Shown: in pieces, positions 1 to 64,000 of the stretch
Position numbering within the stretch: the first letter of the stretch is position 1
Layout of the letters: each line of letters opens with the position of its first letter
From: Glaucostegus cemiculus
Taxonomy: Eukaryota
NCBI GenBank assembly: GCA_976551045.1
Contig: CDPCPM010000107.1
Location: 4,898,001 to 4,962,000, forward strand
DNA length: 64,000 nucleotides
Direction: 5' to 3'
Translations under genes and position numbers: made by a program
Notes under the pieces: model-generated
What the model saw: only the letters and a program-made list of their open reading frames with translations
What the model was told of the DNA's origin: nothing
The model's database searches: none

Positions 1-620
1 TGCAGAATACAATAATGAGCAATGGTCCTAGGACCTACTGACCTCTGGGGAACTCCGTTGTACCCTTCCATCCAGTCAAAAACAATCTCTCACTACTATT
101 CTATCCATGTTCCTACAGCCCCTTTTATTTAATGGCCTTCAATCTTGATGACATCTATCAAGAGGCACTTTAACAAATGATTTTTTGTTGATCTATATAT
201 TCTACATCAAATGCTTTTCCTCAGCAATGAGTTAGATAAATGTGGTTTGCCTTTAACAAATATGTGCTGGCTTTATCTAATCATTTTGCTTTTGCCCAAG
301 TGACTGTGAACTCCCTCCCCGGTTATTCTTCTCAGAACTCACCCCAGCATTGAGGTTAAACTAACTGGTCTTTAATCACTGAGTTTACTCCTCTACCCCC
401 TTTTGAACAGGAGTACAGCATTTGCAGGTTTTCTAGTCCTTAACCACCATCCCTGAATCTGTAAATGTTTGTAAGAATGTGAACCAGGTCCTCTGCATTT
501 TCATTCCTTACTACCCTCAGCAACCCAGGATGTATCCATTCACACCCGGCATTGTATCCACTCCAAGTGCAGTTGGCTTCTCTAGTACCTCATCTATCAA
601 TTCTTAGGCCATCCAGAATT
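1..620 (-). mobile_element. Old, degenerate CR1-clade LINE ORF2 (RT) fragment
   Basis: Minus strand gives degenerate CR1 RT motifs: RPVSLTSML near 340-380 and GVPQRSVGP near 20-60. No intact ORF. Confidence 0.7.
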
Positions 621-2639
621 ACTACCATATCTTGCTGAGACTCCCGCAGCAATGGTCTAACAGACCTGATGGTCTAAATGGCCATATACTGTTCCTAACC
701 CATCTGTATGTAGGTATGTAAAATGTAACATCCTCACTGATGTGGGAATCTCTGGTCAGTGACCAGGGATTCAGTTGGAGAATCTAGGAAGACACTGAGA
801 ATGGTGTCTCTTCATTGGGAGCATGCAGAAGCCCAAATACAACAGAGGGAGTGCATCGCATCTTATACTACCCACCAAATCACCTCCTGCCTCCTACCCC
901 ACTAAAGGCAGGGTCTGTAAGTCTCATGTTGGCTTTATCAGCCACGTCAGTGCTAAGAGAACTGGAGTGGAAACAAGTCATCTTGAATGCCTAAGAAGAA
1001 AGAAATTCCCTAATCCTGAGAACTGTAAATTCCTATATGTATATTTAGAGCTGAAGTGGAAGCTTTCTGAACACTTAAAGAGTTGAGGGATATCAAGATG
1101 GAGATGGGGAGGTAAGTGGAGTCCCTGAGGTAAAAGATCAACCCCACTCAAAATAAATGGCTAAAGATCCTTATGGTCTGTACATGGTTTTGTTTCTTCT
1201 GTTCTGATGAAACAGCCATGGTTTGGCTCCCAGTTCCAGCACTAGAGAATGTGGATATCAGCCAAGGGTAGCTTGCTATAATCCACAACTGTAAAGTTAT
1301 ATAACTGTTACTTAATACTTTGCAAACAGACATGTGTCCAGTTAGTTATTGAGTCTTACCAAGTTTTCATTCACAGGCTGTTCCTGATGTTGACCAAACG
1401 GTGTGAAAATATTCTAACTTCTAATTTTATGTTAAAAAATTTGGTTAAAATAAAATAAATTATATGAATCCATTTAATAAGTATACAATGTGAGCTCATC
1501 TTAAAGGATTGTTCACAAAGGATTGCATTCCATATTTTAGCTTTCTACCTTCATTAAATCAATCATTTATCAGTAATTTCAGCCTGCATATTATGCTTGG
1601 CCTTGATTTTACAGCTCATAACATAGCTTTTGTGTCAGATTTTATAAGATGACTTTGTCTGCCTTGCTGATTAATGTGCTCTGTAAGTTCATCGTTTGGT
1701 TATTCTTAGAGCATGTTGGTTTTAAAACTCCGCTGTACTCTGTAAAGATGGAAGTGCAAAGGGAAGAGGATGGAGAGCTTCTTGGGCCCCACAGGTCTCT
1801 GAAAGATACTGTGGCCATTTGACAATCATGGAAGAACTAGTGAAAATGGAAAAGGTTCATGTTAAGTAATTTCACTTGGACAGTAGAAGCCTAATACAGT
1901 GGCTGTATTTAAATAGATTTATTGTCCAATACTAAATAGGGTTTGGGCCATAATTCCATTTAGAAATTACTTTGTATCCAAATTGTAAATAAATCAGAGT
2001 TGAAAATTGTCATTGGCCGTGTCATTAAAATCCAAGTAACCAATATTTAAGATCTAGAATCCCCCTTATAAGACTTTCTTATTGTTGAGTTACTCTGTTC
2101 CATTGGAAAAATGAAATGCATATATTATTGGTTCCAATTTTTTTTTCTTTCAACAGTTACGGTTTTGTCTTGATAGTCCAGTCCTTTGCTGTGGTAAATT
2201 TGTGATGTTTATAAAAGTCCTCAACACTTATTGTTTTGTAGATTGACATTTAGTTGGCAAAGAGGTCTTATTTGTAGAACTTTAGTGTTGGTGGACCTAA
2301 ATTACTGAATCATATAATATTCCTCTTTGTTTTAAATATTATTGACATAAAAAAACTCAATAAATACCACTAGCAAGAATGAATAGACTATTCTAACTGT
2401 GTTAGAACATTAATAATAGAATGAATGCAGCTTCTATCCTTCTGCTAGAAATAGAAATGTTATAGGATACCTGATCAACCATGTACTGAAAGAAAGAAGT
2501 CCAATGGTAATTGTGCAAGTCAAATACAAAGATCTATATATTTATGAATTTATCTGCTGATCTTCAGGACATTCTAATATGCTTATCAGCCAATAAAGTA
2601 CATTTGAAGTGTAGTCAATTCACTTGATTTGATTCACAA

Positions 2640-3590
2640 CGGTTGAAATGTAGACAATTCCTCTGGATCAAAGATGACTTGTTTCCACTCCAGTTCAATG
2701 GATTTATAGGCCAATGTGGAAAGCGCAAACTCTTCCAGAGACTTGCAGGAGGTAACCGAAAGGATAGGTGAGTGGGGAGTTTGCACGTTGGTGCACTCCA
2801 TCTGCCATTTATGTGGGGCTTCTTTGTTCTCCTGTTGTATGGACTAAAGGTTCTCAATCCCATCTGGAAATGCCCCTTCACCACTTTGAGCCGTCAAGTG
2901 CTGGAGGTACCCAGGAGTGAGTGGGAATGTTGCATTTCTTCAAGCAGACTTTGAGCATGCCCTTGAATCTTTTCCTCAGACACCTGGTAATCTCGTCCAA
3001 TAATATCATGAAGACATTGTTTCAGAGGTCTGTTGTCAGGCATGGGAATGATGTGACTGCCCAATGGAGCGTAATTAAGACCTTGGTGTTGTGACTAGCA
3101 CATTAATGATGGCATTTTTTTTATTGATGTGTGCCTTTGCTGAGAGGTGGCTCTGGAAATGTGGTAAGTTCATCATGTTTTCCAAGGTCTTTCCATTAAC
3201 CTTTATTATCAGATGGCAGTGTTGTGCAGCAGAGACCAATCAGTAGAAAACTGCTGTCATGTGGAAGTTGATCGCAAAGCCTGTCATCTACTATGCTTCA
3301 GTGACCATGAAAGCAGTGAGAGGTGAGCCTCTGAATGTGTGCAATCACAAGTGTTATTTGTGTACTGCAGCCTGACTACTGAGGTTTAGGTGATCTTGGT
3401 TCAATAGCACATGGTCCATAGATTGAATGATAGCATCAGTCCAGCAGGAAGCTTTTGGAGGTAAGATGCAGCACAGCAGCAAGAAAGATTGAGACAAGTG
3501 TTGGAGCAATGATGTAGCTGTCTGTAACAATTGTCTTCGTGGAGGCTGGCTCTGTGCAGACTCATTGTTTCAGGTCATGTCTTGCATTAA
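2640..3590 (-). mobile_element. Degenerate RTE-clade LINE 3' fragment
   Basis: Minus strand gives IAPTLVSIFLAAVLHLT-like RT motif (3460-3530) and KRFKGMLK C-terminal motif (2950-2975). The 3' end 'gatgacttgtttccactc' recurs at about 41860. Confidence 0.7.
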
Positions 3591-3934
3591 GAAAATAAGA
3601 GGGAGACAAATGCTGCATTGTAGAAAAGGTATCACTCTGTTAGGATGCATCAAGTTCCCATTAAAAGCAATGTATTAATAACTTGATAACCTCGCCAAGA
3701 AATTTATCGTCACATCAGGAGAGTTGAAAGAGTAATGAACAATGATTCTCATAGAAACAAACTTTTGAAGCTGAATACAATGCTACAACTTGAATTTAAT
3801 ACCACAAATCAGAAGTCACATTTCCCTTCTGTTTCTGGTGATTAAGGGTTCAGAATTAGCCAGAACACACAAGACATCTCCCCTTCTCTTGTTCAAAATA
3901 ATGCCATTTGACCTCCTACCTCAGATAGAGAGAA

Positions 3935-4070
3935 CAAAGAAAAGGCACAAGAGAATGCCAATGCTGGAATCTACAGCAACAAAAAAATCTGCTGGAGGAA
4001 CTCAGCAGGTTGAGCTGCATCCATGGGGGGAAAAATGTTGTCTGTTTCAGATTGAGACTATGCATCAGAA
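3935..4070 (-). mobile_element. Penelope-like element terminal (pLTR) fragment
   Basis: 'tgctggaggaactcagcagg' block shared with the GIY-YIG-bearing copy at 8667-9310; degenerate hammerhead core. Confidence 0.65.
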
Positions 4071-4524
4071 CAAAAAAGCTTAACATATCATCCAAAAGAT
4101 ATTACCTCTAATGTATCATGCCCTTGGTACTGAGAAGCAATGGCTTCCTTTGTTTTATACCAGGAACATCAGAACGATTGTTCCTGGTTCATATTTATGC
4201 ATTGGATAATTAGGCTGTATTCTGTAAACTTAACTCGCTGGAGTGCAAATTTGAATCTGCAACTTTCTGACTGAAGTCAAAACTGTGAGTCAGTTTTGAT
4301 CCTGCCTAGCATCATTCATTCTTCTGATATTTTCCACACAAAAGAATCCCAGCGATAGAAATTTTCCTTCTGTTGTGTGTGTGCTCATTGCACAATGTAG
4401 TAACAGATGGATGTTGAATTCTGTTTTCAAAATCACTGGAAACAAATTTCAGAAGTGATGTTCAAAGTGCATATGTTACTCTATCACTTAAATATGACAG
4501 AAGACACATTTGTACTCCATAGTT

Positions 4525-4810
4525 TTAAGAGATCTTTATTAGTTACATGTACATCAAAACACAGTGACGTGCATCTTTTGCATAGTGTTCTGGGGGCAGC
4601 CTGCAAGTGTCGCCACATTTCTGGCACCAAAATAACATGCCCACATCTTCCTAGCATGTACGTCTTTAGAACGTGGGAGGAAACCAGAGCACCCAGAGGA
4701 AACCCATGCAGACACAGGGAGAACAGACAAACTCCTTACAGTCAACAGCAGGAATTGAACCCAAGTCGCTGGCGCTGTAATAACGTTATGCTAACTGCTA
4801 CACTACTGGC
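4525..4810 (-). mobile_element. tRNA-derived V-SINE, Rex1-like-tail subfamily
   Basis: Minus strand has A/B boxes (tagtgtagcagttag; ggttcaattcc), V-domain 'tgggtttcctctgggtgctctggtttcctcccac' and tail 'gtacatgtaactaataaag'. Confidence 0.85.
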
Positions 4811-6559
4811 TGCCAGGCCTCTATAGATTTGTGTCTAGAGTATTGGCAAAGAAGTTGCTTACCTTGTTTCATACCAGGAAGTCAGGATTGCTAATCCCGC
4901 TCCTCAGATTTATACATCAGCCCCAAAGCAACACATACTTGAGACTTTACCCACGATGTACCCTGCCTGAGAAACATTCTCCCAGAAGTGCTGTCTGAAA
5001 ACCCATTTCTCACATACATAAATTCAAATCTAGTTAACTCTTGGTCATTGCTGGAGCTATTAAAACATGTAAAATCTCAGCTTTGCCCACTGCTATCCGA
5101 GTGATTGTTGTCCAGCTCCTTTAAGTATTCAGCAGTCTCCAAAGTCAGAGTGGTAAGGCATTTACTTGGTTACATTTGACAATAGCTCCACCCATTGTAT
5201 TGTGAAATTTATAGGATTTTTGTTTAATCTAGCCGATTGAATTAAGTTAGATCCCAGTTGATTTGGAATAAAATGTTTACATGGCACCTTTTCTCTGGAC
5301 TGTTACATGTAACAGATGGTACCAAATAACACAGGGCTGTCTTGTACTGCATGGGAGAAACCAGTTGGGATTCAAATCAAGCCATTTACATGAGCCTGGC
5401 TTAAATCTGCCATTTTACAACAGCCTGGTTTGAATCAATTTACTCCACTGCCAGTTTTGAGTTGGCATCAGGCAGTTGGTGTCTACGTTCTGAGCCAATG
5501 TAGTAGCAAACATTTACATGGCACATTTAGAACAGCTGTAAACTGAAAGCAAACCTAAACGGACATCTGTTGTGTAAATGGAATATAAGATACCTGAACT
5601 GCTCAATAGATTATTAATCAGGAAGCATCCATGACATGGCTGTGGATTTCTAAGAAGCAAGTTCACGAGTTGGACTGTGTTGTCGGGGCAGAGTGCCAAT
5701 CAGATGCCAGCTGCTCCAGAAAAACAAGCAGTGAAGACACTTCTGGCTACTCTCATGACAACTAGTGCCCAATTATAAAGCAGTGCAATTACCAGAGACT
5801 TGAAGTGAGATACTCTCCTGGTTACTTGACCACAATAAGTTGCATTGTATGGGGAAGTTGTTCCACAGTCATAGGAAGGGAGGAAGTTTAGCTTTTTTTT
5901 ATTGATCCACATAAGGTAATAGAGGGCCAAAGAATGGTTTGTCACAGTGATGACACTGAACATATTCACTGTTGCGATGTGAGGTGCATAATCATGCTGG
6001 AGTATGAGGTGCTGCAACATGGTATCAGAGGTGCAGTCCTGTAAAAGCCAACTCAAGAGCTTCAAACAATTTAGATCTAATCACAAAACACTCTTCCCAA
6101 GCCCTAGTTTTACAGCACTAATTAATTGTTATCACTTCATCGACACAGGAGGTGGCACAGTCAACTCTGCTCACAGGCTCTTCCTGATGCCTGAGATTGG
6201 AACCTCTGTGCATGGGGAATTGCTGGTCTGATTCTACAACCTGTCCCTTCCTGCTGCACGCGTTATTTTCTAATGCAAACAAGGAAAAACCCATTTATGT
6301 TTCTTCAGTTCATAACCCACCAACATGCAAAATATTCTGCTTTCTTTACATTTGTTTCAACAGGAGAGGAAAGCATCCACTATTTGTAGGTGTTTGATAA
6401 TCAACATTGGAATGGCAATTCTGATGGAGGTTCACACTAAAGCAACTCAACCCTGTATTTCCTTCTTATCTGTTGCTTTAAGTTGGAGTAAAGAAACAAT
6501 GTTTGCATTTATGTGCCACTTTTCATAATCTTAAAGCTCAGCTACAGTTCAAGTACTTT

Positions 6560-7165
6560 TAGAATCATAGAATCATGCAGCACAGGAATGGGCCTTTTTG
6601 GTCACTTTGACCAGGCCGACCACAATGTCTAATCCCACTTGTCCACATTATGCCCATGTCCTTCTGTGCCCTTCCTATCCAAGTACCTGTCCAAATGCCT
6701 TTTAAACATTGTAATTCTATCTGCCTCCCCCACTTCTTCTGGCAGCTCGTTGAAGATATTCATCACCCTCTGTGTGAAAAAAAACTTGCCCCTCAGATCT
6801 TCTTTAAGTTTCTCCCCTGTCAACTTAAACCTGTGACTTCTAGTTCTAAGCTCCCATGCTCCAATGAAAAGATTCTGTCTATCTACACCCCTTATCATTT
6901 TATAAAGCTCTATAAGGTCATCCCTCAGCCTCCTATGTTCCAGTGAGAACAATGTGGGAGGCTGAGGGGTGAATTTATAATCTCTCCCACAGGTCTCCAT
7001 TCCAGACAACATCTTGGTGAATCTCTTCTGCACTCTCACTATTACCACCACATCCTTCCAGTAGTGTGGTGATCAAAACTGTGTACAATATTCCAAATGT
7101 GGTCTGACCAATGTTTTGTACAGCTGCAAATGTGACATCCCAACTCTTACACTCAATATTTTTGA
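6560..7165 (-). mobile_element. CR1 LINE 3' fragment
   Basis: ORF 6629-7051 has RVQKRFTKML...LEHRRLRDDLIELYK...FFTQRV, typical CR1 ORF2 C-terminus; 'tagaatca' repeat at the 3' end. Confidence 0.9.
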
Positions 7166-7169
7166 CATG

Positions 7170-7290
7170 TTCTTACCTCTGCTTAGTAATCTTGGAAAAC
7201 ATAGCAGTCAATTTTCAGCCACCAAGGTCCCACAGACAGTCATGTGCTAATGATAAGAAAGTGTTTCCAGTGGATAATTTTCCTGCTTTT
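7170..7290 (-). mobile_element. Deu-domain SINE-like fragment abutting the CR1 5' end
   Basis: 'gtaatcttggaaaacatagcagtcaattt...aaggtcccaca' resembles related blocks at 48270-48330 and 49200-49270. Family assignment from memory of AmnSINE1/SacSINE1-type consensus. Confidence 0.45.
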
Positions 7291-7314
7291 AAATATTACC
7301 CTGATGGTAAGTGG

Positions 7315-7690
7315 TTATTGGTTTGTTAGCTTCACATGTACCAAGGTACAGTGAAAAACTGTTTTGCATGTCATCCACACAGATTGTTTCACCACATTAG
7401 TATATTGAGGTAGTACAAGGGAAAAGCAATAACAGAATCCAGAATGTAGTGTTACAGTTACAGAGAAAGTGCAGTGCAGGCAGACAATAAGGTGCAAGGC
7501 CATAATGAGGTAAAATGTGAGGTTAAGAGTCCATCTTATTGTACAGGAGGTCTATTCAGTAGGCTTAATAACAGCAGCATAGAAGCTGCTGTTGAGCCTG
7601 GTGGTATGTGCCTCCAGGCTTTTTTATCTTCAGCCCATTGGCAGGGGGGGAAAGAGAGAATATCCTGGATGGGTGGAGAATTTGATTATG
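7315..7690 (-). mobile_element. Rex1/Babar-clade LINE 3' fragment
   Basis: Same 3' UTR as 16810-17030 (ctgcactgcactttctctgtaactgtaacact...ttttcactgtacc); degenerate C-terminal coding on the minus strand. Confidence 0.8.
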
Positions 7691-7879
7691 TCCGAGGGAA
7701 CAAGAAGAGTGGACAGAGTCCACGGACTGGGGGGAGGCTTGACCTTTTATGTAAAGTACCTTTTAGATGTGCTTTATTTAATCTCTCATCTGAGAAATGG
7801 ATCCCTCATGGGCACCAAGATTATGTGGTCATTCTATGGTCATTATATGGATACCTGGTGAGATATCCATAAGAAGACC

Positions 7880-8170
7880 AGGTCAACTTGGGAGAAAGAA
7901 TGGTCAGGCACAAGAGGCCAGGGATGGAGGAATTCAGAGTTCTCAGTGAGCATCTATTGCTGGAGGAGGTTACAGAGGCTGGGAGCTGGGTGAGATGAGG
8001 GTGAGGGTAGCAGTTGGTGGATCATATGGTGATATTAACTGTGTGTGAACATTGCTTCAGTGTCTGAGAAGACGGGTTTAATGGGTGAGCTGGACTTGCT
8101 ATAGGTTAGGATTAAGGCAGCAAAGAATTGAGAGTGCTGGGACAATTGGAGAGGAGGAAGAGGCTCAAGT
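7880..8170 (-). mobile_element. Degenerate L2-like LINE fragment
   Basis: Purine-rich blocks such as 'ggaggaggttacagagg' typical of the L2 ORF2 antisense strand; no ORF. Confidence 0.4.
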
Positions 8171-8369
8171 AAAAATAATACTCTAACAAATTATTTCAAA
8201 GCCTTTTCTTTGAGGTAAGTCATCAACAACAGAGGGGTGAGAGCCCTGGCTGGCAGTGCTGGGGAAATAATGAACAGTTCAGGCCACTGGCTTTTCAAAT
8301 GAGGCACTAGATAATATTCCTGTCATTTCCCTCAGATGAATTCCATAGAAGTGGAGTTACAGTCAACAC

Positions 8370-9390
8370 TAGAAGTACAGATGCCAGAGTCACACTCCAC
8401 AGAAACAGGCCCTTTGGCCCAACAAGTCCGAACCAACCACAACCACCTATATACATTAAACCTACATAGATCTCATTATCTTTAATGCCCCACATTCTCA
8501 TCAACACCACCCCCTCCAGATTCTGACACCCACCTACACACTATGAGCAACTTACAGTGGACAATTAACCTACCAACCCATACAATGTTAAGATGTGGGA
8601 GGAAACCAGAGCACTTGGAGGAAAACCATGTGGTCGCAGGGAAATTTCACACAGGCAGTACCCAAGCAATACAAAAAAAGTGCTGGAGGAACTCAGCAGG
8701 TCAGGCAGCATCCATGGAGGAAAATAAATAGTCGATGTTATGGGCTGAAGCCCTTCATCAGGACTGGAAAGGAAGAAGGCAGAAGCCGGAATAAGGTGGG
8801 GGGAGGGGGAGAAGTCCAGGTAAGAGGGGGAACATAGGTGGTTGGGGGAGGAGGCAGATGTAATAAGCTCAGCGGTGATAGGTAGAAGAGACAAAGGGAT
8901 GAAGAAGAAGGAATCCAGTAGGAGAGGGCAGTGGACCATGGAGGAGGGGAGGGAAGGAGATGGGCAGGTCATCAAGGTGGTGGAAGGGAGCCACAGGAAT
9001 AAGGGAAGACAAAGCCATTGGGGTGGGGGGAAGAAAAAGTGGAGGTGGGGTTACCAGAAGTTAGAGAAATCTGTGTTAAAACCATCAGGTCAGATACTCC
9101 CAAGGCAGAATATGAGGGGTTGTTCCTCCAACATGAGTTTGGCCTCAATGTGGCAGTAGAGGAGGCCACAGATTGACGTGTCAGTATGTGAGTGGGATGT
9201 GGAATTGAAGTGGGTGGCCACTGAGAGGTCCTGCCCATTACAGCGGATGGAGCGAAGGTGCTCGATGAAGCAGTCACCCAATCTACAGTGGGTCTCACCG
9301 ATGTACAGGGGTACCCAAGGACAGGATTGACCCTGAGTCTCTGGTGCTGAGAGGCAGTAGCTTTACCAGTTGCCTCACTGTGCCACCAGC
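8370..9390 (-). mobile_element. HE1-like V-SINE (CR1-type tail) split by a Penelope insertion
   Basis: Tail and V-domain at 8370-8666, tRNA head at 9311-9390. The 9-bp direct repeat gtacccaag (8658-8666, 9311-9319) flanks the insert. Confidence 0.8.
8667..9310 (-). mobile_element. Penelope-like element 3' end: GIY-YIG endonuclease remnant plus pLTR
   Basis: Minus strand reads YIGETHCRLGDCFIEHLRSI...SVATHFNSTSHSH...LEEQPLIFCLG (ORF 9090-9281); 9-bp TSD. Confidence 0.88.
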
Positions 9391-9784
9391 TCTCCCACTC
9401 TTAATATTATTGAATTTGTGTAAGTAGGATCTTGCTTTGTGCAAGTTATTTTAAACAAATTATGTTTGCCAAGAGCATGTCAGGTGTTCAGAGGTCATGA
9501 AACATGTGATTCAATTGTATTTTTTCCAAATGACATGAGTCAGTGTTTTGCTCTCAGCAGTGAGATGGCTGCAAGGTTTCTGTTGGCCATTTAAGAAAGG
9601 TGGCCACAAAACATCCAGTGGCCTGTGTGTAACAGACTTCCCCTTCCTTCCAGCAACCCTACGATCATCAAACTGGCTGAGCAGCCAATCACACTGGAGA
9701 GTTCTCGATGACAACTAAAAGGATCATGCTTAGTTAGAATTGAATGCACAGTCTGGAACATTTCATAAGTACAAAGTAAAGACT

Positions 9785-10060
9785 GATAAGATAAGATTTC
9801 TTTATTAGTCACATGCATCTTTGCATGGAATGTTCTGAGGGCAGCCCACAAGTGTCGCCACGCTTTTGGCGCCAACATAGCATGCCCACAATTTCCTAAC
9901 CCGTACGTCTTCAGAATGTGGGAGGAAACTGGAGCACTCGGGGGAAACCCACGCAGACACGGGGAGAACATACAAATTGCGTACAGACAGCGGCCAGAAT
10001 TGAACTCGGGTTGCTGGCACTGCAATAGTGTTATGCTAACCACTACACTACCGTGCCTGC
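9785..10060 (-). mobile_element. V-SINE, Rex1-like-tail subfamily
   Basis: Full head 'ggcaggcacggtagtgtagtggttag', V-domain, tail 'catgtgactaataaagaaatcttatcttatc'. Confidence 0.88.
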
Positions 10061-10334
10061 CTGAATAGATAATAATTAACACTGAGGTTTTATAAAACCC
10101 AAGTTTAATGTTAAAAATCCATTGTATTTGGGGACATTTATTCAAGAGTACAGTCCATGCATTTGAAGTTGGTTTTCAAGGCATTTCACAGCATGAATAG
10201 TTGATGAATATACTTGTTTAGGCCTATCCTGGGATGCTTAGAGCAGAAATCACAAGTAGCAACTTCTGCATTCCCAAATATGTTATCAATTTCATCCTGT
10301 AATCATGGCAGAAAATGGCAATGAATACAAGAGG

Positions 10335-10452
10335 GAGACACAAGAGACAACTTGGAGCAACAAACAAGATGCTGGAGGAACTCAAGAGATCAGGCAGCAT
10401 CTGTGGAGGGAAATGGACAGTCGATATTTCAGGTCAAGATCCTTCACCTGGA
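10335..10452 (-). mobile_element. Penelope pLTR fragment
   Basis: 'gatgctggaggaactca...ggcagcatctgtggagg' block with a degenerate hammerhead. Confidence 0.7.
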
Positions 10453-10454
10453 TT

Positions 10455-10670
10455 CTCTCTACAGGCCTCCATTCCAGGCAATATCCTGGTGAATCTCATT
10501 ACTACCACATCCTTGTTGTGTGGTGATCAAAACTGTACACTGTACTCCAAATGTGGTCTGATTAATGTTTTGTACAGCTCTCATACTCACTACTTTTGAC
10601 ATGTTCTCACTGCTGTTCAGTAATGTTGGAAAACATAGTAGTCAATTTTCAGCCAACAAAGTCCCACAGT
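10455..10670 (-). mobile_element. CR1 fragment plus Deu-SINE-like flank, second copy of 6985-7235
   Basis: Colinear with 6985-7235, including the junction 'ttttgacatgttct'. Confidence 0.7.
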
Positions 10671-10671
10671 C

Positions 10672-10792
10672 GTGAGAAACACAGAAGGCCGCAGTTGCTG
10701 GAATCTGGAGCAACATACAAGGTGCTGGAGGAACTCAGCTGGGAAGGCAGCATCTGTGAAGTCGACGTTTCGGGTCGAGACCCCTCATCTGG
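10672..10792 (-). mobile_element. Penelope pLTR fragment with a near-intact hammerhead motif
   Basis: Minus strand of 10761-10791 reads CAGATGA-G-GGGTC-TC-GACCC-GAAAC-GTC-GAC, one change from the CTGATGA core. Confidence 0.75.
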
Positions 10793-12159
10793 TTTTCCAG
10801 TGGAGATTTTTCCTGCTTCTAATGAGGACGTAATTAATACAAGCCGGCCTTATTTGTTTAATGTTTCAGCCTAGGAAACGAGAGGACTGAAGGACAGAAA
10901 CCATAACTTTGCTGTTGACCCCCTCAAACTCCAGGGGACTCTCTCCAAGTCCTCTTACTGATCTCCCACCGAACAATGCCACCGCTCAGCCATCATTGTC
11001 ACCGAGTGTCAGCATTTAGTATAATTGTACGGGGTGCGTACACTGCCGCATCTTTGTTCCGATAACCCTGCCAGGTCACGCTGTTTGCCGAGCTACAGAG
11101 GATTTGTTGACAAGTTCTACTTGAGCAAATTGTGTTTAGACAACAGTATATTCCATTCAGGTCGGCCGCACCGACTCGGCCAAGGTCAGTTTTTTTATTC
11201 TGTTGAAATCATAAAATGACACTTGAGATAAACAGAGTGTTTACTCTTTCCGTGTGAGCTGAAGCTGATATGTAAATTTATCCTTATTCTTTCGTCAAAT
11301 TTGCATTCGCCCTCTTAATCAAACATTGCGCGGCTCCAAATCAAACAACTTTTAATGACGGCCACCCAATTACGACCTGCCTGTCGTATCAGGAGAGGGA
11401 AACAGCAATTTAGATTTTAATGAAAAGCGCATGGTGAAGTAGCTATTGTCAGCCTGTTGAGCAATAATTGGATAAACTTTTGGTCGAAATAAATGTGTTT
11501 TGATGCTGTAGTTCCTGCTTGGCGATTACACTGCTCCTCTCCAGTTTGTTGTATTCATTTTATCTGCCTAAAACAGACCTTATTCACCTGCCGTATTCTG
11601 ACGTGACTGAAGCTCCCTCTATTAAACACGCTCCGGTATCTCCAGTCCGTGAAGTATCTGTTAAACTCATCGCCTTTTTAGACATATAGATCTTCAGCGA
11701 AAGCTGCAAAAACGCCTTTTGCAAGATGCCACATTTGCATTTAAATGGTTGTGCTTTTTTTTCCGGGGGGACTCCGTGATCTTGAAAGTAAGTTTCAGAA
11801 GATATACGGCTCTGGCATAATTCCAATGGAAATACCCTTTGCAAATAGACAATGGCGGGTTATAGATCTAATCACGACTCTGATCCCTTTCCCCCATACA
11901 ACACCTTTGCAAATCAGATTCCTCCCGCCCATTTCCATCACTGCTGCCTGGTCCTCCTATTGTTCTAAAGAGCAGCAGCAAATTAGCAGAGACCCGGTCG
12001 CTGTAAAGGAATCCTGAGTCTTGGAAACAGCAATAATAGGGATTGCCAAAATTCAAGAAGCTATACGTAGCAGCGCACCCCAAGTACAGAACCTGTACCA
12101 GGGAGCGGGCGGTGGCTGGAAGGGGGGAAAAGGGGGGGTGGCGGTGGGGAAGAGTTTAA

Positions 12160-12174
12160 TATATATATATATAT
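12160..12174. repeat. (TA)n microsatellite
   Basis: tatatatatatatat, directly after a G-run tract (12122-12150). Confidence 0.85.
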
Positions 12175-13119
12175 TTAATTCTTGGCCTTTTGTTTGCAAC
12201 GCGGTGTCTGGAGAAGCCCGCGTCTTTTTATGCCGCGCTGTTCCTTCTCACGAACAAAGCTATTGAAAAACTTAACAAGTTCAGGGCAAATCAGATGACA
12301 AGGCAAACAAAACAATGGAAGGGTGGCGGAGGGAGAGGGGCACTGTCTTTCTTTAGAAGCATCTCTGATTCTTCTTCCCGTAAGGAATGGAAAATGAGAG
12401 TGTTGACTCGAACCTTCGCTAGGGAACCTAAGTCCCGGCACCTGGAATGTAAAGCACATTCATGAATTGTCCCAGCACTGCTAACATAACTCATCCCGCA
12501 GATACGCGGAGTGCATCAATTCCCTCACTTTAGAACGTGTCGTGCATTTTCTCTATTAAATAAAAAGCACAGCAGAATTTCCCGTCCTTAGCGCAGCAGT
12601 CAAATGGCTATCTAATTGTGCCAGAACCGCGACAGAATGGATATCTGCTCTGTCCAGCGGCCTGCGAGTGCTCTCTCCCATTCACAGAGGCAAAGGATGC
12701 CACACACATTCTGTTTGTTCAACATGAGCAAACAGATTGTAAACTTGCTGATAATTTTTGCACTGACAATGTCATTTACAGCTGTCAGCCTTTTGTCTGG
12801 CGTGTTTGCTTTATTCAAATATGAACCGAGCGGACCTCCCTTCCGCCGCTTTCTTCTGCATTAAATTCACATCAATTCACTTCCATTCGGTCTTATCTGC
12901 AATTCATTGGAGGCCAATCATCTGGTTGAATGCTTTGGTGTTGCCATGGTGGTGGAGGGTCCAGTCAGAGGCCTCTGTGAGCTTGAGGTCTGGGCTGGGT
13001 TAACTATCCATTTTCTTCTGACACAACCCCCACTCCAGCAGGAGACTACTATGCAACTCATATATATAAAACTCATATGGCAAGTGTATCATCCCAATGG
13101 CAATGGCGCTATGTACAAA

Positions 13120-13245
13120 AATGTGCTGACACAATTGAATGTAGTGACCAAATTACACTAAGAATGTAAAGAGCGTTGCACCGTGTTTATTCTTTTGTAT
13201 ATATGTTTTATTATGAATAAAATTTGTTTCTGAAATTTGAAAAAT
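13120..13245 (+). mobile_element. Tx1-like LINE 3' tail
   Basis: 'gaccaaattacactaagaatgtaaag...tgaataaa' matches the reverse complement of 17760-17795 and 38320-38410. Confidence 0.55.
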
Positions 13246-13946
13246 GTAAACGTTTTGCATCCCTTTACTACAGAAAGTCTAGCAGGCCAATGAGTTTTGA
13301 CCTGACACGCTGCTTTTCTCCGAATCCGGTGAGTGTGTTAGGTTTTTTTTTATCTTACACTGTTTGTCCTCGCACTTGTCCCGGGGTAACCAATGCTCCC
13401 AGCTGGCCTATTTTCCCCCAGCTGCTTCCCGGGGAGTTCAGAAACGTTTCGGAAGCATCTTCCCATTGTGCGGAAGGTCAGGGCAAACAGCAATTCAATG
13501 AACGCGTCCACTTGTTAGAAGCGCAGGTGTCGTTCAGTTGGTACTTGTGTGCCACTGAACAGGCGCAGGAGCCCACCGGCCCCGATTTTAACCTGGATCG
13601 GGACAAGTGCTTTATCTGTTCCCAGGCTTCACCTGCAAGCGTAGGGTTGGGTACTGGAGCGCCCACAGCAGGGACGCTCTCCGTCCCTGTGAGTATTGAG
13701 CGTACTCGGGACGCGCACGTCCCTGTCATTAAAGTGCCCTTCTGAAAGTGGTCAGAAGTAAATGCCGGTGCACATTTTCGTCTGCGCTCATTTGGCCTCC
13801 CCGCTCACTGTAAGGACCGGAGTCACTGACAGTTGGGGTCAAAGGCAGAGTAGCGAGCACATGGGTACTTCAGGAATGAAGTTTATTTGGGAGGGTTTCA
13901 GGTTGAGGTGGGTGGCGGGGGCCAGGGGGAGTTCGAATGAGATTCA

Positions 13947-14325
13947 CGATGATGCTGGAGGAACTCAGCAGGCCAGGCAGCATCCGTTGAGTAAAGCAGG
14001 CGGCCAACGTTTCAGGTCAGGACCCTTCTTCAGGACTGAAGATAGGAAAAGGGGAAGCCCAATATATAGGAGGGAAAAGCGGAGCAGTGATAGGCGGACA
14101 AAAGAGGGGAGGTGGGCTGGGCACAAGGTGGTGATAGGTAGATGCAGGTAAGAGATGGTGGTAGGCAGGTGTAGGGGAGGAGGGGAGAACAGATCCACGG
14201 GCAGGGTGGAATGGGTCAAAGTAAGTAATCCCCCCAAACCCCCTACCCCCCAACCATGCCTCTTCCTTTCTTCCCTTTGCAAGCCTCTTTTTTTCTGCCT
14301 TGTTTCCTCCTTACCTTTGACCCAT
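13947..14325 (-). mobile_element. Young Penelope pLTR with an internally inverted segment
   Basis: 13947-14225 is highly similar to 33068-33270 and to the reverse complement of 43960-44232. 14221-14325 is the adjacent pLTR segment in the opposite orientation. Confidence 0.85.
14001..14038 (-). ncRNA. Minimal type I hammerhead ribozyme motif (Penelope-associated)
   Basis: CAGTC-CTGAAGA-A-GGGTC-CT-GACCT-GAAA-CG-TT-GGCCG: intact CUGANGA/GAAA core, stem II, palindromic stem III; stem I imperfect. Confidence 0.6.
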
Positions 14326-14329
14326 CTTT

Positions 14330-15600
14330 CCCGTAATGTAGTGACCAAAATTCTTTGCATTATCAAGGGATAGTCTAACAAGTGTTGCAAACTGTACAAG
14401 TATAACTTTCCCTTAATGTGGTGACCACAATTGTATGCATTCTCAAGCTATGGTCTAACAAGGAATGATAAATGTTCAAGTATGACTTTCATGCTGTATA
14501 ATCTATATATCAGATGACAAAAGAAAGCAGCTTATTTGTTTGCTCAACAACTTTATTGACCTGCCCTCTGACTTATGGGTGGTATGGTTCTATAGTGGTT
14601 AAGTTCCTGAACTAACCAATGACTTGGGCAATTGATCAGGAGACATCAGGACAAATTCTGCCTTGGCAGCTGGGAAAGTTAAAGTAAATAAATCTGGATT
14701 TTTTTTTAACAAAATAGCTTGTACTGTAACTATGCAACTGGTGAATTGTCATTAAAAAAAATCCCACCTTGTTCACTAATGTCATACAGAGTAACAATCT
14801 GCTGTCATACACAGTCTGCCCTATATGTGACTCCAGTTGCACTTATGTGTTTGACTGTATTTGCCTCCTGAGTTTTGAGAAATTAAGGATACTGATGGTT
14901 GATCTTCTGGCAATACCCACATCCCACCAAGAAATGAGAAAACATACACAAATGTCCCTCTGTTCCTACTCGTATCCTGCCTTCTGTGTACTTCTTTATC
15001 TTGTTGCACCTCTCCAAATGCAATACTTTGGGTCTTCTGCCCAGCTGACTGGATATTATATATCTGTCTCCAGTCTAAACCTTCCTTCCTCTCTGTCAAC
15101 CACACAGTCAACTTTTGGCTCATCTTCAAATGTCTCTATCATGACACACATATCAAGTCAAAGTCCTTAATATACAGTATTAACAGCTAGTGGTGAACTC
15201 AGTGTAATCCTACTGTTACCAGCCATTAACCACCACTCTTTGCCTCCTGCCATTTTTGCACCCAATTTGCTGCTCTCCCTTAATTCCATGGGTTTTCACA
15301 TTATGACCATCAAAATCTTCTTAAGAGCCACATAAATTACCTCAACATGCCACACTCATTGACCCTCCTTTTCACTTCCTCAAAAAATTAAGTTGTTCAT
15401 TAATCATCCATGTTAAGCAATCTCTTCTCCTTTATGATTTTGTTTAACACCTACTACTCTGGCCAAATTTCAGTCTCAATGTTTCCACCAATATTTCAAT
15501 TGTCCCTTTGTTAAACACTGGAGATATCAAACCACTTTACATCCATGAAGTTTCAGAAATTTGGAAGTCAGTTTGCAAGGTGCCACAAGTAGTAATTTGA
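14330..15600 (-). mobile_element. Old CR1 remnants interrupted by a tRNA-SINE (about 14578-14870)
   Basis: Degenerate 'gtggtgaccacaattgtatgcattctcaag' and 'cacagtcaacttttggctcatcttcaaat' (RT FADD region). SINE head 'tatagtggttaag'. Confidence 0.55.
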
Positions 15601-15679
15601 TCATAATTAGGTCATCTGTTTTCAGTGTATTTCCTTCATTGGTAAGACAGTTGGGAGAACACTGCCTTTCTCTGAATGA

Positions 15680-16340
15680 GTACATAAGAAAGTAGGATCA
15701 GGAGTAGGCCACTTAGTCCCTTATGTCAGCCCTGCCATTCAACATGATCATGACTGATCTGCCCAGTCCTCATCTCTGTTGCTGTGCCAGTGTACCAGTT
15801 CTCCATAGCCTCCAATTCCCTGTTTGTTCAAAAAGTTATCTATTTCCTCTTTAAATACCTCCATTCTTCTAGCCTTCACAACCATCCAGGATAAAGATTT
15901 CCTGAGATTTACTGTTCTCTACTAGAAGTTCCTATGCTCTTCAGTTTTAAAAAACTGCCCCCTAAACTTGTAACTGTGTTCCCTTATTCAAAATTCTTCC
16001 ACTACTGGAAACATCTCAACATCCACCCTGTCTTGCTCAATAATCTTAGAGTAGTACAACATGAAAACAGGCCCTTCAGCCCAACTCGTCTATACCAACC
16101 AAGGTACTCACCTAATACACCTTTGGTCCATATCTCTCTCAACCTTTCCTATCTATGTACTTGTCCAAATGTCTTTTAAATATTGCTATTGTATCTGTCT
16201 GAACTACCTTCTCTGGCAGCACATTCCGTACAAAAAACCACTCTCTGGGTGAAGAAGTTGCCTCTCAGGTCCCTCTTAAATCTTTTCCCTCTCACCTTAA
16301 ACCTATGCCCTCCAGTTTTTAGTTCCCTTTCCTTGGGGAG
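15680..16340 (-). mobile_element. Two adjacent CR1 3' fragments
   Basis: 3' ends 'cataagaaagtaggatcaggagtaggcc' (15683) and 'aaacaggcccttcagccca' (16065); degenerate FFTQRVV motif. Confidence 0.75.
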
Positions 16341-16469
16341 AAAACAAAACCAGAAGGAGAAACAGGGTGCCCTGCAGGTTGGTCAGGATTGGGGCTTAAC
16401 CTCCACATTACCTCCACTTTCTTGCTCCATCCTTCATCTTCTTTGAGCCCAAAAGCAAATCAATCCCGT

Positions 16470-17030
16470 CATATATGCACTTTACAAATGTATCATATAA
16501 AGCATCCTATCCAGATGCATCACAGCTTGGTTGGGCAACTGTCCTGCCCAAGATCACAAGAAATTGCAGAAAGTTGTGAGTGCAGCCCAGTCCATCACGC
16601 AAACCCATCTCCCCTCAACTGACCCCATCTACACTCCCTGCTGCTTTGGGAAAGCAGCCAACATAATCAAGAGCCCCTCCCACCCAGGTCATTCTCACTT
16701 CTCCTCTCTCCTGTTGGGCAGAAGCTACAAAAGCTTGAGAACACACATCACCAGGCTCAAAGACTGTTTCTATCCTGCTGTTAGCAGATTCTTGAACGTT
16801 AGCTCTCATTCAAAGATGAACTCTTAATCTACCTCGTCATAGCCCTTGCACTTTATTTGTCCACCTGCACTGCACTTTCTCTAACTGTAACACTATATTC
16901 TGCATTCTGTTTTCCCTTTTACTACCTCGATGTACTTATGTATGGAAAGATCTGTCTGAATGGCATTCAGGCAAAAGCTTTTCACTGTATTTTGGTATGG
17001 GTGACAATAATAAACCAAAATCAATACAAA
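16470..17030 (+). mobile_element. Rex1/Babar-clade LINE 3' fragment
   Basis: ORF 16531-16827 has GNCPAQDHKKLQKVV...SHPGHSHFS...GRSYKSLRTHITRLKDCFYPAVSRFLN, the Rex1 RT C-terminus; 3' UTR ends 'gtgacaataataaacc'. Confidence 0.88.
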
Positions 17031-17269
17031 TACCTGGGAAATCTCCAGTATGAGTGAAGTATGGCAAGAACTGCTCCATTGGCTGCGCATCACTAAACAA
17101 ATCCTAGTTAGCCTCACAAACTTCTGTAAGTTATTCCAAGGAGATGAACAACATCAACCCTATCATAATTTACTGAGTCAGTAAAATTCCCAGATTTAAT
17201 TATAATGTCCTATAATTTATGAAAATTGCCAGGTTTTTTGGAAACACGGTGGATAACTCTGAGTCGGCC

Positions 17270-17592
17270 AGTGGTCTTATATGTTTCAATAAGATCAGCC
17301 CTCACTCTTCTAAACTCCAAACAGAACAGATCTAATTTCTTTAGCTGCTCATGACAGAAGAACCCCCTCATCCCAGTAATTAGCCCAGTGAATCTCTTTT
17401 GGACTTCCTCCAAGGCCACTTTATCCTTTCTTAAAATAGGGGACCAAAACTATGCATAGTATTCCAGGTGTGGCCTCACCAGTACCCTACATTTGTTGCA
17501 ATACTTCCCTATCTCTGAACTCCAACCCTCTTGCAATAAAGATCAATATGTCTGTTTCCTTCTTAAACATTGCTGCACCTGCCTACTAACTT
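17270..17592 (-). mobile_element. CR1 fragment
   Basis: ORF 17210-17419: ALEEVQKRFTGLITGMRG...LEFRRVRADLIETYK. Confidence 0.85.
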
Positions 17593-17659
17593 AATTAGTG
17601 CTAAGAATTAATAATACCATGGGATCTCAGAGAGCAGAGTTCTTCTTCCTCATACAGCA

Positions 17660-17725
17660 CAAGCAGCATCTGTAAAAAACCAAGGTGACTTTTCAGGTGG
17701 ATGACCTTTCATCAGAACTGGGAAG
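17660..17725 (-). mobile_element. Penelope pLTR fragment with hammerhead core
   Basis: Minus strand: CAGTT-CTGATGA-A-AGGT-CATCC-ACCT-GAAA-AGTC. Confidence 0.55.
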
Positions 17726-17754
17726 CAAGTCTGTGTTAGAATGAAGTCAAGTGC

Positions 17755-18030
17755 AAAAGTCTTTTACATTCTTAGTGTCATTTGGCCAATACATCCAGTC
17801 GTGTTAACTTTTTTTTAAACCATAGCACCATTGCCACTCATGTGGCCCCCTGGAGTGATACACCTTTTAGCGTTTGAGGGGCTTCCCCACCTAACTCAGC
17901 CCCTCCATGTGCAGTAGTGGAAAGACCTTAGACTTTGTTCCTTCCCCACAGAGCCTTTGTACTGCCTGCACCAAGCTTCAATGCATCCCTCAGCATGTAC
18001 TCCTGCAGCCTGGAACGTGCCAGTCAACAG
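17755..18030 (-). mobile_element. Tx1-clade LINE 3' end
   Basis: Minus strand reads LARSRLQEYMLRDALKLGAGSTKALWGRNKV*, homologous to the C-terminus at 50770-50862. Confidence 0.7.
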
Positions 18031-18629
18031 CATTTATAATGTTAAGGCACTAACATTTGCAGAGGCCAAGTGATCAGGTATTGTATGGTCAGAACGTCAT
18101 AAAGCTCCAGGAATGCCTCCAATTGGAGTTAACGATCCTTGGGTGAACATATTGATGGTGCTGGTGCATTGTGATTGACAAGCTCTTTTCTGCCAGGTGA
18201 AACATTCCAGTCCTAATCTTGTGTCTTTCAACATCACATTAGAAACTGTCAGGAGATTTTGGTTTGAATTATTGTAAAGAATCTTAGATTTTGGTGGATT
18301 ATACTGGTCAATTGTGACAGAGAATCTGAGAGTAAACTGCACAGAGGATGATTCAAATTCCAGAGGTTGTAATGATCCACTTTACTCTTGAACTCCCAAC
18401 GCTTGCATGGGAGGAATTTTAAATGTGAAACGTAACACTGAAAACACTTAAAAATAATTATGAAATTAATTGACATTGGTTGAGATATACAATTTTAAAT
18501 GGGTATAGCCAGTGCTAAGAGCATTATTTTAAGTGTGATTCTAATTACAGGTCACATAAGAATTTTAAACTTAGCAAAAGACACCACAACAAACTGATTC
18601 TTCATTCCAGCCAGTTAACTAATTAACAC

Positions 18630-18750
18630 CAAAGCAAAATACTGCAGATGCTTGAAATCCAAAATTTAAAAAAAACACTCAGGAGTTCAGATAGCATCCA
18701 CAGAAAGAGAAACAAAATTAACATTTCAGGTCAAAGGCCTTTCAACTGTG
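18630..18750 (-). mobile_element. Penelope pLTR fragment
   Basis: 'aaatactgcagatgct...agcatccacagaaagagaaac' block. Confidence 0.55.
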
Positions 18751-18849
18751 CATATTCTGCAGAGTGCAAGACCATTAGTGGTGCATATATTGGATGCAGT
18801 TAATGTTTCTTTCGCACATGCACAGATGAGTTTAATCAGTCCCATAGTA

Positions 18850-19045
18850 GGTTCCCACAGTGTCAGCAAAATAAAAGGGTTGATCACTGACTTCAGGAAA
18901 TGGGGTGGAGTACACACCCCTTTCAGTAACAATGGTGGTGAAGTGGAGATGGGCGAGAGCTTCAAGTTCCCAGGTGTAAGTATTGGCAACAACTTGTCCT
19001 GGACCAGCCATATGGATGCTATAGCCAAGAAAGCACAATCACATT
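18850..19045 (+). mobile_element. Rex1/Babar RT fragment
   Basis: KIKGLITDFRK...VEMGESFKFPGVSIGNNLSWTSHMDAIAKKAQ in ORF 18748-19056. Confidence 0.8.
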
Positions 19046-19879
19046 TGAAGACATGAGTACATAATCAACACCAGTGCTGATGAATGCTACACTGAAGAGT
19101 GTCTTGGACATGTTGTTGAACTGTGCACCCCCTCAAAAGATACAAAAGATTCAATGTTAATTAATCAAAGGAGAGAAGAGGAGTTTTCAGTGTATTTGAT
19201 TCATTGGTATGAGTAGCTTGTTTTAAACAACTGGTGACCTGCCAGTATTTGTTCTCGGCCAACATCATGAAAACTGGTTATTTGATCATTTTATTTTACT
19301 GATTCTTTGTGGAACCATTTGTGCTCATGTAGGTGGCTTTATCTTCCACTTTATAATAGTGGCTATACTTATAAGGTGCTTCAGTGCCTTTTAAGTATTT
19401 TGGGGCATTGTGAAAGCTGCAATATCATTCTTTCTTCTTTTCTCTGCATACTTTGTGCCATCATCTTTGCCAACAGATGTTCAGTCCCATTTCTCCAACC
19501 ACTTTCCTAAGCTGTCTCATCTTCTCCACTTTTCTCATCACCACTAAAGAAACTCTTTAAGACTCATCTTTCCAACTCTCTTTATACTTTCACCCTTAGC
19601 TTCATAAAGGGAGACATGCATTAACATGTAGCCAGATCCTGTTTAAACCGACCTGTGCTTCATCTCGCTGACCAACACCACCCCAAAATGAATCCCATGG
19701 ACACAGTTACCTGGGTGGTAGCCTGCAGGATCCATTGTACTGCTAGCATTGGTACCACATCCGAGGTGGTGGAACCTGATGCGCTGCCCCAGTGTAGCCA
19801 GTATCTCCCTATCAGTTCGCTCTGTCACCCACTGTTCTAAAATTAATAGTTTAAAATAACTTTAAAAAAATAATTAATT

Positions 19880-22220
19880 CACAAGATCACAAGACAAGGG
19901 AGCAGAAGTAGGCCATTCAGCCCTTCGAGTCTGCTCCATGAGAAAAGAAAAGATATATCTATCCCCAATTTCCAGCCTTATCCCCATCTCCCTTGATACC
20001 TTGATTAATTAGGTACCTATCCAACTCCCCTTTAAATGCCCCCACTGACTGAGCCTCTACAGCTGTATGTGGCAGAGAATTCCACAATTCCACCACCCTC
20101 TGACTAAAGTAATTTCTCCTCATCTCTGTTTTAAACTGATTCCCTCTGATTCTAAGTCTGTGCCCTCTAGTCTTGGACTCACCCACCAAGGGAAACAGCC
20201 TTTCCACATCTACTCTATCCATTCCTTTCAACATTCTAAATACTTCTATGAGGTCCCCCCTCATTCTTCTGTACTCCAATGAGTACAGTCCAAGAGCCGA
20301 TAAACGCTCGTCATAGGTCAGCCCTTTCATACCAGGAATCATCCTTGTAAACCTCCTCTGGACCCTCTCCAACATCAGCACATCCCTTCTAAGGTGCGGG
20401 GCCCAAAACTGCACACAGTATTCCAAATGAGGACGTACCAGTGCTCCATAGAGCCTCATCATCACTTCCCTACTTCTATACACTATACCTCGCGAAATGA
20501 ACGCCAACATAGCATTCGCTTTCTTTATCACCGATCCGACGTGGTGGTTGACTTTTAGGGTGTCCTGCACGAGTACCCCCAAGTCCCTTTGTACTTCCGT
20601 ACTTCCAATTTTCTCCCCATCTAGATAATAATCTGCCCGTTCATTTCTTTTGCCAAAGTGTACTACAGCACATTTGTCAACATTGAATTTCATCTGCCAT
20701 TTCTTTGCCCATTCACTTAACCTATCCAAGTCTCTCTGCAGCCTTCCTGCCTCTTCTATACTCCCTGCTCCATCGCCAATCTTGGTGTCATCTGCAAACT
20801 TAGCTACAAAACCATTTACTCCATCATCCAAATCGTTAATATATAAAGTGAAAAGTAGCGGGCCCAACACCGACCCTTGCGGGACACCACTAGTAACTGG
20901 TCACCATCCAGAACAGGATCCCTTTATTCCTACCCGTTGCTTTCTGCCTACCAGCCAATGCTCGACCCATTTTAATATCTTTCCTGTAATTCCATGCGTA
21001 CTCATCTTATTAATCAACCTCTGATGCGGCACCTTGTCGAAGGCCTTTTGAAAGTCTAAATACACAACGTCCACTGCCTCTCCCTTATCCACCCTACCTG
21101 TGATTTCCTCAAAAAACTCCAATAGGTTGGTCAGGCAAGATCTTCCCTTTACGAAACCATGCTGGCTTGGACCTATCCTGTCTTGAAACACCAGGTATTC
21201 CGTAACCTCATCCTTGAGGATCGATTCCAGTATCTTTCCCACTACTGACGTCAAACTAATTGGTCTGTAATTACCTTTATGCTGCCTCCCACCTTTCTTA
21301 TACAGTGGAACTACGTTCGCTACTCTCCAGTCCTCTGGAACCATGCCGGAGTCCATTGACTCTTGGAAAATAATCACTAATGCCTCTACAATCTCTAAAG
21401 CCACCTCCTTCAGAAACCGAGGGTGCACCTCATCCGGTCCGGGTGACTTATCTGTCTTTAATCCACTTAGCTTCCTTAGCACCTTCTCCCTAGTAATCTC
21501 AACTGTACTCAGTTCAATCCCCTGGAACCCCTGTCTATCTGGTATATTGCTGGTATCTTCCACAGTGAAGACCGATGCAAAATACTTATTTAGTTCTTCT
21601 GCCATCTCTGTATCTTCTATTATAATATCTCCCACACCATTTTCAATTGGTCCTATATCAACCCTTGTCTCTCTTTTACACCTCATATATTTAAAAAAAC
21701 TTTTAGTATCTGTTTGAATGTTATCTGCCAATTTCCTTTCGTAATTCATCTTTTCTTTCCTAATGACCTTCTTAGCTTCTTTCTGCAGGTTTTTAAATGT
21801 TTCCCAATCCTCAGTTTCCCCACTTATTTTTGCTACCTTGTAGGCTCTCCCTTTTGCTCTTATCTTAGCCTTAACCTCTTTCGTTACCCACATATGTGCC
21901 TTTTTTCCATTCAGAACTTTCTTTTTTCTTGGAACATACCTATCCTGCACCTTCCTTATTTCTTGCAAAAACTTTATCCACTTCTGCTCCACCGTCCCAC
22001 CTGCTAGCTTACTCTTCCAATCGATTTGAGACAGTTCCTCTCTCATACTGCTGTAGTTTCCCTTGTTCCATTGCCATATATATGCACCAGTTATGAGCCT
22101 CTCCTTTTCAAATTTGACTCCAAACTCAATCATATTGTGATCACTGGTTCCTAATGGTCCCATTATTTTTAGCTCCCTAATCAGCTCTGGTTCATTGCAC
22201 AGTACCCAATCCAAAATGGC
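19880..22220 (-). mobile_element. Young 5'-truncated CR1 LINE (ORF2 endonuclease tail plus RT) with one premature stop
   Basis: ORFs 20901-22214 and 19959-20870 are in the same frame, separated by TGA at 20901-20903. Motifs: SDHN, KSPGPD, NYRPISLTS, YLDFQKAFDKV, GVPQGSVLGP, FADD. 3' (cacaagat/c) repeat. Confidence 0.95.
19959..22214 (-). pseudogene. CR1 ORF2 reverse transcriptase, truncated and nonsense-disrupted
   Basis: About 750 codons with a single stop (SGW*PVTSG). Most of the APE domain is missing. Confidence 0.9.
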
Positions 22221-24084
22221 TAATTATTTACAATAATTAAATGTAATTATTGTAAATCAATCAAAAACATAAATAGTAAAAAAAACCAAATGAATTAACC
22301 CAAATTTTGAATGGAGTTCAAATGATTGCATATACACTAGCCATGGCTGGCTTAAACTGAGGGACCAGATGTGAAGTGCCTCCTGCCTCATGGCTCAGCT
22401 CAGTTCAGAACTGCAATGTCCAGTGTCAGAGGAGGAGATCAGCTGCACTGCCACTCAACCACCACTGCATTTCCCACTTGTATATCACACTGGGCAGACA
22501 TGGAAATTGAAGACACACTGAACATTGAAGAGTGGATGAGTAGCAGTTCCATATAGAACACTCACCCATATCAATGCTCACTCTGGCCCATTGAGTCTCT
22601 CATGCCCTCTGGATGTCCTAAAGAATTTTAAAGGCAATAAGTAAATTTGTTTCAAGTGTATAAGTGATGTAAGAATATATGCTTAAGCCTTTCATCCACT
22701 TAGTTCTTCCTTCCTTTTCTGAAATATTAACCCTGTTTCTCTCCCCACAGACACCGTCTTAACCGAGAAGTACTTTGAGAATGTGCTGCTTATGTCTCAA
22801 GATAAATAGGGTAGTTTCATGAGTTATATGTAGCAGCTTTTATTTAGGTTGAGATTAGATTCAAGGAGAGCGAAATCCATTTGCTGCCATTCACAATCAA
22901 ATAAGCCTATCATTTCATATCAACAGTGGAACTGCAAGCCTGGTTTCCCTGGATCGGCAATTCTACCACCAGGACACAGGAGTTACACCTTGGTCTCAGT
23001 ATGTATCCTAGATACCATTGTAAAAGTTTCTCATTGACCTCAAACTTGGTTCTGTAAAGATAGAACCAGTAAGTCCAGTCAGCTAGAAAACGAAGGAGTG
23101 ATGGATCTTTGGAAACCAGCAGCTGAACTGAGGTGGACAAATATTTGAAAGTTTGAATGCCTTTGCAACACTGCTAATGGACCAAAAGGAGAAAAGAGTG
23201 TTTCCTCCGCCAATTCTGAAAATCAAGGGCACCCAAGCTATTTACCATCTGCATTCTCCCTCTACCACAGCATCAGACTCCATCGGAGCAAAGACCCCAC
23301 ACAATGCCTGATATTAGAGAGCAGGCAATTCCTTGAAGTCTGGGTTGGATCCCCTCCTCTCCCCCCTCCCCCTACCCCATGTTGGAGTGAATCAGATCCA
23401 TCTGGTTCTTTTCCCTGAGGGAAGTCATTATTCTTAGTGTAAGAAGACCACATTGTAAATGAGGGTGAAGATTGAAAGAAAATCCTTATTTATATGATCT
23501 TACTCATTGTATTATTTCTTATCCATTACCAATTTCACCCAGAAAGCCCACACTATAGATAGTGTGAACAATGAAAATTATACATACTAAAGGCTGCCTT
23601 TCTGAGGTTGAGTCAGAGAGGAAAGCATTCATTAACAATCAAATATACTGCCCCTGGGAGCATAATACAAAGCCCATACTGTATTCCATTCCCTGGCACC
23701 TCCTGTAAGCACAGAGAAGCTGACATAATCTTGCTCTTGCATAACTAGATTATTTTAATTGTTCATTTCACATGTTTTGCTTCATCACTCATCAGAGATT
23801 CTTGGTGATTTACACAGAATAGAGAGATTTGTCAGTTAATCTGACATTGGGCCAAAATGAAGGTGGATGTTTTGTTCTGTGAATGTGCAGGCAAATACCT
23901 AGTTTTAGTTGGGTTGGAATTTGGTGCACTTCTGACTGGTAGACATGACACTTCATAAGGAAATTAGAGGAAGAAATTATGTCTGCACATGTCTGATATG
24001 TACTATTAATGCCATCCACCTCACAACAAACAAATGCTAGTCCTGTCACATAATGTATGCTGAGGACGCCACCAAAGTTGGTCA

Positions 24085-24320
24085 TTGGTAATTGGTTTAT
24101 TATTGTCACATGTACTAAGATACAGTGAAAAACATTTGTTTGTGTGCCATCCAGGCAGGTCATTCCATACATAAGTGCACAGAGGTAGTACAAAAGGCAA
24201 AATAAAAACAGAATGCAGAGTACAGTGTCACAGTTGCAGAGAAAGTACAGTGTAGGAAGACAAATAAAGTGCTCGGGCCATGACAAGGTAGACTGAGAAA
24301 TCAAGAGTTCATCTGTATCG
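24085..24320 (-). mobile_element. Rex1/Babar 3' UTR
   Basis: 'ggtttattattgtcacatgtac...acagtgaaaa', the reverse complement of the tail at 16980-17030. Confidence 0.8.
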
Positions 24321-25194
24321 TTTAAGTTGACTTTTTTCAGAGGTGTGCAGACCCACTCAAAGAATAAGAGGAATTTAACATTTTTTGGGCATATTCTTGA
24401 TGAAATCAGTATGTGGGACTGCTCCCACATGAATGTGGAGACCACAGCATTTAGTTAAAAGGTGCTGCTTCTACAAATGACCAGATGATGCAGATGGTAT
24501 CTGTACATTGAGCAATTAGACTAATCAATGTGCCATAGGTTTAGAAATTGATACTTGCTGTTCACTGAAAGACTACATACATAATCAAAATAATGAATTT
24601 TGTGCAGTATGCTTTTCAGAGAGGCGAATGACTAAAAGTCAGTGAGTATGACAAAGTTACCCCTAACACAGCATTGGCCTTGTACCACCTGGGTTCATTT
24701 TAACTAACTCAACTGCATAAGCCCAATTTCTTTTTATATATACAAAGCATTTTTAGCTAAGGGGAGTTCTGTAACCTAGCATCCAGATCTGTGTCAGTTG
24801 AGCAGTTGGTATCAGATATCAGTTTCCAAATCGATGACATATTGATTAGCCTTATCACGCAATGTGTAGATACAATCAACACCATCAGGTTATTTGTAAA
24901 GACAGCACTTTTGAAACAAATACTGAGCTGTTTGGTAGCCCTCTCATTCATAGAGGGAGCAGTGCACATGTTTATTTCATGAATTGTTCCTCTGAAGCAA
25001 CTGCATCCTAATCTCACTCTTTACGACTTGACCTATACTTCTCGGTTACAGGCAGTCTAATGAGTAGCTTTATTTGTGAAGTAGAAAATGAATACAGGAA
25101 GAGATCTACGGTTTGACAACATCCATCACTTTCTATAGATATTGATCAGGTGGATTTTGGTTTGGGTTGAGCAGTTTGATTCATAGGCTGAAAA

Positions 25195-25320
25195 TTGAAA
25201 AAAAAAATGCAGATGCTGGAAACCTGAAATAAAAACAGAAAACAGGCAGTATCTGTGGAAAGAGAAACAGTTAATGCTTCAGGTTAAAGATCTGAGTGGT
25301 TCCAGCATTTTCTATTTCAA
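25195..25320. mobile_element. Fold-back Penelope pLTR remnant
   Basis: 'tgaaataaaaacagaaaa' with the inverted 'tccagcattttctatttca'. Confidence 0.55.
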
Positions 25321-26189
25321 TCCAAAGGTGAAATTGTTATATGAGTATAAGGAGCATGAACCCTTTCCCAGAGCTTCTATATTCTTGTGAAAATAGTAAT
25401 AACAAACAAAATCTTAAAATATTTGTTTTAAGATTCTAACCTCTTTCAGTTTTAGATCCTTGGACATTGGACCCTCTCTTGAAATTCATCTCAAGCACAC
25501 TATTAATATTGCTTGGGTGAATTTCCCACATTATATCCCTAGAACTCTAATCTACTATGCCTTTCACCTGGGAATATGGAAACAGACTGTCAAAGCAGAA
25601 ATGAAGTTGATGTACTTTATTTGGATGTAAACACAAGACACTTAATTATGAAAGCAGAAAGTGCAAGAGTATTCTGTGGTGCAGATTCTTGTCCTTTATC
25701 TCTGAACCCTGAACTTGAACAGAAAATCCTTTACAAAAAATAAAAATCAGGAAAGATGTGGGATACAATGCAACATAAGCATAATCTATTTTACACTGTT
25801 GTATGAAGTTAATTCATATACCCTGGTCTTGCATCCCAAGGCCAAGGTTTACTTTGGTTTAAATGCAAAATGGTTAATTCTGAGTTTAAAGCCAGGTCTA
25901 ATTTGATTTTTAAGTATTGTTAGGAAACACTTCTACATATAAAGGGTCTGGGTCAATTGTTCATTTTAAATCTGAGATCTTTTGTTAATCAAGGACTTTA
26001 AGGGATTTAGAGTTAAGTTAGAGGTAGCCATGATCTCCTTGAAAGGCAGGAAAGGCTCTTGTTCAGATGCTTCTTGTTCACAGTCATTTGAGCAATATGA
26101 TTCAGAACTCAGAAGATTATTTAATAAGTTCTTTTTAATCAATATGACAAAAGTTTTATGGGAATGCATCAACAATTTCTTCACTAATG

Positions 26190-26490
26190 TAAACAGAAAA
26201 TGCAAGGAAAGCTCAGCAGGTCAGTCAGCATCTGTGGAAAGAGAAAGTTAGCATTTCAGCTCTGAAACCCTTTATCAGAACTGGGAAAGAAATAGTCTAG
26301 GAAGTTAGAGAAACAAGTTAGGGAAACGATTTATTTCTCTCTTTCCCAGTTCTGAGGAAAGTCTCTCAGATCTGAAATGTTAACTGTTTCTCTCTCGACA
26401 GATGCTGCCTGACCTGCTGAGAGTTTCCAGCATTTTCTGTTTTTATTTCAGATCTCCAGCACCTGCAGTATTTTATTTTATTTTTTTGCT
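26190..26490. mobile_element. Inverted pair of Penelope pLTR fragments, each with a hammerhead motif
   Basis: 26190-26290 (minus) mirrors 26340-26450 (plus). The plus copy reads CAGTT-CTGAGGA...GAAA-TGTT-AACTG at 26347-26386. Confidence 0.75.
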
Positions 26491-26719
26491 AACAATTTCT
26501 TCAGTGACTCGTTGCCCATGGAGGGCGAATACCAGGGGAAGGAATGAAGCTACTGGTGACAGCTATGGAGTTGTACTTCAACTATGAGACATTGCTGTCT
26601 GGAGATTTTACAAATAAAAGATATATATTTGAAACCTTTCATAATTGTAAATGGTGGTATATACTTGTGCATTTTGTTATTTGATTTTGAAATATCCAGA
26701 GGGAGTGAAGGCCCTGGTC

Positions 26720-27130
26720 TTGTACTCAATGGAGTTCAGAAGAATGGGGGGGGGGGGAGTCTCATTGAGACCTACTGGACACTGGAAGGCCTGGAGGACA
26801 TGGAAAGGAGGTTTCCATTAGTGAGAGAGTCTAGGATCTGAGGGCACAGCCTCAGAATAAAGGGGCATCCTTTTAGAACTGAAATGAAGAGGAATTTCTT
26901 CAGCCAGAGGATGGTGAACCTTTGGAATTCGTTGCCCTGGAGGGCTGTGGAGGCTAAGTCATTGGGCATATTTAAGGCCGAGATTGATAGGTTCTTGACT
27001 GGCAAGGGAGTTAAGGGTTACAGGGAGAAGATGAGAGAATGGTGTTGAGAAGAAGAGAATCAGCTATGGTTGAATGGTGGAACATACTCGATGGGTCAAG
27101 TGGCCTAATTCTGCTCCTATCTCTTCTGAT
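26720..27130 (+). mobile_element. CR1 3' fragment
   Basis: 'gaaatgaagaggaatttcttcagccagaggatggtgaacctttgg' encodes EMKRNFFSQRMVNLW; 3' hairpin 'tggcctaattctgctcctat'. Confidence 0.88.
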
Positions 27131-27902
27131 CTGTAGTATCATGTGGCTAATCAGTTGTAACTTGGAGAGAAATATTCTCTGACAGACTCCCTTCTTCAGT
27201 GGAATTCTTCTAGATTGTGAATGTTGCTCTGGGGGAGAAAGTGGTCACTTCTCTCAAAATCGGGATGCACAGGTGTGGAATAACATGATGGGTTGTAATT
27301 GGCAAGCTGTGCCATGATTTTGAGGCAATACTCATTTGAAGATTAAAAGGATCAGTGCAGGATTCTGGAAGCCTTGGGAGGCAGTAGAGTAAACACTCAT
27401 TATGTTTAGGTGCAGGTAGGTGCATGATCTTAATATAAGGCAAGTTTCTCTGCTGCTACTTAATACGTGCGAAGGAGTGGGACTTACATGAGTTTGTTCC
27501 ATCTTACCCTAAACCTTAAATTTTGTGATGGAGCTAATCCAGAATTTACAGAGTCAGGTGTAATTATTGCAGGTTTCAAAATACAACATGCTGTGACTCA
27601 ACTCCTTTTCAAAGTAAATCCTTCAATCCCTTTTATGTGTTGATGACATAAATGATAATCTTGCCTTCATCGAAAGAGTCACAGCCTAAACGTGCTTATT
27701 AACAACATCTGCACAAGCTTGATGAGGAGGTTCTGCTGCAGGTGGTAGATTTTAAGGCTGATATCTGCCTCACATCATCCAGAGTCAGGTTCTATTGCAG
27801 CCTCTTGGCCTTGCTTTGGCCAAGAAAATGGAACCAAGTGCACGTGTTCCAACACGTCATTCAAGAAGTCAATTCATCAGCATCCTGGCGCCAATTTAAA
27901 TC

Positions 27903-28190
27903 TGAGACACAAGAGAGATTGCAAGTGTTGGCAATCTGGAGCAACACACACTAAATGCTGGAGGAACTCAGCAGGTCAAGCAGCATCTATAGTGGGAGGT
28001 GAACAGTCGACATTTTGCGCCAAGACCCTTCATCAGGACTGGAAAGGAAGAGGGCAGACGCCAGAATAAAAGAGTAAGGAGAGAGGGAGGAGCACGAGCT
28101 GGCAGGTGAGTCCAGGTGAGGGGGGGAAGGTAGGTAGATGGGGGAGGGGGGGCATGAAAAGGAATGATGTGAAAAGGTGAGAGAATGATA
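27903..28190 (-). mobile_element. Penelope pLTR fragment
   Basis: Similar to 8667-8900. Hammerhead reads CAGTC-CTGATGA...AAAA-TGTC-GACTG with GAAA decayed. Confidence 0.8.
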
Positions 28191-29129
28191 TGTCTTGTGC
28201 CAATTAAAATCTTTTAACCTTAACAAAAAACCTGGCAGGGCCATCAACAGGTTGCCAATTTTAAAAATAAGGTTCAACATTAAGCTGAAGAAACTCCTGC
28301 ATGACCCATTCATCATGGAGCTGTTTCAACTCTTGCTTTGCATGAGCAGCAGTGCCGTGGGGTGGTTGTCTGGTACTGATTACCAGAATGGGAAGTGCCC
28401 TTAGCTCAGATCCTGCTGAATTGTATTGTCAGTAAGGCATTCAGTGCAAACCCAAAATGCAAGAAACTGGATCACAAAGTTCAGTGTGATATCTGCACCA
28501 ATTCTGGTCCTTAACACAGCTTGAGTTATCAGTTCACAAGTAGCAGCCACCTTCCTGTAACTTGTTCCAAGTGGCTACTCTTTGCAAAGTTAGCGAGTGT
28601 TACCAAAAGCATCGGATTTGAGGCCTAAATTTTGTTCTTTTATAACGTTCACACAGGCCTACTGACTAACGTGTTACTGGTTAGGAATCACCAGTGGTTT
28701 AACTTCACCTCCTTAATCCTCCCTTGCCCAGGGCGCTTGAGATTAATTGCAGGAGCTTTAGTATCTATCTTACCATTTATCATCGGTGTCAAAACTACAC
28801 AGGCGTGGTGGAAAATGTTAGCATGTGACCAGCTGCCATGCAAATGTTTGCTAAATGTCCATTTCTTTGTTTGGCAAGAAAAGCAACAAATCTAACTCAT
28901 GTCTGAATGAGGCAGACTTCAAATGATACCTGTCGATACACATTTCAAGCAGTAGACTTGAAAGACGGTCAATTCTCAGTCAAAGTACCACCATCTGGCT
29001 AACTAGTTTCTGTAAAGCATATGTGCATTATAAATGTATCCTCATTACAACTCTGTTCATGAAAAACATAGGACTTCAGCATTGGGAATGAATAGCATGC
29101 AGAAATGAGACTGGATCCACTTCAGTATT

Positions 29130-29410
29130 CTCATAGAGTCATACAGCATGGAAGCAGGCCCCTTGGCCCACTGAGTCCATGCCTACCATCAAGCACCCAT
29201 TTACACCCATTCCACACTAATTTAATTTTATTCTCCACTCATCACCATCAACTCCTCCCAGATTCTGCCTCCCACCTATAAACTAGGGAACAATTTGCAA
29301 TGGCAAATAACTTAACAACCCACATGGCTTCAGGCTGTGGGATGAAGCGGGAGCACCCGGTTGAAATGCATGAAGCGACAGGAAGAACATGCAATCTCCA
29401 CTCCTCTGCA
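29130..29410 (-). mobile_element. HE1-like V-SINE fragment
   Basis: 'catagagtcatacagcatggaagcaggccc' CR1-type tail; degenerate V-domain. Confidence 0.7.
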
Positions 29411-29810
29411 GAGGTATTCCAATAGCACTGTTGGGTGTGGAGGCAATAGTGATGAAAAACTAGAGATATATTTCCAAGTCAAGATGGTGTGCAACTTTGA
29501 GGGGAATTTGCATATGGTGGTGCATTCATGCACTTGATGCCTTTGTCCTCCTTGGAATTAGAGGTTGCAGGTTTGGGAGATGTGGTTGGTATAGCCTGGG
29601 CAAGTAACTGCAGTGCATTTTGTTAATGATGCATACTGTGGCCACTGTTCACTGGCAGTAGAGGGGATGAATATTTTAGGCACTGAATGGGGTAATGGTC
29701 AAGTTTCTGGTTTTCCCGGATAATGTCAAGTTCATTGAGTTATTGCCGCTGTACTCATCCAGGTAAGTGGAGAGAACACCAAAACAATTCTAATATATGC
29801 CTCATATATG
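29410..29810 (-). mobile_element. Degenerate CR1/L2-group LINE fragment
   Basis: Reverse complement resembles 58410-58530 ('ccatcttgacttggaaatatat' versus 'ccatcctgagttggatatgtat'). Confidence 0.5.
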
Positions 29811-29819
29811 GGGGTAAGA

Positions 29820-31500
29820 AATTGTCATGAAAGTCATTATAGCAGGACATGTATAAAAATTCAATGTAATCAGGCAACATGTTTTTGTGAAAAGGATATC
29901 ATGTTTAACCAATTTGTTGTCAGGATGTTGCCAGGACTTGAGGGACTGAGTTAGAGAGAGATGTTTGAGCAGGCTAGGGCTTTATCTATTGGACAGTAGG
30001 AGAATAAAGGGTGATCTTATGGAGGAGTATAAAATCATGAGGGCATAGATGAGGTCAAGGCACACAGTCTTTTTCCTAGTCTTTGGGGAAATCAAGAACG
30101 AAAGGACATAGGTTTAAGGTGAAAAGGGAGAGCTATAATAGGAACCTGAGAGGAAACTTTTTTAACCCAGAGGGTAGTCCCTATATGAAACAAGCTGCCA
30201 GAGGATGTGGTTGAGTTGGGTACAATAACAACATTTAAAAGGCACTTGGACAGGTACGTGGATAGGAAAGGTTTAGAGGGATATGGGCCAAACAGGCAAA
30301 TGGGACTAGATGAGATGAGATTCTTGGTTGGGATGGACCAGTTGGGACAAAAGGCCTGTTTCCCTGCTGTACGACTCTAATTTATTTGAAGAATAACATG
30401 CACTGTTGCTTTAAGGTGAACTTATGATTTACCAATACTTTTCCTAAAGACTTTAAAGCTTATAGTGTGTGAGGAATCATATTAGTGTTGACAGAAAATC
30501 AGCTAGCTAACAGGAATCGGAGAGTAATATAAATGTATCTTTTACTGGCTGGCAAGCATCAACAAATGATGTGCCTCAGGAGTTGGTGCTGGGCTCTCAA
30601 CTTTTTACTAATGATTTGGATAAAGGCACCAAAGTACAGTTACTAAATTCTATGAGTATATAAAGATAGCTAGGAAACTAGTTAGTGAAGAGGACATAAG
30701 GAGGCTACAAGAGTCAGTAGATGGGTTAAGTGAGTAGGCAAAGGTCTGGCAAATGGAGTATACTGTGGAAAAATGTAAAATTGTCCAATTTGCTGGGAAA
30801 AATAAAGAAACATATAAAATACTTGGTGAAGTTGCAGAGCCCTGAGATGCAAAGGGATCTGGGTGATTTACAAAAGGCTATTATACATGTACAACAAGTA
30901 ATTGGGAAAGCTAACATTATTGTTTGTTGCTAGGAGAATTGAATACAAAAGTAGGGAGATTAGGCTCATACAGGGGACTGCCACGAACACACCTGGACTA
31001 TTGTGTACTGTAGGGTCTTCTAATTTAATGAAGAATGGTAATGCTTTGGAGGCAATTCATAGATGTTTTATCATGACTTATAAGGCTGGACAGGCTAGGC
31101 TTTTATCTGCTGGAGTTTAGAAGAGTTTCAGGTGACTTAATTGAAACATGCAAGACCCTGATGGATCCTCGCAGGGTGGGTGTCGTGGAATCTAGAACTA
31201 GTTTCTTCCTGTAGTGGAATCTAGAATTAATTACTACTGTGTAAATATTAGGGATCATCTATTTAAGGCAGAGACGAGGTGAATTTTTTTTCTCAGAGAT
31301 GCATTTCTGGAACTCCCTTCCTCAAGACCAATAGAAGTAAAGTCTTTAAATAATATGAAGGCAGAATTATATGCGTGATAATCAGGAGTTTGAAAAGTCA
31401 ACACATGTATATGGGAATGTGAAATTGAGATTACCGTTGGATTAGCCGTGACCTTGCAGTGCAGGCTTGGGAGACTTGCTCTTATTAGTATCTTCCTTTC
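29820..31500 (+). mobile_element. Old CR1 RT region with a nested younger CR1 (about 29916-30378)
   Basis: Degenerate SCLTNL / VPQELVLG / WQMEY motifs continue across the nested copy; 'aattt' on both sides of the insert. Confidence 0.75.
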
Positions 31501-31519
31501 TTTGAATTTGTAAGTGAAC

Positions 31520-33066
31520 CATAGAACAATACAGCACAAAACAGGCCCTTCGGCCCACCAAGTTGTGCCGTCCTTCAAACGTCACACAATCTAACTCTTT
31601 CCTCCCACATATCCTACTACTCCACATTCTTCCATGTGCCTATCTAACAATCTCTTGAACCTGTCCAACATATCTACCTCTACTACCACCCCAGGCAGTG
31701 CATTCCATGCGCCAACCACTCTCTGGGTGAAAAACTTCCCTCTGACATCTCCCCTGAACTTTCCACCCAATATCTTAAAGCCATGCCCTCTCGTCTTGAG
31801 CATCTGTACTCTGGGAAAGAGGTGCTGGCTGTCAACTCTATCTATTCCTCTCAATATCTTATACACCTCTATCAAGTCCCCTCTCATCCTCCTCCTCTCC
31901 AACGAGTAGAGCCCTAGCACCTTAAGCCTCTCCTCATATTCCATACCCTCTAATCCAGGCATCATCCCGGTAAATCGCCTCTGTACCCTCTCCAACACTT
32001 CCACATCCTTCCTATAATGCGGCGACCAGACTGAACACAATATTCTAAGTGCGGTCTAACTAGAGTTTTGTAAAGAGGCATCATCACGTCTCAGCTCTTG
32101 AACTCAATCCCACGATTTATAAAAGCTAACGTCCCATAAGCCCTCTTAACTGCCCTATCCACCTGTGAGGCAACTTTGAGTGAACTGTGGATATGAACCC
32201 CCAGATCCCTCTGCTCTTCCACACTGCCAAGTACCTTGCCATCTACCTCATACTCTGCCCTGGAGTTCGTCCTACCAAGGTGCACCACCTCACACTTCTC
32301 CGGATTAAACTCCATCTGCCACCTGTCTGCCCAGCTCTGCATCCTGTCAATATCCCTCTGTAAGCTCCAACAGTCCTCCACACTATCCACCACACCGCCA
32401 ATCTTGGTGTCATCCGCAAACTTACCAACCCATCCTTCCACTCCTTCATTAAGTCATCTATAAATATAACAAAGAGAAGAGGTCCCAGAACCAATCCCTG
32501 CGGGACACCACTAGTCACAACCCTCCAATCCGAGGGCACTCCCTCCACCACAACCCTCTGCTTTCTACAGGCAAGCCAATTCCTGAGCCACACAGCCAAT
32601 CTCCCCTGGATACCTTGACCTCTGACCTTCTGAAGAAGCCTACCATGAGGAACCTTATCAAACGCCTTACTAAAATCCATATAGACCACATCCACCGCAC
32701 TGCCCTCATCAATCTTCCTCGTCACCTCCTCAAAGAATTCTGTCAGGCTCGTGAGGCAAGATCTTCCCTTCACAAAGCCATGCTGACTGTCACTAATCAG
32801 TCCATGATTCTCAAGGTGTTCATAGATCCTATCCCTCAGAATCCTTTCTAACAGCTTACCCACCACAGACATGAGACTCACCAGTCTGTAATTTCCCAGA
32901 CTATCCACCAGTCTGTAATTTCCCGGACTATCCCTACTACCTTTCTTAAACAAGGGAACAACATCCGCTACCTGCCAATCCTCCGGCACCATCCCCGTGG
33001 ACAACGAGGACTCAAATTCCTCACCAGCAGATCAACAATCTCCTCCCTCGCCTCTCAAAGCAGCCT
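31520..33066 (-). mobile_element. 5'-truncated CR1 LINE (RT region; frameshifts and stop)
   Basis: ORFs 32243-33004, 32091-32441 and 31591-32040 carry [29 protein letters not shown]; 3' end 'catagaacaatacagcac'. Confidence 0.93.
32881..32933. repeat. 27-bp tandem duplication inside CR1 ORF2
   Basis: ccagtctgtaatttccc(a/g)gactatcc twice, giving [18 protein letters not shown]. Confidence 0.9.
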
Positions 33067-33575
33067 GGACCCTTCTTTAGGACTGAAGATAGGAAAAGGG
33101 GAAGCCCAATATATAGGAGGGAAAAGCAGAGTAGTGATAGGTGGACAAGAGAGGGGAGGAGGGGTGGGCACAGGGTGGTGATAGGTAGATGCAGGAAAGA
33201 GATAGTTGTAGGCAGGTGCAGGGGAGGAAGGGAGAGCAGATCCACGGGGGGATGGGTCAAAGGTAAGGTGGAATAAAGGGCAGAAAAAAGAAACATTGGC
33301 TGGGAAAGGGAAGAAAAGGCATGGTTGGGGTGGGGTGGGGGGGGGGTGATGGTTAAGGAGATTACTTAAAGTGAGAGAATTCAATGTTCATGCTGTTAGG
33401 TTGCAAGGTTCCAAGATGGAAAATGAGGTGTTGATCCTCCAGTTTGCATTTGGACTTCTCCTGGCAATGAAGGAGGTCGAGGACTGACATCTCTGTGATG
33501 GAGAGGGAGGGGGAGGTGAAGTGACCAGCAACGAGGAGATGCAGATTGCAGTTACGGATGGAGTGCGGGTGTTCT
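33067..33575 (-). mobile_element. Penelope-like 3' end (GIY-YIG C-terminus plus pLTR)
   Basis: Minus strand reads ...MSVLDLLHCQEKSKCKLEDQHLIFHLGTLQPNSMNIEFSHFK*; the pLTR matches the 13947 and 43915 copies. Confidence 0.85.
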
Positions 33576-33689
33576 GTAAAGACTCAAGCGCAGTGTCTGA
33601 ATTCCTGCACTCTGGGCAAGCCTTCAATGCAGACAATACAGACGCACTCTACTTTAGCGAGCTGAAGGGAAGGTAGGTGAAGGCCTGAA

Positions 33690-33815
33690 AAGCAAAAAAT
33701 AAAATTGCAGATGCTGCAAATCTGAAATATAAAGGGAAAATGCTGCAGATCAGGCAATGTCTCTGGAGAGAGAAACAGAGTTGATGTGTCAGGTAAATGC
33801 CCTTTTATCGGAACC
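33690..33815 (-). mobile_element. Penelope pLTR fragment
   Basis: 'tgcagatgctgcaaatctgaaat...gagagaaacagagtt' block. Confidence 0.6.
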
Positions 33816-34347
33816 CTTTGAGGATGGTTTTTGGGAGACCTCCCTAATGTAGCAGTGAGATGTGGCAGAGATCAGCAGTGGCAGCAGTAGATCCCGACAC
33901 TAGGAAGCTAATAGTGACCAGGACTTTGATCTCCATGAGCAATGTAGTCAAAGCACATATGCAAGACCGTATTTGAAGTTATAGCAGGTCACGCCTCTTT
34001 GTGAGAACAACAAGTAACGTTTAAGTGCTTGCTCTTTAAATAGATCCCAGGGGAAATTGGTTTAATAAAATCTAGTGGGTTTCACCTGACTAGTGTAGTT
34101 GAAAGTCTCACTGGAGGAGAATTTTGTGTGTTACACTACTGTTGTCTTCATTTACAGAGAGTTCTACAGCAGAAAACTGTGCCCACTGAGACACTAAGAC
34201 ACCAAGGAATGTTTGCAGGATTTGTTAAGCCACCTTTCAAAAGCACAATGTTGTCTTTTCCTGAACTGAGTGAATGAATTTCTCACCTTGCCCTTATTTG
34301 AAATAGTCCAAAGGATCTTTTTTTACAATTTCCTGAGAGACCATTGG

Positions 34348-34595
34348 TTTTATTTATTTATTTTACAGCTTGGTAACAGGCCCTTTCGGCCCAACGAGTC
34401 CGCGCCGCCCATTTTAAACCCCCAAATTAACCTATCCGTGCATCTTTAGAACGTGGGAGGAAACCGGAGCACCCGGAGGAAACCCACGCAGACACGGGAG
34501 AACGTACAAACTCCTTACAGTCAGCAACGGGAATCGAACCCCGATCGCTGGTGCTGTAACAGCGTTGCGTTAACCGCTATACTATCGTGCCCGGC
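34348..34595 (-). mobile_element. Young HE1-like V-SINE (CR1-type tail)
   Basis: B box ggttcgattcc, V-domain, tail 'gggccgaaagggcctgttacc'; near-identical to 45755-45990. Confidence 0.92.
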
Positions 34596-35019
34596 ATACT
34601 CTGTGTGCTGGTCTCTGGGGTGGGACTTGAACTTGGAAACTTCTAAGAGCAATCCCTTAATGATATCACTGAAAGTATAACAGGTTATCTGGGCTTGCCA
34701 CAGTTACTGTAAGTTGCCATTGCATCTGCTTCATTAGAACAGTGTGAAACCTTCAACAAAGTATTTCACTACACCCTGAATTTGTTAAAACATGAAAGCT
34801 GTATAATCACAAGTCAATCGTTAGTAAAACAATGACACTTCAAAAATTCTGTAGTTTCTAAAAAGTGATCTGGAACATTTAAGCTTACATAAATTAGTCA
34901 ATCTTCCAAGTCAGCGGAAGTCAGTATGTATCTTGCTGGCCACAGTGCATTGTGGAACATATTTTGATGCATCACAGATTTGATTTCACAAGAATTGCAG
35001 TTTAATTAAGCAATGGGGA

Positions 35020-35980
35020 CATAGAACATAGAATATAGAACAGTACAGCACAGTACAGGCCCTTTGGCCCACAATGTTGTGCCGACCTTTAAACCTCACC
35101 TAAGACTATTTAACCCCTTTCTTCCACATATCCCTCTATTTTAAATTCCTACATATGCTTACCTGGTAATCTCTTGAATTTGACCAATGTACCTGCCTCC
35201 ACCACTGCCCCAGGCAGCGTAATCCATGCCCCAACCACTCTCTGGGTAAAAAAATCCTTCCTCTGATATCTCCCTTGAACTTCCCATGCCCTCTTGTATT
35301 GAACATTGGTGCCCTGGGAAAGAGGCGCTGGCTGTCCACTCGATCTATTCGTCTTAATATTTTGTACACCTCTATCACGTCTCCTCTCATCCTCCTTCTC
35401 TCCAAAGAGTAAAGCCGTAGCTCCTTTAGTCTCTCTTAACAATGCATACTCTCTAAACCAGGCGGCATCCTGGTAAATCTCCTCTGCACCCTTTCCAGCA
35501 CTTCCACATCCTTCCTATAATAAGTCAACCAGAAATGGACACAGTACTCCAAGTGTGGTTTAACCAGAGTTTTATAGAGCTGCATCATTACCTCACAGCT
35601 CTTAAACTTAACCCTTCGAGTTATGAAAGCTAACACCCCATAAGCTTTCTTAACTACCCTATCCACCTGTGAGGCAACTTTCAGGCATCTGTGGATATGG
35701 ACCCCCAGATCCTTCTGCTCCTCCACACTACCAAGAATCCTGCCATTTACCTTGTACGCTGCCTTGGAGTTTGTCCTTCCAAAGTGTACCACCTCACATT
35801 TCTCCAGATTGAACTACATCTGCCACTTCTCAGTCCAGCTCTGCATCCTATCAATGTCCCTCTGCAATCTTTGACAATCTTCTACACTATCCACAACACC
35901 ACCAAACTTTGCATCATCTGCAAACTTGCCAACCCACCCTTCTACCCCCTCATCCAAGTCATTAATAAAAATCACGAACA
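35020..35980 (-). mobile_element. 5'-truncated CR1 LINE
   Basis: ORFs 35814-36005 (FADD), 35436-35792 and 35136-35405; (catagaa)n 3' repeat. Confidence 0.92.
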
Positions 35981-36289
35981 TAGTGTAAAATTCACAGCAT
36001 CCCATACTAATGCTGGAAACTTAATTTGCCTTTGGGCAAATTAAGTTCAGGTTTCAGTATTTCTGAATTAAAATTATAACTTTTATCTCCTTGAAACTGA
36101 TTTTTTGTTTCTTAAGTACTTTTTGTATCCAGAGCTGGCAGCAAAAATAATAACATTCATGAATATTATTTGTATTTGGTGGAGGAGACTAATTTAATCC
36201 AGCAGCATATATTTGAAAGGGCTAAAACTATCTCCGCTTTCTCTGCGATGTCCTCCAGCCCTGGAACCCTCCGAGATTCTTGTGTGGCC

Positions 36290-36640
36290 TTTATAAAATT
36301 ATGAGGGGCGTAGAATAGCCAGTCTTTTTCACAGGGTAAGGGAGCCCAAAGCTAGAGAGCATTTGTTTCAAGTGAGAGGGAAAAGATTTAAGAGGGACCT
36401 GAGGAGCAACTTTTTCACACAGAAAGTAGTGGGCATATGGAGCGAGCTACCAGAGGAAGTGGTAGAGGCAGGTACAATTACAACTTTAAAAAGACATTTG
36501 GATGGGTACTTGGATAGGAAAGGTTTAGAGGGATATGGGCCAAACATAAGCAAATAGAACCAGTTAGGCAACTTGATCGACATGGATGAGTTGGCCCAAA
36601 GAGCCTGTTTCTGTATTGTATAACTCCATGACTCTATGTC
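36290..36640 (+). mobile_element. CR1 3' fragment
   Basis: ORF 36363-36557: RGKRFKRDLRSNFFTQKVVGIWSELP. Confidence 0.88.
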
Positions 36641-36804
36641 CTAATTATGTGGCTCAGAGTTAAATTATTCTTCTGATGACACCCCTGTGCCGCTCCTTGG
36701 GATGGTTCACCATTTTAAACATGCTGTATAAATGTAAATTGTTGTAAACGCTCTGGGCAGTGAACGAGCATTACTTACTTTGGATTAGATCAAGTCAGAT
36801 ATTT

Positions 36805-37090
36805 GTAAGATATTTATTTATTAGTCACATGTACATTGAAACACACAGTGAAGTGCATCCTGCTGTGTTACTGAGAATGTGCTGGGGGCAGCCCACAAGT
36901 GTTGCCACTCTTCCAGCGCCGACACAGCATGCCCACAACTTCCTAACTCATATGTCTTTGGAATGTGGGTGGAAACCGGAGCACCCAGAGGAAACGGGGA
37001 GAATGTATAAACTCCTTACAGACAGCAGTGGGAATTGAACCCAGGTTGCTGGTGTTTTAATAGCGTTATACTAACCGCTACACTACCCTG
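36805..37090 (-). mobile_element. V-SINE, Rex1-like-tail subfamily
   Basis: Same head, V-domain and tail as 9785-10060. Confidence 0.85.
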
Positions 37091-37611
37091 CCACCTCATT
37101 AGCATGGGTCAGCATGTGCAGGGAAGGCATTGTTCGAAGTACAATATTTTGCAACAGAATTATAACATTGTATTGGTAGTTCTGGCCAGGTTGCTTCCAT
37201 TTACTTGTGCAGACCTGTAGTACAGGAAGCTCATTTTCTGTATTTTTGGAGCATGCTAGTGCCGAGAATGGAAAGTGGGAGATTGCTTTGTCTGACCTTT
37301 TGTGGAGAGTAGGGAGCTGTCGCTGCATGCACCTTTCTGCACTGTGAAGGATTTGCCCTGCATAGAAGGTGTTTATTTTAGTTTCAATTTGCACAAAGCC
37401 ACAGTGCTGACAGTAGTGGCTTAGAAAAGTGATCTGGTATTTTTCCCTTTTCACAGGCGTAGTACTTGCTTCGGTTTAAGAGAGGGACAAAGCGTCAAGA
37501 AGGAACGGAGGAGAAACGGAGCCAAGACAGAATGGCAAGCACATGGATGGTGCAGAAATAAAGAGAGGAAATTCTGAATTTAAGAGAAGCAACCAGAGAA
37601 TTGTGTTAAGT

Positions 37612-37810
37612 CAGGGCTGGCGGTGGAAGCAGACACAATAGTGGCATTTAGGAGGCATTTAGACAGGCACATGAAAATGCAGGGAATGGAGGAACATGGA
37701 TCATGTGCAGGCATATTGGTTTAATTTAATTTGGCATTATGGTTGTCACAGACACCTTGGGCTGAAGGGCCTGTTCCTGTGCTGTGCTGTACAGTTCCAT
37801 GTTCCATGTT
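37612..37810 (+). mobile_element. CR1 3' end
   Basis: 'gggctgaagggcctgttcctgtgctgt...gttccatgttccatg' terminus. Confidence 0.8.
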
Positions 37811-38314
37811 TTAGATGTTTATAATTCTGTATCCTGGAGGCTGGTCAATTTCATGCAAATACCTAACTGATTGTGGTGTGACCATAAACCATACATGACA
37901 TCAAAAAGAGGTCCCAGTGTCTATCAGACAACCAATGCCTTGCCAAGAGTAGAAGAGTACTGTAGTTAAATGCAGCATTCTGGACTAATCCAGCAATCCT
38001 GCCTGCTAAGACCCTAGGTTGCATTAGATTCCAAAAAGACCAGTCAGGACTTTAAAGCCATTTGCATTCAAAATAAGATGGCCAGGTTTCTGCATTTTCT
38101 GATCTTATGAAGGACCTAGATACAAGCTATTTCAAAATGTGTTTTCTGTTAACAGCTTGCTGTAAGGGGATTATATTCACAGATGGGCAGTATTGGCTGA
38201 GGATTTAAATTAACAGGGGAGAATGAAAGAATCTGATACTCCAGCCATGGGTACACTTATCATTGCTGTAATAATTCTGTTCTTCACAATTATTATCAGT
38301 TTCTTTTCCTTTTA

Positions 38315-38510
38315 TTACAAAATAAACTTTATTCATGATAAAATATATATACAAAAAGAAAAAAAACTGTAACATTCTTTACATTCTTAGCATCATTTGG
38401 TCAATACATACAGTCATGTTCATACATTCTTTTTAACATAGCACTAATGCCAATCAAGTGGTCTCATGGGGTGATTGCACCTTTTCATTGTTTGAGGGGT
38501 TTCCCCACCA
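38315..38510 (-). mobile_element. Tx1-like LINE 3' UTR
   Basis: 'tttacattcttagcatcatttggtcaatacat' matches 17763-17795. Confidence 0.55.
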
Positions 38511-41504
38511 GACTGAGCACCAAGGAGATTAATCATTTTCAATTTAAACGGAATCAGAGACAGGGAAGTGACAAACCTGAATATGGTTGCCTCATTTTTG
38601 GGGTGAACACCAGCATTTTGTGTCTAAGCTCTTCAGTTGCTAACTCTTGTGTCTGATTTCATGCAGAGGTACTCTGGACAGAATAGGTGTAGGATCTTAG
38701 TTCAGAATTGGTGCTGGGTCCCTTTAAAATGCAAATTGGTTTCAGACACTGGTTCTGATTGGAAGCCTGGTGCCCTACTCCACCCACATAGTCCTAACTG
38801 TTCAGTGGCCTACCCATGTGTACTTAAAGGGGTCAGTACAGTCTAGTGAGAAAAAAAGATTTAAAAAAAACAGTGGATCCATTCATGCACAGAGAGTGGG
38901 GGGGCAGAGTGGGAGTTGGCAAATGCCCAGGTCCTCACTTTACCCTACCAATTGCTTCCCCCATCCTAATCCCATCCAACATTGTTCCTCTGAAACTATC
39001 TGCAGGCATCAAAAAAGGATAACATTTTGAAAACTCCATCCAGCATTTTGTATCAAGTGTCTGTAGCTCTTCAAATCTCAGGTCTGGAACCTGATTTTCA
39101 CCAGGCCTCGTGTCAATATCTTTGCTTGGCAACGTGATTGCTCTGGGAGCTCCCTGCTGGAAATTGGTCCAAATCAAAAATTTTTCACTTGCCCCTGGGT
39201 CTTTATAAATAAAGTCCAAATACACCAGACAATAAATGCTGGCCATGCCAGCAATGTCCAGATCTGGCAAAATTAAAAAATGAAAAAAATCTGGTTTTGG
39301 TTGTGTTGAACGAGGGATAGGTATTGGTCAGGTCAAGTAAGTCCCTTGCTTGTCTTCAAAATATTGTGAGATTTCTTTCATGGTTATTCTGTTTAATGCC
39401 TCAACCTAAATGTTGGAACCTCATTTTCCCTCTGTCCTGTCATGGATATATTACATTGCACACATTTTTTTCAGGACTTTTTACGTTAGATTCTGCTCTA
39501 TCTCTTTGATGTTGGCTATTGTAAACTCGCATCTTTAAGGATTTTTTTTTGATAATATGGAATGACTGTACATTTACGTTCCATTAAAGCTGATCAGGTT
39601 CAGTGAGTTTTGAATTAAGCCATTTGCAATGGGAGGTTTCATGTTCAGCTTACAGTGTGCATTGAGTTATTGATCTCAGTTAGGCCAGTGGTAAATGATC
39701 AGAATTAGCTTTGGAACACCTGTTTTGGGTTTTAAAATTACTGGTCAGGATTCCTGCTTTAGTCTCTTATCCAGCACCCCTCCTGGAATTGCATGTGTGG
39801 ATGTCAAGCTAGAATGATTTGGGGCTTGGCTTAAATTCCTGCTTTCCGTATGAGGTCTGAGTACTCACTGCAAAGGTTCACTTACCCATGATCACCATAA
39901 GCACCTGAAAGCATTTGTTTTTTCTGGAACTGTATCCAGAAAGCAGGAAAGGAGGGGAATCAACATGCAAGAAATTATTGAAGTATCCCATGTTTCCAAC
40001 TAAATCTCCAGTTATAGCTTTATACTTATTCGTCGGTGTTTTACCCTCGGATCTATCTTTTTTAAACAAAATTCCTCTCAGAGTTACTTAGCTTTTTTAA
40101 AAAAAAATGTAAAATGAGCACAGTTTGTTGCATTAAGTGGTTAAATCAGAGGACAAAACTACATAGCATTAGTGGGTTTTATTATTGCGAAAATGTAAGA
40201 TGCATCATGAATGTGTGGAAAGACAGAAAGCCTGCAAGAGTTATGGAGGTATGTACAACATTTTCCACTGTGTGGTCCCAGTGAGCTAGGATATGGACCA
40301 GGAGCACACATTTGGACAATCAGCTTTAAGTAATGGCATTTGCTTGCATGACAGGGAAGCAATTAAATAGGTCACATTTCTTAAATCAAATGTGCGTATA
40401 TCTCATTCCAAATGCTTTATAGTTGCTGAACTTACACAACAACTTTACTCAGGATGTAAGTTTTAATTCTATATTGGATCCAAGCCTATTTTGAAAATCA
40501 TAGAGGCGCAAGACTAGTAAATGAAGGCCAAAGAAGTGTTTGTCACTCAATTACTCGCCTTGTGACAATTAGGCTCTGCTGTATTGTCTTTGCTCAGGCC
40601 TGCTGTGCTTTTGTATGCAGAAACCAGGGTTTATCTTTCAAGCTTTCAAGACGAGAAAGACCCAAATGAGCTGCCTGGGTGCTGGTTAAAAAAGGATCAG
40701 AATTCAAACGCACAACCTCCAGGAGCTCCTATTGTGTTCTAGTTGAGGGCATGCAGTGAATCAGAAGCGTCTTCCCAGTTGTGTTTGCTTTGAAGGCAGT
40801 TGTTAATTTAGGAATAATACGAGGAATCTCTTATCGTGGTGAATTGAATTGGTGCATGGTGTGGAGGTGACGAGTCTGCTTTGATCACTGTGATCCTGAG
40901 TGATGCTGAATTTGAAGTAGCTGAAGATGCGAAATACGAATCCTCCGTAGATTTTACCTTCTATTTATTTAAGCAGGATTTAATCTTTGCAGAGCCTAGT
41001 GATTCTGCCACTTTCCCTGTTGAAAAGGTTTCATCCTTTGAGTCTGGTTTCTTGTACCAGTTGCAGAAAATTCTGTGCCTTGAGTGCGATAGTGAGTTAA
41101 CATTATTTCAGTAAAATTCCTGTCAGTTGAATATTGATTCTGCTTTTCAAGGGATAACTGGCCCCTGACTAATTAAAATACTTGAGGAGGCTGAGTCACC
41201 ATAAAGTCAAGAAACAAGAGAAGCCTTTTGATGGCAATCTTTTCATTTCACAACAAACACCAAATCTGGTTAAATATTCAAAACACAAATTTGTTTTTAG
41301 CATATGAAGAGAGAAAGAAAGACTGATATACAAAAACAAGGGAGAGAAAAACATACAATTATTGAGTTGGTGTACAGGTAGGGGGATGGTTGGTTATGCA
41401 CAGTCATTCAATCTAATGCACCTCCAGAAATGGCAAACTCTACTCGTGCCTGATATCACTGGCTGCTTTTATTTGTCTTGCCACCAGCAACAACTTGGCC
41501 AGCC

Positions 41505-41825
41505 AAGATACAAAAGCCTGAAAGCACTCACCACCAGGCTCAACAGGTCTATCCCACTGTTATAAGACCATTGAACAAAACTTTGTACAATAAGATGGAC
41601 TCTTGACCTCATAATCTACCTTTTCATGGCCCTTGCACCTTAGTGTCTGCCTGCACTGCGCTTTCTCTGTAACTGTGACACTATATTCTGCATTCTGTTA
41701 TTGCTTTTCTTTGGTACTATCTTGGCGTACCAATGTGGTGAAATGGTCTTTATGGATGGCATGCAAAAACAAAGTTTTTCACTTTACCTCAGTACACGTG
41801 ACAATAATAAACCAATTTACCAATT
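41505..41825 (+). mobile_element. Rex1/Babar 3' fragment
   Basis: RYKSLKALTTRL then the 3' UTR ending 'gtgacaataataaaccaatttaccaattt'. Confidence 0.85.
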
Positions 41826-41827
41826 TG

Positions 41828-42180
41828 TCATCTTCTTCTGAGGCAGTCCCTGAGATTTGAAGATGATTTGTTTTCACTCTGGATTCTGAGGTGGCTGATG
41901 AGGCCATTGTGGGAAATACAGACTCTACCATACATGGGCTGGGCAGATGGGTAGTTTGTGAGGTGGTGGGCTCCTTCCTCCACTTATGCAGGGCTTCTGC
42001 ATGCTCCACGTGCACGGACTCAGGGTCTGCAATAGCATCCCAAATGCTCCTTTGAACGACCATGCGGCAGGGATTCCCAGGAGTCGGTGGGAATTTTGTA
42101 TTCCTTCATAGAGCCTTTGAGCATACCCTTGAATCTTTTCCTCTGTCTGTTTCCCATGGCAGAGCTCAGAATAGAGTGTC
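41828..42180 (-). mobile_element. RTE LINE 3' fragment
   Basis: Similar to 2650-2990; LYSELCHG...KRFK motif on the minus strand. Confidence 0.75.
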
Positions 42181-42640
42181 CGTAAGAAGCCGCAGAGAGT
42201 AGTGGACTCAGCCCAGTACGTCACTGGCACATCCCTCCCCACCATCGGTAGTGTCTACAGGAGGTGCTGCCTCAAGAAGACAACATCTATCGTCAAAGAT
42301 CCCCACCATCTGGGCCATGCCATCTTCTCGCACCTACCATTGGGCAGGAGATACAGAAGCCTGAGGTCTCTCAACACTAGGTTCAAGAACAGCCACTTTC
42401 CTTCAACCATTCGTTTCTTGAACCAACCTGCACAACCCTAATTACTACTTCAGTATAGTAACACTATGACAATGGACTTTGCTTTTTTGTCTAATTGTGT
42501 TCATTCTTGTGTATGTTTTGTATAATTTATGTATGATATATATTTTTCTTGTGAATGTTGTCTCTCTGATGCCACGTACCTGTGATACTGCAGCAAGTAA
42601 GTTTTTATTGTTCATTGACAATAAACTCAGCTTTGACTTT
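42181..42640 (+). mobile_element. Rex1/Babar 3' fragment (second subfamily)
   Basis: ORF 42202-42441: AQYVTGTSLPTIGSVYRRCCLKK...LGRRYRSL...SHFPSTIRFLN; tail 'aataaactcagctttgactttga'. Confidence 0.85.
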
Positions 42641-42850
42641 GAATGTTGCATTCCTTCTTGGAGGCTTTGTACATATCCTTGAATCTTCTCCTCTCTTTGC
42701 ATTCCCTGTGACAGAGCTCAGAACAGAGTGTCTGCTTTCTAAGTTTCGCTTTGGGCTTGTGAACAACATGCTCTGCCTGGACACAGCCTACCAAATGCAA
42801 CTGGGACCCCTGAGCTGGGAATGGTGGCCTAGAAGAGGACACTGAAATGG
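42640..42850 (-). mobile_element. RTE LINE fragment
   Basis: KQTLCSELCH...RRFKDMYKASKKECNI in ORF 42627-42842. Confidence 0.7.
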
Positions 42851-42965
42851 GTTCCAGTGAATTTGAAAGACTTTGTGGACTGAAACGTCATAAAACTTCT
42901 CATAGTAACAGGTACCATACATTACATAGAGCTGAGGTTTTTTTCCTCAGGACACAGGTTGTAGC

Positions 42966-43150
42966 CATAGAACATAGAACAGTACAGCAACAGAACAGGC
43001 CCTTCAGCCCACAATGCTGTGCTGACCTCTTACCTACAGAATGCCCATATCCCTCCATTTTTCTCTCATTCATGTGCCTATCCAAGCCCCTCTTAAAAGC
43101 TCCGAATGAATTTGCCTCCACCACCCTATCAGGCAATGGATTCCAGGCAT
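42966..43150 (-). mobile_element. CR1 3' end
   Basis: (catagaa)2 repeat; VVEANSFGAFKRGLDRHM. Confidence 0.88.
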
Positions 43151-43169
43151 ATAAAGCAGTTTTCCATTG

Positions 43170-43595
43170 ATAATTGATTTATTATTGTCATAAATACTGA
43201 GATACAGTGAAAAACTTTGTTTGAATGCTATCCAGACAGATCATTCCAAACATAAGTACATCGAGATAGTACAAAAGGAAAAGCAATAACAGAATGTAAA
43301 ATGTGGTGTTACAGTTACAGAGAAAGTGCAGTGCCAGCAGACAAATAAAGTGCAAGGGCCATGATGAGGTAGGTTGAGAGATCAAGAGTTAACATCTATC
43401 AGACAAGAGGCCCATGCAAGAGTTTTGTAACAGTGGGGTAGAAGCTGTCCTTGAGCCTGGTGGTGCGTGTTTTCAAGCTTCTATATCTTCTGCCTGGTAT
43501 GGAGGCTCTAATGCGCAGGATCAGAGGAGGCTGCAGAGGGTCGTAGACTCGGCCAGCTCCATCACGGGCACAACCCTCCCCACCACCGATGACAA
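43170..43595. mobile_element. Rex1/Babar 3' end (minus, 43170-43497) joined to an oppositely oriented Rex1 segment (plus, 43492-43595)
   Basis: Minus: PGRRYRSLKTRTTRLKDSFYP. Plus: AWYGGSNAQDQRRLQRVVDSASSITGTTLPT. Confidence 0.8.
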
Positions 43596-43600
43596 AAGAC

Positions 43601-43910
43601 GGTGGCAGCACGGTAGTGTAGTGGTAAGCGTAATGCTATTACAGCACTAGTGACCCGGGTTTAATTCCTGCTACTGTCTGTAAGGAGTTTGTTCGTTCTT
43701 TCCATGTGATTGCGTGGGTTTCCTCCGGGTGCTCCGGTTTCCTCCCATATTCCAAAGACGTACAGGTGAGGAGCTGTGGGCATGCTATGTTGGCAGCAGA
43801 AGAGTAGTGACACTTGCGAGCTGCCCCCAGCACATTCTCAGTAACACAAAAAGATGCATTTCACTGTGTGTTTCGATGTACATGTGGCTAATAAATAAAT
43901 ATCTATATCT
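43601..43910 (+). mobile_element. V-SINE, Rex1-like-tail subfamily
   Basis: A/B boxes, V-domain, tail 'tttcactgtgtgtttcgatgtacatgtggctaataaa'. Confidence 0.88.
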
Positions 43911-43914
43911 ATTA

Positions 43915-44232
43915 TCACCTTGCTTCTTCTCTTCTTCCCTTTCCCAGCCTATTCTACCCCTCTCCTTACCTTTGACCCATCCCTGGTGGATCTGCTCTCC
44001 CCTCCTCCCCCACACCTGCCTATCACTGTCTCTTACCTGCATCTACCTATCACCACCTCGTGCCCACCCCGCCTCCCCTCTTTTGTCCACCTATCACTGC
44101 TCTGCTTTTCCCTCCCATATATTGGGCTTCCCCTTTTCCTATCTTCGGTCCTGGAAGGGTCCTGACCTGAAACGTTAACCACCTGCTTTTCTCCACAGAT
44201 GCTGCCTGGCCTGCTGAGTTCCTCCAGCATCA
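43915..44232 (+). mobile_element. Young Penelope pLTR
   Basis: Reverse complement of 13947-14220. Hammerhead core has a 2-nt deletion (CTG--GA-AGGGTCCTGACCT-GAAACGTT). Confidence 0.85.
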
Positions 44233-44244
44233 TATTGGTAAATA

Positions 44245-44430
44245 ACAATGCATCCGCCCTGAAAGTCAGCAAGGACCACCACCGGCTTTCCTCGGGCATG
44301 TTCCCGATTAGCTGGCTGCTGTCTCCTCTTCCCTGGTGCTTGAGGCTGCTGTGACAGACCACCTTTGAGTGCAGTACACTGCACAGAAGCAGTCCAGTAC
44401 CTGTGCAATGTTGTTCTCAGGATTCAGCTG
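44245..44430 (-). mobile_element. RTE-like N-terminal RT fragment
   Basis: Minus strand near 44380-44430 reads SPQLNPENNIAQVLDCFC; GC-rich degenerate coding. Weak assignment. Confidence 0.35.
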
Positions 44431-44580
44431 TGGAGAGTGAAAAAAATAATATAAAGGCTAAAGAGGAAAATCAAATGACTAAATCATAGGGAGAAACTTT
44501 AACAAGTGCTCCTTGAAGGTCCTTGCACACTAAAAGCCACAAGCTTAGCTGGGGTATCCCAACCTGATGGAGCTGTGCTC

Positions 44581-44900
44581 TGTATCCTCACCCAGTATTA
44601 GAGAGAACCAGGCCTGGCTCTAAATCCTCACCCAGTACTGGAGAGGACCAGGCTGGGCCCCGCATCCTCACCCAGTATTGGAGAGAACCAGCCTGTGCTC
44701 TAAATCCTCACCCAGTATTAGAGAGAACCAGGCCTGGCTCTAAATTCTCACCCAGTATTAGAGAGAACCAGGCCTGGCTCTAAATCCTCACCCAGTACTG
44801 GAGAGGACCAGGCTGGGCCCTGCATCCTCACCCAGTATTGGAGAGAACCAGTCTGTGCTCTAAATTCTCACCCAGTATGAGAGATAGCCAGGCTATCACT
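44581..44900. repeat. 40-bp minisatellite, 8 units
   Basis: Unit taaatcctcacccagtattagagagaaccaggcctggctc at exact 40-bp spacing. Confidence 0.95.
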
Positions 44901-45754
44901 CAGCCCATTCCATATTTTTAGCAAGACCATGGAAATCCCGGACATACTTTCCTGTAAGCAACTGGACTTGAAGATTCCCTTCACTGAGTACAGGATGTGC
45001 CATAACTTCAATGACGGGTTCCTTTATATAACAGTGGCTTGGCTGGTGTATTACATCCTTCAATAATAATAACTACTACTGGGAAAGTCGCTGATAGATA
45101 TTTCAATCTTCTCAGTTTGACCTTATGTGACCTCTATTAATTGGTTTATAGATCCGCGAGAACCACAATGGCCAGGGGAGTTGACCCTGTCCTTCAGCAG
45201 CACAGTTAGCAGGCTTGTTGTATACAGTGAAACCACAGAGCTCTTTAAACTCAGGGCTGTCATCAATCTGTTTTTCTTTATGGGCTGTTGTATATATTTA
45301 CTTTACTGCACAACTCAGTTAGCTATTTAGTTTTCTTTGATTTGTTTGTGTAATCAGAGTGTGGTTCATTTTCTGCAGCACTCATATCACTTCTTATGCA
45401 ACCGGCATTAACCTGAGTGCAGGAATTGGGGGTGGGTGGGGGTGGGGTGGCGGTTTGTGGGTGCAAGTCACTATGAACAGAGCTTTGCACAATCCCTAAC
45501 GCTGGTTGCTTCTTTAATATTAGGTCAGAACGGACTGTGTTTGGCTCTTCAGAACAAAGTTTCAGATATTTCTAGGAAAGCCTATTCTTGGCATATCAGA
45601 AAAAGCATATGCCTGTGGGAATCCGAGGATAAAGACACCTCCGAAGTAAATCTGGCTGGTTCAATTTCAGTGCATATAAAACCCAAGCATTTTGATATTC
45701 AGCCAATATTCATAATATGCGTAATACAAGAAATCCTGTGTGCAAAGTCATTAC

Positions 45755-45990
45755 AATAGCGTAGCGGTTAGCGCGACGCTGTTACAGCGCCAGCGATCGG
45801 GGTTCGATTCCCGTCACTGACTGTAAGGAGTTTGTACGTTCTCCCGTGTCTGCGTGGGTTTCCTCCGGGTGCTCCGGTTTCCTCCCACATTCTAAAGACG
45901 TACGGGTAGGGGGTTTAAAATGGGCGGCGCGGACTCGTTGGGCCGGAAGGGGCCGTTACCACGCTGTAAATAAAATTTAATTTAATAAAA
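45755..45990 (+). mobile_element. Very young HE1-like V-SINE (CR1-type tail)
   Basis: A box tagcgtagcggttag, B box ggttcgattcc, V-domain, CpGs largely retained, AT-rich tail. Confidence 0.93.
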
Positions 45991-47204
45991 AAGCTAGTCA
46001 ACAACTTATCGAAAAGACTAATGGAATGCAGGGTGTAGAATCCTAATAATTTGCATTATCGTTTCTTTTTCCTGATTTTTCTCATGGATTAGTTATATGT
46101 AACAAAATATTTAATTTAAAAAAGAATCTGTGGTTAGGCTTTAATGCAAGGGAGAGCTGCAGCAGTTCTGGAAGGTAGCCTACATCCACTTTCTCAAGGG
46201 TAAGTAGGGAGGGGCACTAAATGCTGGCCTTGACAGGAATACTCTTTGAAAAACTACAGCCACATTTTGCTTAATCTTATGTGTAAAAGGTATCAGAAAC
46301 CTACAGGCCATCCAGTTGGCTCCTGATTTATGGTGCAAAAGATGAGAAAGGGAAGATAAAAGAAAATGAACTTAACTAAAAGCCTCGTTGTTAACTGAAT
46401 TAAAGATAGCTGTGCTCAGTCAGTCAGTCTTCATGGAATGAGTGAACAGGAGATTGAGCTTTTATCTTTGCAAAATAGGGGCTTCTAAGAACCTATACAC
46501 AGGAAATAAATAAAAACAGGAGTATGCTATATCGTCCCTTGAGTTTGTTCTCTGAAAATGAACTGTGAATATCTCCAGGTGTGGAAATGGCAAGGCAACC
46601 AGCAACGGAGGGTATGTGCATAATTTTGGTTGCTCTTCCTTTTCATCAGTCTTTTTAGTTACTTTTCTCTTTTTCTCCCATTCTCCTTTCTCCCCCCCCC
46701 ACTTTTATTTCTCTTCTTATATGTATCCTAACTTTGAATTCATGCCTTTTATCCTCTCCACCATCCCCTTCCTCCCCACTTTTCAGTGCTCCCTGTGAAA
46801 TACCCAATCTATACACCACATTATTTTGGGATGGTTGCCCTGTCCATGGCTGAATCAGCTCCTTCTGTTCATTTAAATATCCATCTCAGCAATGATGTTC
46901 TCAGTGAAATTGTTCTTTGCAGTGGTGCTTAGAAAGAACCAACAGGGCATTCCCTCAGTATGAAATGTACTCCGTCTAACTACAAATCTGAAAAAATCAC
47001 CACACAGTATGTTTTCTTTAAGTGATTGTGGAAAATCATGGGGAAAGTGTCAAACTCACCAAATTCATCTGCTGGTGGGAGATGGGAAATGGGAAGGTGG
47101 GATTAGACTGAATAGCTCTTTTTCAGACAGTTTGGATACGATGAACCAAATGACCTTATTCTGTAATTGTAGCAATTTAAATGGTTCTTTGGCCAGTGTC
47201 AACC

Positions 47205-47300
47205 CATTTCTGAAGAGTCTTCAATCTAAAACATTAACTCAGTTTCTCTTTCCACAAGTGCTGCCTGATCTGAGTGTTTCCAGCATTCTCTGTTTTTATT
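47205..47300 (+). mobile_element. Penelope pLTR fragment
   Basis: 'tgctgcctgatctgagtgtttccagcattctctgtttt'. Confidence 0.55.
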
Positions 47301-47639
47301 ACCAAAAACAGGAGTTGAATTTAGACAAGACTTGGAAGGTCTTGGTCGTGGCTTCTGTTTACAGAAAATAAAATCCTTTCCTGTTAAAAGTATTGAATAA
47401 CCATGTGTGTTTGTTCAGCAATAAACTCCTTTCATTCATTAAGGACAGAATTGGGTAGACCGGTCCTTGCTGTCTTAATTGACAGACCTTAGTTACTTTG
47501 CTCATGATTAAGAAATGAACACATGGCTTGCAGAAATGAATCAGAACAAGAGATGACAACTTTCAAGTCAAGAAGGGAGTAAATTGGCAAAAAGTGCATG
47601 AACCCATAAACATGAACCCTTAGTATTCCTCTTTTGCAT

Positions 47640-47750
47640 TAGATTTTTTTTGGTGACTTGTAATTTTTATGTCTTTGCACTGTACTGCTGTCGCAAAACA
47701 ACAAATTTCACAACATATGTCAGCGATAATAAACCTGATTCTGATTCTGA
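47640..47750 (+). mobile_element. Rex1-type 3' tail ending (ttctga)n
   Basis: 'aataaacctgattctgattctga'; second copy at 60190-60335. Confidence 0.7.
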
Positions 47751-48204
47751 AGTGTGCATTCTTTTGACCAGTACTTGCTGATGTGATGTGCATCATTCCT
47801 GGGGCTTCTTGTACCCTGCACTACTTTCCAAAATGCTGCATTTAAAATTCTGACAATTCCACCATTTCTAGCTGCAAAGACAATTAAACTAACTACTTAT
47901 CTAGAGTACAGATCCAGGCCTTGGGTGTCCAATGACTCCAGGTTCAATGCCCGCCAGTTCATTCTATTAGGAAAGATAACCCTGCGCACTTAACAACCTG
48001 GAAAATAAACTCAGTGTACTGGTACACTGATTAACCCTTCAGAGTTTACTAACATTCTTGTGCAATAAGAAGAGGGGCAAGAAAAAATATGTGTGCTTGA
48101 ATTCCAAACAAATTCCAGAAAGGCACAGAGTGTCATTCAGCATCTGAAAGAGGAAAGTGAATTGTTCAGGTCTGAATTGCATCATAATTAAAACAAACAA
48201 AAGA

Positions 48205-48380
48205 TGTGCATTTATATCACAATGTTCATGATCACAGGACCTTCCAGTGTTGTACATCATTCATTTGGTCAATGTTGTTATGTTAGAAGTGCAGCTGCAA
48301 TTTATGCACACCAAGGTCCCACAAACAAAGAACAGGTAATCCGTGCTTAGGGTGGTGTTGAGTGAGCAGTAAGGTTGCCC
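48205..48380 (-). mobile_element. Deu-domain SINE-like fragment
   Basis: 'tgcatttatatcac...caggac...aaggtcccacaaac' with an L2-type tail; similar to 49120-49430. Confidence 0.5.
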
Positions 48381-48445
48381 ATGAAAAACACAATGATGCT
48401 GAAGGAACTCAGCAGGCCAGGCAGCATCCATGAAGAAAAGCAGGC

Positions 48446-48481
48446 AGTCAACGTTTCAAGTCAGGACTCTTCTTCAGGACT
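48446..48481 (-). ncRNA. Minimal type I hammerhead ribozyme motif within a Penelope remnant (48395-48510)
   Basis: AGTC-CTGAAGA-A-GAGTC-CT-GACTT-GAAA-CG-TT-GACT: intact core, 4-bp stem I, stem II, palindromic stem III. Confidence 0.65.
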
Positions 48482-48714
48482 CCAGCATCTGCAGTCCTTT
48501 GTTTCTCAAAGTTGCCCAAGTCATCTGGGACAGCTCCACACTGAAGAACCATCTATGCCTACAAAAAGCAATGACTCCATTTCAAAATTAATTGACAGTA
48601 AAGCATTTTTGGATAACCTGCCATACAAAATGATTCTAAATTCTAAGTTGATAAATTCTAAGTTTATATATGCTTCTAGAAATATGTATGTATTTGCTGC
48701 ATTTATTTTCCCAT

Positions 48715-48990
48715 AACATAGAAGGAGGCCATTCAGTCCATCTTGTCTATGCTGGGTCTCAGAGCAATCATATCAATCCCATTCCCCCACATTTTTCCTG
48801 CAACCCATTTTTTGTCCACACATCCATCAACTTCGTCCTGATTCTCCCCTCACCCTGGGTAACTTAAAGGAAACCGGAGGACCCGGGGAAAACCCACAGA
48901 GAGAATGTGTAAGTTCTACACAGAGAGGACCCAAAGTCAGGATCGAACATGGGTCTCCAGAGTTGTGAGGCACCATCATTACCTGCCATG
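48715..48990 (-). mobile_element. HE1-like V-SINE
   Basis: 'ggaaaccggaggacccggggaaaacccac' V-domain; B box 'ggatcgaac'. Confidence 0.75.
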
Positions 48991-49119
48991 CCTGTGTCAC
49001 CCAAAGTGGCACAATGCCTTCCATGATCTTTGGTGCTGCTAAGTACCCACAATGTAACACATTTGCAGAGAATTCATTGTTATAATGTAACTAAATGAGA
49101 GCCAGTTACTACACACTAA

Positions 49120-49430
49120 AATCTTGCATTTACATAGCTTTCTTCCATGACCTCGGGGCACCTCAAAGCATTTGGCAACCAAAGGCATAGTTTTGAAATG
49201 TCGTCATTCATGTGCTGTAAAAAATATGGCAAGCAATTTGTACAAAGCAAGTGTTTTCAAACAGTATACCCATGATGAACACATAAGTGCTTTTAGTGGT
49301 GTTGTTTGAGAACTAAATATTGGCCAAAGCATCAGAAAGATCTCTTCTGAAGTCTCAAGGACTTTTATATTCAACTGAGCTTTCTATGTCATCAGTTGGA
49401 AGACCTTTACTCCCTCAGTAATGCATTTGT
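49120..49430 (-). mobile_element. Deu-domain SINE-like fragment
   Basis: 'ttgcatttacatagc...gacctcggggcacctcaaagcatt...aaatattggcca...actccctcagta'. Confidence 0.5.
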
Positions 49431-50045
49431 ATGACTGGATTGGAGGGTATGAGCTATAAAGGAGAAGTTGGACAACCTTGGGTTGTTTTCTCTGGATGTC
49501 AGAGGCTGAGGGGAGACCTGATATTTATAAAATTATGAGAGGCGTAGGTAGGGTAGACAGAATCCTTCTCCCAGGGTAGACATGTCAGGCACTAGAAAAC
49601 ATATTTTTAAGGTAAGGGGGGAAAGTTTAAAAGAGATGTGCAGGACAAGTTTTTTTAAAATACAGGGTGCCTGGAACAGACTACCAGGGGTCATGATGGA
49701 AGCAGATATGACAGTGGTGTTTCAGGGACTTTTAGACAGACACACGGAGACATAGGGAATGGAGAGATATCATCCATGTGCAGGCAGAAGAGATTTAGTT
49801 TAATATGGTGACTCAAGAGATTCCAGCATCTGCAGAATCTTGAGCAACAGACACACAAAGTGCTGGAGGATTGCAGCAGATCAGGCAGCATCTATGAAGG
49901 GAAGTAAGCAGTCAACCTTTTGGGTCGAGGCCCTTCATCAGGTTCTGTTGCCTGACCTGCTGAGTTCTTCCAGCACTTTGTGTGCGTCGTTTAATAATGG
50001 CATTGTGTTTGATGCAGACATCATGTGCTATACTGTTCTATGTCA
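49430..50045 (+). mobile_element. CR1 3' fragment interrupted by a fold-back Penelope remnant (about 49810-49988)
   Basis: CR1 motif RLRGDL. Insert has inverted arms at 49851-49890 and 49947-49987. Confidence 0.75.
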
Positions 50046-50251
50046 GTTTCTGGAATGGGATTTCAATTTACCACCCTCGAAAGTACATGTAACCAAATAC
50101 ATGTACTGTCTGTGTTGCATTTCCTGTGTTTGTTTTATCAGCAAAGTTTATGTTTGAAATAAAATAAATGACTAGACTGGCAGTGAGAGGGGCCCTCCCG
50201 ATCAGATCCTTTTTTGCAAAGCCAGAGCCTCAATCCCACCACACACTGCCC

Positions 50252-50545
50252 TGGCAGGCACGGTAGTGTAGTGGTTAGTGTAATGCTCTACAACACCAGC
50301 GACCCGGGTTCAAATCTAGCCACTGTCTGTAAGGAGTTTTTAGGTTCTCCCCGAGTCTGTGTGAGTTTCCTCAGGGTGCTCCAGTTTCCTCCCACATTCC
50401 AAAGATGTACAGGTTAGAAGCTGTGGGCATGCTATGTTGGCACCGGAAGCATGGCGACACTTGCGGGCTGCTCCCAGAAGACTCTACGCAAAAAGATGTA
50501 TTTCACGGTGTGTTTTGATGTACATGTGACTAATAAAGATACCTT
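50252..50545 (+). mobile_element. V-SINE, Rex1-like-tail subfamily
   Basis: Head 'ggcaggcacggtagtgtagtggttag', V-domain, tail 'gtacatgtgactaataaagata'. Confidence 0.88.
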
Positions 50546-50549
50546 AAAT

Positions 50550-51070
50550 CAAGCTGAGACAATCGTCCACCTCCTTGTCGATTGTACATTTGCCAGGAAG
50601 GTCTTGGAAGGGACATAACGATCCTTGTTGAGGTTCACCACAAACAAACAGCTCCAGAACACAGGACACCATGATCTACGTACCCTTCCCAGTGATGCAT
50701 ATGAAGCAAATCATCAACTGCTGTTGGAGGATTGTCAACTTGGTGAAAGATGCACTGCCTGGAACTTGGACACATTCCAAGGTGCAGAAGCACATGCTCA
50801 GAATTGCACTGAAGCTCAGTGCAGCCAACACAAAGCCTCTGTGGGTAAGGACCACAGTCTAGGTTGTTGCCATCATTGGATATTGAGGGGCTGGACCCTG
50901 ATAACAGCCTCTTAAGGGCCTCAGGGAAATGATGTCTAAAGAGGAAACATGAGTAGAATTGAAGCATTGTAAGAGAAAGCATTGAATTGATGGTACAATG
51001 CATGTCGAGAAAGATGTGTGCCAATGCATTTACTGTGTACATTATGAATACAGTATATTTTTGGAATACA
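50550..51070 (+). mobile_element. Tx1-clade LINE ORF2 C-terminus and 3' UTR
   Basis: ETIVHLLVDCTFARKV (half of the zinc knuckle) and NCCWRIVNLVKDAL...LRIALKLSAANTKPLW. Confidence 0.75.
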
Positions 51071-51880
51071 ACAGTACAGGCAGGAGAAGTTCCTTCTGCA
51101 GGATCATTGATTACCTGTAGGAATAAAAGGAAAGTGAGGAGAATAATATCACTACATCCTAAAACCTTTATTTACTTTGTTGCTTCATACCAGTCACCCA
51201 TACAGTTAAGTCACTGTTTTCAATTCTGGTCACCTCTGAAAAAAAATCTCAAAGGCCTTGGTGAGAGCATGGAAGAAATTTACTAGAATTAAACTAGGAT
51301 GAAATATTTAAATTTTGTGAATAGATTAGAAACAGCAGGTCTTCACAGAGAGGCAGGGGGGGGAGAGGTTCAATACATTTGCTTAAAATGAACGCTTTTG
51401 ATGGATTCAATGAGGAGAACTTCTTGCCACTGGTGGGAGGGTTGGTAATCAGAAGACACAGATTTACGATAATGGTCTAAAGTGACATGAGAAGATTTTT
51501 TCGTGGCGGATCAAGAAATAGGGTCACCACCGCTTTCTCATGCAGCATTAGGGATGAGCAATAAATGCTGGCCTTAACAAAAATGATCACAAACAAAATT
51601 AAATAAAAAGGAATGTTATGATCAGGAGAGCACTGCCTGAAAGGATGGTGGAAGCAGGTTCCACTAGTCAGTGGATTAAGTTCAGTGAGCGTATTGTCCT
51701 TCTAAAAGAACCACTAAGAAGTGAAATTCAGAAGTTCCCTGATTTGAAACCTAATTAACAGAGATTAAGTTAATGTAGACAAGGTGGAAGAGTGAATTAA
51801 ACAGATGTCCCATTCTTGGTTCAGCAGTCTAGGTTAAAAGGCATTGGGTGTTGTGCCAAAGCAGAATGGGTACAGGTGGC

Positions 51881-52279
51881 TATCACAATGTTGATTGAAG
51901 AGCAAGCTCAGAGAACCCAAATGTGGCACACTGGTACAAGACTGGAGTCAGGATACTTCCTCAGGACCAAACACAGGCAGCAACTGGAAGGAAATCTTGC
52001 CTCGGAGATCTGAGTAGTAATCCCAACACAAAATGAATCTTCAAGCAGGAATAGAGAACTAGGACTGCTCTGGAGTAAACTTCAACCAGGAGCCAAAGTA
52101 TACATGAAGGTTGACCAATCCTCTGGCAACTAGTGCTAGAGAAACCCAGGTACTTATGCTAGGCCCCTGATGGGGCTCAGGTGTGTGTCATTATGCAATC
52201 AGTCCAGCATGGAATCCATGTGCTGTACAACAAGGCATCTAAGGAACCAAATCAAGGGCCAGTACTCAGAATCATGACA
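51881..52279 (-). mobile_element. Solo LTR, copy A
   Basis: Minus strand begins TGTCATGA and ends TGTGATA. 5-bp TSD gtggc at 51876-51880 and 52280-52284. Homologous to 56256-56647. Confidence 0.85.
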
Positions 52280-52609
52280 GTGGCTGATGTCTTTCATGAC
52301 TGAATAGCCAGCTGTCAATACTGGGTTGGAGGCATGGCTGTTTCAGTGAGATGTCAAAGGAGGTAACCAGCTTCAGGAAAGAAAGAAAGCTAAGTGAAAA
52401 AATAAAGCAACAGGAGCTAGCATTTATAAAATAGTACCTTTAATGTTTCAAAGCACCATGAAAGAGCATTTATAAATAAGATTTCTCAGGAGCCAGAAAA
52501 TGGACATTATGCCAGATGACCAATAGGTGGGTCCAAAAGATGGGTTTGAAAGATGATATATAAAAGTTTTAAAAGAGGATATATGAAAGGCTTCATACAT
52601 TCTTACACA

Positions 52610-52950
52610 GAGGCAACACAGTGGTGCAGCTAGTAGAGCTGCTGCCTCACAGCTTCAGTGACCTGGGTTCAATCCTGACCTTTGGTGTTGTCAGTATGGA
52701 GTTTGCAAGTTCTCCCTCTGACGTTGTGGGTTTCCTCTAGCTGCTCCAATTTCCTCCCATATCTCAGAGACATGCAAATTGGCAGGTTAATTGGCCACTG
52801 TAAATTGCCCCCAGTGTGGAGACGAGTGATAGAATCTGGGGGTAGTTGATGGGAATGTCGGGAGAACAAAATGGGATGAGAGTTAATGGGTGCTTGTTGG
52901 TCAGTATGGATTCCACCTGCTTCCATGCTGTATGACTCTGTAACTCTATA
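52610..52950 (+). mobile_element. HE1-like V-SINE
   Basis: B box ggttcaatcc, V-domain, CR1-type tail 'catgctgtatgactct'. Confidence 0.85.
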
Positions 52951-54308
52951 ACATAGACTTCATTAATGCCAGATTGGGGAAATGAGTCCAGCATTCAAAA
53001 ACTACCTCAGCGACCTTGATGTCGAAGTTTGATTCAGTTTATCATTCAGGGTACCTCCTATGCTGGATGTTATCGATTCCTGCTCTTTTTCTGATACAGC
53101 AGGCCACTGAGATTTTAGACATTGTTCAAGTGGGCTGAGATACACTGTGAAAGACTAGATCCCAGTGTTAGCCACCAGATCTGCACCCTCGGTCAGACTG
53201 CAAACTTTAGCATGTGGACGTGGATCTTTCCCATATTTGCAGTCGGCTTTATCAGAGCATGATTAGTTTCCCAGAACAAATTTGAGCAAAAGGAAACATT
53301 ACCTCCACAAACCAAACAAAGGCAGTTTTGAAATTTGTCTATTTACATGTGCGTCAGATGTTTTGCTAAGGCTTTTGAAAAGTGATGATAATTGAATGGT
53401 GCCAGTTTGTTCGTGGGAGCCTGAAGAGTTGTAAAGGTTTTATAAACAACTGTGCTAGCATCACCCTCAGCATTTCCAACAATGTTTGTTAATCTCGCTG
53501 AACAAGTGTGCACCACTCACAGTGTAAATACACTGGAGTTTGAGGAAGTCAATAGTGTAACTTTGCTGTTTGCAAAATACCTCCTTATTATAATCAGGAA
53601 GTTTACTGAGAGCCCAACAGTCAAATATAATAAACTCTAAAGCAAGCGCATATATAAAAACAGAAAAGCATCCCTGTTTGACATTTTTCCTTCTGATTGT
53701 GTTTGCAAAAGGATCTGGAAAAATGGAGAATGGTGGATGCTACCTTGCAGGTTTTTAATCACTCTTTTGTGATAGCTTACACCATCTGTAATAATAGAAG
53801 CAAAAAAAATGACCATTTTTTTCTCCTGTGCTATAGTTTCTATTGGCAAAGGTTTTCTATACTTTGCTTGCACTGTTTATGAATAGCTCAACAAAGGAGC
53901 TTCCTTTATCAAGAGCCTTGATTGCAAAAAGTACATACTGGGAAAACCTGGACAGGATTAAGATGGTTAACCAGTGAAAAGGGATGATTGAAACTGGAGA
54001 GACAATTGTCAAGAAGCACCATTAGAGTGATTACTTTTGCACATACTAGACCTAGCTGCCTCATTTCTTACATTAAAACAGTGACTATACTACAGACATA
54101 CTTAATCAGTTATGAAACATTATATAATCAAGTCTTTTCTTAGTTTTCACACAGAAGCATCAACCTTGGACATCATATCTGTGACACCTCAATGTCCAGT
54201 GATGTTCAGCAAGGCTTTCGATCAGAAACACATGTGAAAAATCAATCTCAATGGATCTGCTTCTACAACAGTATTTATTCATACAGTGAGACTGCTGCGG
54301 GAAAGAAA

Positions 54309-54810
54309 CAATAGACAATAGACAATAGACAGTAGGTGCAGAAGTAGACCATTCGGCCCTTCGAGTCTGCACTGCCATTTTGAGATCATGGCTGATCATC
54401 AACAATCAATATCCTGTTCCTGCTTTGTCCCCATATCCCTTGATTCCCTCATCCACAAGAAACCTATCTTGCTCCTTCTTGAAAGTGTCCAGAGAATTGG
54501 CCTCCACTGCCTTCCGAGGCAGCACATTCCACAAATTCACAACCCTCTGGGAGAAGAAGTTTTTCCTCACCTCTGTTCTAAATGGCCTACCCCTTATTCT
54601 TAAATCATGCCCTCTGGTCCTGGACTTCCCCAACATCTGGAACATATTTCCTGTCTCCATCTTGTCCAATCCCTTAATAATCTTGTATGTTTCAATCAGA
54701 TCCCCTCTCAATCTTCTCAGTTCCAGCGTGTACAATCCCAGTCTCTCCAACCTCTCAGCATAAGACAGTCCCAACATCCCCGGAATTAACCTCGTAAACC
54801 TATGCTGCAA
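54309..54810 (-). mobile_element. CR1 3' fragment
   Basis: ORF 54406-54810: RFTRLIPG...LRGDLIETYK...FFSQRVVNLW; (caataga)3 terminus. Confidence 0.92.
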
Positions 54811-55889
54811 TTGGTTTGAAATGGCTAAGTCTGGATTGGATCAGCATCCTTTAATTATTTCCTATTTGAAAATGTAATAAAGTTGTTGTTTAATTGTGAT
54901 GAGGTTAAATTTAAGTTTATTGTCATGGGCATGTGCACATAAGATATAAATACCATGAAAGTAAGCTTTTTGCATCAGCAGTACAGTACATTACAAACGT
55001 AAGTTAACATAGACTAAAATTGACATAAGTTAAATTAATTTACTAAATTAAAACCTCAGTATATGAGGTACATTTGACCTATGTCTATAGAATTAAAAGA
55101 CAGTATCAACTTTGTTGTGATGTATTCATGATTTCCTTTCTATTGACTTCAGGTGGGGGTATAATGTGTATCCGAATCAATTTTGCTCATTTGCACTTTT
55201 GCCCAAAGTCATAATCTAGTTAAATAGCTAAAGTTGTAGTACTTCATATAGGTATTCACCTCAAAAGGTTTGACCTGTATGAAAAATGAGGTAGCTTCAT
55301 TGAATAAATGAGAGCAGCTCAGACTCTGTTACCAGCACCAGATTCATAGAGACTGGAAAGAGTAGTTTTCCCAAAGCCTCTGCTAGTTGCTGTTGTAACT
55401 TGGATAGAAAGCTCATTTGTACATCAAAATGCTCACTGCTCTTCCTTCAACAAATCAATGGAAAACGCTACCAAATTTTGTCTCTTTTTTAAACAAGGAA
55501 ACCAAGGTAAATTACTCCCAACTCTACATCAGCAGATAGGATATAATTCACCATAGTCAAGGTTATACTGGAGAAGTTCCCATTTTATCTGACCCTGATT
55601 CGCTGATTTAAGAAGTGAAATCTGTTTTGGATGTTTGAGCAGATTTATTTGCAAATAAATGTGCGTGACCTACAAATGCTATTTTTTTCTTAAATTGACA
55701 AGCACCTGGCAGTCTGAGCATTGTTTGTTTGATTTTTTTATATGTATATATTGGTAAAGATGAGAATGCAAGATGGTTACTCAGATGATGTCATTTCCTT
55801 CTACACACAATCTCTTTTCCTCTCGTTACGAATTATGTTGGCAAAGATTCATGGTGCTTGGCTGAATTCTTGTCACCAACTATCTTGCA

Positions 55890-56210
55890 AAGATTCAAGG
55901 TGCTTCACTGGAGCATTATCGGACAAACATCTGACTCCGAGACATTTAAAGAGGTGCTTGATGACCAAAAGCTTTGTCAAGGAGGTTTGAAGGAGAATAG
56001 AGAGGCAGAGTGAGTTTGAGAAGGATTTTCAGAACCTATTGCTAAGGCAGAACCATCAGTGATTCAGTGAAGCAAATGGGGAGATACACAAGAAGGCATA
56101 AATGGAGGAGCACTGAGTCCTTGTAAAGCCATCAAAATGGAGGTAATAGACATTGAAAAGTGCAAGGCCATGGACAAATTTGAACACCAGACAAAGGTTT
56201 CAAAATCAAA
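55890..56210 (-). mobile_element. Degenerate L2-like fragment
   Basis: Purine-rich L2-antisense-like blocks; no ORF. Confidence 0.4.
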
Positions 56211-56255
56211 TCATTTTACATAATTTCTCTTGGATTCTTCATTATATTCAGTTGT

Positions 56256-56647
56256 TGTCATGAGTACTGGCCCTTGATTTGACTCCTTAGATGCCTTGTT
56301 GTACAGCACATGGATTCCATGCTGGACTGATTGCATAATGACACACACCTGAGCCCCATCAGGGGCCTAGCATAAGTACCTGGGTTTCTCTAGCACTAGT
56401 TGCCAGAGGATTGGTCAACCTTGAAGATTCAGTTTGGTTCCTAGCTGCTTAATGTGGTCTACTCCAGAGCAGTCCTCTGTTCTCTAGTCTTGCTTGAAGA
56501 TTCAATTTGTGTTGGGATCTCTGAGGCAAGATTTTCTTCCAGTTGCTGCCTGTGTTTGGTCCTGAGGAAATATCCTGACTCCAGGCTTGTACCAGTGTGC
56601 TGCATTTGGGTTCTCTGTGAGCTTGCTCTTCAATCAACATTGTGACA
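56256..56647 (+). mobile_element. Solo LTR, copy B
   Basis: TGTCA...TGACA termini; 5-bp TSD gttgt at 56251-56255 and 56648-56652. Confidence 0.88.
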
Positions 56648-56764
56648 GTTGTGGATAACTGGGACCAAGGCATTTCCACCCCAGCACCCCCATTATCTAT
56701 TAAGCTTGGTATTTTATTGATCAGCATATCTAACATGTATTTAACACTTCTGTGTGAAGGAATC

Positions 56765-56925
56765 ATCAGATCATAGCACAGAAACAGGCCCTTTGGCCTA
56801 CTAAGTCCACATGCCACATTAAGCCCTGATTTATACAAATCCCATATTATTCATCTACTTTCCCATCAACTTTATCATTCCCCTATACTTGGGGCAATTT
56901 ACAATGGCCAATTAACCTACCAATT
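56765..56925 (-). mobile_element. HE1-like V-SINE 3' part
   Basis: 'acagaaacaggccctttggcc...ggggcaatttacaatggccaattaacctacc'. Confidence 0.7.
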
Positions 56926-57129
56926 ACAAGCTGCTCCACTGATAGCAAACAATATGAACCTAACCATTTCTTCTTGTAACTTTCATAAGAGTTCCCTCTT
57001 CCCACAACCACATTCTCCCAACCATCATCTGAAGAACAGAGGGACTGGAAGAATCCTCCTTTTGTATTTATATCCAGCTATTCTTCTTGCCCTCCCAGAG
57101 TACACTGACAGAAATTCCCTCTGTACACA

Positions 57130-57370
57130 TTTAAGATAAGATCACAAGATAATGGAGCAGAAGCAGGCCAGTCGGCCCATTGAGTCTGCTCCAAAGGGAA
57201 GGGAGGGTGGGGAAAAAAAGAGGATAAGAGAAAAAATAAAAATAAAAACCTATTCTAAGTCCAAATCCCTGCCTTATCTCCATATCCCTTGATACCTTGA
57301 CCAATTAGATATCTATCTATTTCCTTCTTGAATATCCCCAATGATCTGGCTTCCACTGCTTTCTGTGGTG
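57130..57370 (-). mobile_element. CR1 3' end, related to the 19880 copy
   Basis: 'atcacaagataatggagcagaagcaggcc...gagtctgctcca' matches 19885-19940. Confidence 0.8.
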
Positions 57371-57374
57371 ATCA

Positions 57375-57665
57375 GATTTCTTTATTAGTCACATGTACAT
57401 CGAAACACATAGTGAAATGCATTTTGCTTAGAGTGTTCTGGGGGGGCAGCCTGTAAGTGTCGTCATGCTTCTGGCACCAACATAGCATGCCCACAATTTC
57501 CTAATCCGTACTTCTTTGGAATGTTAGAGGAAACTGGAGCACCTGGAGGAAACCCACACAGTCACGGGGAGAATGTACAATCTCCTTCCAGACAGCGACT
57601 GGAATTGAACCCAGGTTGTTGGCACTGCAAATAGCGTTTAGCTAGCCGCTACACTACTGTACCTA
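57375..57665 (-). mobile_element. V-SINE, Rex1-like-tail subfamily
   Basis: Same structure as 9785-10060. Confidence 0.88.
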
Positions 57666-58389
57666 CCTTTGAAGTGTATTCAGCAATGTTTCACTTGCTT
57701 AAATCTCATAACATTAGCATTTGAGTATTACTATTACTGTGCTTACCCCGAGAAAGGGACTGGATTGGGGTCATTATTGATGGAGCAAATTTTCTTTGTC
57801 ATTAATGCTGCCTGTTCCTACTGTATATTTTGCCCACAGCTTGACATTTACTTCAAATTCTTTATGAAGTATAACGTTTTGAAATCTTATTTCCCTATGG
57901 ATTATATTCTCTCTTCAACAATAATTATCCATAGTCAGGCATTTGGGGAAGAATGAGGGTTTATTAAACTCCCATCTTCCCTTAACCTTAAGAGTTCAGT
58001 AGGCTTCATCCTCTTATCTGTCAGAATGTCTTCAGATTACCATAAAGTCAGTAACCTTATCAATGTTTACACCACTTGATATTAGAATAAATAAGCCTGT
58101 GTTATGTTAGTCACCAAGGAAAATTTTTAACTTTTACCAGTAACATATAAATGGACAGCTCTTTTCATTTTCATTAATGTTAAATTGGTTAGATTGCTCA
58201 TTACACAACTCTTTCCACTTTAAACAAAGCAAAATGATTCCAAAATGTCTAGTAGCCAAAAGCAACCTTGTAATGAATTAAGGTGAGAAGCCTGTTAAAT
58301 AGCAATGATTCAGCCAGATTCCTGAGGGTTGCCCCACATTCCTCTGCATAGGTTAAAGAAAGAAAGAGAAGCTCCTGGGCACCAAATTT

Positions 58390-58630
58390 TAAAAGAAATC
58401 CTAATTCAAATGGAGTGCTATGACCTGGAAGTTCCCTTCTGAAAATCCACACCATCCTGAGTTGGATATGTATTACAATTGCTTCATCTTCTCTGGATCT
58501 AAATCCAGGATATTCCCACTGAATACCATTGCGGGAGTCCATGCGTCAGCAGTTCACCACTACAGTGTCAGAGGCATTTTTGGATGGCAATAAACACTGA
58601 CTATATTGCACCCTGTAAATGAATAATAAA
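58390..58630 (+). mobile_element. CR1/L2-group LINE 3' end
   Basis: Similar to the reverse complement of 29420-29520; tail 'ggatggcaataaacactg...aatgaataataaa'. Confidence 0.5.
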
Positions 58631-58739
58631 GAAGTGTAGGGCTCTAAAATAAGCCCAACATTTACTTCAAGTGGGCTCTGACACCACATAATACTTACTG
58701 TTACTCATATGATGAAAACCACTTTTTTGTGTGAAATGT

Positions 58740-59060
58740 AAAAGAATCATTGGGTTAAAGCACAGATACAGGTCCTTTGGCCCAATGAGTCCACACTAGA
58801 CATTGAGCACCCATTTATTTAAATCCCATGATTATTTTCCCACTTTCCCCATCATTTCTCCCACTTACTACACTAGGGGCAATTTACAATGGCCAGTTAA
58901 CCAACTGACTCACGTACCGTTGGGAGGTGAAAAGAAACCAGAGCACCCAGAGGAAACCCATGTGGTCTCAGGGAGAATGTAGAAACTCCACACTGGTAAA
59001 CAGGATCAACTCTGGGCCACTGAAGCTGTGAGGCAACAGGTCTACAAGCTGCACCACTGA
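58740..59060 (-). mobile_element. HE1-like V-SINE
   Basis: V-domain 'gaaaccagagcacccagaggaaaccca'; CR1-type tail. Confidence 0.8.
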
Positions 59061-60189
59061 GCTTGATGTTGAATTGACCCTTTAAAAATCCACAGGACTG
59101 ACCTAATTCTGAATTTTAAGGAGTGCAGATTCCACGCCCCTAAAGCGAATATAGCCATCAACAGGCAGTTAATCACTGAATTAAGGACATTTCCACTCTG
59201 TCGAAGTGGATGTCCCTGAAATATAAAGAACGAGTAGTCATGACAGCTTAAGGAGAGCGGAAAAGTAGGAAACTGCAACAAAACACTGTGTTATATTGGG
59301 TCATTTTAAGCCAAAGATATTGATTTATTTCATACTTCAGGACTGTAATGGGGTGTGATTCAGTAAGGTGGGCATTTTTTTTTTGCAGATCATTTACTCT
59401 GTGGGTGAGTGACAGTTATAGAGCAAAATCCAGTATCGATCACTACAGATGAGATGAAATAGCCATGACATTTTGAAGAGAAATTTGTGAACCACAAATA
59501 TGAGAGTGATGGATGCAGCATGACAGCACATAAATCAATACAAAATACCTAGATTCCTTAATGCCATGAGCCTCTTGGTGGATCTTTGAATTACCAGGAT
59601 CTATGCGGAGGTTCACCACTCTTGGATTTGACAGTGCTTTTGTATTGACTGAATCATCAAGAGACACTGCAGCAATAACAATCAGAATGCCAATTCAGAA
59701 ACTCCTCACTGAAACTAAATTCCATTCCTTAAAGGAGCTCAAAAATTGAAGAGCTTCCTTAAACCCTGAGTGGATACTGTAAAGGGCAAAGGCTGCCTAG
59801 GTATGATGGGCTTTAAGTGCAATTGCTGAGTTTGAAACCAATCATTTTACTTATTGAAATACTCAGTTGTCTTATTTTCCAACTCACGATCCAAAAATAT
59901 TCCTTGATTGAACATATGTTGCTGTTAGTTTATCAAACTTCTGCTTCTAAGAGCAAGGTGATAAGTAAATCCTTTGCATAGATGTTAAATGTTCGAAGCT
60001 TTGCTGCATTCTTTCATATATACATTCTCCAGAAAGTGGTGTATATCTCCCCTATATCCAAAAATGTTGTATGTTACCAGATTCTATATCAAATGCACTT
60101 TTGAGTCCCATGCCTAAAAATCTACCGTATGTTCTGAGGGTTCAATAAATGATGATATAACTATTTGGAAAAAAGAAATTGCTACCTTG

Positions 60190-60335
60190 TTATTCTGGGT
60201 TTTTTTGTGGCAGTATTTATTTATTTTTGTAATTTATAGTAATTTTACATCTTTGCAAAGTACTGCTGCTGCAAAACAACAAATTTCACAACATATGAGT
60301 CTGTGATAATAAATCTGATTCTGATTCTGATTCAC
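60190..60335 (+). mobile_element. Rex1-type 3' tail ending (ttctga)n
   Basis: Matches 47640-47750. Confidence 0.7.
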
Positions 60336-60459
60336 TAATATCATATCTTTGGCATTTTATTAAATGCTGCAATATCAAAAACATGGAAGCCAATTTTGTC
60401 ACATGTCCCACAAACTGAAATATGATAATAGAGCTAACCTGTTATTCAGACTAACAGTA

Positions 60460-61100
60460 TAAATGAAATAAAAACAGCAAGACAGGTATCATCCATGGAG
60501 AAAGAAACAGAGGTAATGTTTCAGGTCGATGACTTTTCCTTCGAACTAGCAAAAGTTAAGAATCAGAATTGCAGAAGAGGGAAGGGAAAACAAAGGGAAT
60601 ATCTGTGATTGGATGGAATCAAGATAGATGGGATGGTGCAAAAGATAGTGGTGCCAACTAAGGGCGGGTGGTGAAGACTTGTCAATTGCAGCTGATGTGA
60701 CTGGAGGAGGTGTATACAGAGGGGGAAAGTTCTGCAGATGCTGAAAATCTGAAATAAAATCAGAAAATGCTGGAAATACTCAATAAGTCAGACAGCATCT
60801 ATGGGAAAATAGAAACAGAGTTAATTTTTCAGAAACATTGACTGTTTATCTTTCCACAGAAGCTGCCTGACCTGTTAAGTATGTTCAGCATTTTCTCTTT
60901 TTATTATAAATAGATGAGATCAATGGGGACAAATTGGACAAAATAAAATAAAAGAGCTGGACCTGTGGGGCACAAAACACTGCAGTCACCGGAAATCTGA
61001 AAAACAAGAATCATTGAACCGGTCAGGAGACATCTGTGGAGTGAGAAAACATGGCAAGTTGATAGCTTTCACCAGTGTTGACCAGTTCTGATGCAAATAG
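60460..61100. mobile_element. Cluster of Penelope pLTR fragments including a fold-back (60730-60905)
   Basis: 'aaaatgctggaaatactcaataagtcagacagc' inverted against 'gctgcctgacctgttaagtatgttcagcatttt'. Confidence 0.65.
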
Positions 61101-61369
61101 CACAGGATAGTTATCTAAAAATATTGACTTCAGTAATGAGTTGAATTCAACCATATTTTAGAACAGATCATTGTTCATTCCACAAACGCATTAAAGGAAG
61201 ATTATTCTGGGCCTACTCCTAGGTACATTATGTTAGTGACAATCTGAAAATAGGAATATTTGGAATGCACAGCATTTGTGAACTCATTCAAGTGATCACA
61301 AAGAAAACTGGATGTGTCACGTCCCCGGAAATTCAGTGTAACTGAGTAGAGATTGAAGCCTATCTCCTT

Positions 61370-61710
61370 ACAGAGTCATGCTGAATGGAAACAGTTGCTT
61401 TGACCCACAGAGTCTGTACTGACCAGCAAGCTCTCTTTCACACTAATCCTTTTTAAAAATTCTTTCCACATACCCAGAAACTCCATCCAGATTCTACCAC
61501 TTACTTACACACCATGGACAATTTACAGTGGCTAGGCAACCTACCAAACCGCACGTCTTTGGGATACGGGAGGAAACCGGAGCATCCAGAGGAACACCAT
61601 GTGGTCACAGGGAGAACTTACAAACTCCACACAGACAGCGTCAGAGATTAGGATTGAAACTGGGTTATTGGAGCTGCAAGACAGCAGTTTTACTAGCTGT
61701 GCCACTGTGC
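61370..61710 (-). mobile_element. HE1-like V-SINE
   Basis: 'gggaggaaaccggagcatccagagg' V-domain; tRNA head near 61650-61710. Confidence 0.8.
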
Positions 61711-62311
61711 CATCCATTATACATTGTTAGGGTTGCTCTTTAGGGACATTGTTGCAGATCTAACTTAATTGGTTGCTGGTCAAAGGGATTGCCTTCACAT
61801 CAAGAGCCATTTTTAAAAAAGGTGCAACTTCAAATTGATTATTGGTTATTCGTTACAACAATAAAGAAGCATTCAGTGCATTTATTAAAAAAATTGAATT
61901 CAGTCTGCCTGATTCTTTTTAATTAAGTAATCTCTTTCACAATTCCACAGAATGCTGACACAAGACATACTTTTGAGAACAGGACACACTGTACAACTTC
62001 TGCACCTGGAAAAAATCAATGCCAGTGACCTTTGATTTCAGGGACTTAAAATGTTTTTTCCTTGTTCAGGTCACTGTCCGTCCATGAACATGTTGCAACT
62101 GTTTGAACAACAGTTTCCAGAAGTTCTACAAGTACAGAAGAGTACCAAAGAGTGATTGCATTTCAGGTCAGAACACAACCTAACAAATGGGTAAATGGTC
62201 AACTATGCAGTTCTGTCCTCTAATGTTATGTTACTGGACCAGTAGTTGAGAGGGTTGGGTTAATAAACTAAGTTCTCATCTGTTGCTACCTGAAATGACA
62301 ATTGGCCATAT

Positions 62312-62680
62312 TTAGAAACATAGAGACATAGAAAACCTCCAACAAAATACAGGCCCTTCAGCCTACATAGCTGTGCTGAACATGTCCCTACCTCAGAAAT
62401 TACTAGGGTTACCCATAGCTCTCTATTTTTCTCAGCTCCATGTACCTAACCAAAAGACTCTTAAAAGACCCTATTGTATCTGCCTCCACCACCATTGCCG
62501 GCACCCCATTCCACGCACTCACCACTCTCCGAGTAAAAAACTTACCCCTGACATTTCCTCTGTACCTACTCCCCAGCACCTTAAACCTGTGTCCTCTTGT
62601 GGCAACCATTTCAGCCCTGAGAAAAAGCCTCTGATTAGTCACATGATCAATACCTCTCATCACCTTATACCTCTCTATCT
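62312..62680 (-). mobile_element. CR1 3' fragment
   Basis: ORF 62409-62774: YKVMRGIDHV...TRGHRFKV...FFTRRVVSAWN. Confidence 0.9.
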
Positions 62681-63571
62681 TTAGATCAGACAGGTTCAAT
62701 ATTAAAAAGATTCCTTTTTCTTGAATCGGGCTTTTGCCTGGGTATCTAGAGGAGGCCTCTTTTAAAATTGTCATATCGTTGGTGAAATTGGGGCGTTAAA
62801 GCAACACAGTGTATTATTGCATCCTTAGCATCAAGTGAGTGAAGCAAAAACTGAACTCAAAATCTGAAACTGGGTTGCTAGGAAGTACAGTTATCTCTCA
62901 TTGATCTGATATTTGTGCATCTGAAATTCTTATGCAACTAGTAAATATTTCAAAGAATATAAAGAAATTTGTTTTAGTGAAAGTTCAATAAAACAATACA
63001 TTTTACTTCAAGTGTAATTCAAAACAACTATGAAAAGACATTTTTTGGTTGATTTACCTTTATACATAAGGGCAGTGCAGTTGTTGGCTGATTAGTATCA
63101 ACATCCTCTTTGAAGATTTGGAACTTCATGTGATGGTGATTACAGTCATTTATTTGATTTGTTTTTGCTGTATTTTACATTAATACTGTTTAAGATGTAG
63201 AATTGCAGTGCAAAACATTGTTATTTGAGAGCATAAGGAATTACATATAGTTTGGAAATTTATCTAAACGTTTATGCATAGAATGGTGGTGTGTGATGGA
63301 TAGTAATTTTCTCAGAGCAATTCTCATGCAACTAATACATCCATGCAACCAGCACACCCTATTCCCCATGGATGTCAGATGGCTGAGAGTCTATTGTAAT
63401 TACGCGCTACTAGACCTGTGGGAATTGGATACATCAACCAAATTAGGCAGTTAAAATGCTATTTAAACCAGTTTTTAAAATAGCCTTTTTCTTGTTTGAC
63501 CTCAGCTCCATTAAGAAATAGTTCCTTATTAAGACACAGTAATGATCTTATGATGAAGCAGTATATTGGCT

Positions 63572-63950
63572 TAGGGCAGCAAGCAGTGATACAGCAGATA
63601 GCAAAGCTGCCTCACAGTTCCAACAGCCCAGGTTCCATCCTGGCCTCTAGTGCTGTCTGCATGGAGTTTGCATGTTCTGCCTACGTTCATGTGAATTCCA
63701 CCCTCCTCCCCCCCCCCCCCCCCCCCAAGTGCTCTAGTTTCCTCTTACATCCTAAAGATGTAGTGGTTGGTGGGTTAATTTTTCAGCATAAATTTCCCTG
63801 AGTGTATATAGTAGATGGAGAATCAAAGTGGAGATGATGGACATGTGGAAGAGAATAAGTGGAAGTTAGTAGGAGAATAGGATTGATGGGATTGTCCTAA
63901 GAGCCAGTAAATACTTGATGGGCTGACTGATCTCATTCAATGTTATTAGA
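63572..63950 (+). mobile_element. Degenerate V-SINE with an internal poly(C) run
   Basis: B box ggttccatcc; V-domain interrupted by a C-run at about 63707-63725. Confidence 0.7.
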
Positions 63951-64000
63951 AATATGTGAAATGTATATCCAGGCAAGTCCATGGGAAATTATGAACAATG

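Follow-up and report, generated by a model that had tools for sequence, protein, structure and literature searches.

Dispersed minimal hammerhead motifs on probable 3' ends of truncated Penelope-like elements in a 64-kb window from Glaucostegus cemiculus

Penelope-like elements (PLEs) carry minimal hammerhead ribozymes; a genome may contain thousands of these as single motifs in truncated copies, with opposite-strand pairs in addition, and in the published alignment both GUU and GUC are frequent triplets (PMC4209133). The one-sided tail of PLE insertions has been explained by two start sites of reverse transcription (RT) that delimit the tail on an uncleaved RNA template (PMC11167929), a CX2-5CxxC linker marks the Neptune and Nematis clades (PMC8557442), and retrozymes have been reported in the sole chondrichthyan genome sampled (PMC7229834, bioRxiv 10.64898/2026.07.22.740005).

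The window analysed here is the whole 64-kb stretch of contig CDPCPM010000107.1 (assembly GCA_976551045.1), positions 4,898,001 to 4,962,000 of the forward strand. Hammerhead positions (e.g. 15.2/16.2) are given in the customary numbering. Profile searches built from copies in the window returned 22 copies bearing the hammerhead in whole or in part (21 at E<1e-4 and the half copy 33065-33109, E 8e-5, from a separate profile search), 17 on the minus and 5 on the plus strand, which bears out an earlier note that had counted more than a dozen short repeats from the sequence alone; all ten coordinates named there showed the hammerhead layout, 44146-44180 being on the plus strand. No copy was found in the reversed window, where the best match had E 6 and E 0.53 in the two profile searches; with the best such match only at E 0.53, the motif family lies far beyond chance. 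The Rfam search that the earlier note had proposed was unsuccessful, no hammerhead family being among the 13 covariance-model matches to the window up to E 10. Pattern scans for further copies returned 0 in metagenome contigs and 0 in viral contigs, and one pattern match in a bacterial genome was taken as chance. The copies were grouped by the analyst from the alignment into three subfamilies, A (6 copies), B (4) and C (12), and the units to which they belong are listed below with target-site duplications (TSDs) where seen.

48446-48481, minus strand: hammerhead (B), the best copy, with stem I of 4 bp, intact core, extra A, stem II of 5 bp with G.U at 10.1/11.1, GAAA, CG and UU.
48382-48445, minus strand: conserved downstream segment of the best copy, without the optional tail.
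48478-48507, plus strand: inverted piece consisting of the PLE tail (about 30 nt) alone, head-to-head with the front edge of stem I, 4 nt being common with the stem I arm.
48371-48518, unstranded: whole unit of the best copy with 11-bp TSD, 1 mismatch (48371-48381 and 48508-48518).
8666-9311, minus strand: 5'-truncated PLE (A) with GIY-YIG 9057-9308 (in-frame stop), 3' UTR and decayed hammerhead 8731-8766; 9-bp TSD; sits within a SINE.
33065-33640, minus strand: 5'-truncated PLE (B) with GIY-YIG 33365-33640, UTR and the hammerhead's first half, where the copy meets a CR1-like LINE and ends.
13942-14333, minus strand: PLE 3' end (B) whose 5' end carries about 90 nt of UTR in inverted orientation (14239-14326); hammerhead 14001-14038 (minus) with intact core and a stem I mismatch.
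43915-44236, plus strand: PLE 3' end (B); 2 nt of the core are deleted from its hammerhead, 44146-44180.
27905-28197, minus strand: tailed PLE 3' end (A), its hammerhead 28004-28042 carrying G12A; TSD about 16-19 bp, mismatched.
26186-26490, unstranded: head-to-head pair (C), 26250-26285 (minus) without tail and 26347-26386 (plus) with tail; perfect 13-bp TSD (26171, 26491); one long hairpin.
49808-49986, unstranded: short copy plus inverted arm, 49910-49943 (minus) beginning at the core and arm 49947-49985 (plus); TSD about 11-12 bp with one indel.
60724-60906, unstranded: head-to-head pair (C), joined within the hammerhead at the GAAA box, with the tail on a single arm.
25200-25320, unstranded: short copy (C, minus) beginning in stem II, short inverted arm 25292-25317, degenerate TSD.
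3945-4072, minus strand: short decayed copy (A) beginning at the hammerhead front edge.
10340-10454, minus strand: short decayed copy (A) with U4A and A6G.
10676-10792, minus strand: short decayed copy (A), first noticed as 10761-10791, with U4A and without the 5' arm of stem I.
17660-17730, minus strand: copy (C), first noticed as 17686-17720, with all core letters kept and with stem I and stem III broken.
18630-18745, minus strand: short decayed copy (C) with tail.
22719-22756, plus strand: fragment (C) from the GAAA box onward.
33690-33816, minus strand: short tailed copy (C), decayed, lying upstream of the second GIY-YIG remnant by about 40 nt.
47206-47300, plus strand: short decayed copy (C).
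60470-60650, minus strand: decayed copy (C); the sequence upstream is rich in pyrimidines and may be its UTR, this being the sole example.
60972-61078, minus strand: strongly decayed copy (C).

The core consisted of CUGANGA, GAAA and UH with an extra base after A9, as in the minimal type I hammerheads of PLEs, and the 15.2/16.2 pair was palindromic without a stem III loop, reading CG in 4/15 copies and CA, TG or TA, the products of CpG decay, in 9/15. Every core letter was kept in 4 of the 15 full-core copies (48446, 14001, 17686 and 26347), the rest being decayed. These four had been called intact, which holds for the core letters, but two of them have broken stems: 17686-17720 has A/G at 15.2/16.2, with loss of the palindrome, and two mismatches in stem I, and 26347-26386 has a distorted stem II and U.G at 15.2/16.2. 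Stem I of 14001-14038 carries an A.C mismatch, and 48446-48481 has G.U at 10.1/11.1 and a GUU triplet, GUU being regarded as less well cleaved than GUC. The descriptor search that had also been proposed did return hammerheads: a strict descriptor that demanded the exact core, 4 bp or more in each of stems I and II, and pairing at 15.2/16.2 passed solely the copy with C3 at 48477 (48446-48481), relaxation of the stems to 3 bp added the copy with C3 at 14033 (14001-14038), and ten dinucleotide shuffles gave 0 matches at either setting.

Mean identity was 73% within A, 85% within B and 68% within C, and 56-67% between subfamilies (19 of the 22 copies). In 16 aligned copies the stems had a covariation score of 0.306 against 0.226 +/- 0.027 after shuffling (1/500), a score inflated by kinship among copies and obtained with subfamily C one column out of register in stem II; it exceeded all slid controls (at most 0.186). 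Doubly changed stem pairs numbered 8 against 5.6 in shuffles (34/500) in the same 16 copies, and the core-adjacent pair was C-G in 7 copies and U-A in 6, which is a single subfamily-level event. The statement that the stems co-vary is therefore upheld by the score above shuffles and the swap between subfamilies, but it is weakened by the doubly changed pairs and by the small number of independent events, and the solid part of the covariation is the difference between subfamilies. At that level stems I and II carry the compensatory changes that characterize hammerheads. Odd stem pairs, namely a compensatory A-U in stem II of the 48446 copy and two swapped pairs in the 8731 copy, may point to unseen subfamilies. 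Separately, the neighbouring short A copies 10394-10450 and 10761-10791 (both minus) have U4A in their cores and two C copies (26250, 33760) have G8A in common; these shared letters may mark further subfamilies, or chance.

Exactly two GIY-YIG remnants were present in the window, 9057-9308 and 33365-33640 (both minus), as had been counted before, so that hammerheads outnumber them 22 to 2. Followed upstream, the 8731 and 33065 copies lead into these remnants across a pyrimidine-rich UTR of about 300 nt without change of strand, the motif lying on the coding strand about 300 nt past the GIY-YIG stop codon and being followed by a 65-105-nt segment. In these two copies the hammerhead is sense to the PLE ORF within a terminal repeat, a relation not seen for subfamily C (12 copies), which has no GIY-YIG link in the window and was assigned by motif and tail homology (about 57% to A/B); five long copies are joined by 99-192 nt of upstream homology. 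The layout and the same-strand continuity with GIY-YIG confirm the view that minimal type I hammerheads sit here on Penelope-like ends. The closest proteins to the remnants were 69-71% identical, with Hypanus sabinus and Mobula hypostoma (rays) as source names, and the remnants were 71% and 45% identical to one relative (P0001). Relatives of the remnants matched the Pfam GIY-YIG family weakly, below the curated cut-off, and a Pfam scan of the window remnants alone gave no GIY-YIG match. A CX2-5CxxC linker precedes GIY-YIG in relatives P0001-P0003, P0006, P0013 and P0073; the truncated window remnants begin downstream of its position. RT sequence is present in protein relatives of the remnants and PLE RT is absent from the window; a search for a full-length cartilaginous-fish PLE protein retrieved none, and thus RT and ORF start were not seen. 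Because the closest relatives carry the linker, a first label 'Poseidon' was replaced after the linker check, and the elements are likely of Neptune type, as judged from a linker of the relatives that Nematis also has. The idea that the tail might be the start of the ORF, which is drawn from analogy, was dropped, the translated tail giving no match and 0/217 proteins examined matching the tail.

The copies have 3' ends of two classes, one with and one without the tail, at a distance of about 35 nt. Five units are head-to-head (48446, 49910, 25246, 26250/26347 and 60793/60832), and in 5/5 the tail is on a single arm; the 126-bp unit of the best copy consists of the inverted 30-nt tail, the hammerhead from the stem I front edge and 64 nt downstream, within the 11-bp TSD. 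TSD-like flanks were found in 6/19 units at a null p <0.01, values that are optimistic in that unit boundaries were set by eye, and TSD lengths were 9-19 bp in several units. Inverted 5'-truncated arm, one-sided tail and TSD occur together here as in endonuclease-bearing PLEs, and the layout is explained as a by-product of PLE integration as published. Very probably the repeats are 3' ends of 5'-truncated endonuclease-bearing PLEs, likely of Neptune type, and the hammerhead in each is likely an inert passenger, left to decay once inserted.

Some local rearrangements adjoin these units. In the tail of the 49910 copy (49820-49845, minus) the CCAGCATCTGCAG core is flipped between 5-bp inverted repeats, a hairpin-type micro-inversion, and reads of a relative show this tail core in the normal orientation. 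The 8731 PLE copy splits a SINE at 8386-9395 (minus; head 9312-9395, body 8386-8655) with its 9-bp TSD, and an 80-bp two-copy repeat (14326-14490) adjoins the 5' end of the 14001 unit.

Decay of the dispersed copies was assessed in the core and its surroundings. CG at 11.1/12 was kept in 1/9 A/B copies and CG at 15.2/16.2 in 4/15, most others being CA, TG or TA, and CpG observed/expected of the window was 0.24. In the non-CpG core 15/150 cells differed (10%, hand tally) against 38/310 (12%) in the downstream segment (P 0.54). The core decays much as its flanks do, chiefly by CpG loss, and we infer that the dispersed copies are under no selection. Reads and contigs of a related organism (runs X21-X23, X1) were matched at 80% likeness to 8600-9330. 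In the 8731 copy, its majority letters (among 40 of the 382 letter rows) restored both stems I and II as well as A13, and its loose-end consensus reads contained complete A and B halves of the form stem II-GAAA-CG-UH-stem I, from which it follows that parent elements had proper motifs and that the window copies are their decayed descendants. Since the stems were kept by compensatory changes between subfamilies, the hammerhead of the parent element was presumably functional, as a dimer or with protein help. No pile-up of read ends at the cleavage site was seen in the relative's reads, from libraries ill-suited to show one.

Two other parts of the window stand out in CpG content. Positions 11001-14000 are CpG-rich (observed/expected 0.59-0.98 against 0.24 for the window), repeat-poor and without recognizable ORF, with up to 42% of sampled words present in relatives, and are possibly a promoter or conserved regulatory region. 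Positions 45501-46000 (CpG observed/expected 1.09) lie in a pair of SINEs, 34356-34588 and 45753-45976, that are 88% identical and likely form a young SINE subfamily.

In the explanation preferred here, which draws on published PLE work, the PLE protein would use uncleaved RNA and start RT downstream of the hammerhead, at either of two internal sites; RT would usually stop early and often fold back, and each insertion would lay down tail and hammerhead first, seldom reaching the endonuclease. Early stopping of RT would yield 22 motifs against 2 GIY-YIG remnants with no separate mobile unit needed. The cleavage site is the starting point of 0/22 copies, in agreement with uncleaved RNA as the RT substrate. 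Among 15 of the 99 joints in the relative's reads, strand-switch joints cluster at 8707-8766 in DNA and RNA.

The earlier note had proposed a retrozyme-like spread of the motif. Accordingly, the repeats might be non-autonomous, retrozyme- or SINE-like mini-elements (hammerhead and tail) that were transcribed and re-inserted themselves, for which the sharp 5' and 3' ends, the TSDs around 120-180-bp units, the report that pLTR sequence suffices for mobilization in trans (PMC3846280) and the derivation of vertebrate retrozymes from pLTRs (bioRxiv 10.64898/2026.07.22.740005) can be cited; we consider it improbable. No tandem array of the unit was present (0/8 tandem rows cover the family), and neighbouring copies are head-to-head or separate, not head-to-tail units with a complete hammerhead each as in retrozymes. 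Short copies occur in all three subfamilies, mixed with long copies, and form no clade: 6 label changes were counted on the tree against 6.3 in shuffles (281/500), the tree being short, covering 19/22 copies and having 12/16 inner branches open. The five fold-back junctions all differ and ends are only partly shared, unlike those of a SINE-like lineage of its own. The 5' arm of stem I is often missing in short copies, and such copies were therefore never working ribozymes, even when new. In the relative's reads the tail downstream of the hammerhead, common to all subfamilies, and not the hammerhead was the most amplified part (X21 depth about 9,100 in the downstream segment against 1,300-2,500 in the hammerhead and 250-330 in most of GIY-YIG), ratios that are rough and an amplification that is inflated, as this segment is common to all subfamilies. 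Arrays, clades and junctions give the proposal no support, and the repeats likely do not spread on their own.

The 5' ends are not explained by plain random truncation either. Among the 10 A/B copies with a long reference, 5 have their 5' end 0-10 nt from C3, the other 5 reach out by 99 nt or more, and 0 lie between. Random truncation ends, named beforehand as evidence against an autonomous module, were thus not what was found, the 5' ends clustering at the hammerhead front edge; the related suggestion that short copies share fixed ends and TSDs holds in that ends are non-random and some copies have TSDs. Run-off, or a stop of RT at the hammerhead edge, explains the cluster without an independent element. 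Tentatively, and with the chances rather against it, the short copies could be a fixed-end product of the autonomous element, namely run-off cDNAs from the internal RT start sites that end at the transcript 5' end, this being the hammerhead front edge, or at a strong RT stop at stem I; such a reading would refine PLE 3'-end insertion as the best explanation and would not replace it. Besides the absence of starts between 10 and 99 nt, the relative's depth falls by about 40-60% across the edge (bins 8750-8774 vs 8775-8799), although this step is confounded by subfamily divergence; the strand-switch joint 8712/8766 was found in three RNA runs of one study, although it was absent from the DNA run and may stem from one locus; and an internal promoter has been reported in the Penelope pLTR (PMC2377424). 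Moreover, the pattern comprises 10 copies only, and four copies begin within the motif. The more specific form, in which the copies of about 100-130 bp are integrated run-off cDNAs with the internal RT start site and the hammerhead front edge as their ends, is somewhat more doubtful still. If it were true, ray genomes would hold very many snapshots of a Penelope RT intermediate, from which priming, stopping and fold-back could be mapped. Clustering at the front edge with avoidance of the cleavage site, if genome-wide, would constrain how PLEs finish reverse transcription and the role of the hammerhead.

An acceptor-like sequence in subfamilies A and C raises another reading of the segment after the hammerhead, namely as a 3' splice site with a branch point in the stem I arm, a pyrimidine tract and CAG|ATG, the hammerhead lying inside a PLE intron. 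Introns are possible beside the hammerhead in PLE pLTRs (PMC4209133), but the AG varies as CACGG, CATGG, CACAG and CATAG, which is the CpG-decay pattern, and no matching spliced form was found among 15 of the 99 joints in the relative's reads; the reading is hard to credit.

At most two copies, 48446 and 14001, would appear competent. The earlier note had suggested that two copies in one intronic transcript might pair and cleave it; in the form considered here, they would pair within a host pre-mRNA through their ACGU palindromes. These two copies are on the same strand with core and ACGU kept, and the isolated 48-nt motif of 48446 is predicted to fold into stems I and II. They lie 34 kb apart, however, stem I is missing from the predicted minimum-energy fold of 48446 in its 148-nt context (z -1.29), and predicted homodimers lack the ACGU helix. 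The inverted pair 26250/26347 is predicted to form a single long hairpin (z -14.7) that would mask both motifs. Cleavage by minimal hammerheads is weak also when these are close dimers (PMC4209133), the Anolis hammerhead needs protein (PMC11167929), and 8/9 tested Xenopus dimers were uncleaved (bioRxiv 10.64898/2026.07.22.740005). Nor was a host exon found: a Pfam scan of 145/290 window ORFs of at least 62 aa gave no match, the 1 and 24 candidates from crude exon scans included no recognizable exon, and no RNA data set was listed as containing the stretch searched. Cleavage of a host transcript by paired copies is thus unsupported and very improbable indeed.

The copies are skewed to the minus strand (17/22, P 0.017), and a hammerhead-specific origin of this skew was rejected because pieces of CR1-like LINEs are skewed alike (12/16); the skew is weaker in SINEs. 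Retroelements inside genes are usually biased to the antisense orientation. The skew may reflect a host gene on the plus strand, and if it were such an antisense bias, the majority of copies would lie in antisense to the RNA of the host gene. Among other features of the window, a young-looking, CpG-rich CR1-like LINE RT region lies at 19962-22223 (minus; frames of 440 aa and 313 aa with one stop between). An inverted duplication of 390 bp (51880-52268 and 56261-56648) is 89% identical with its parts 4 kb apart and contains a faint hammerhead-like word near 51946-51969 (E 0.3), and a 40-bp minisatellite of about 8 copies lies at 44572-44893.

Compared with the minimal hammerheads of PMC4209133, the family has the same order of CUGANGA, extra base, stem II, GAAA, palindromic pair, UH and short stem I; both comprise several consensus families per genome, and in both, motifs are mostly single on truncated PLEs, with pairs 100-700 bp apart on opposite strands. 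It differs in that stem II, of 5 bp with a 2-3-nt loop, is shorter than most in the published listing, and in that subfamily C has A10.1-U11.1. No cartilaginous-fish term was found in the searchable supplements of that paper, and no earlier report of the shark or ray family was found in the literature covered. With endonuclease-bearing PLEs (Neptune, Penelope/Poseidon, Nematis; PMC8557442, PMC3846280) the copies have in common the strong 5' truncation with an adjacent inverted 5'-truncated copy, the tail of 30-40 bp at one end, TSDs of 8-10 bp or longer, and GIY-YIG at the C terminus with, in the closest relatives here, the CX2-5CxxC linker. The window differs from these elements in containing 3' stumps alone, without RT or a tandem pLTR-ORF-pLTR copy, and the hotspot of 5' ends at the hammerhead front edge is not among the features described in the passages considered.

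As in the Poseidon element of Anolis carolinensis (PAc; PMC11167929), the hammerhead is placed just upstream of two 3'-end classes separated by the tail, and neither set of copies begins at the cleavage site; PAc belongs to another clade, and its ORF starts at stem II. With non-LTR retrozymes (PMC7229834, bioRxiv 10.64898/2026.07.22.740005) the copies share a type I hammerhead, a relation to pLTRs and short non-coding units, but those are head-to-tail tandems with a complete hammerhead per unit and the copies here are single or head-to-head and decayed. Judged by the tandem arrangement that retrozymes have, the family is not one of them; it belongs to the minimal hammerheads of PLEs, a class known since 2014, to which it contributes an example from cartilaginous fish. 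The one useful lead that it offers is mechanistic, in that ends gather at the hammerhead front edge and avoid the cleavage site.
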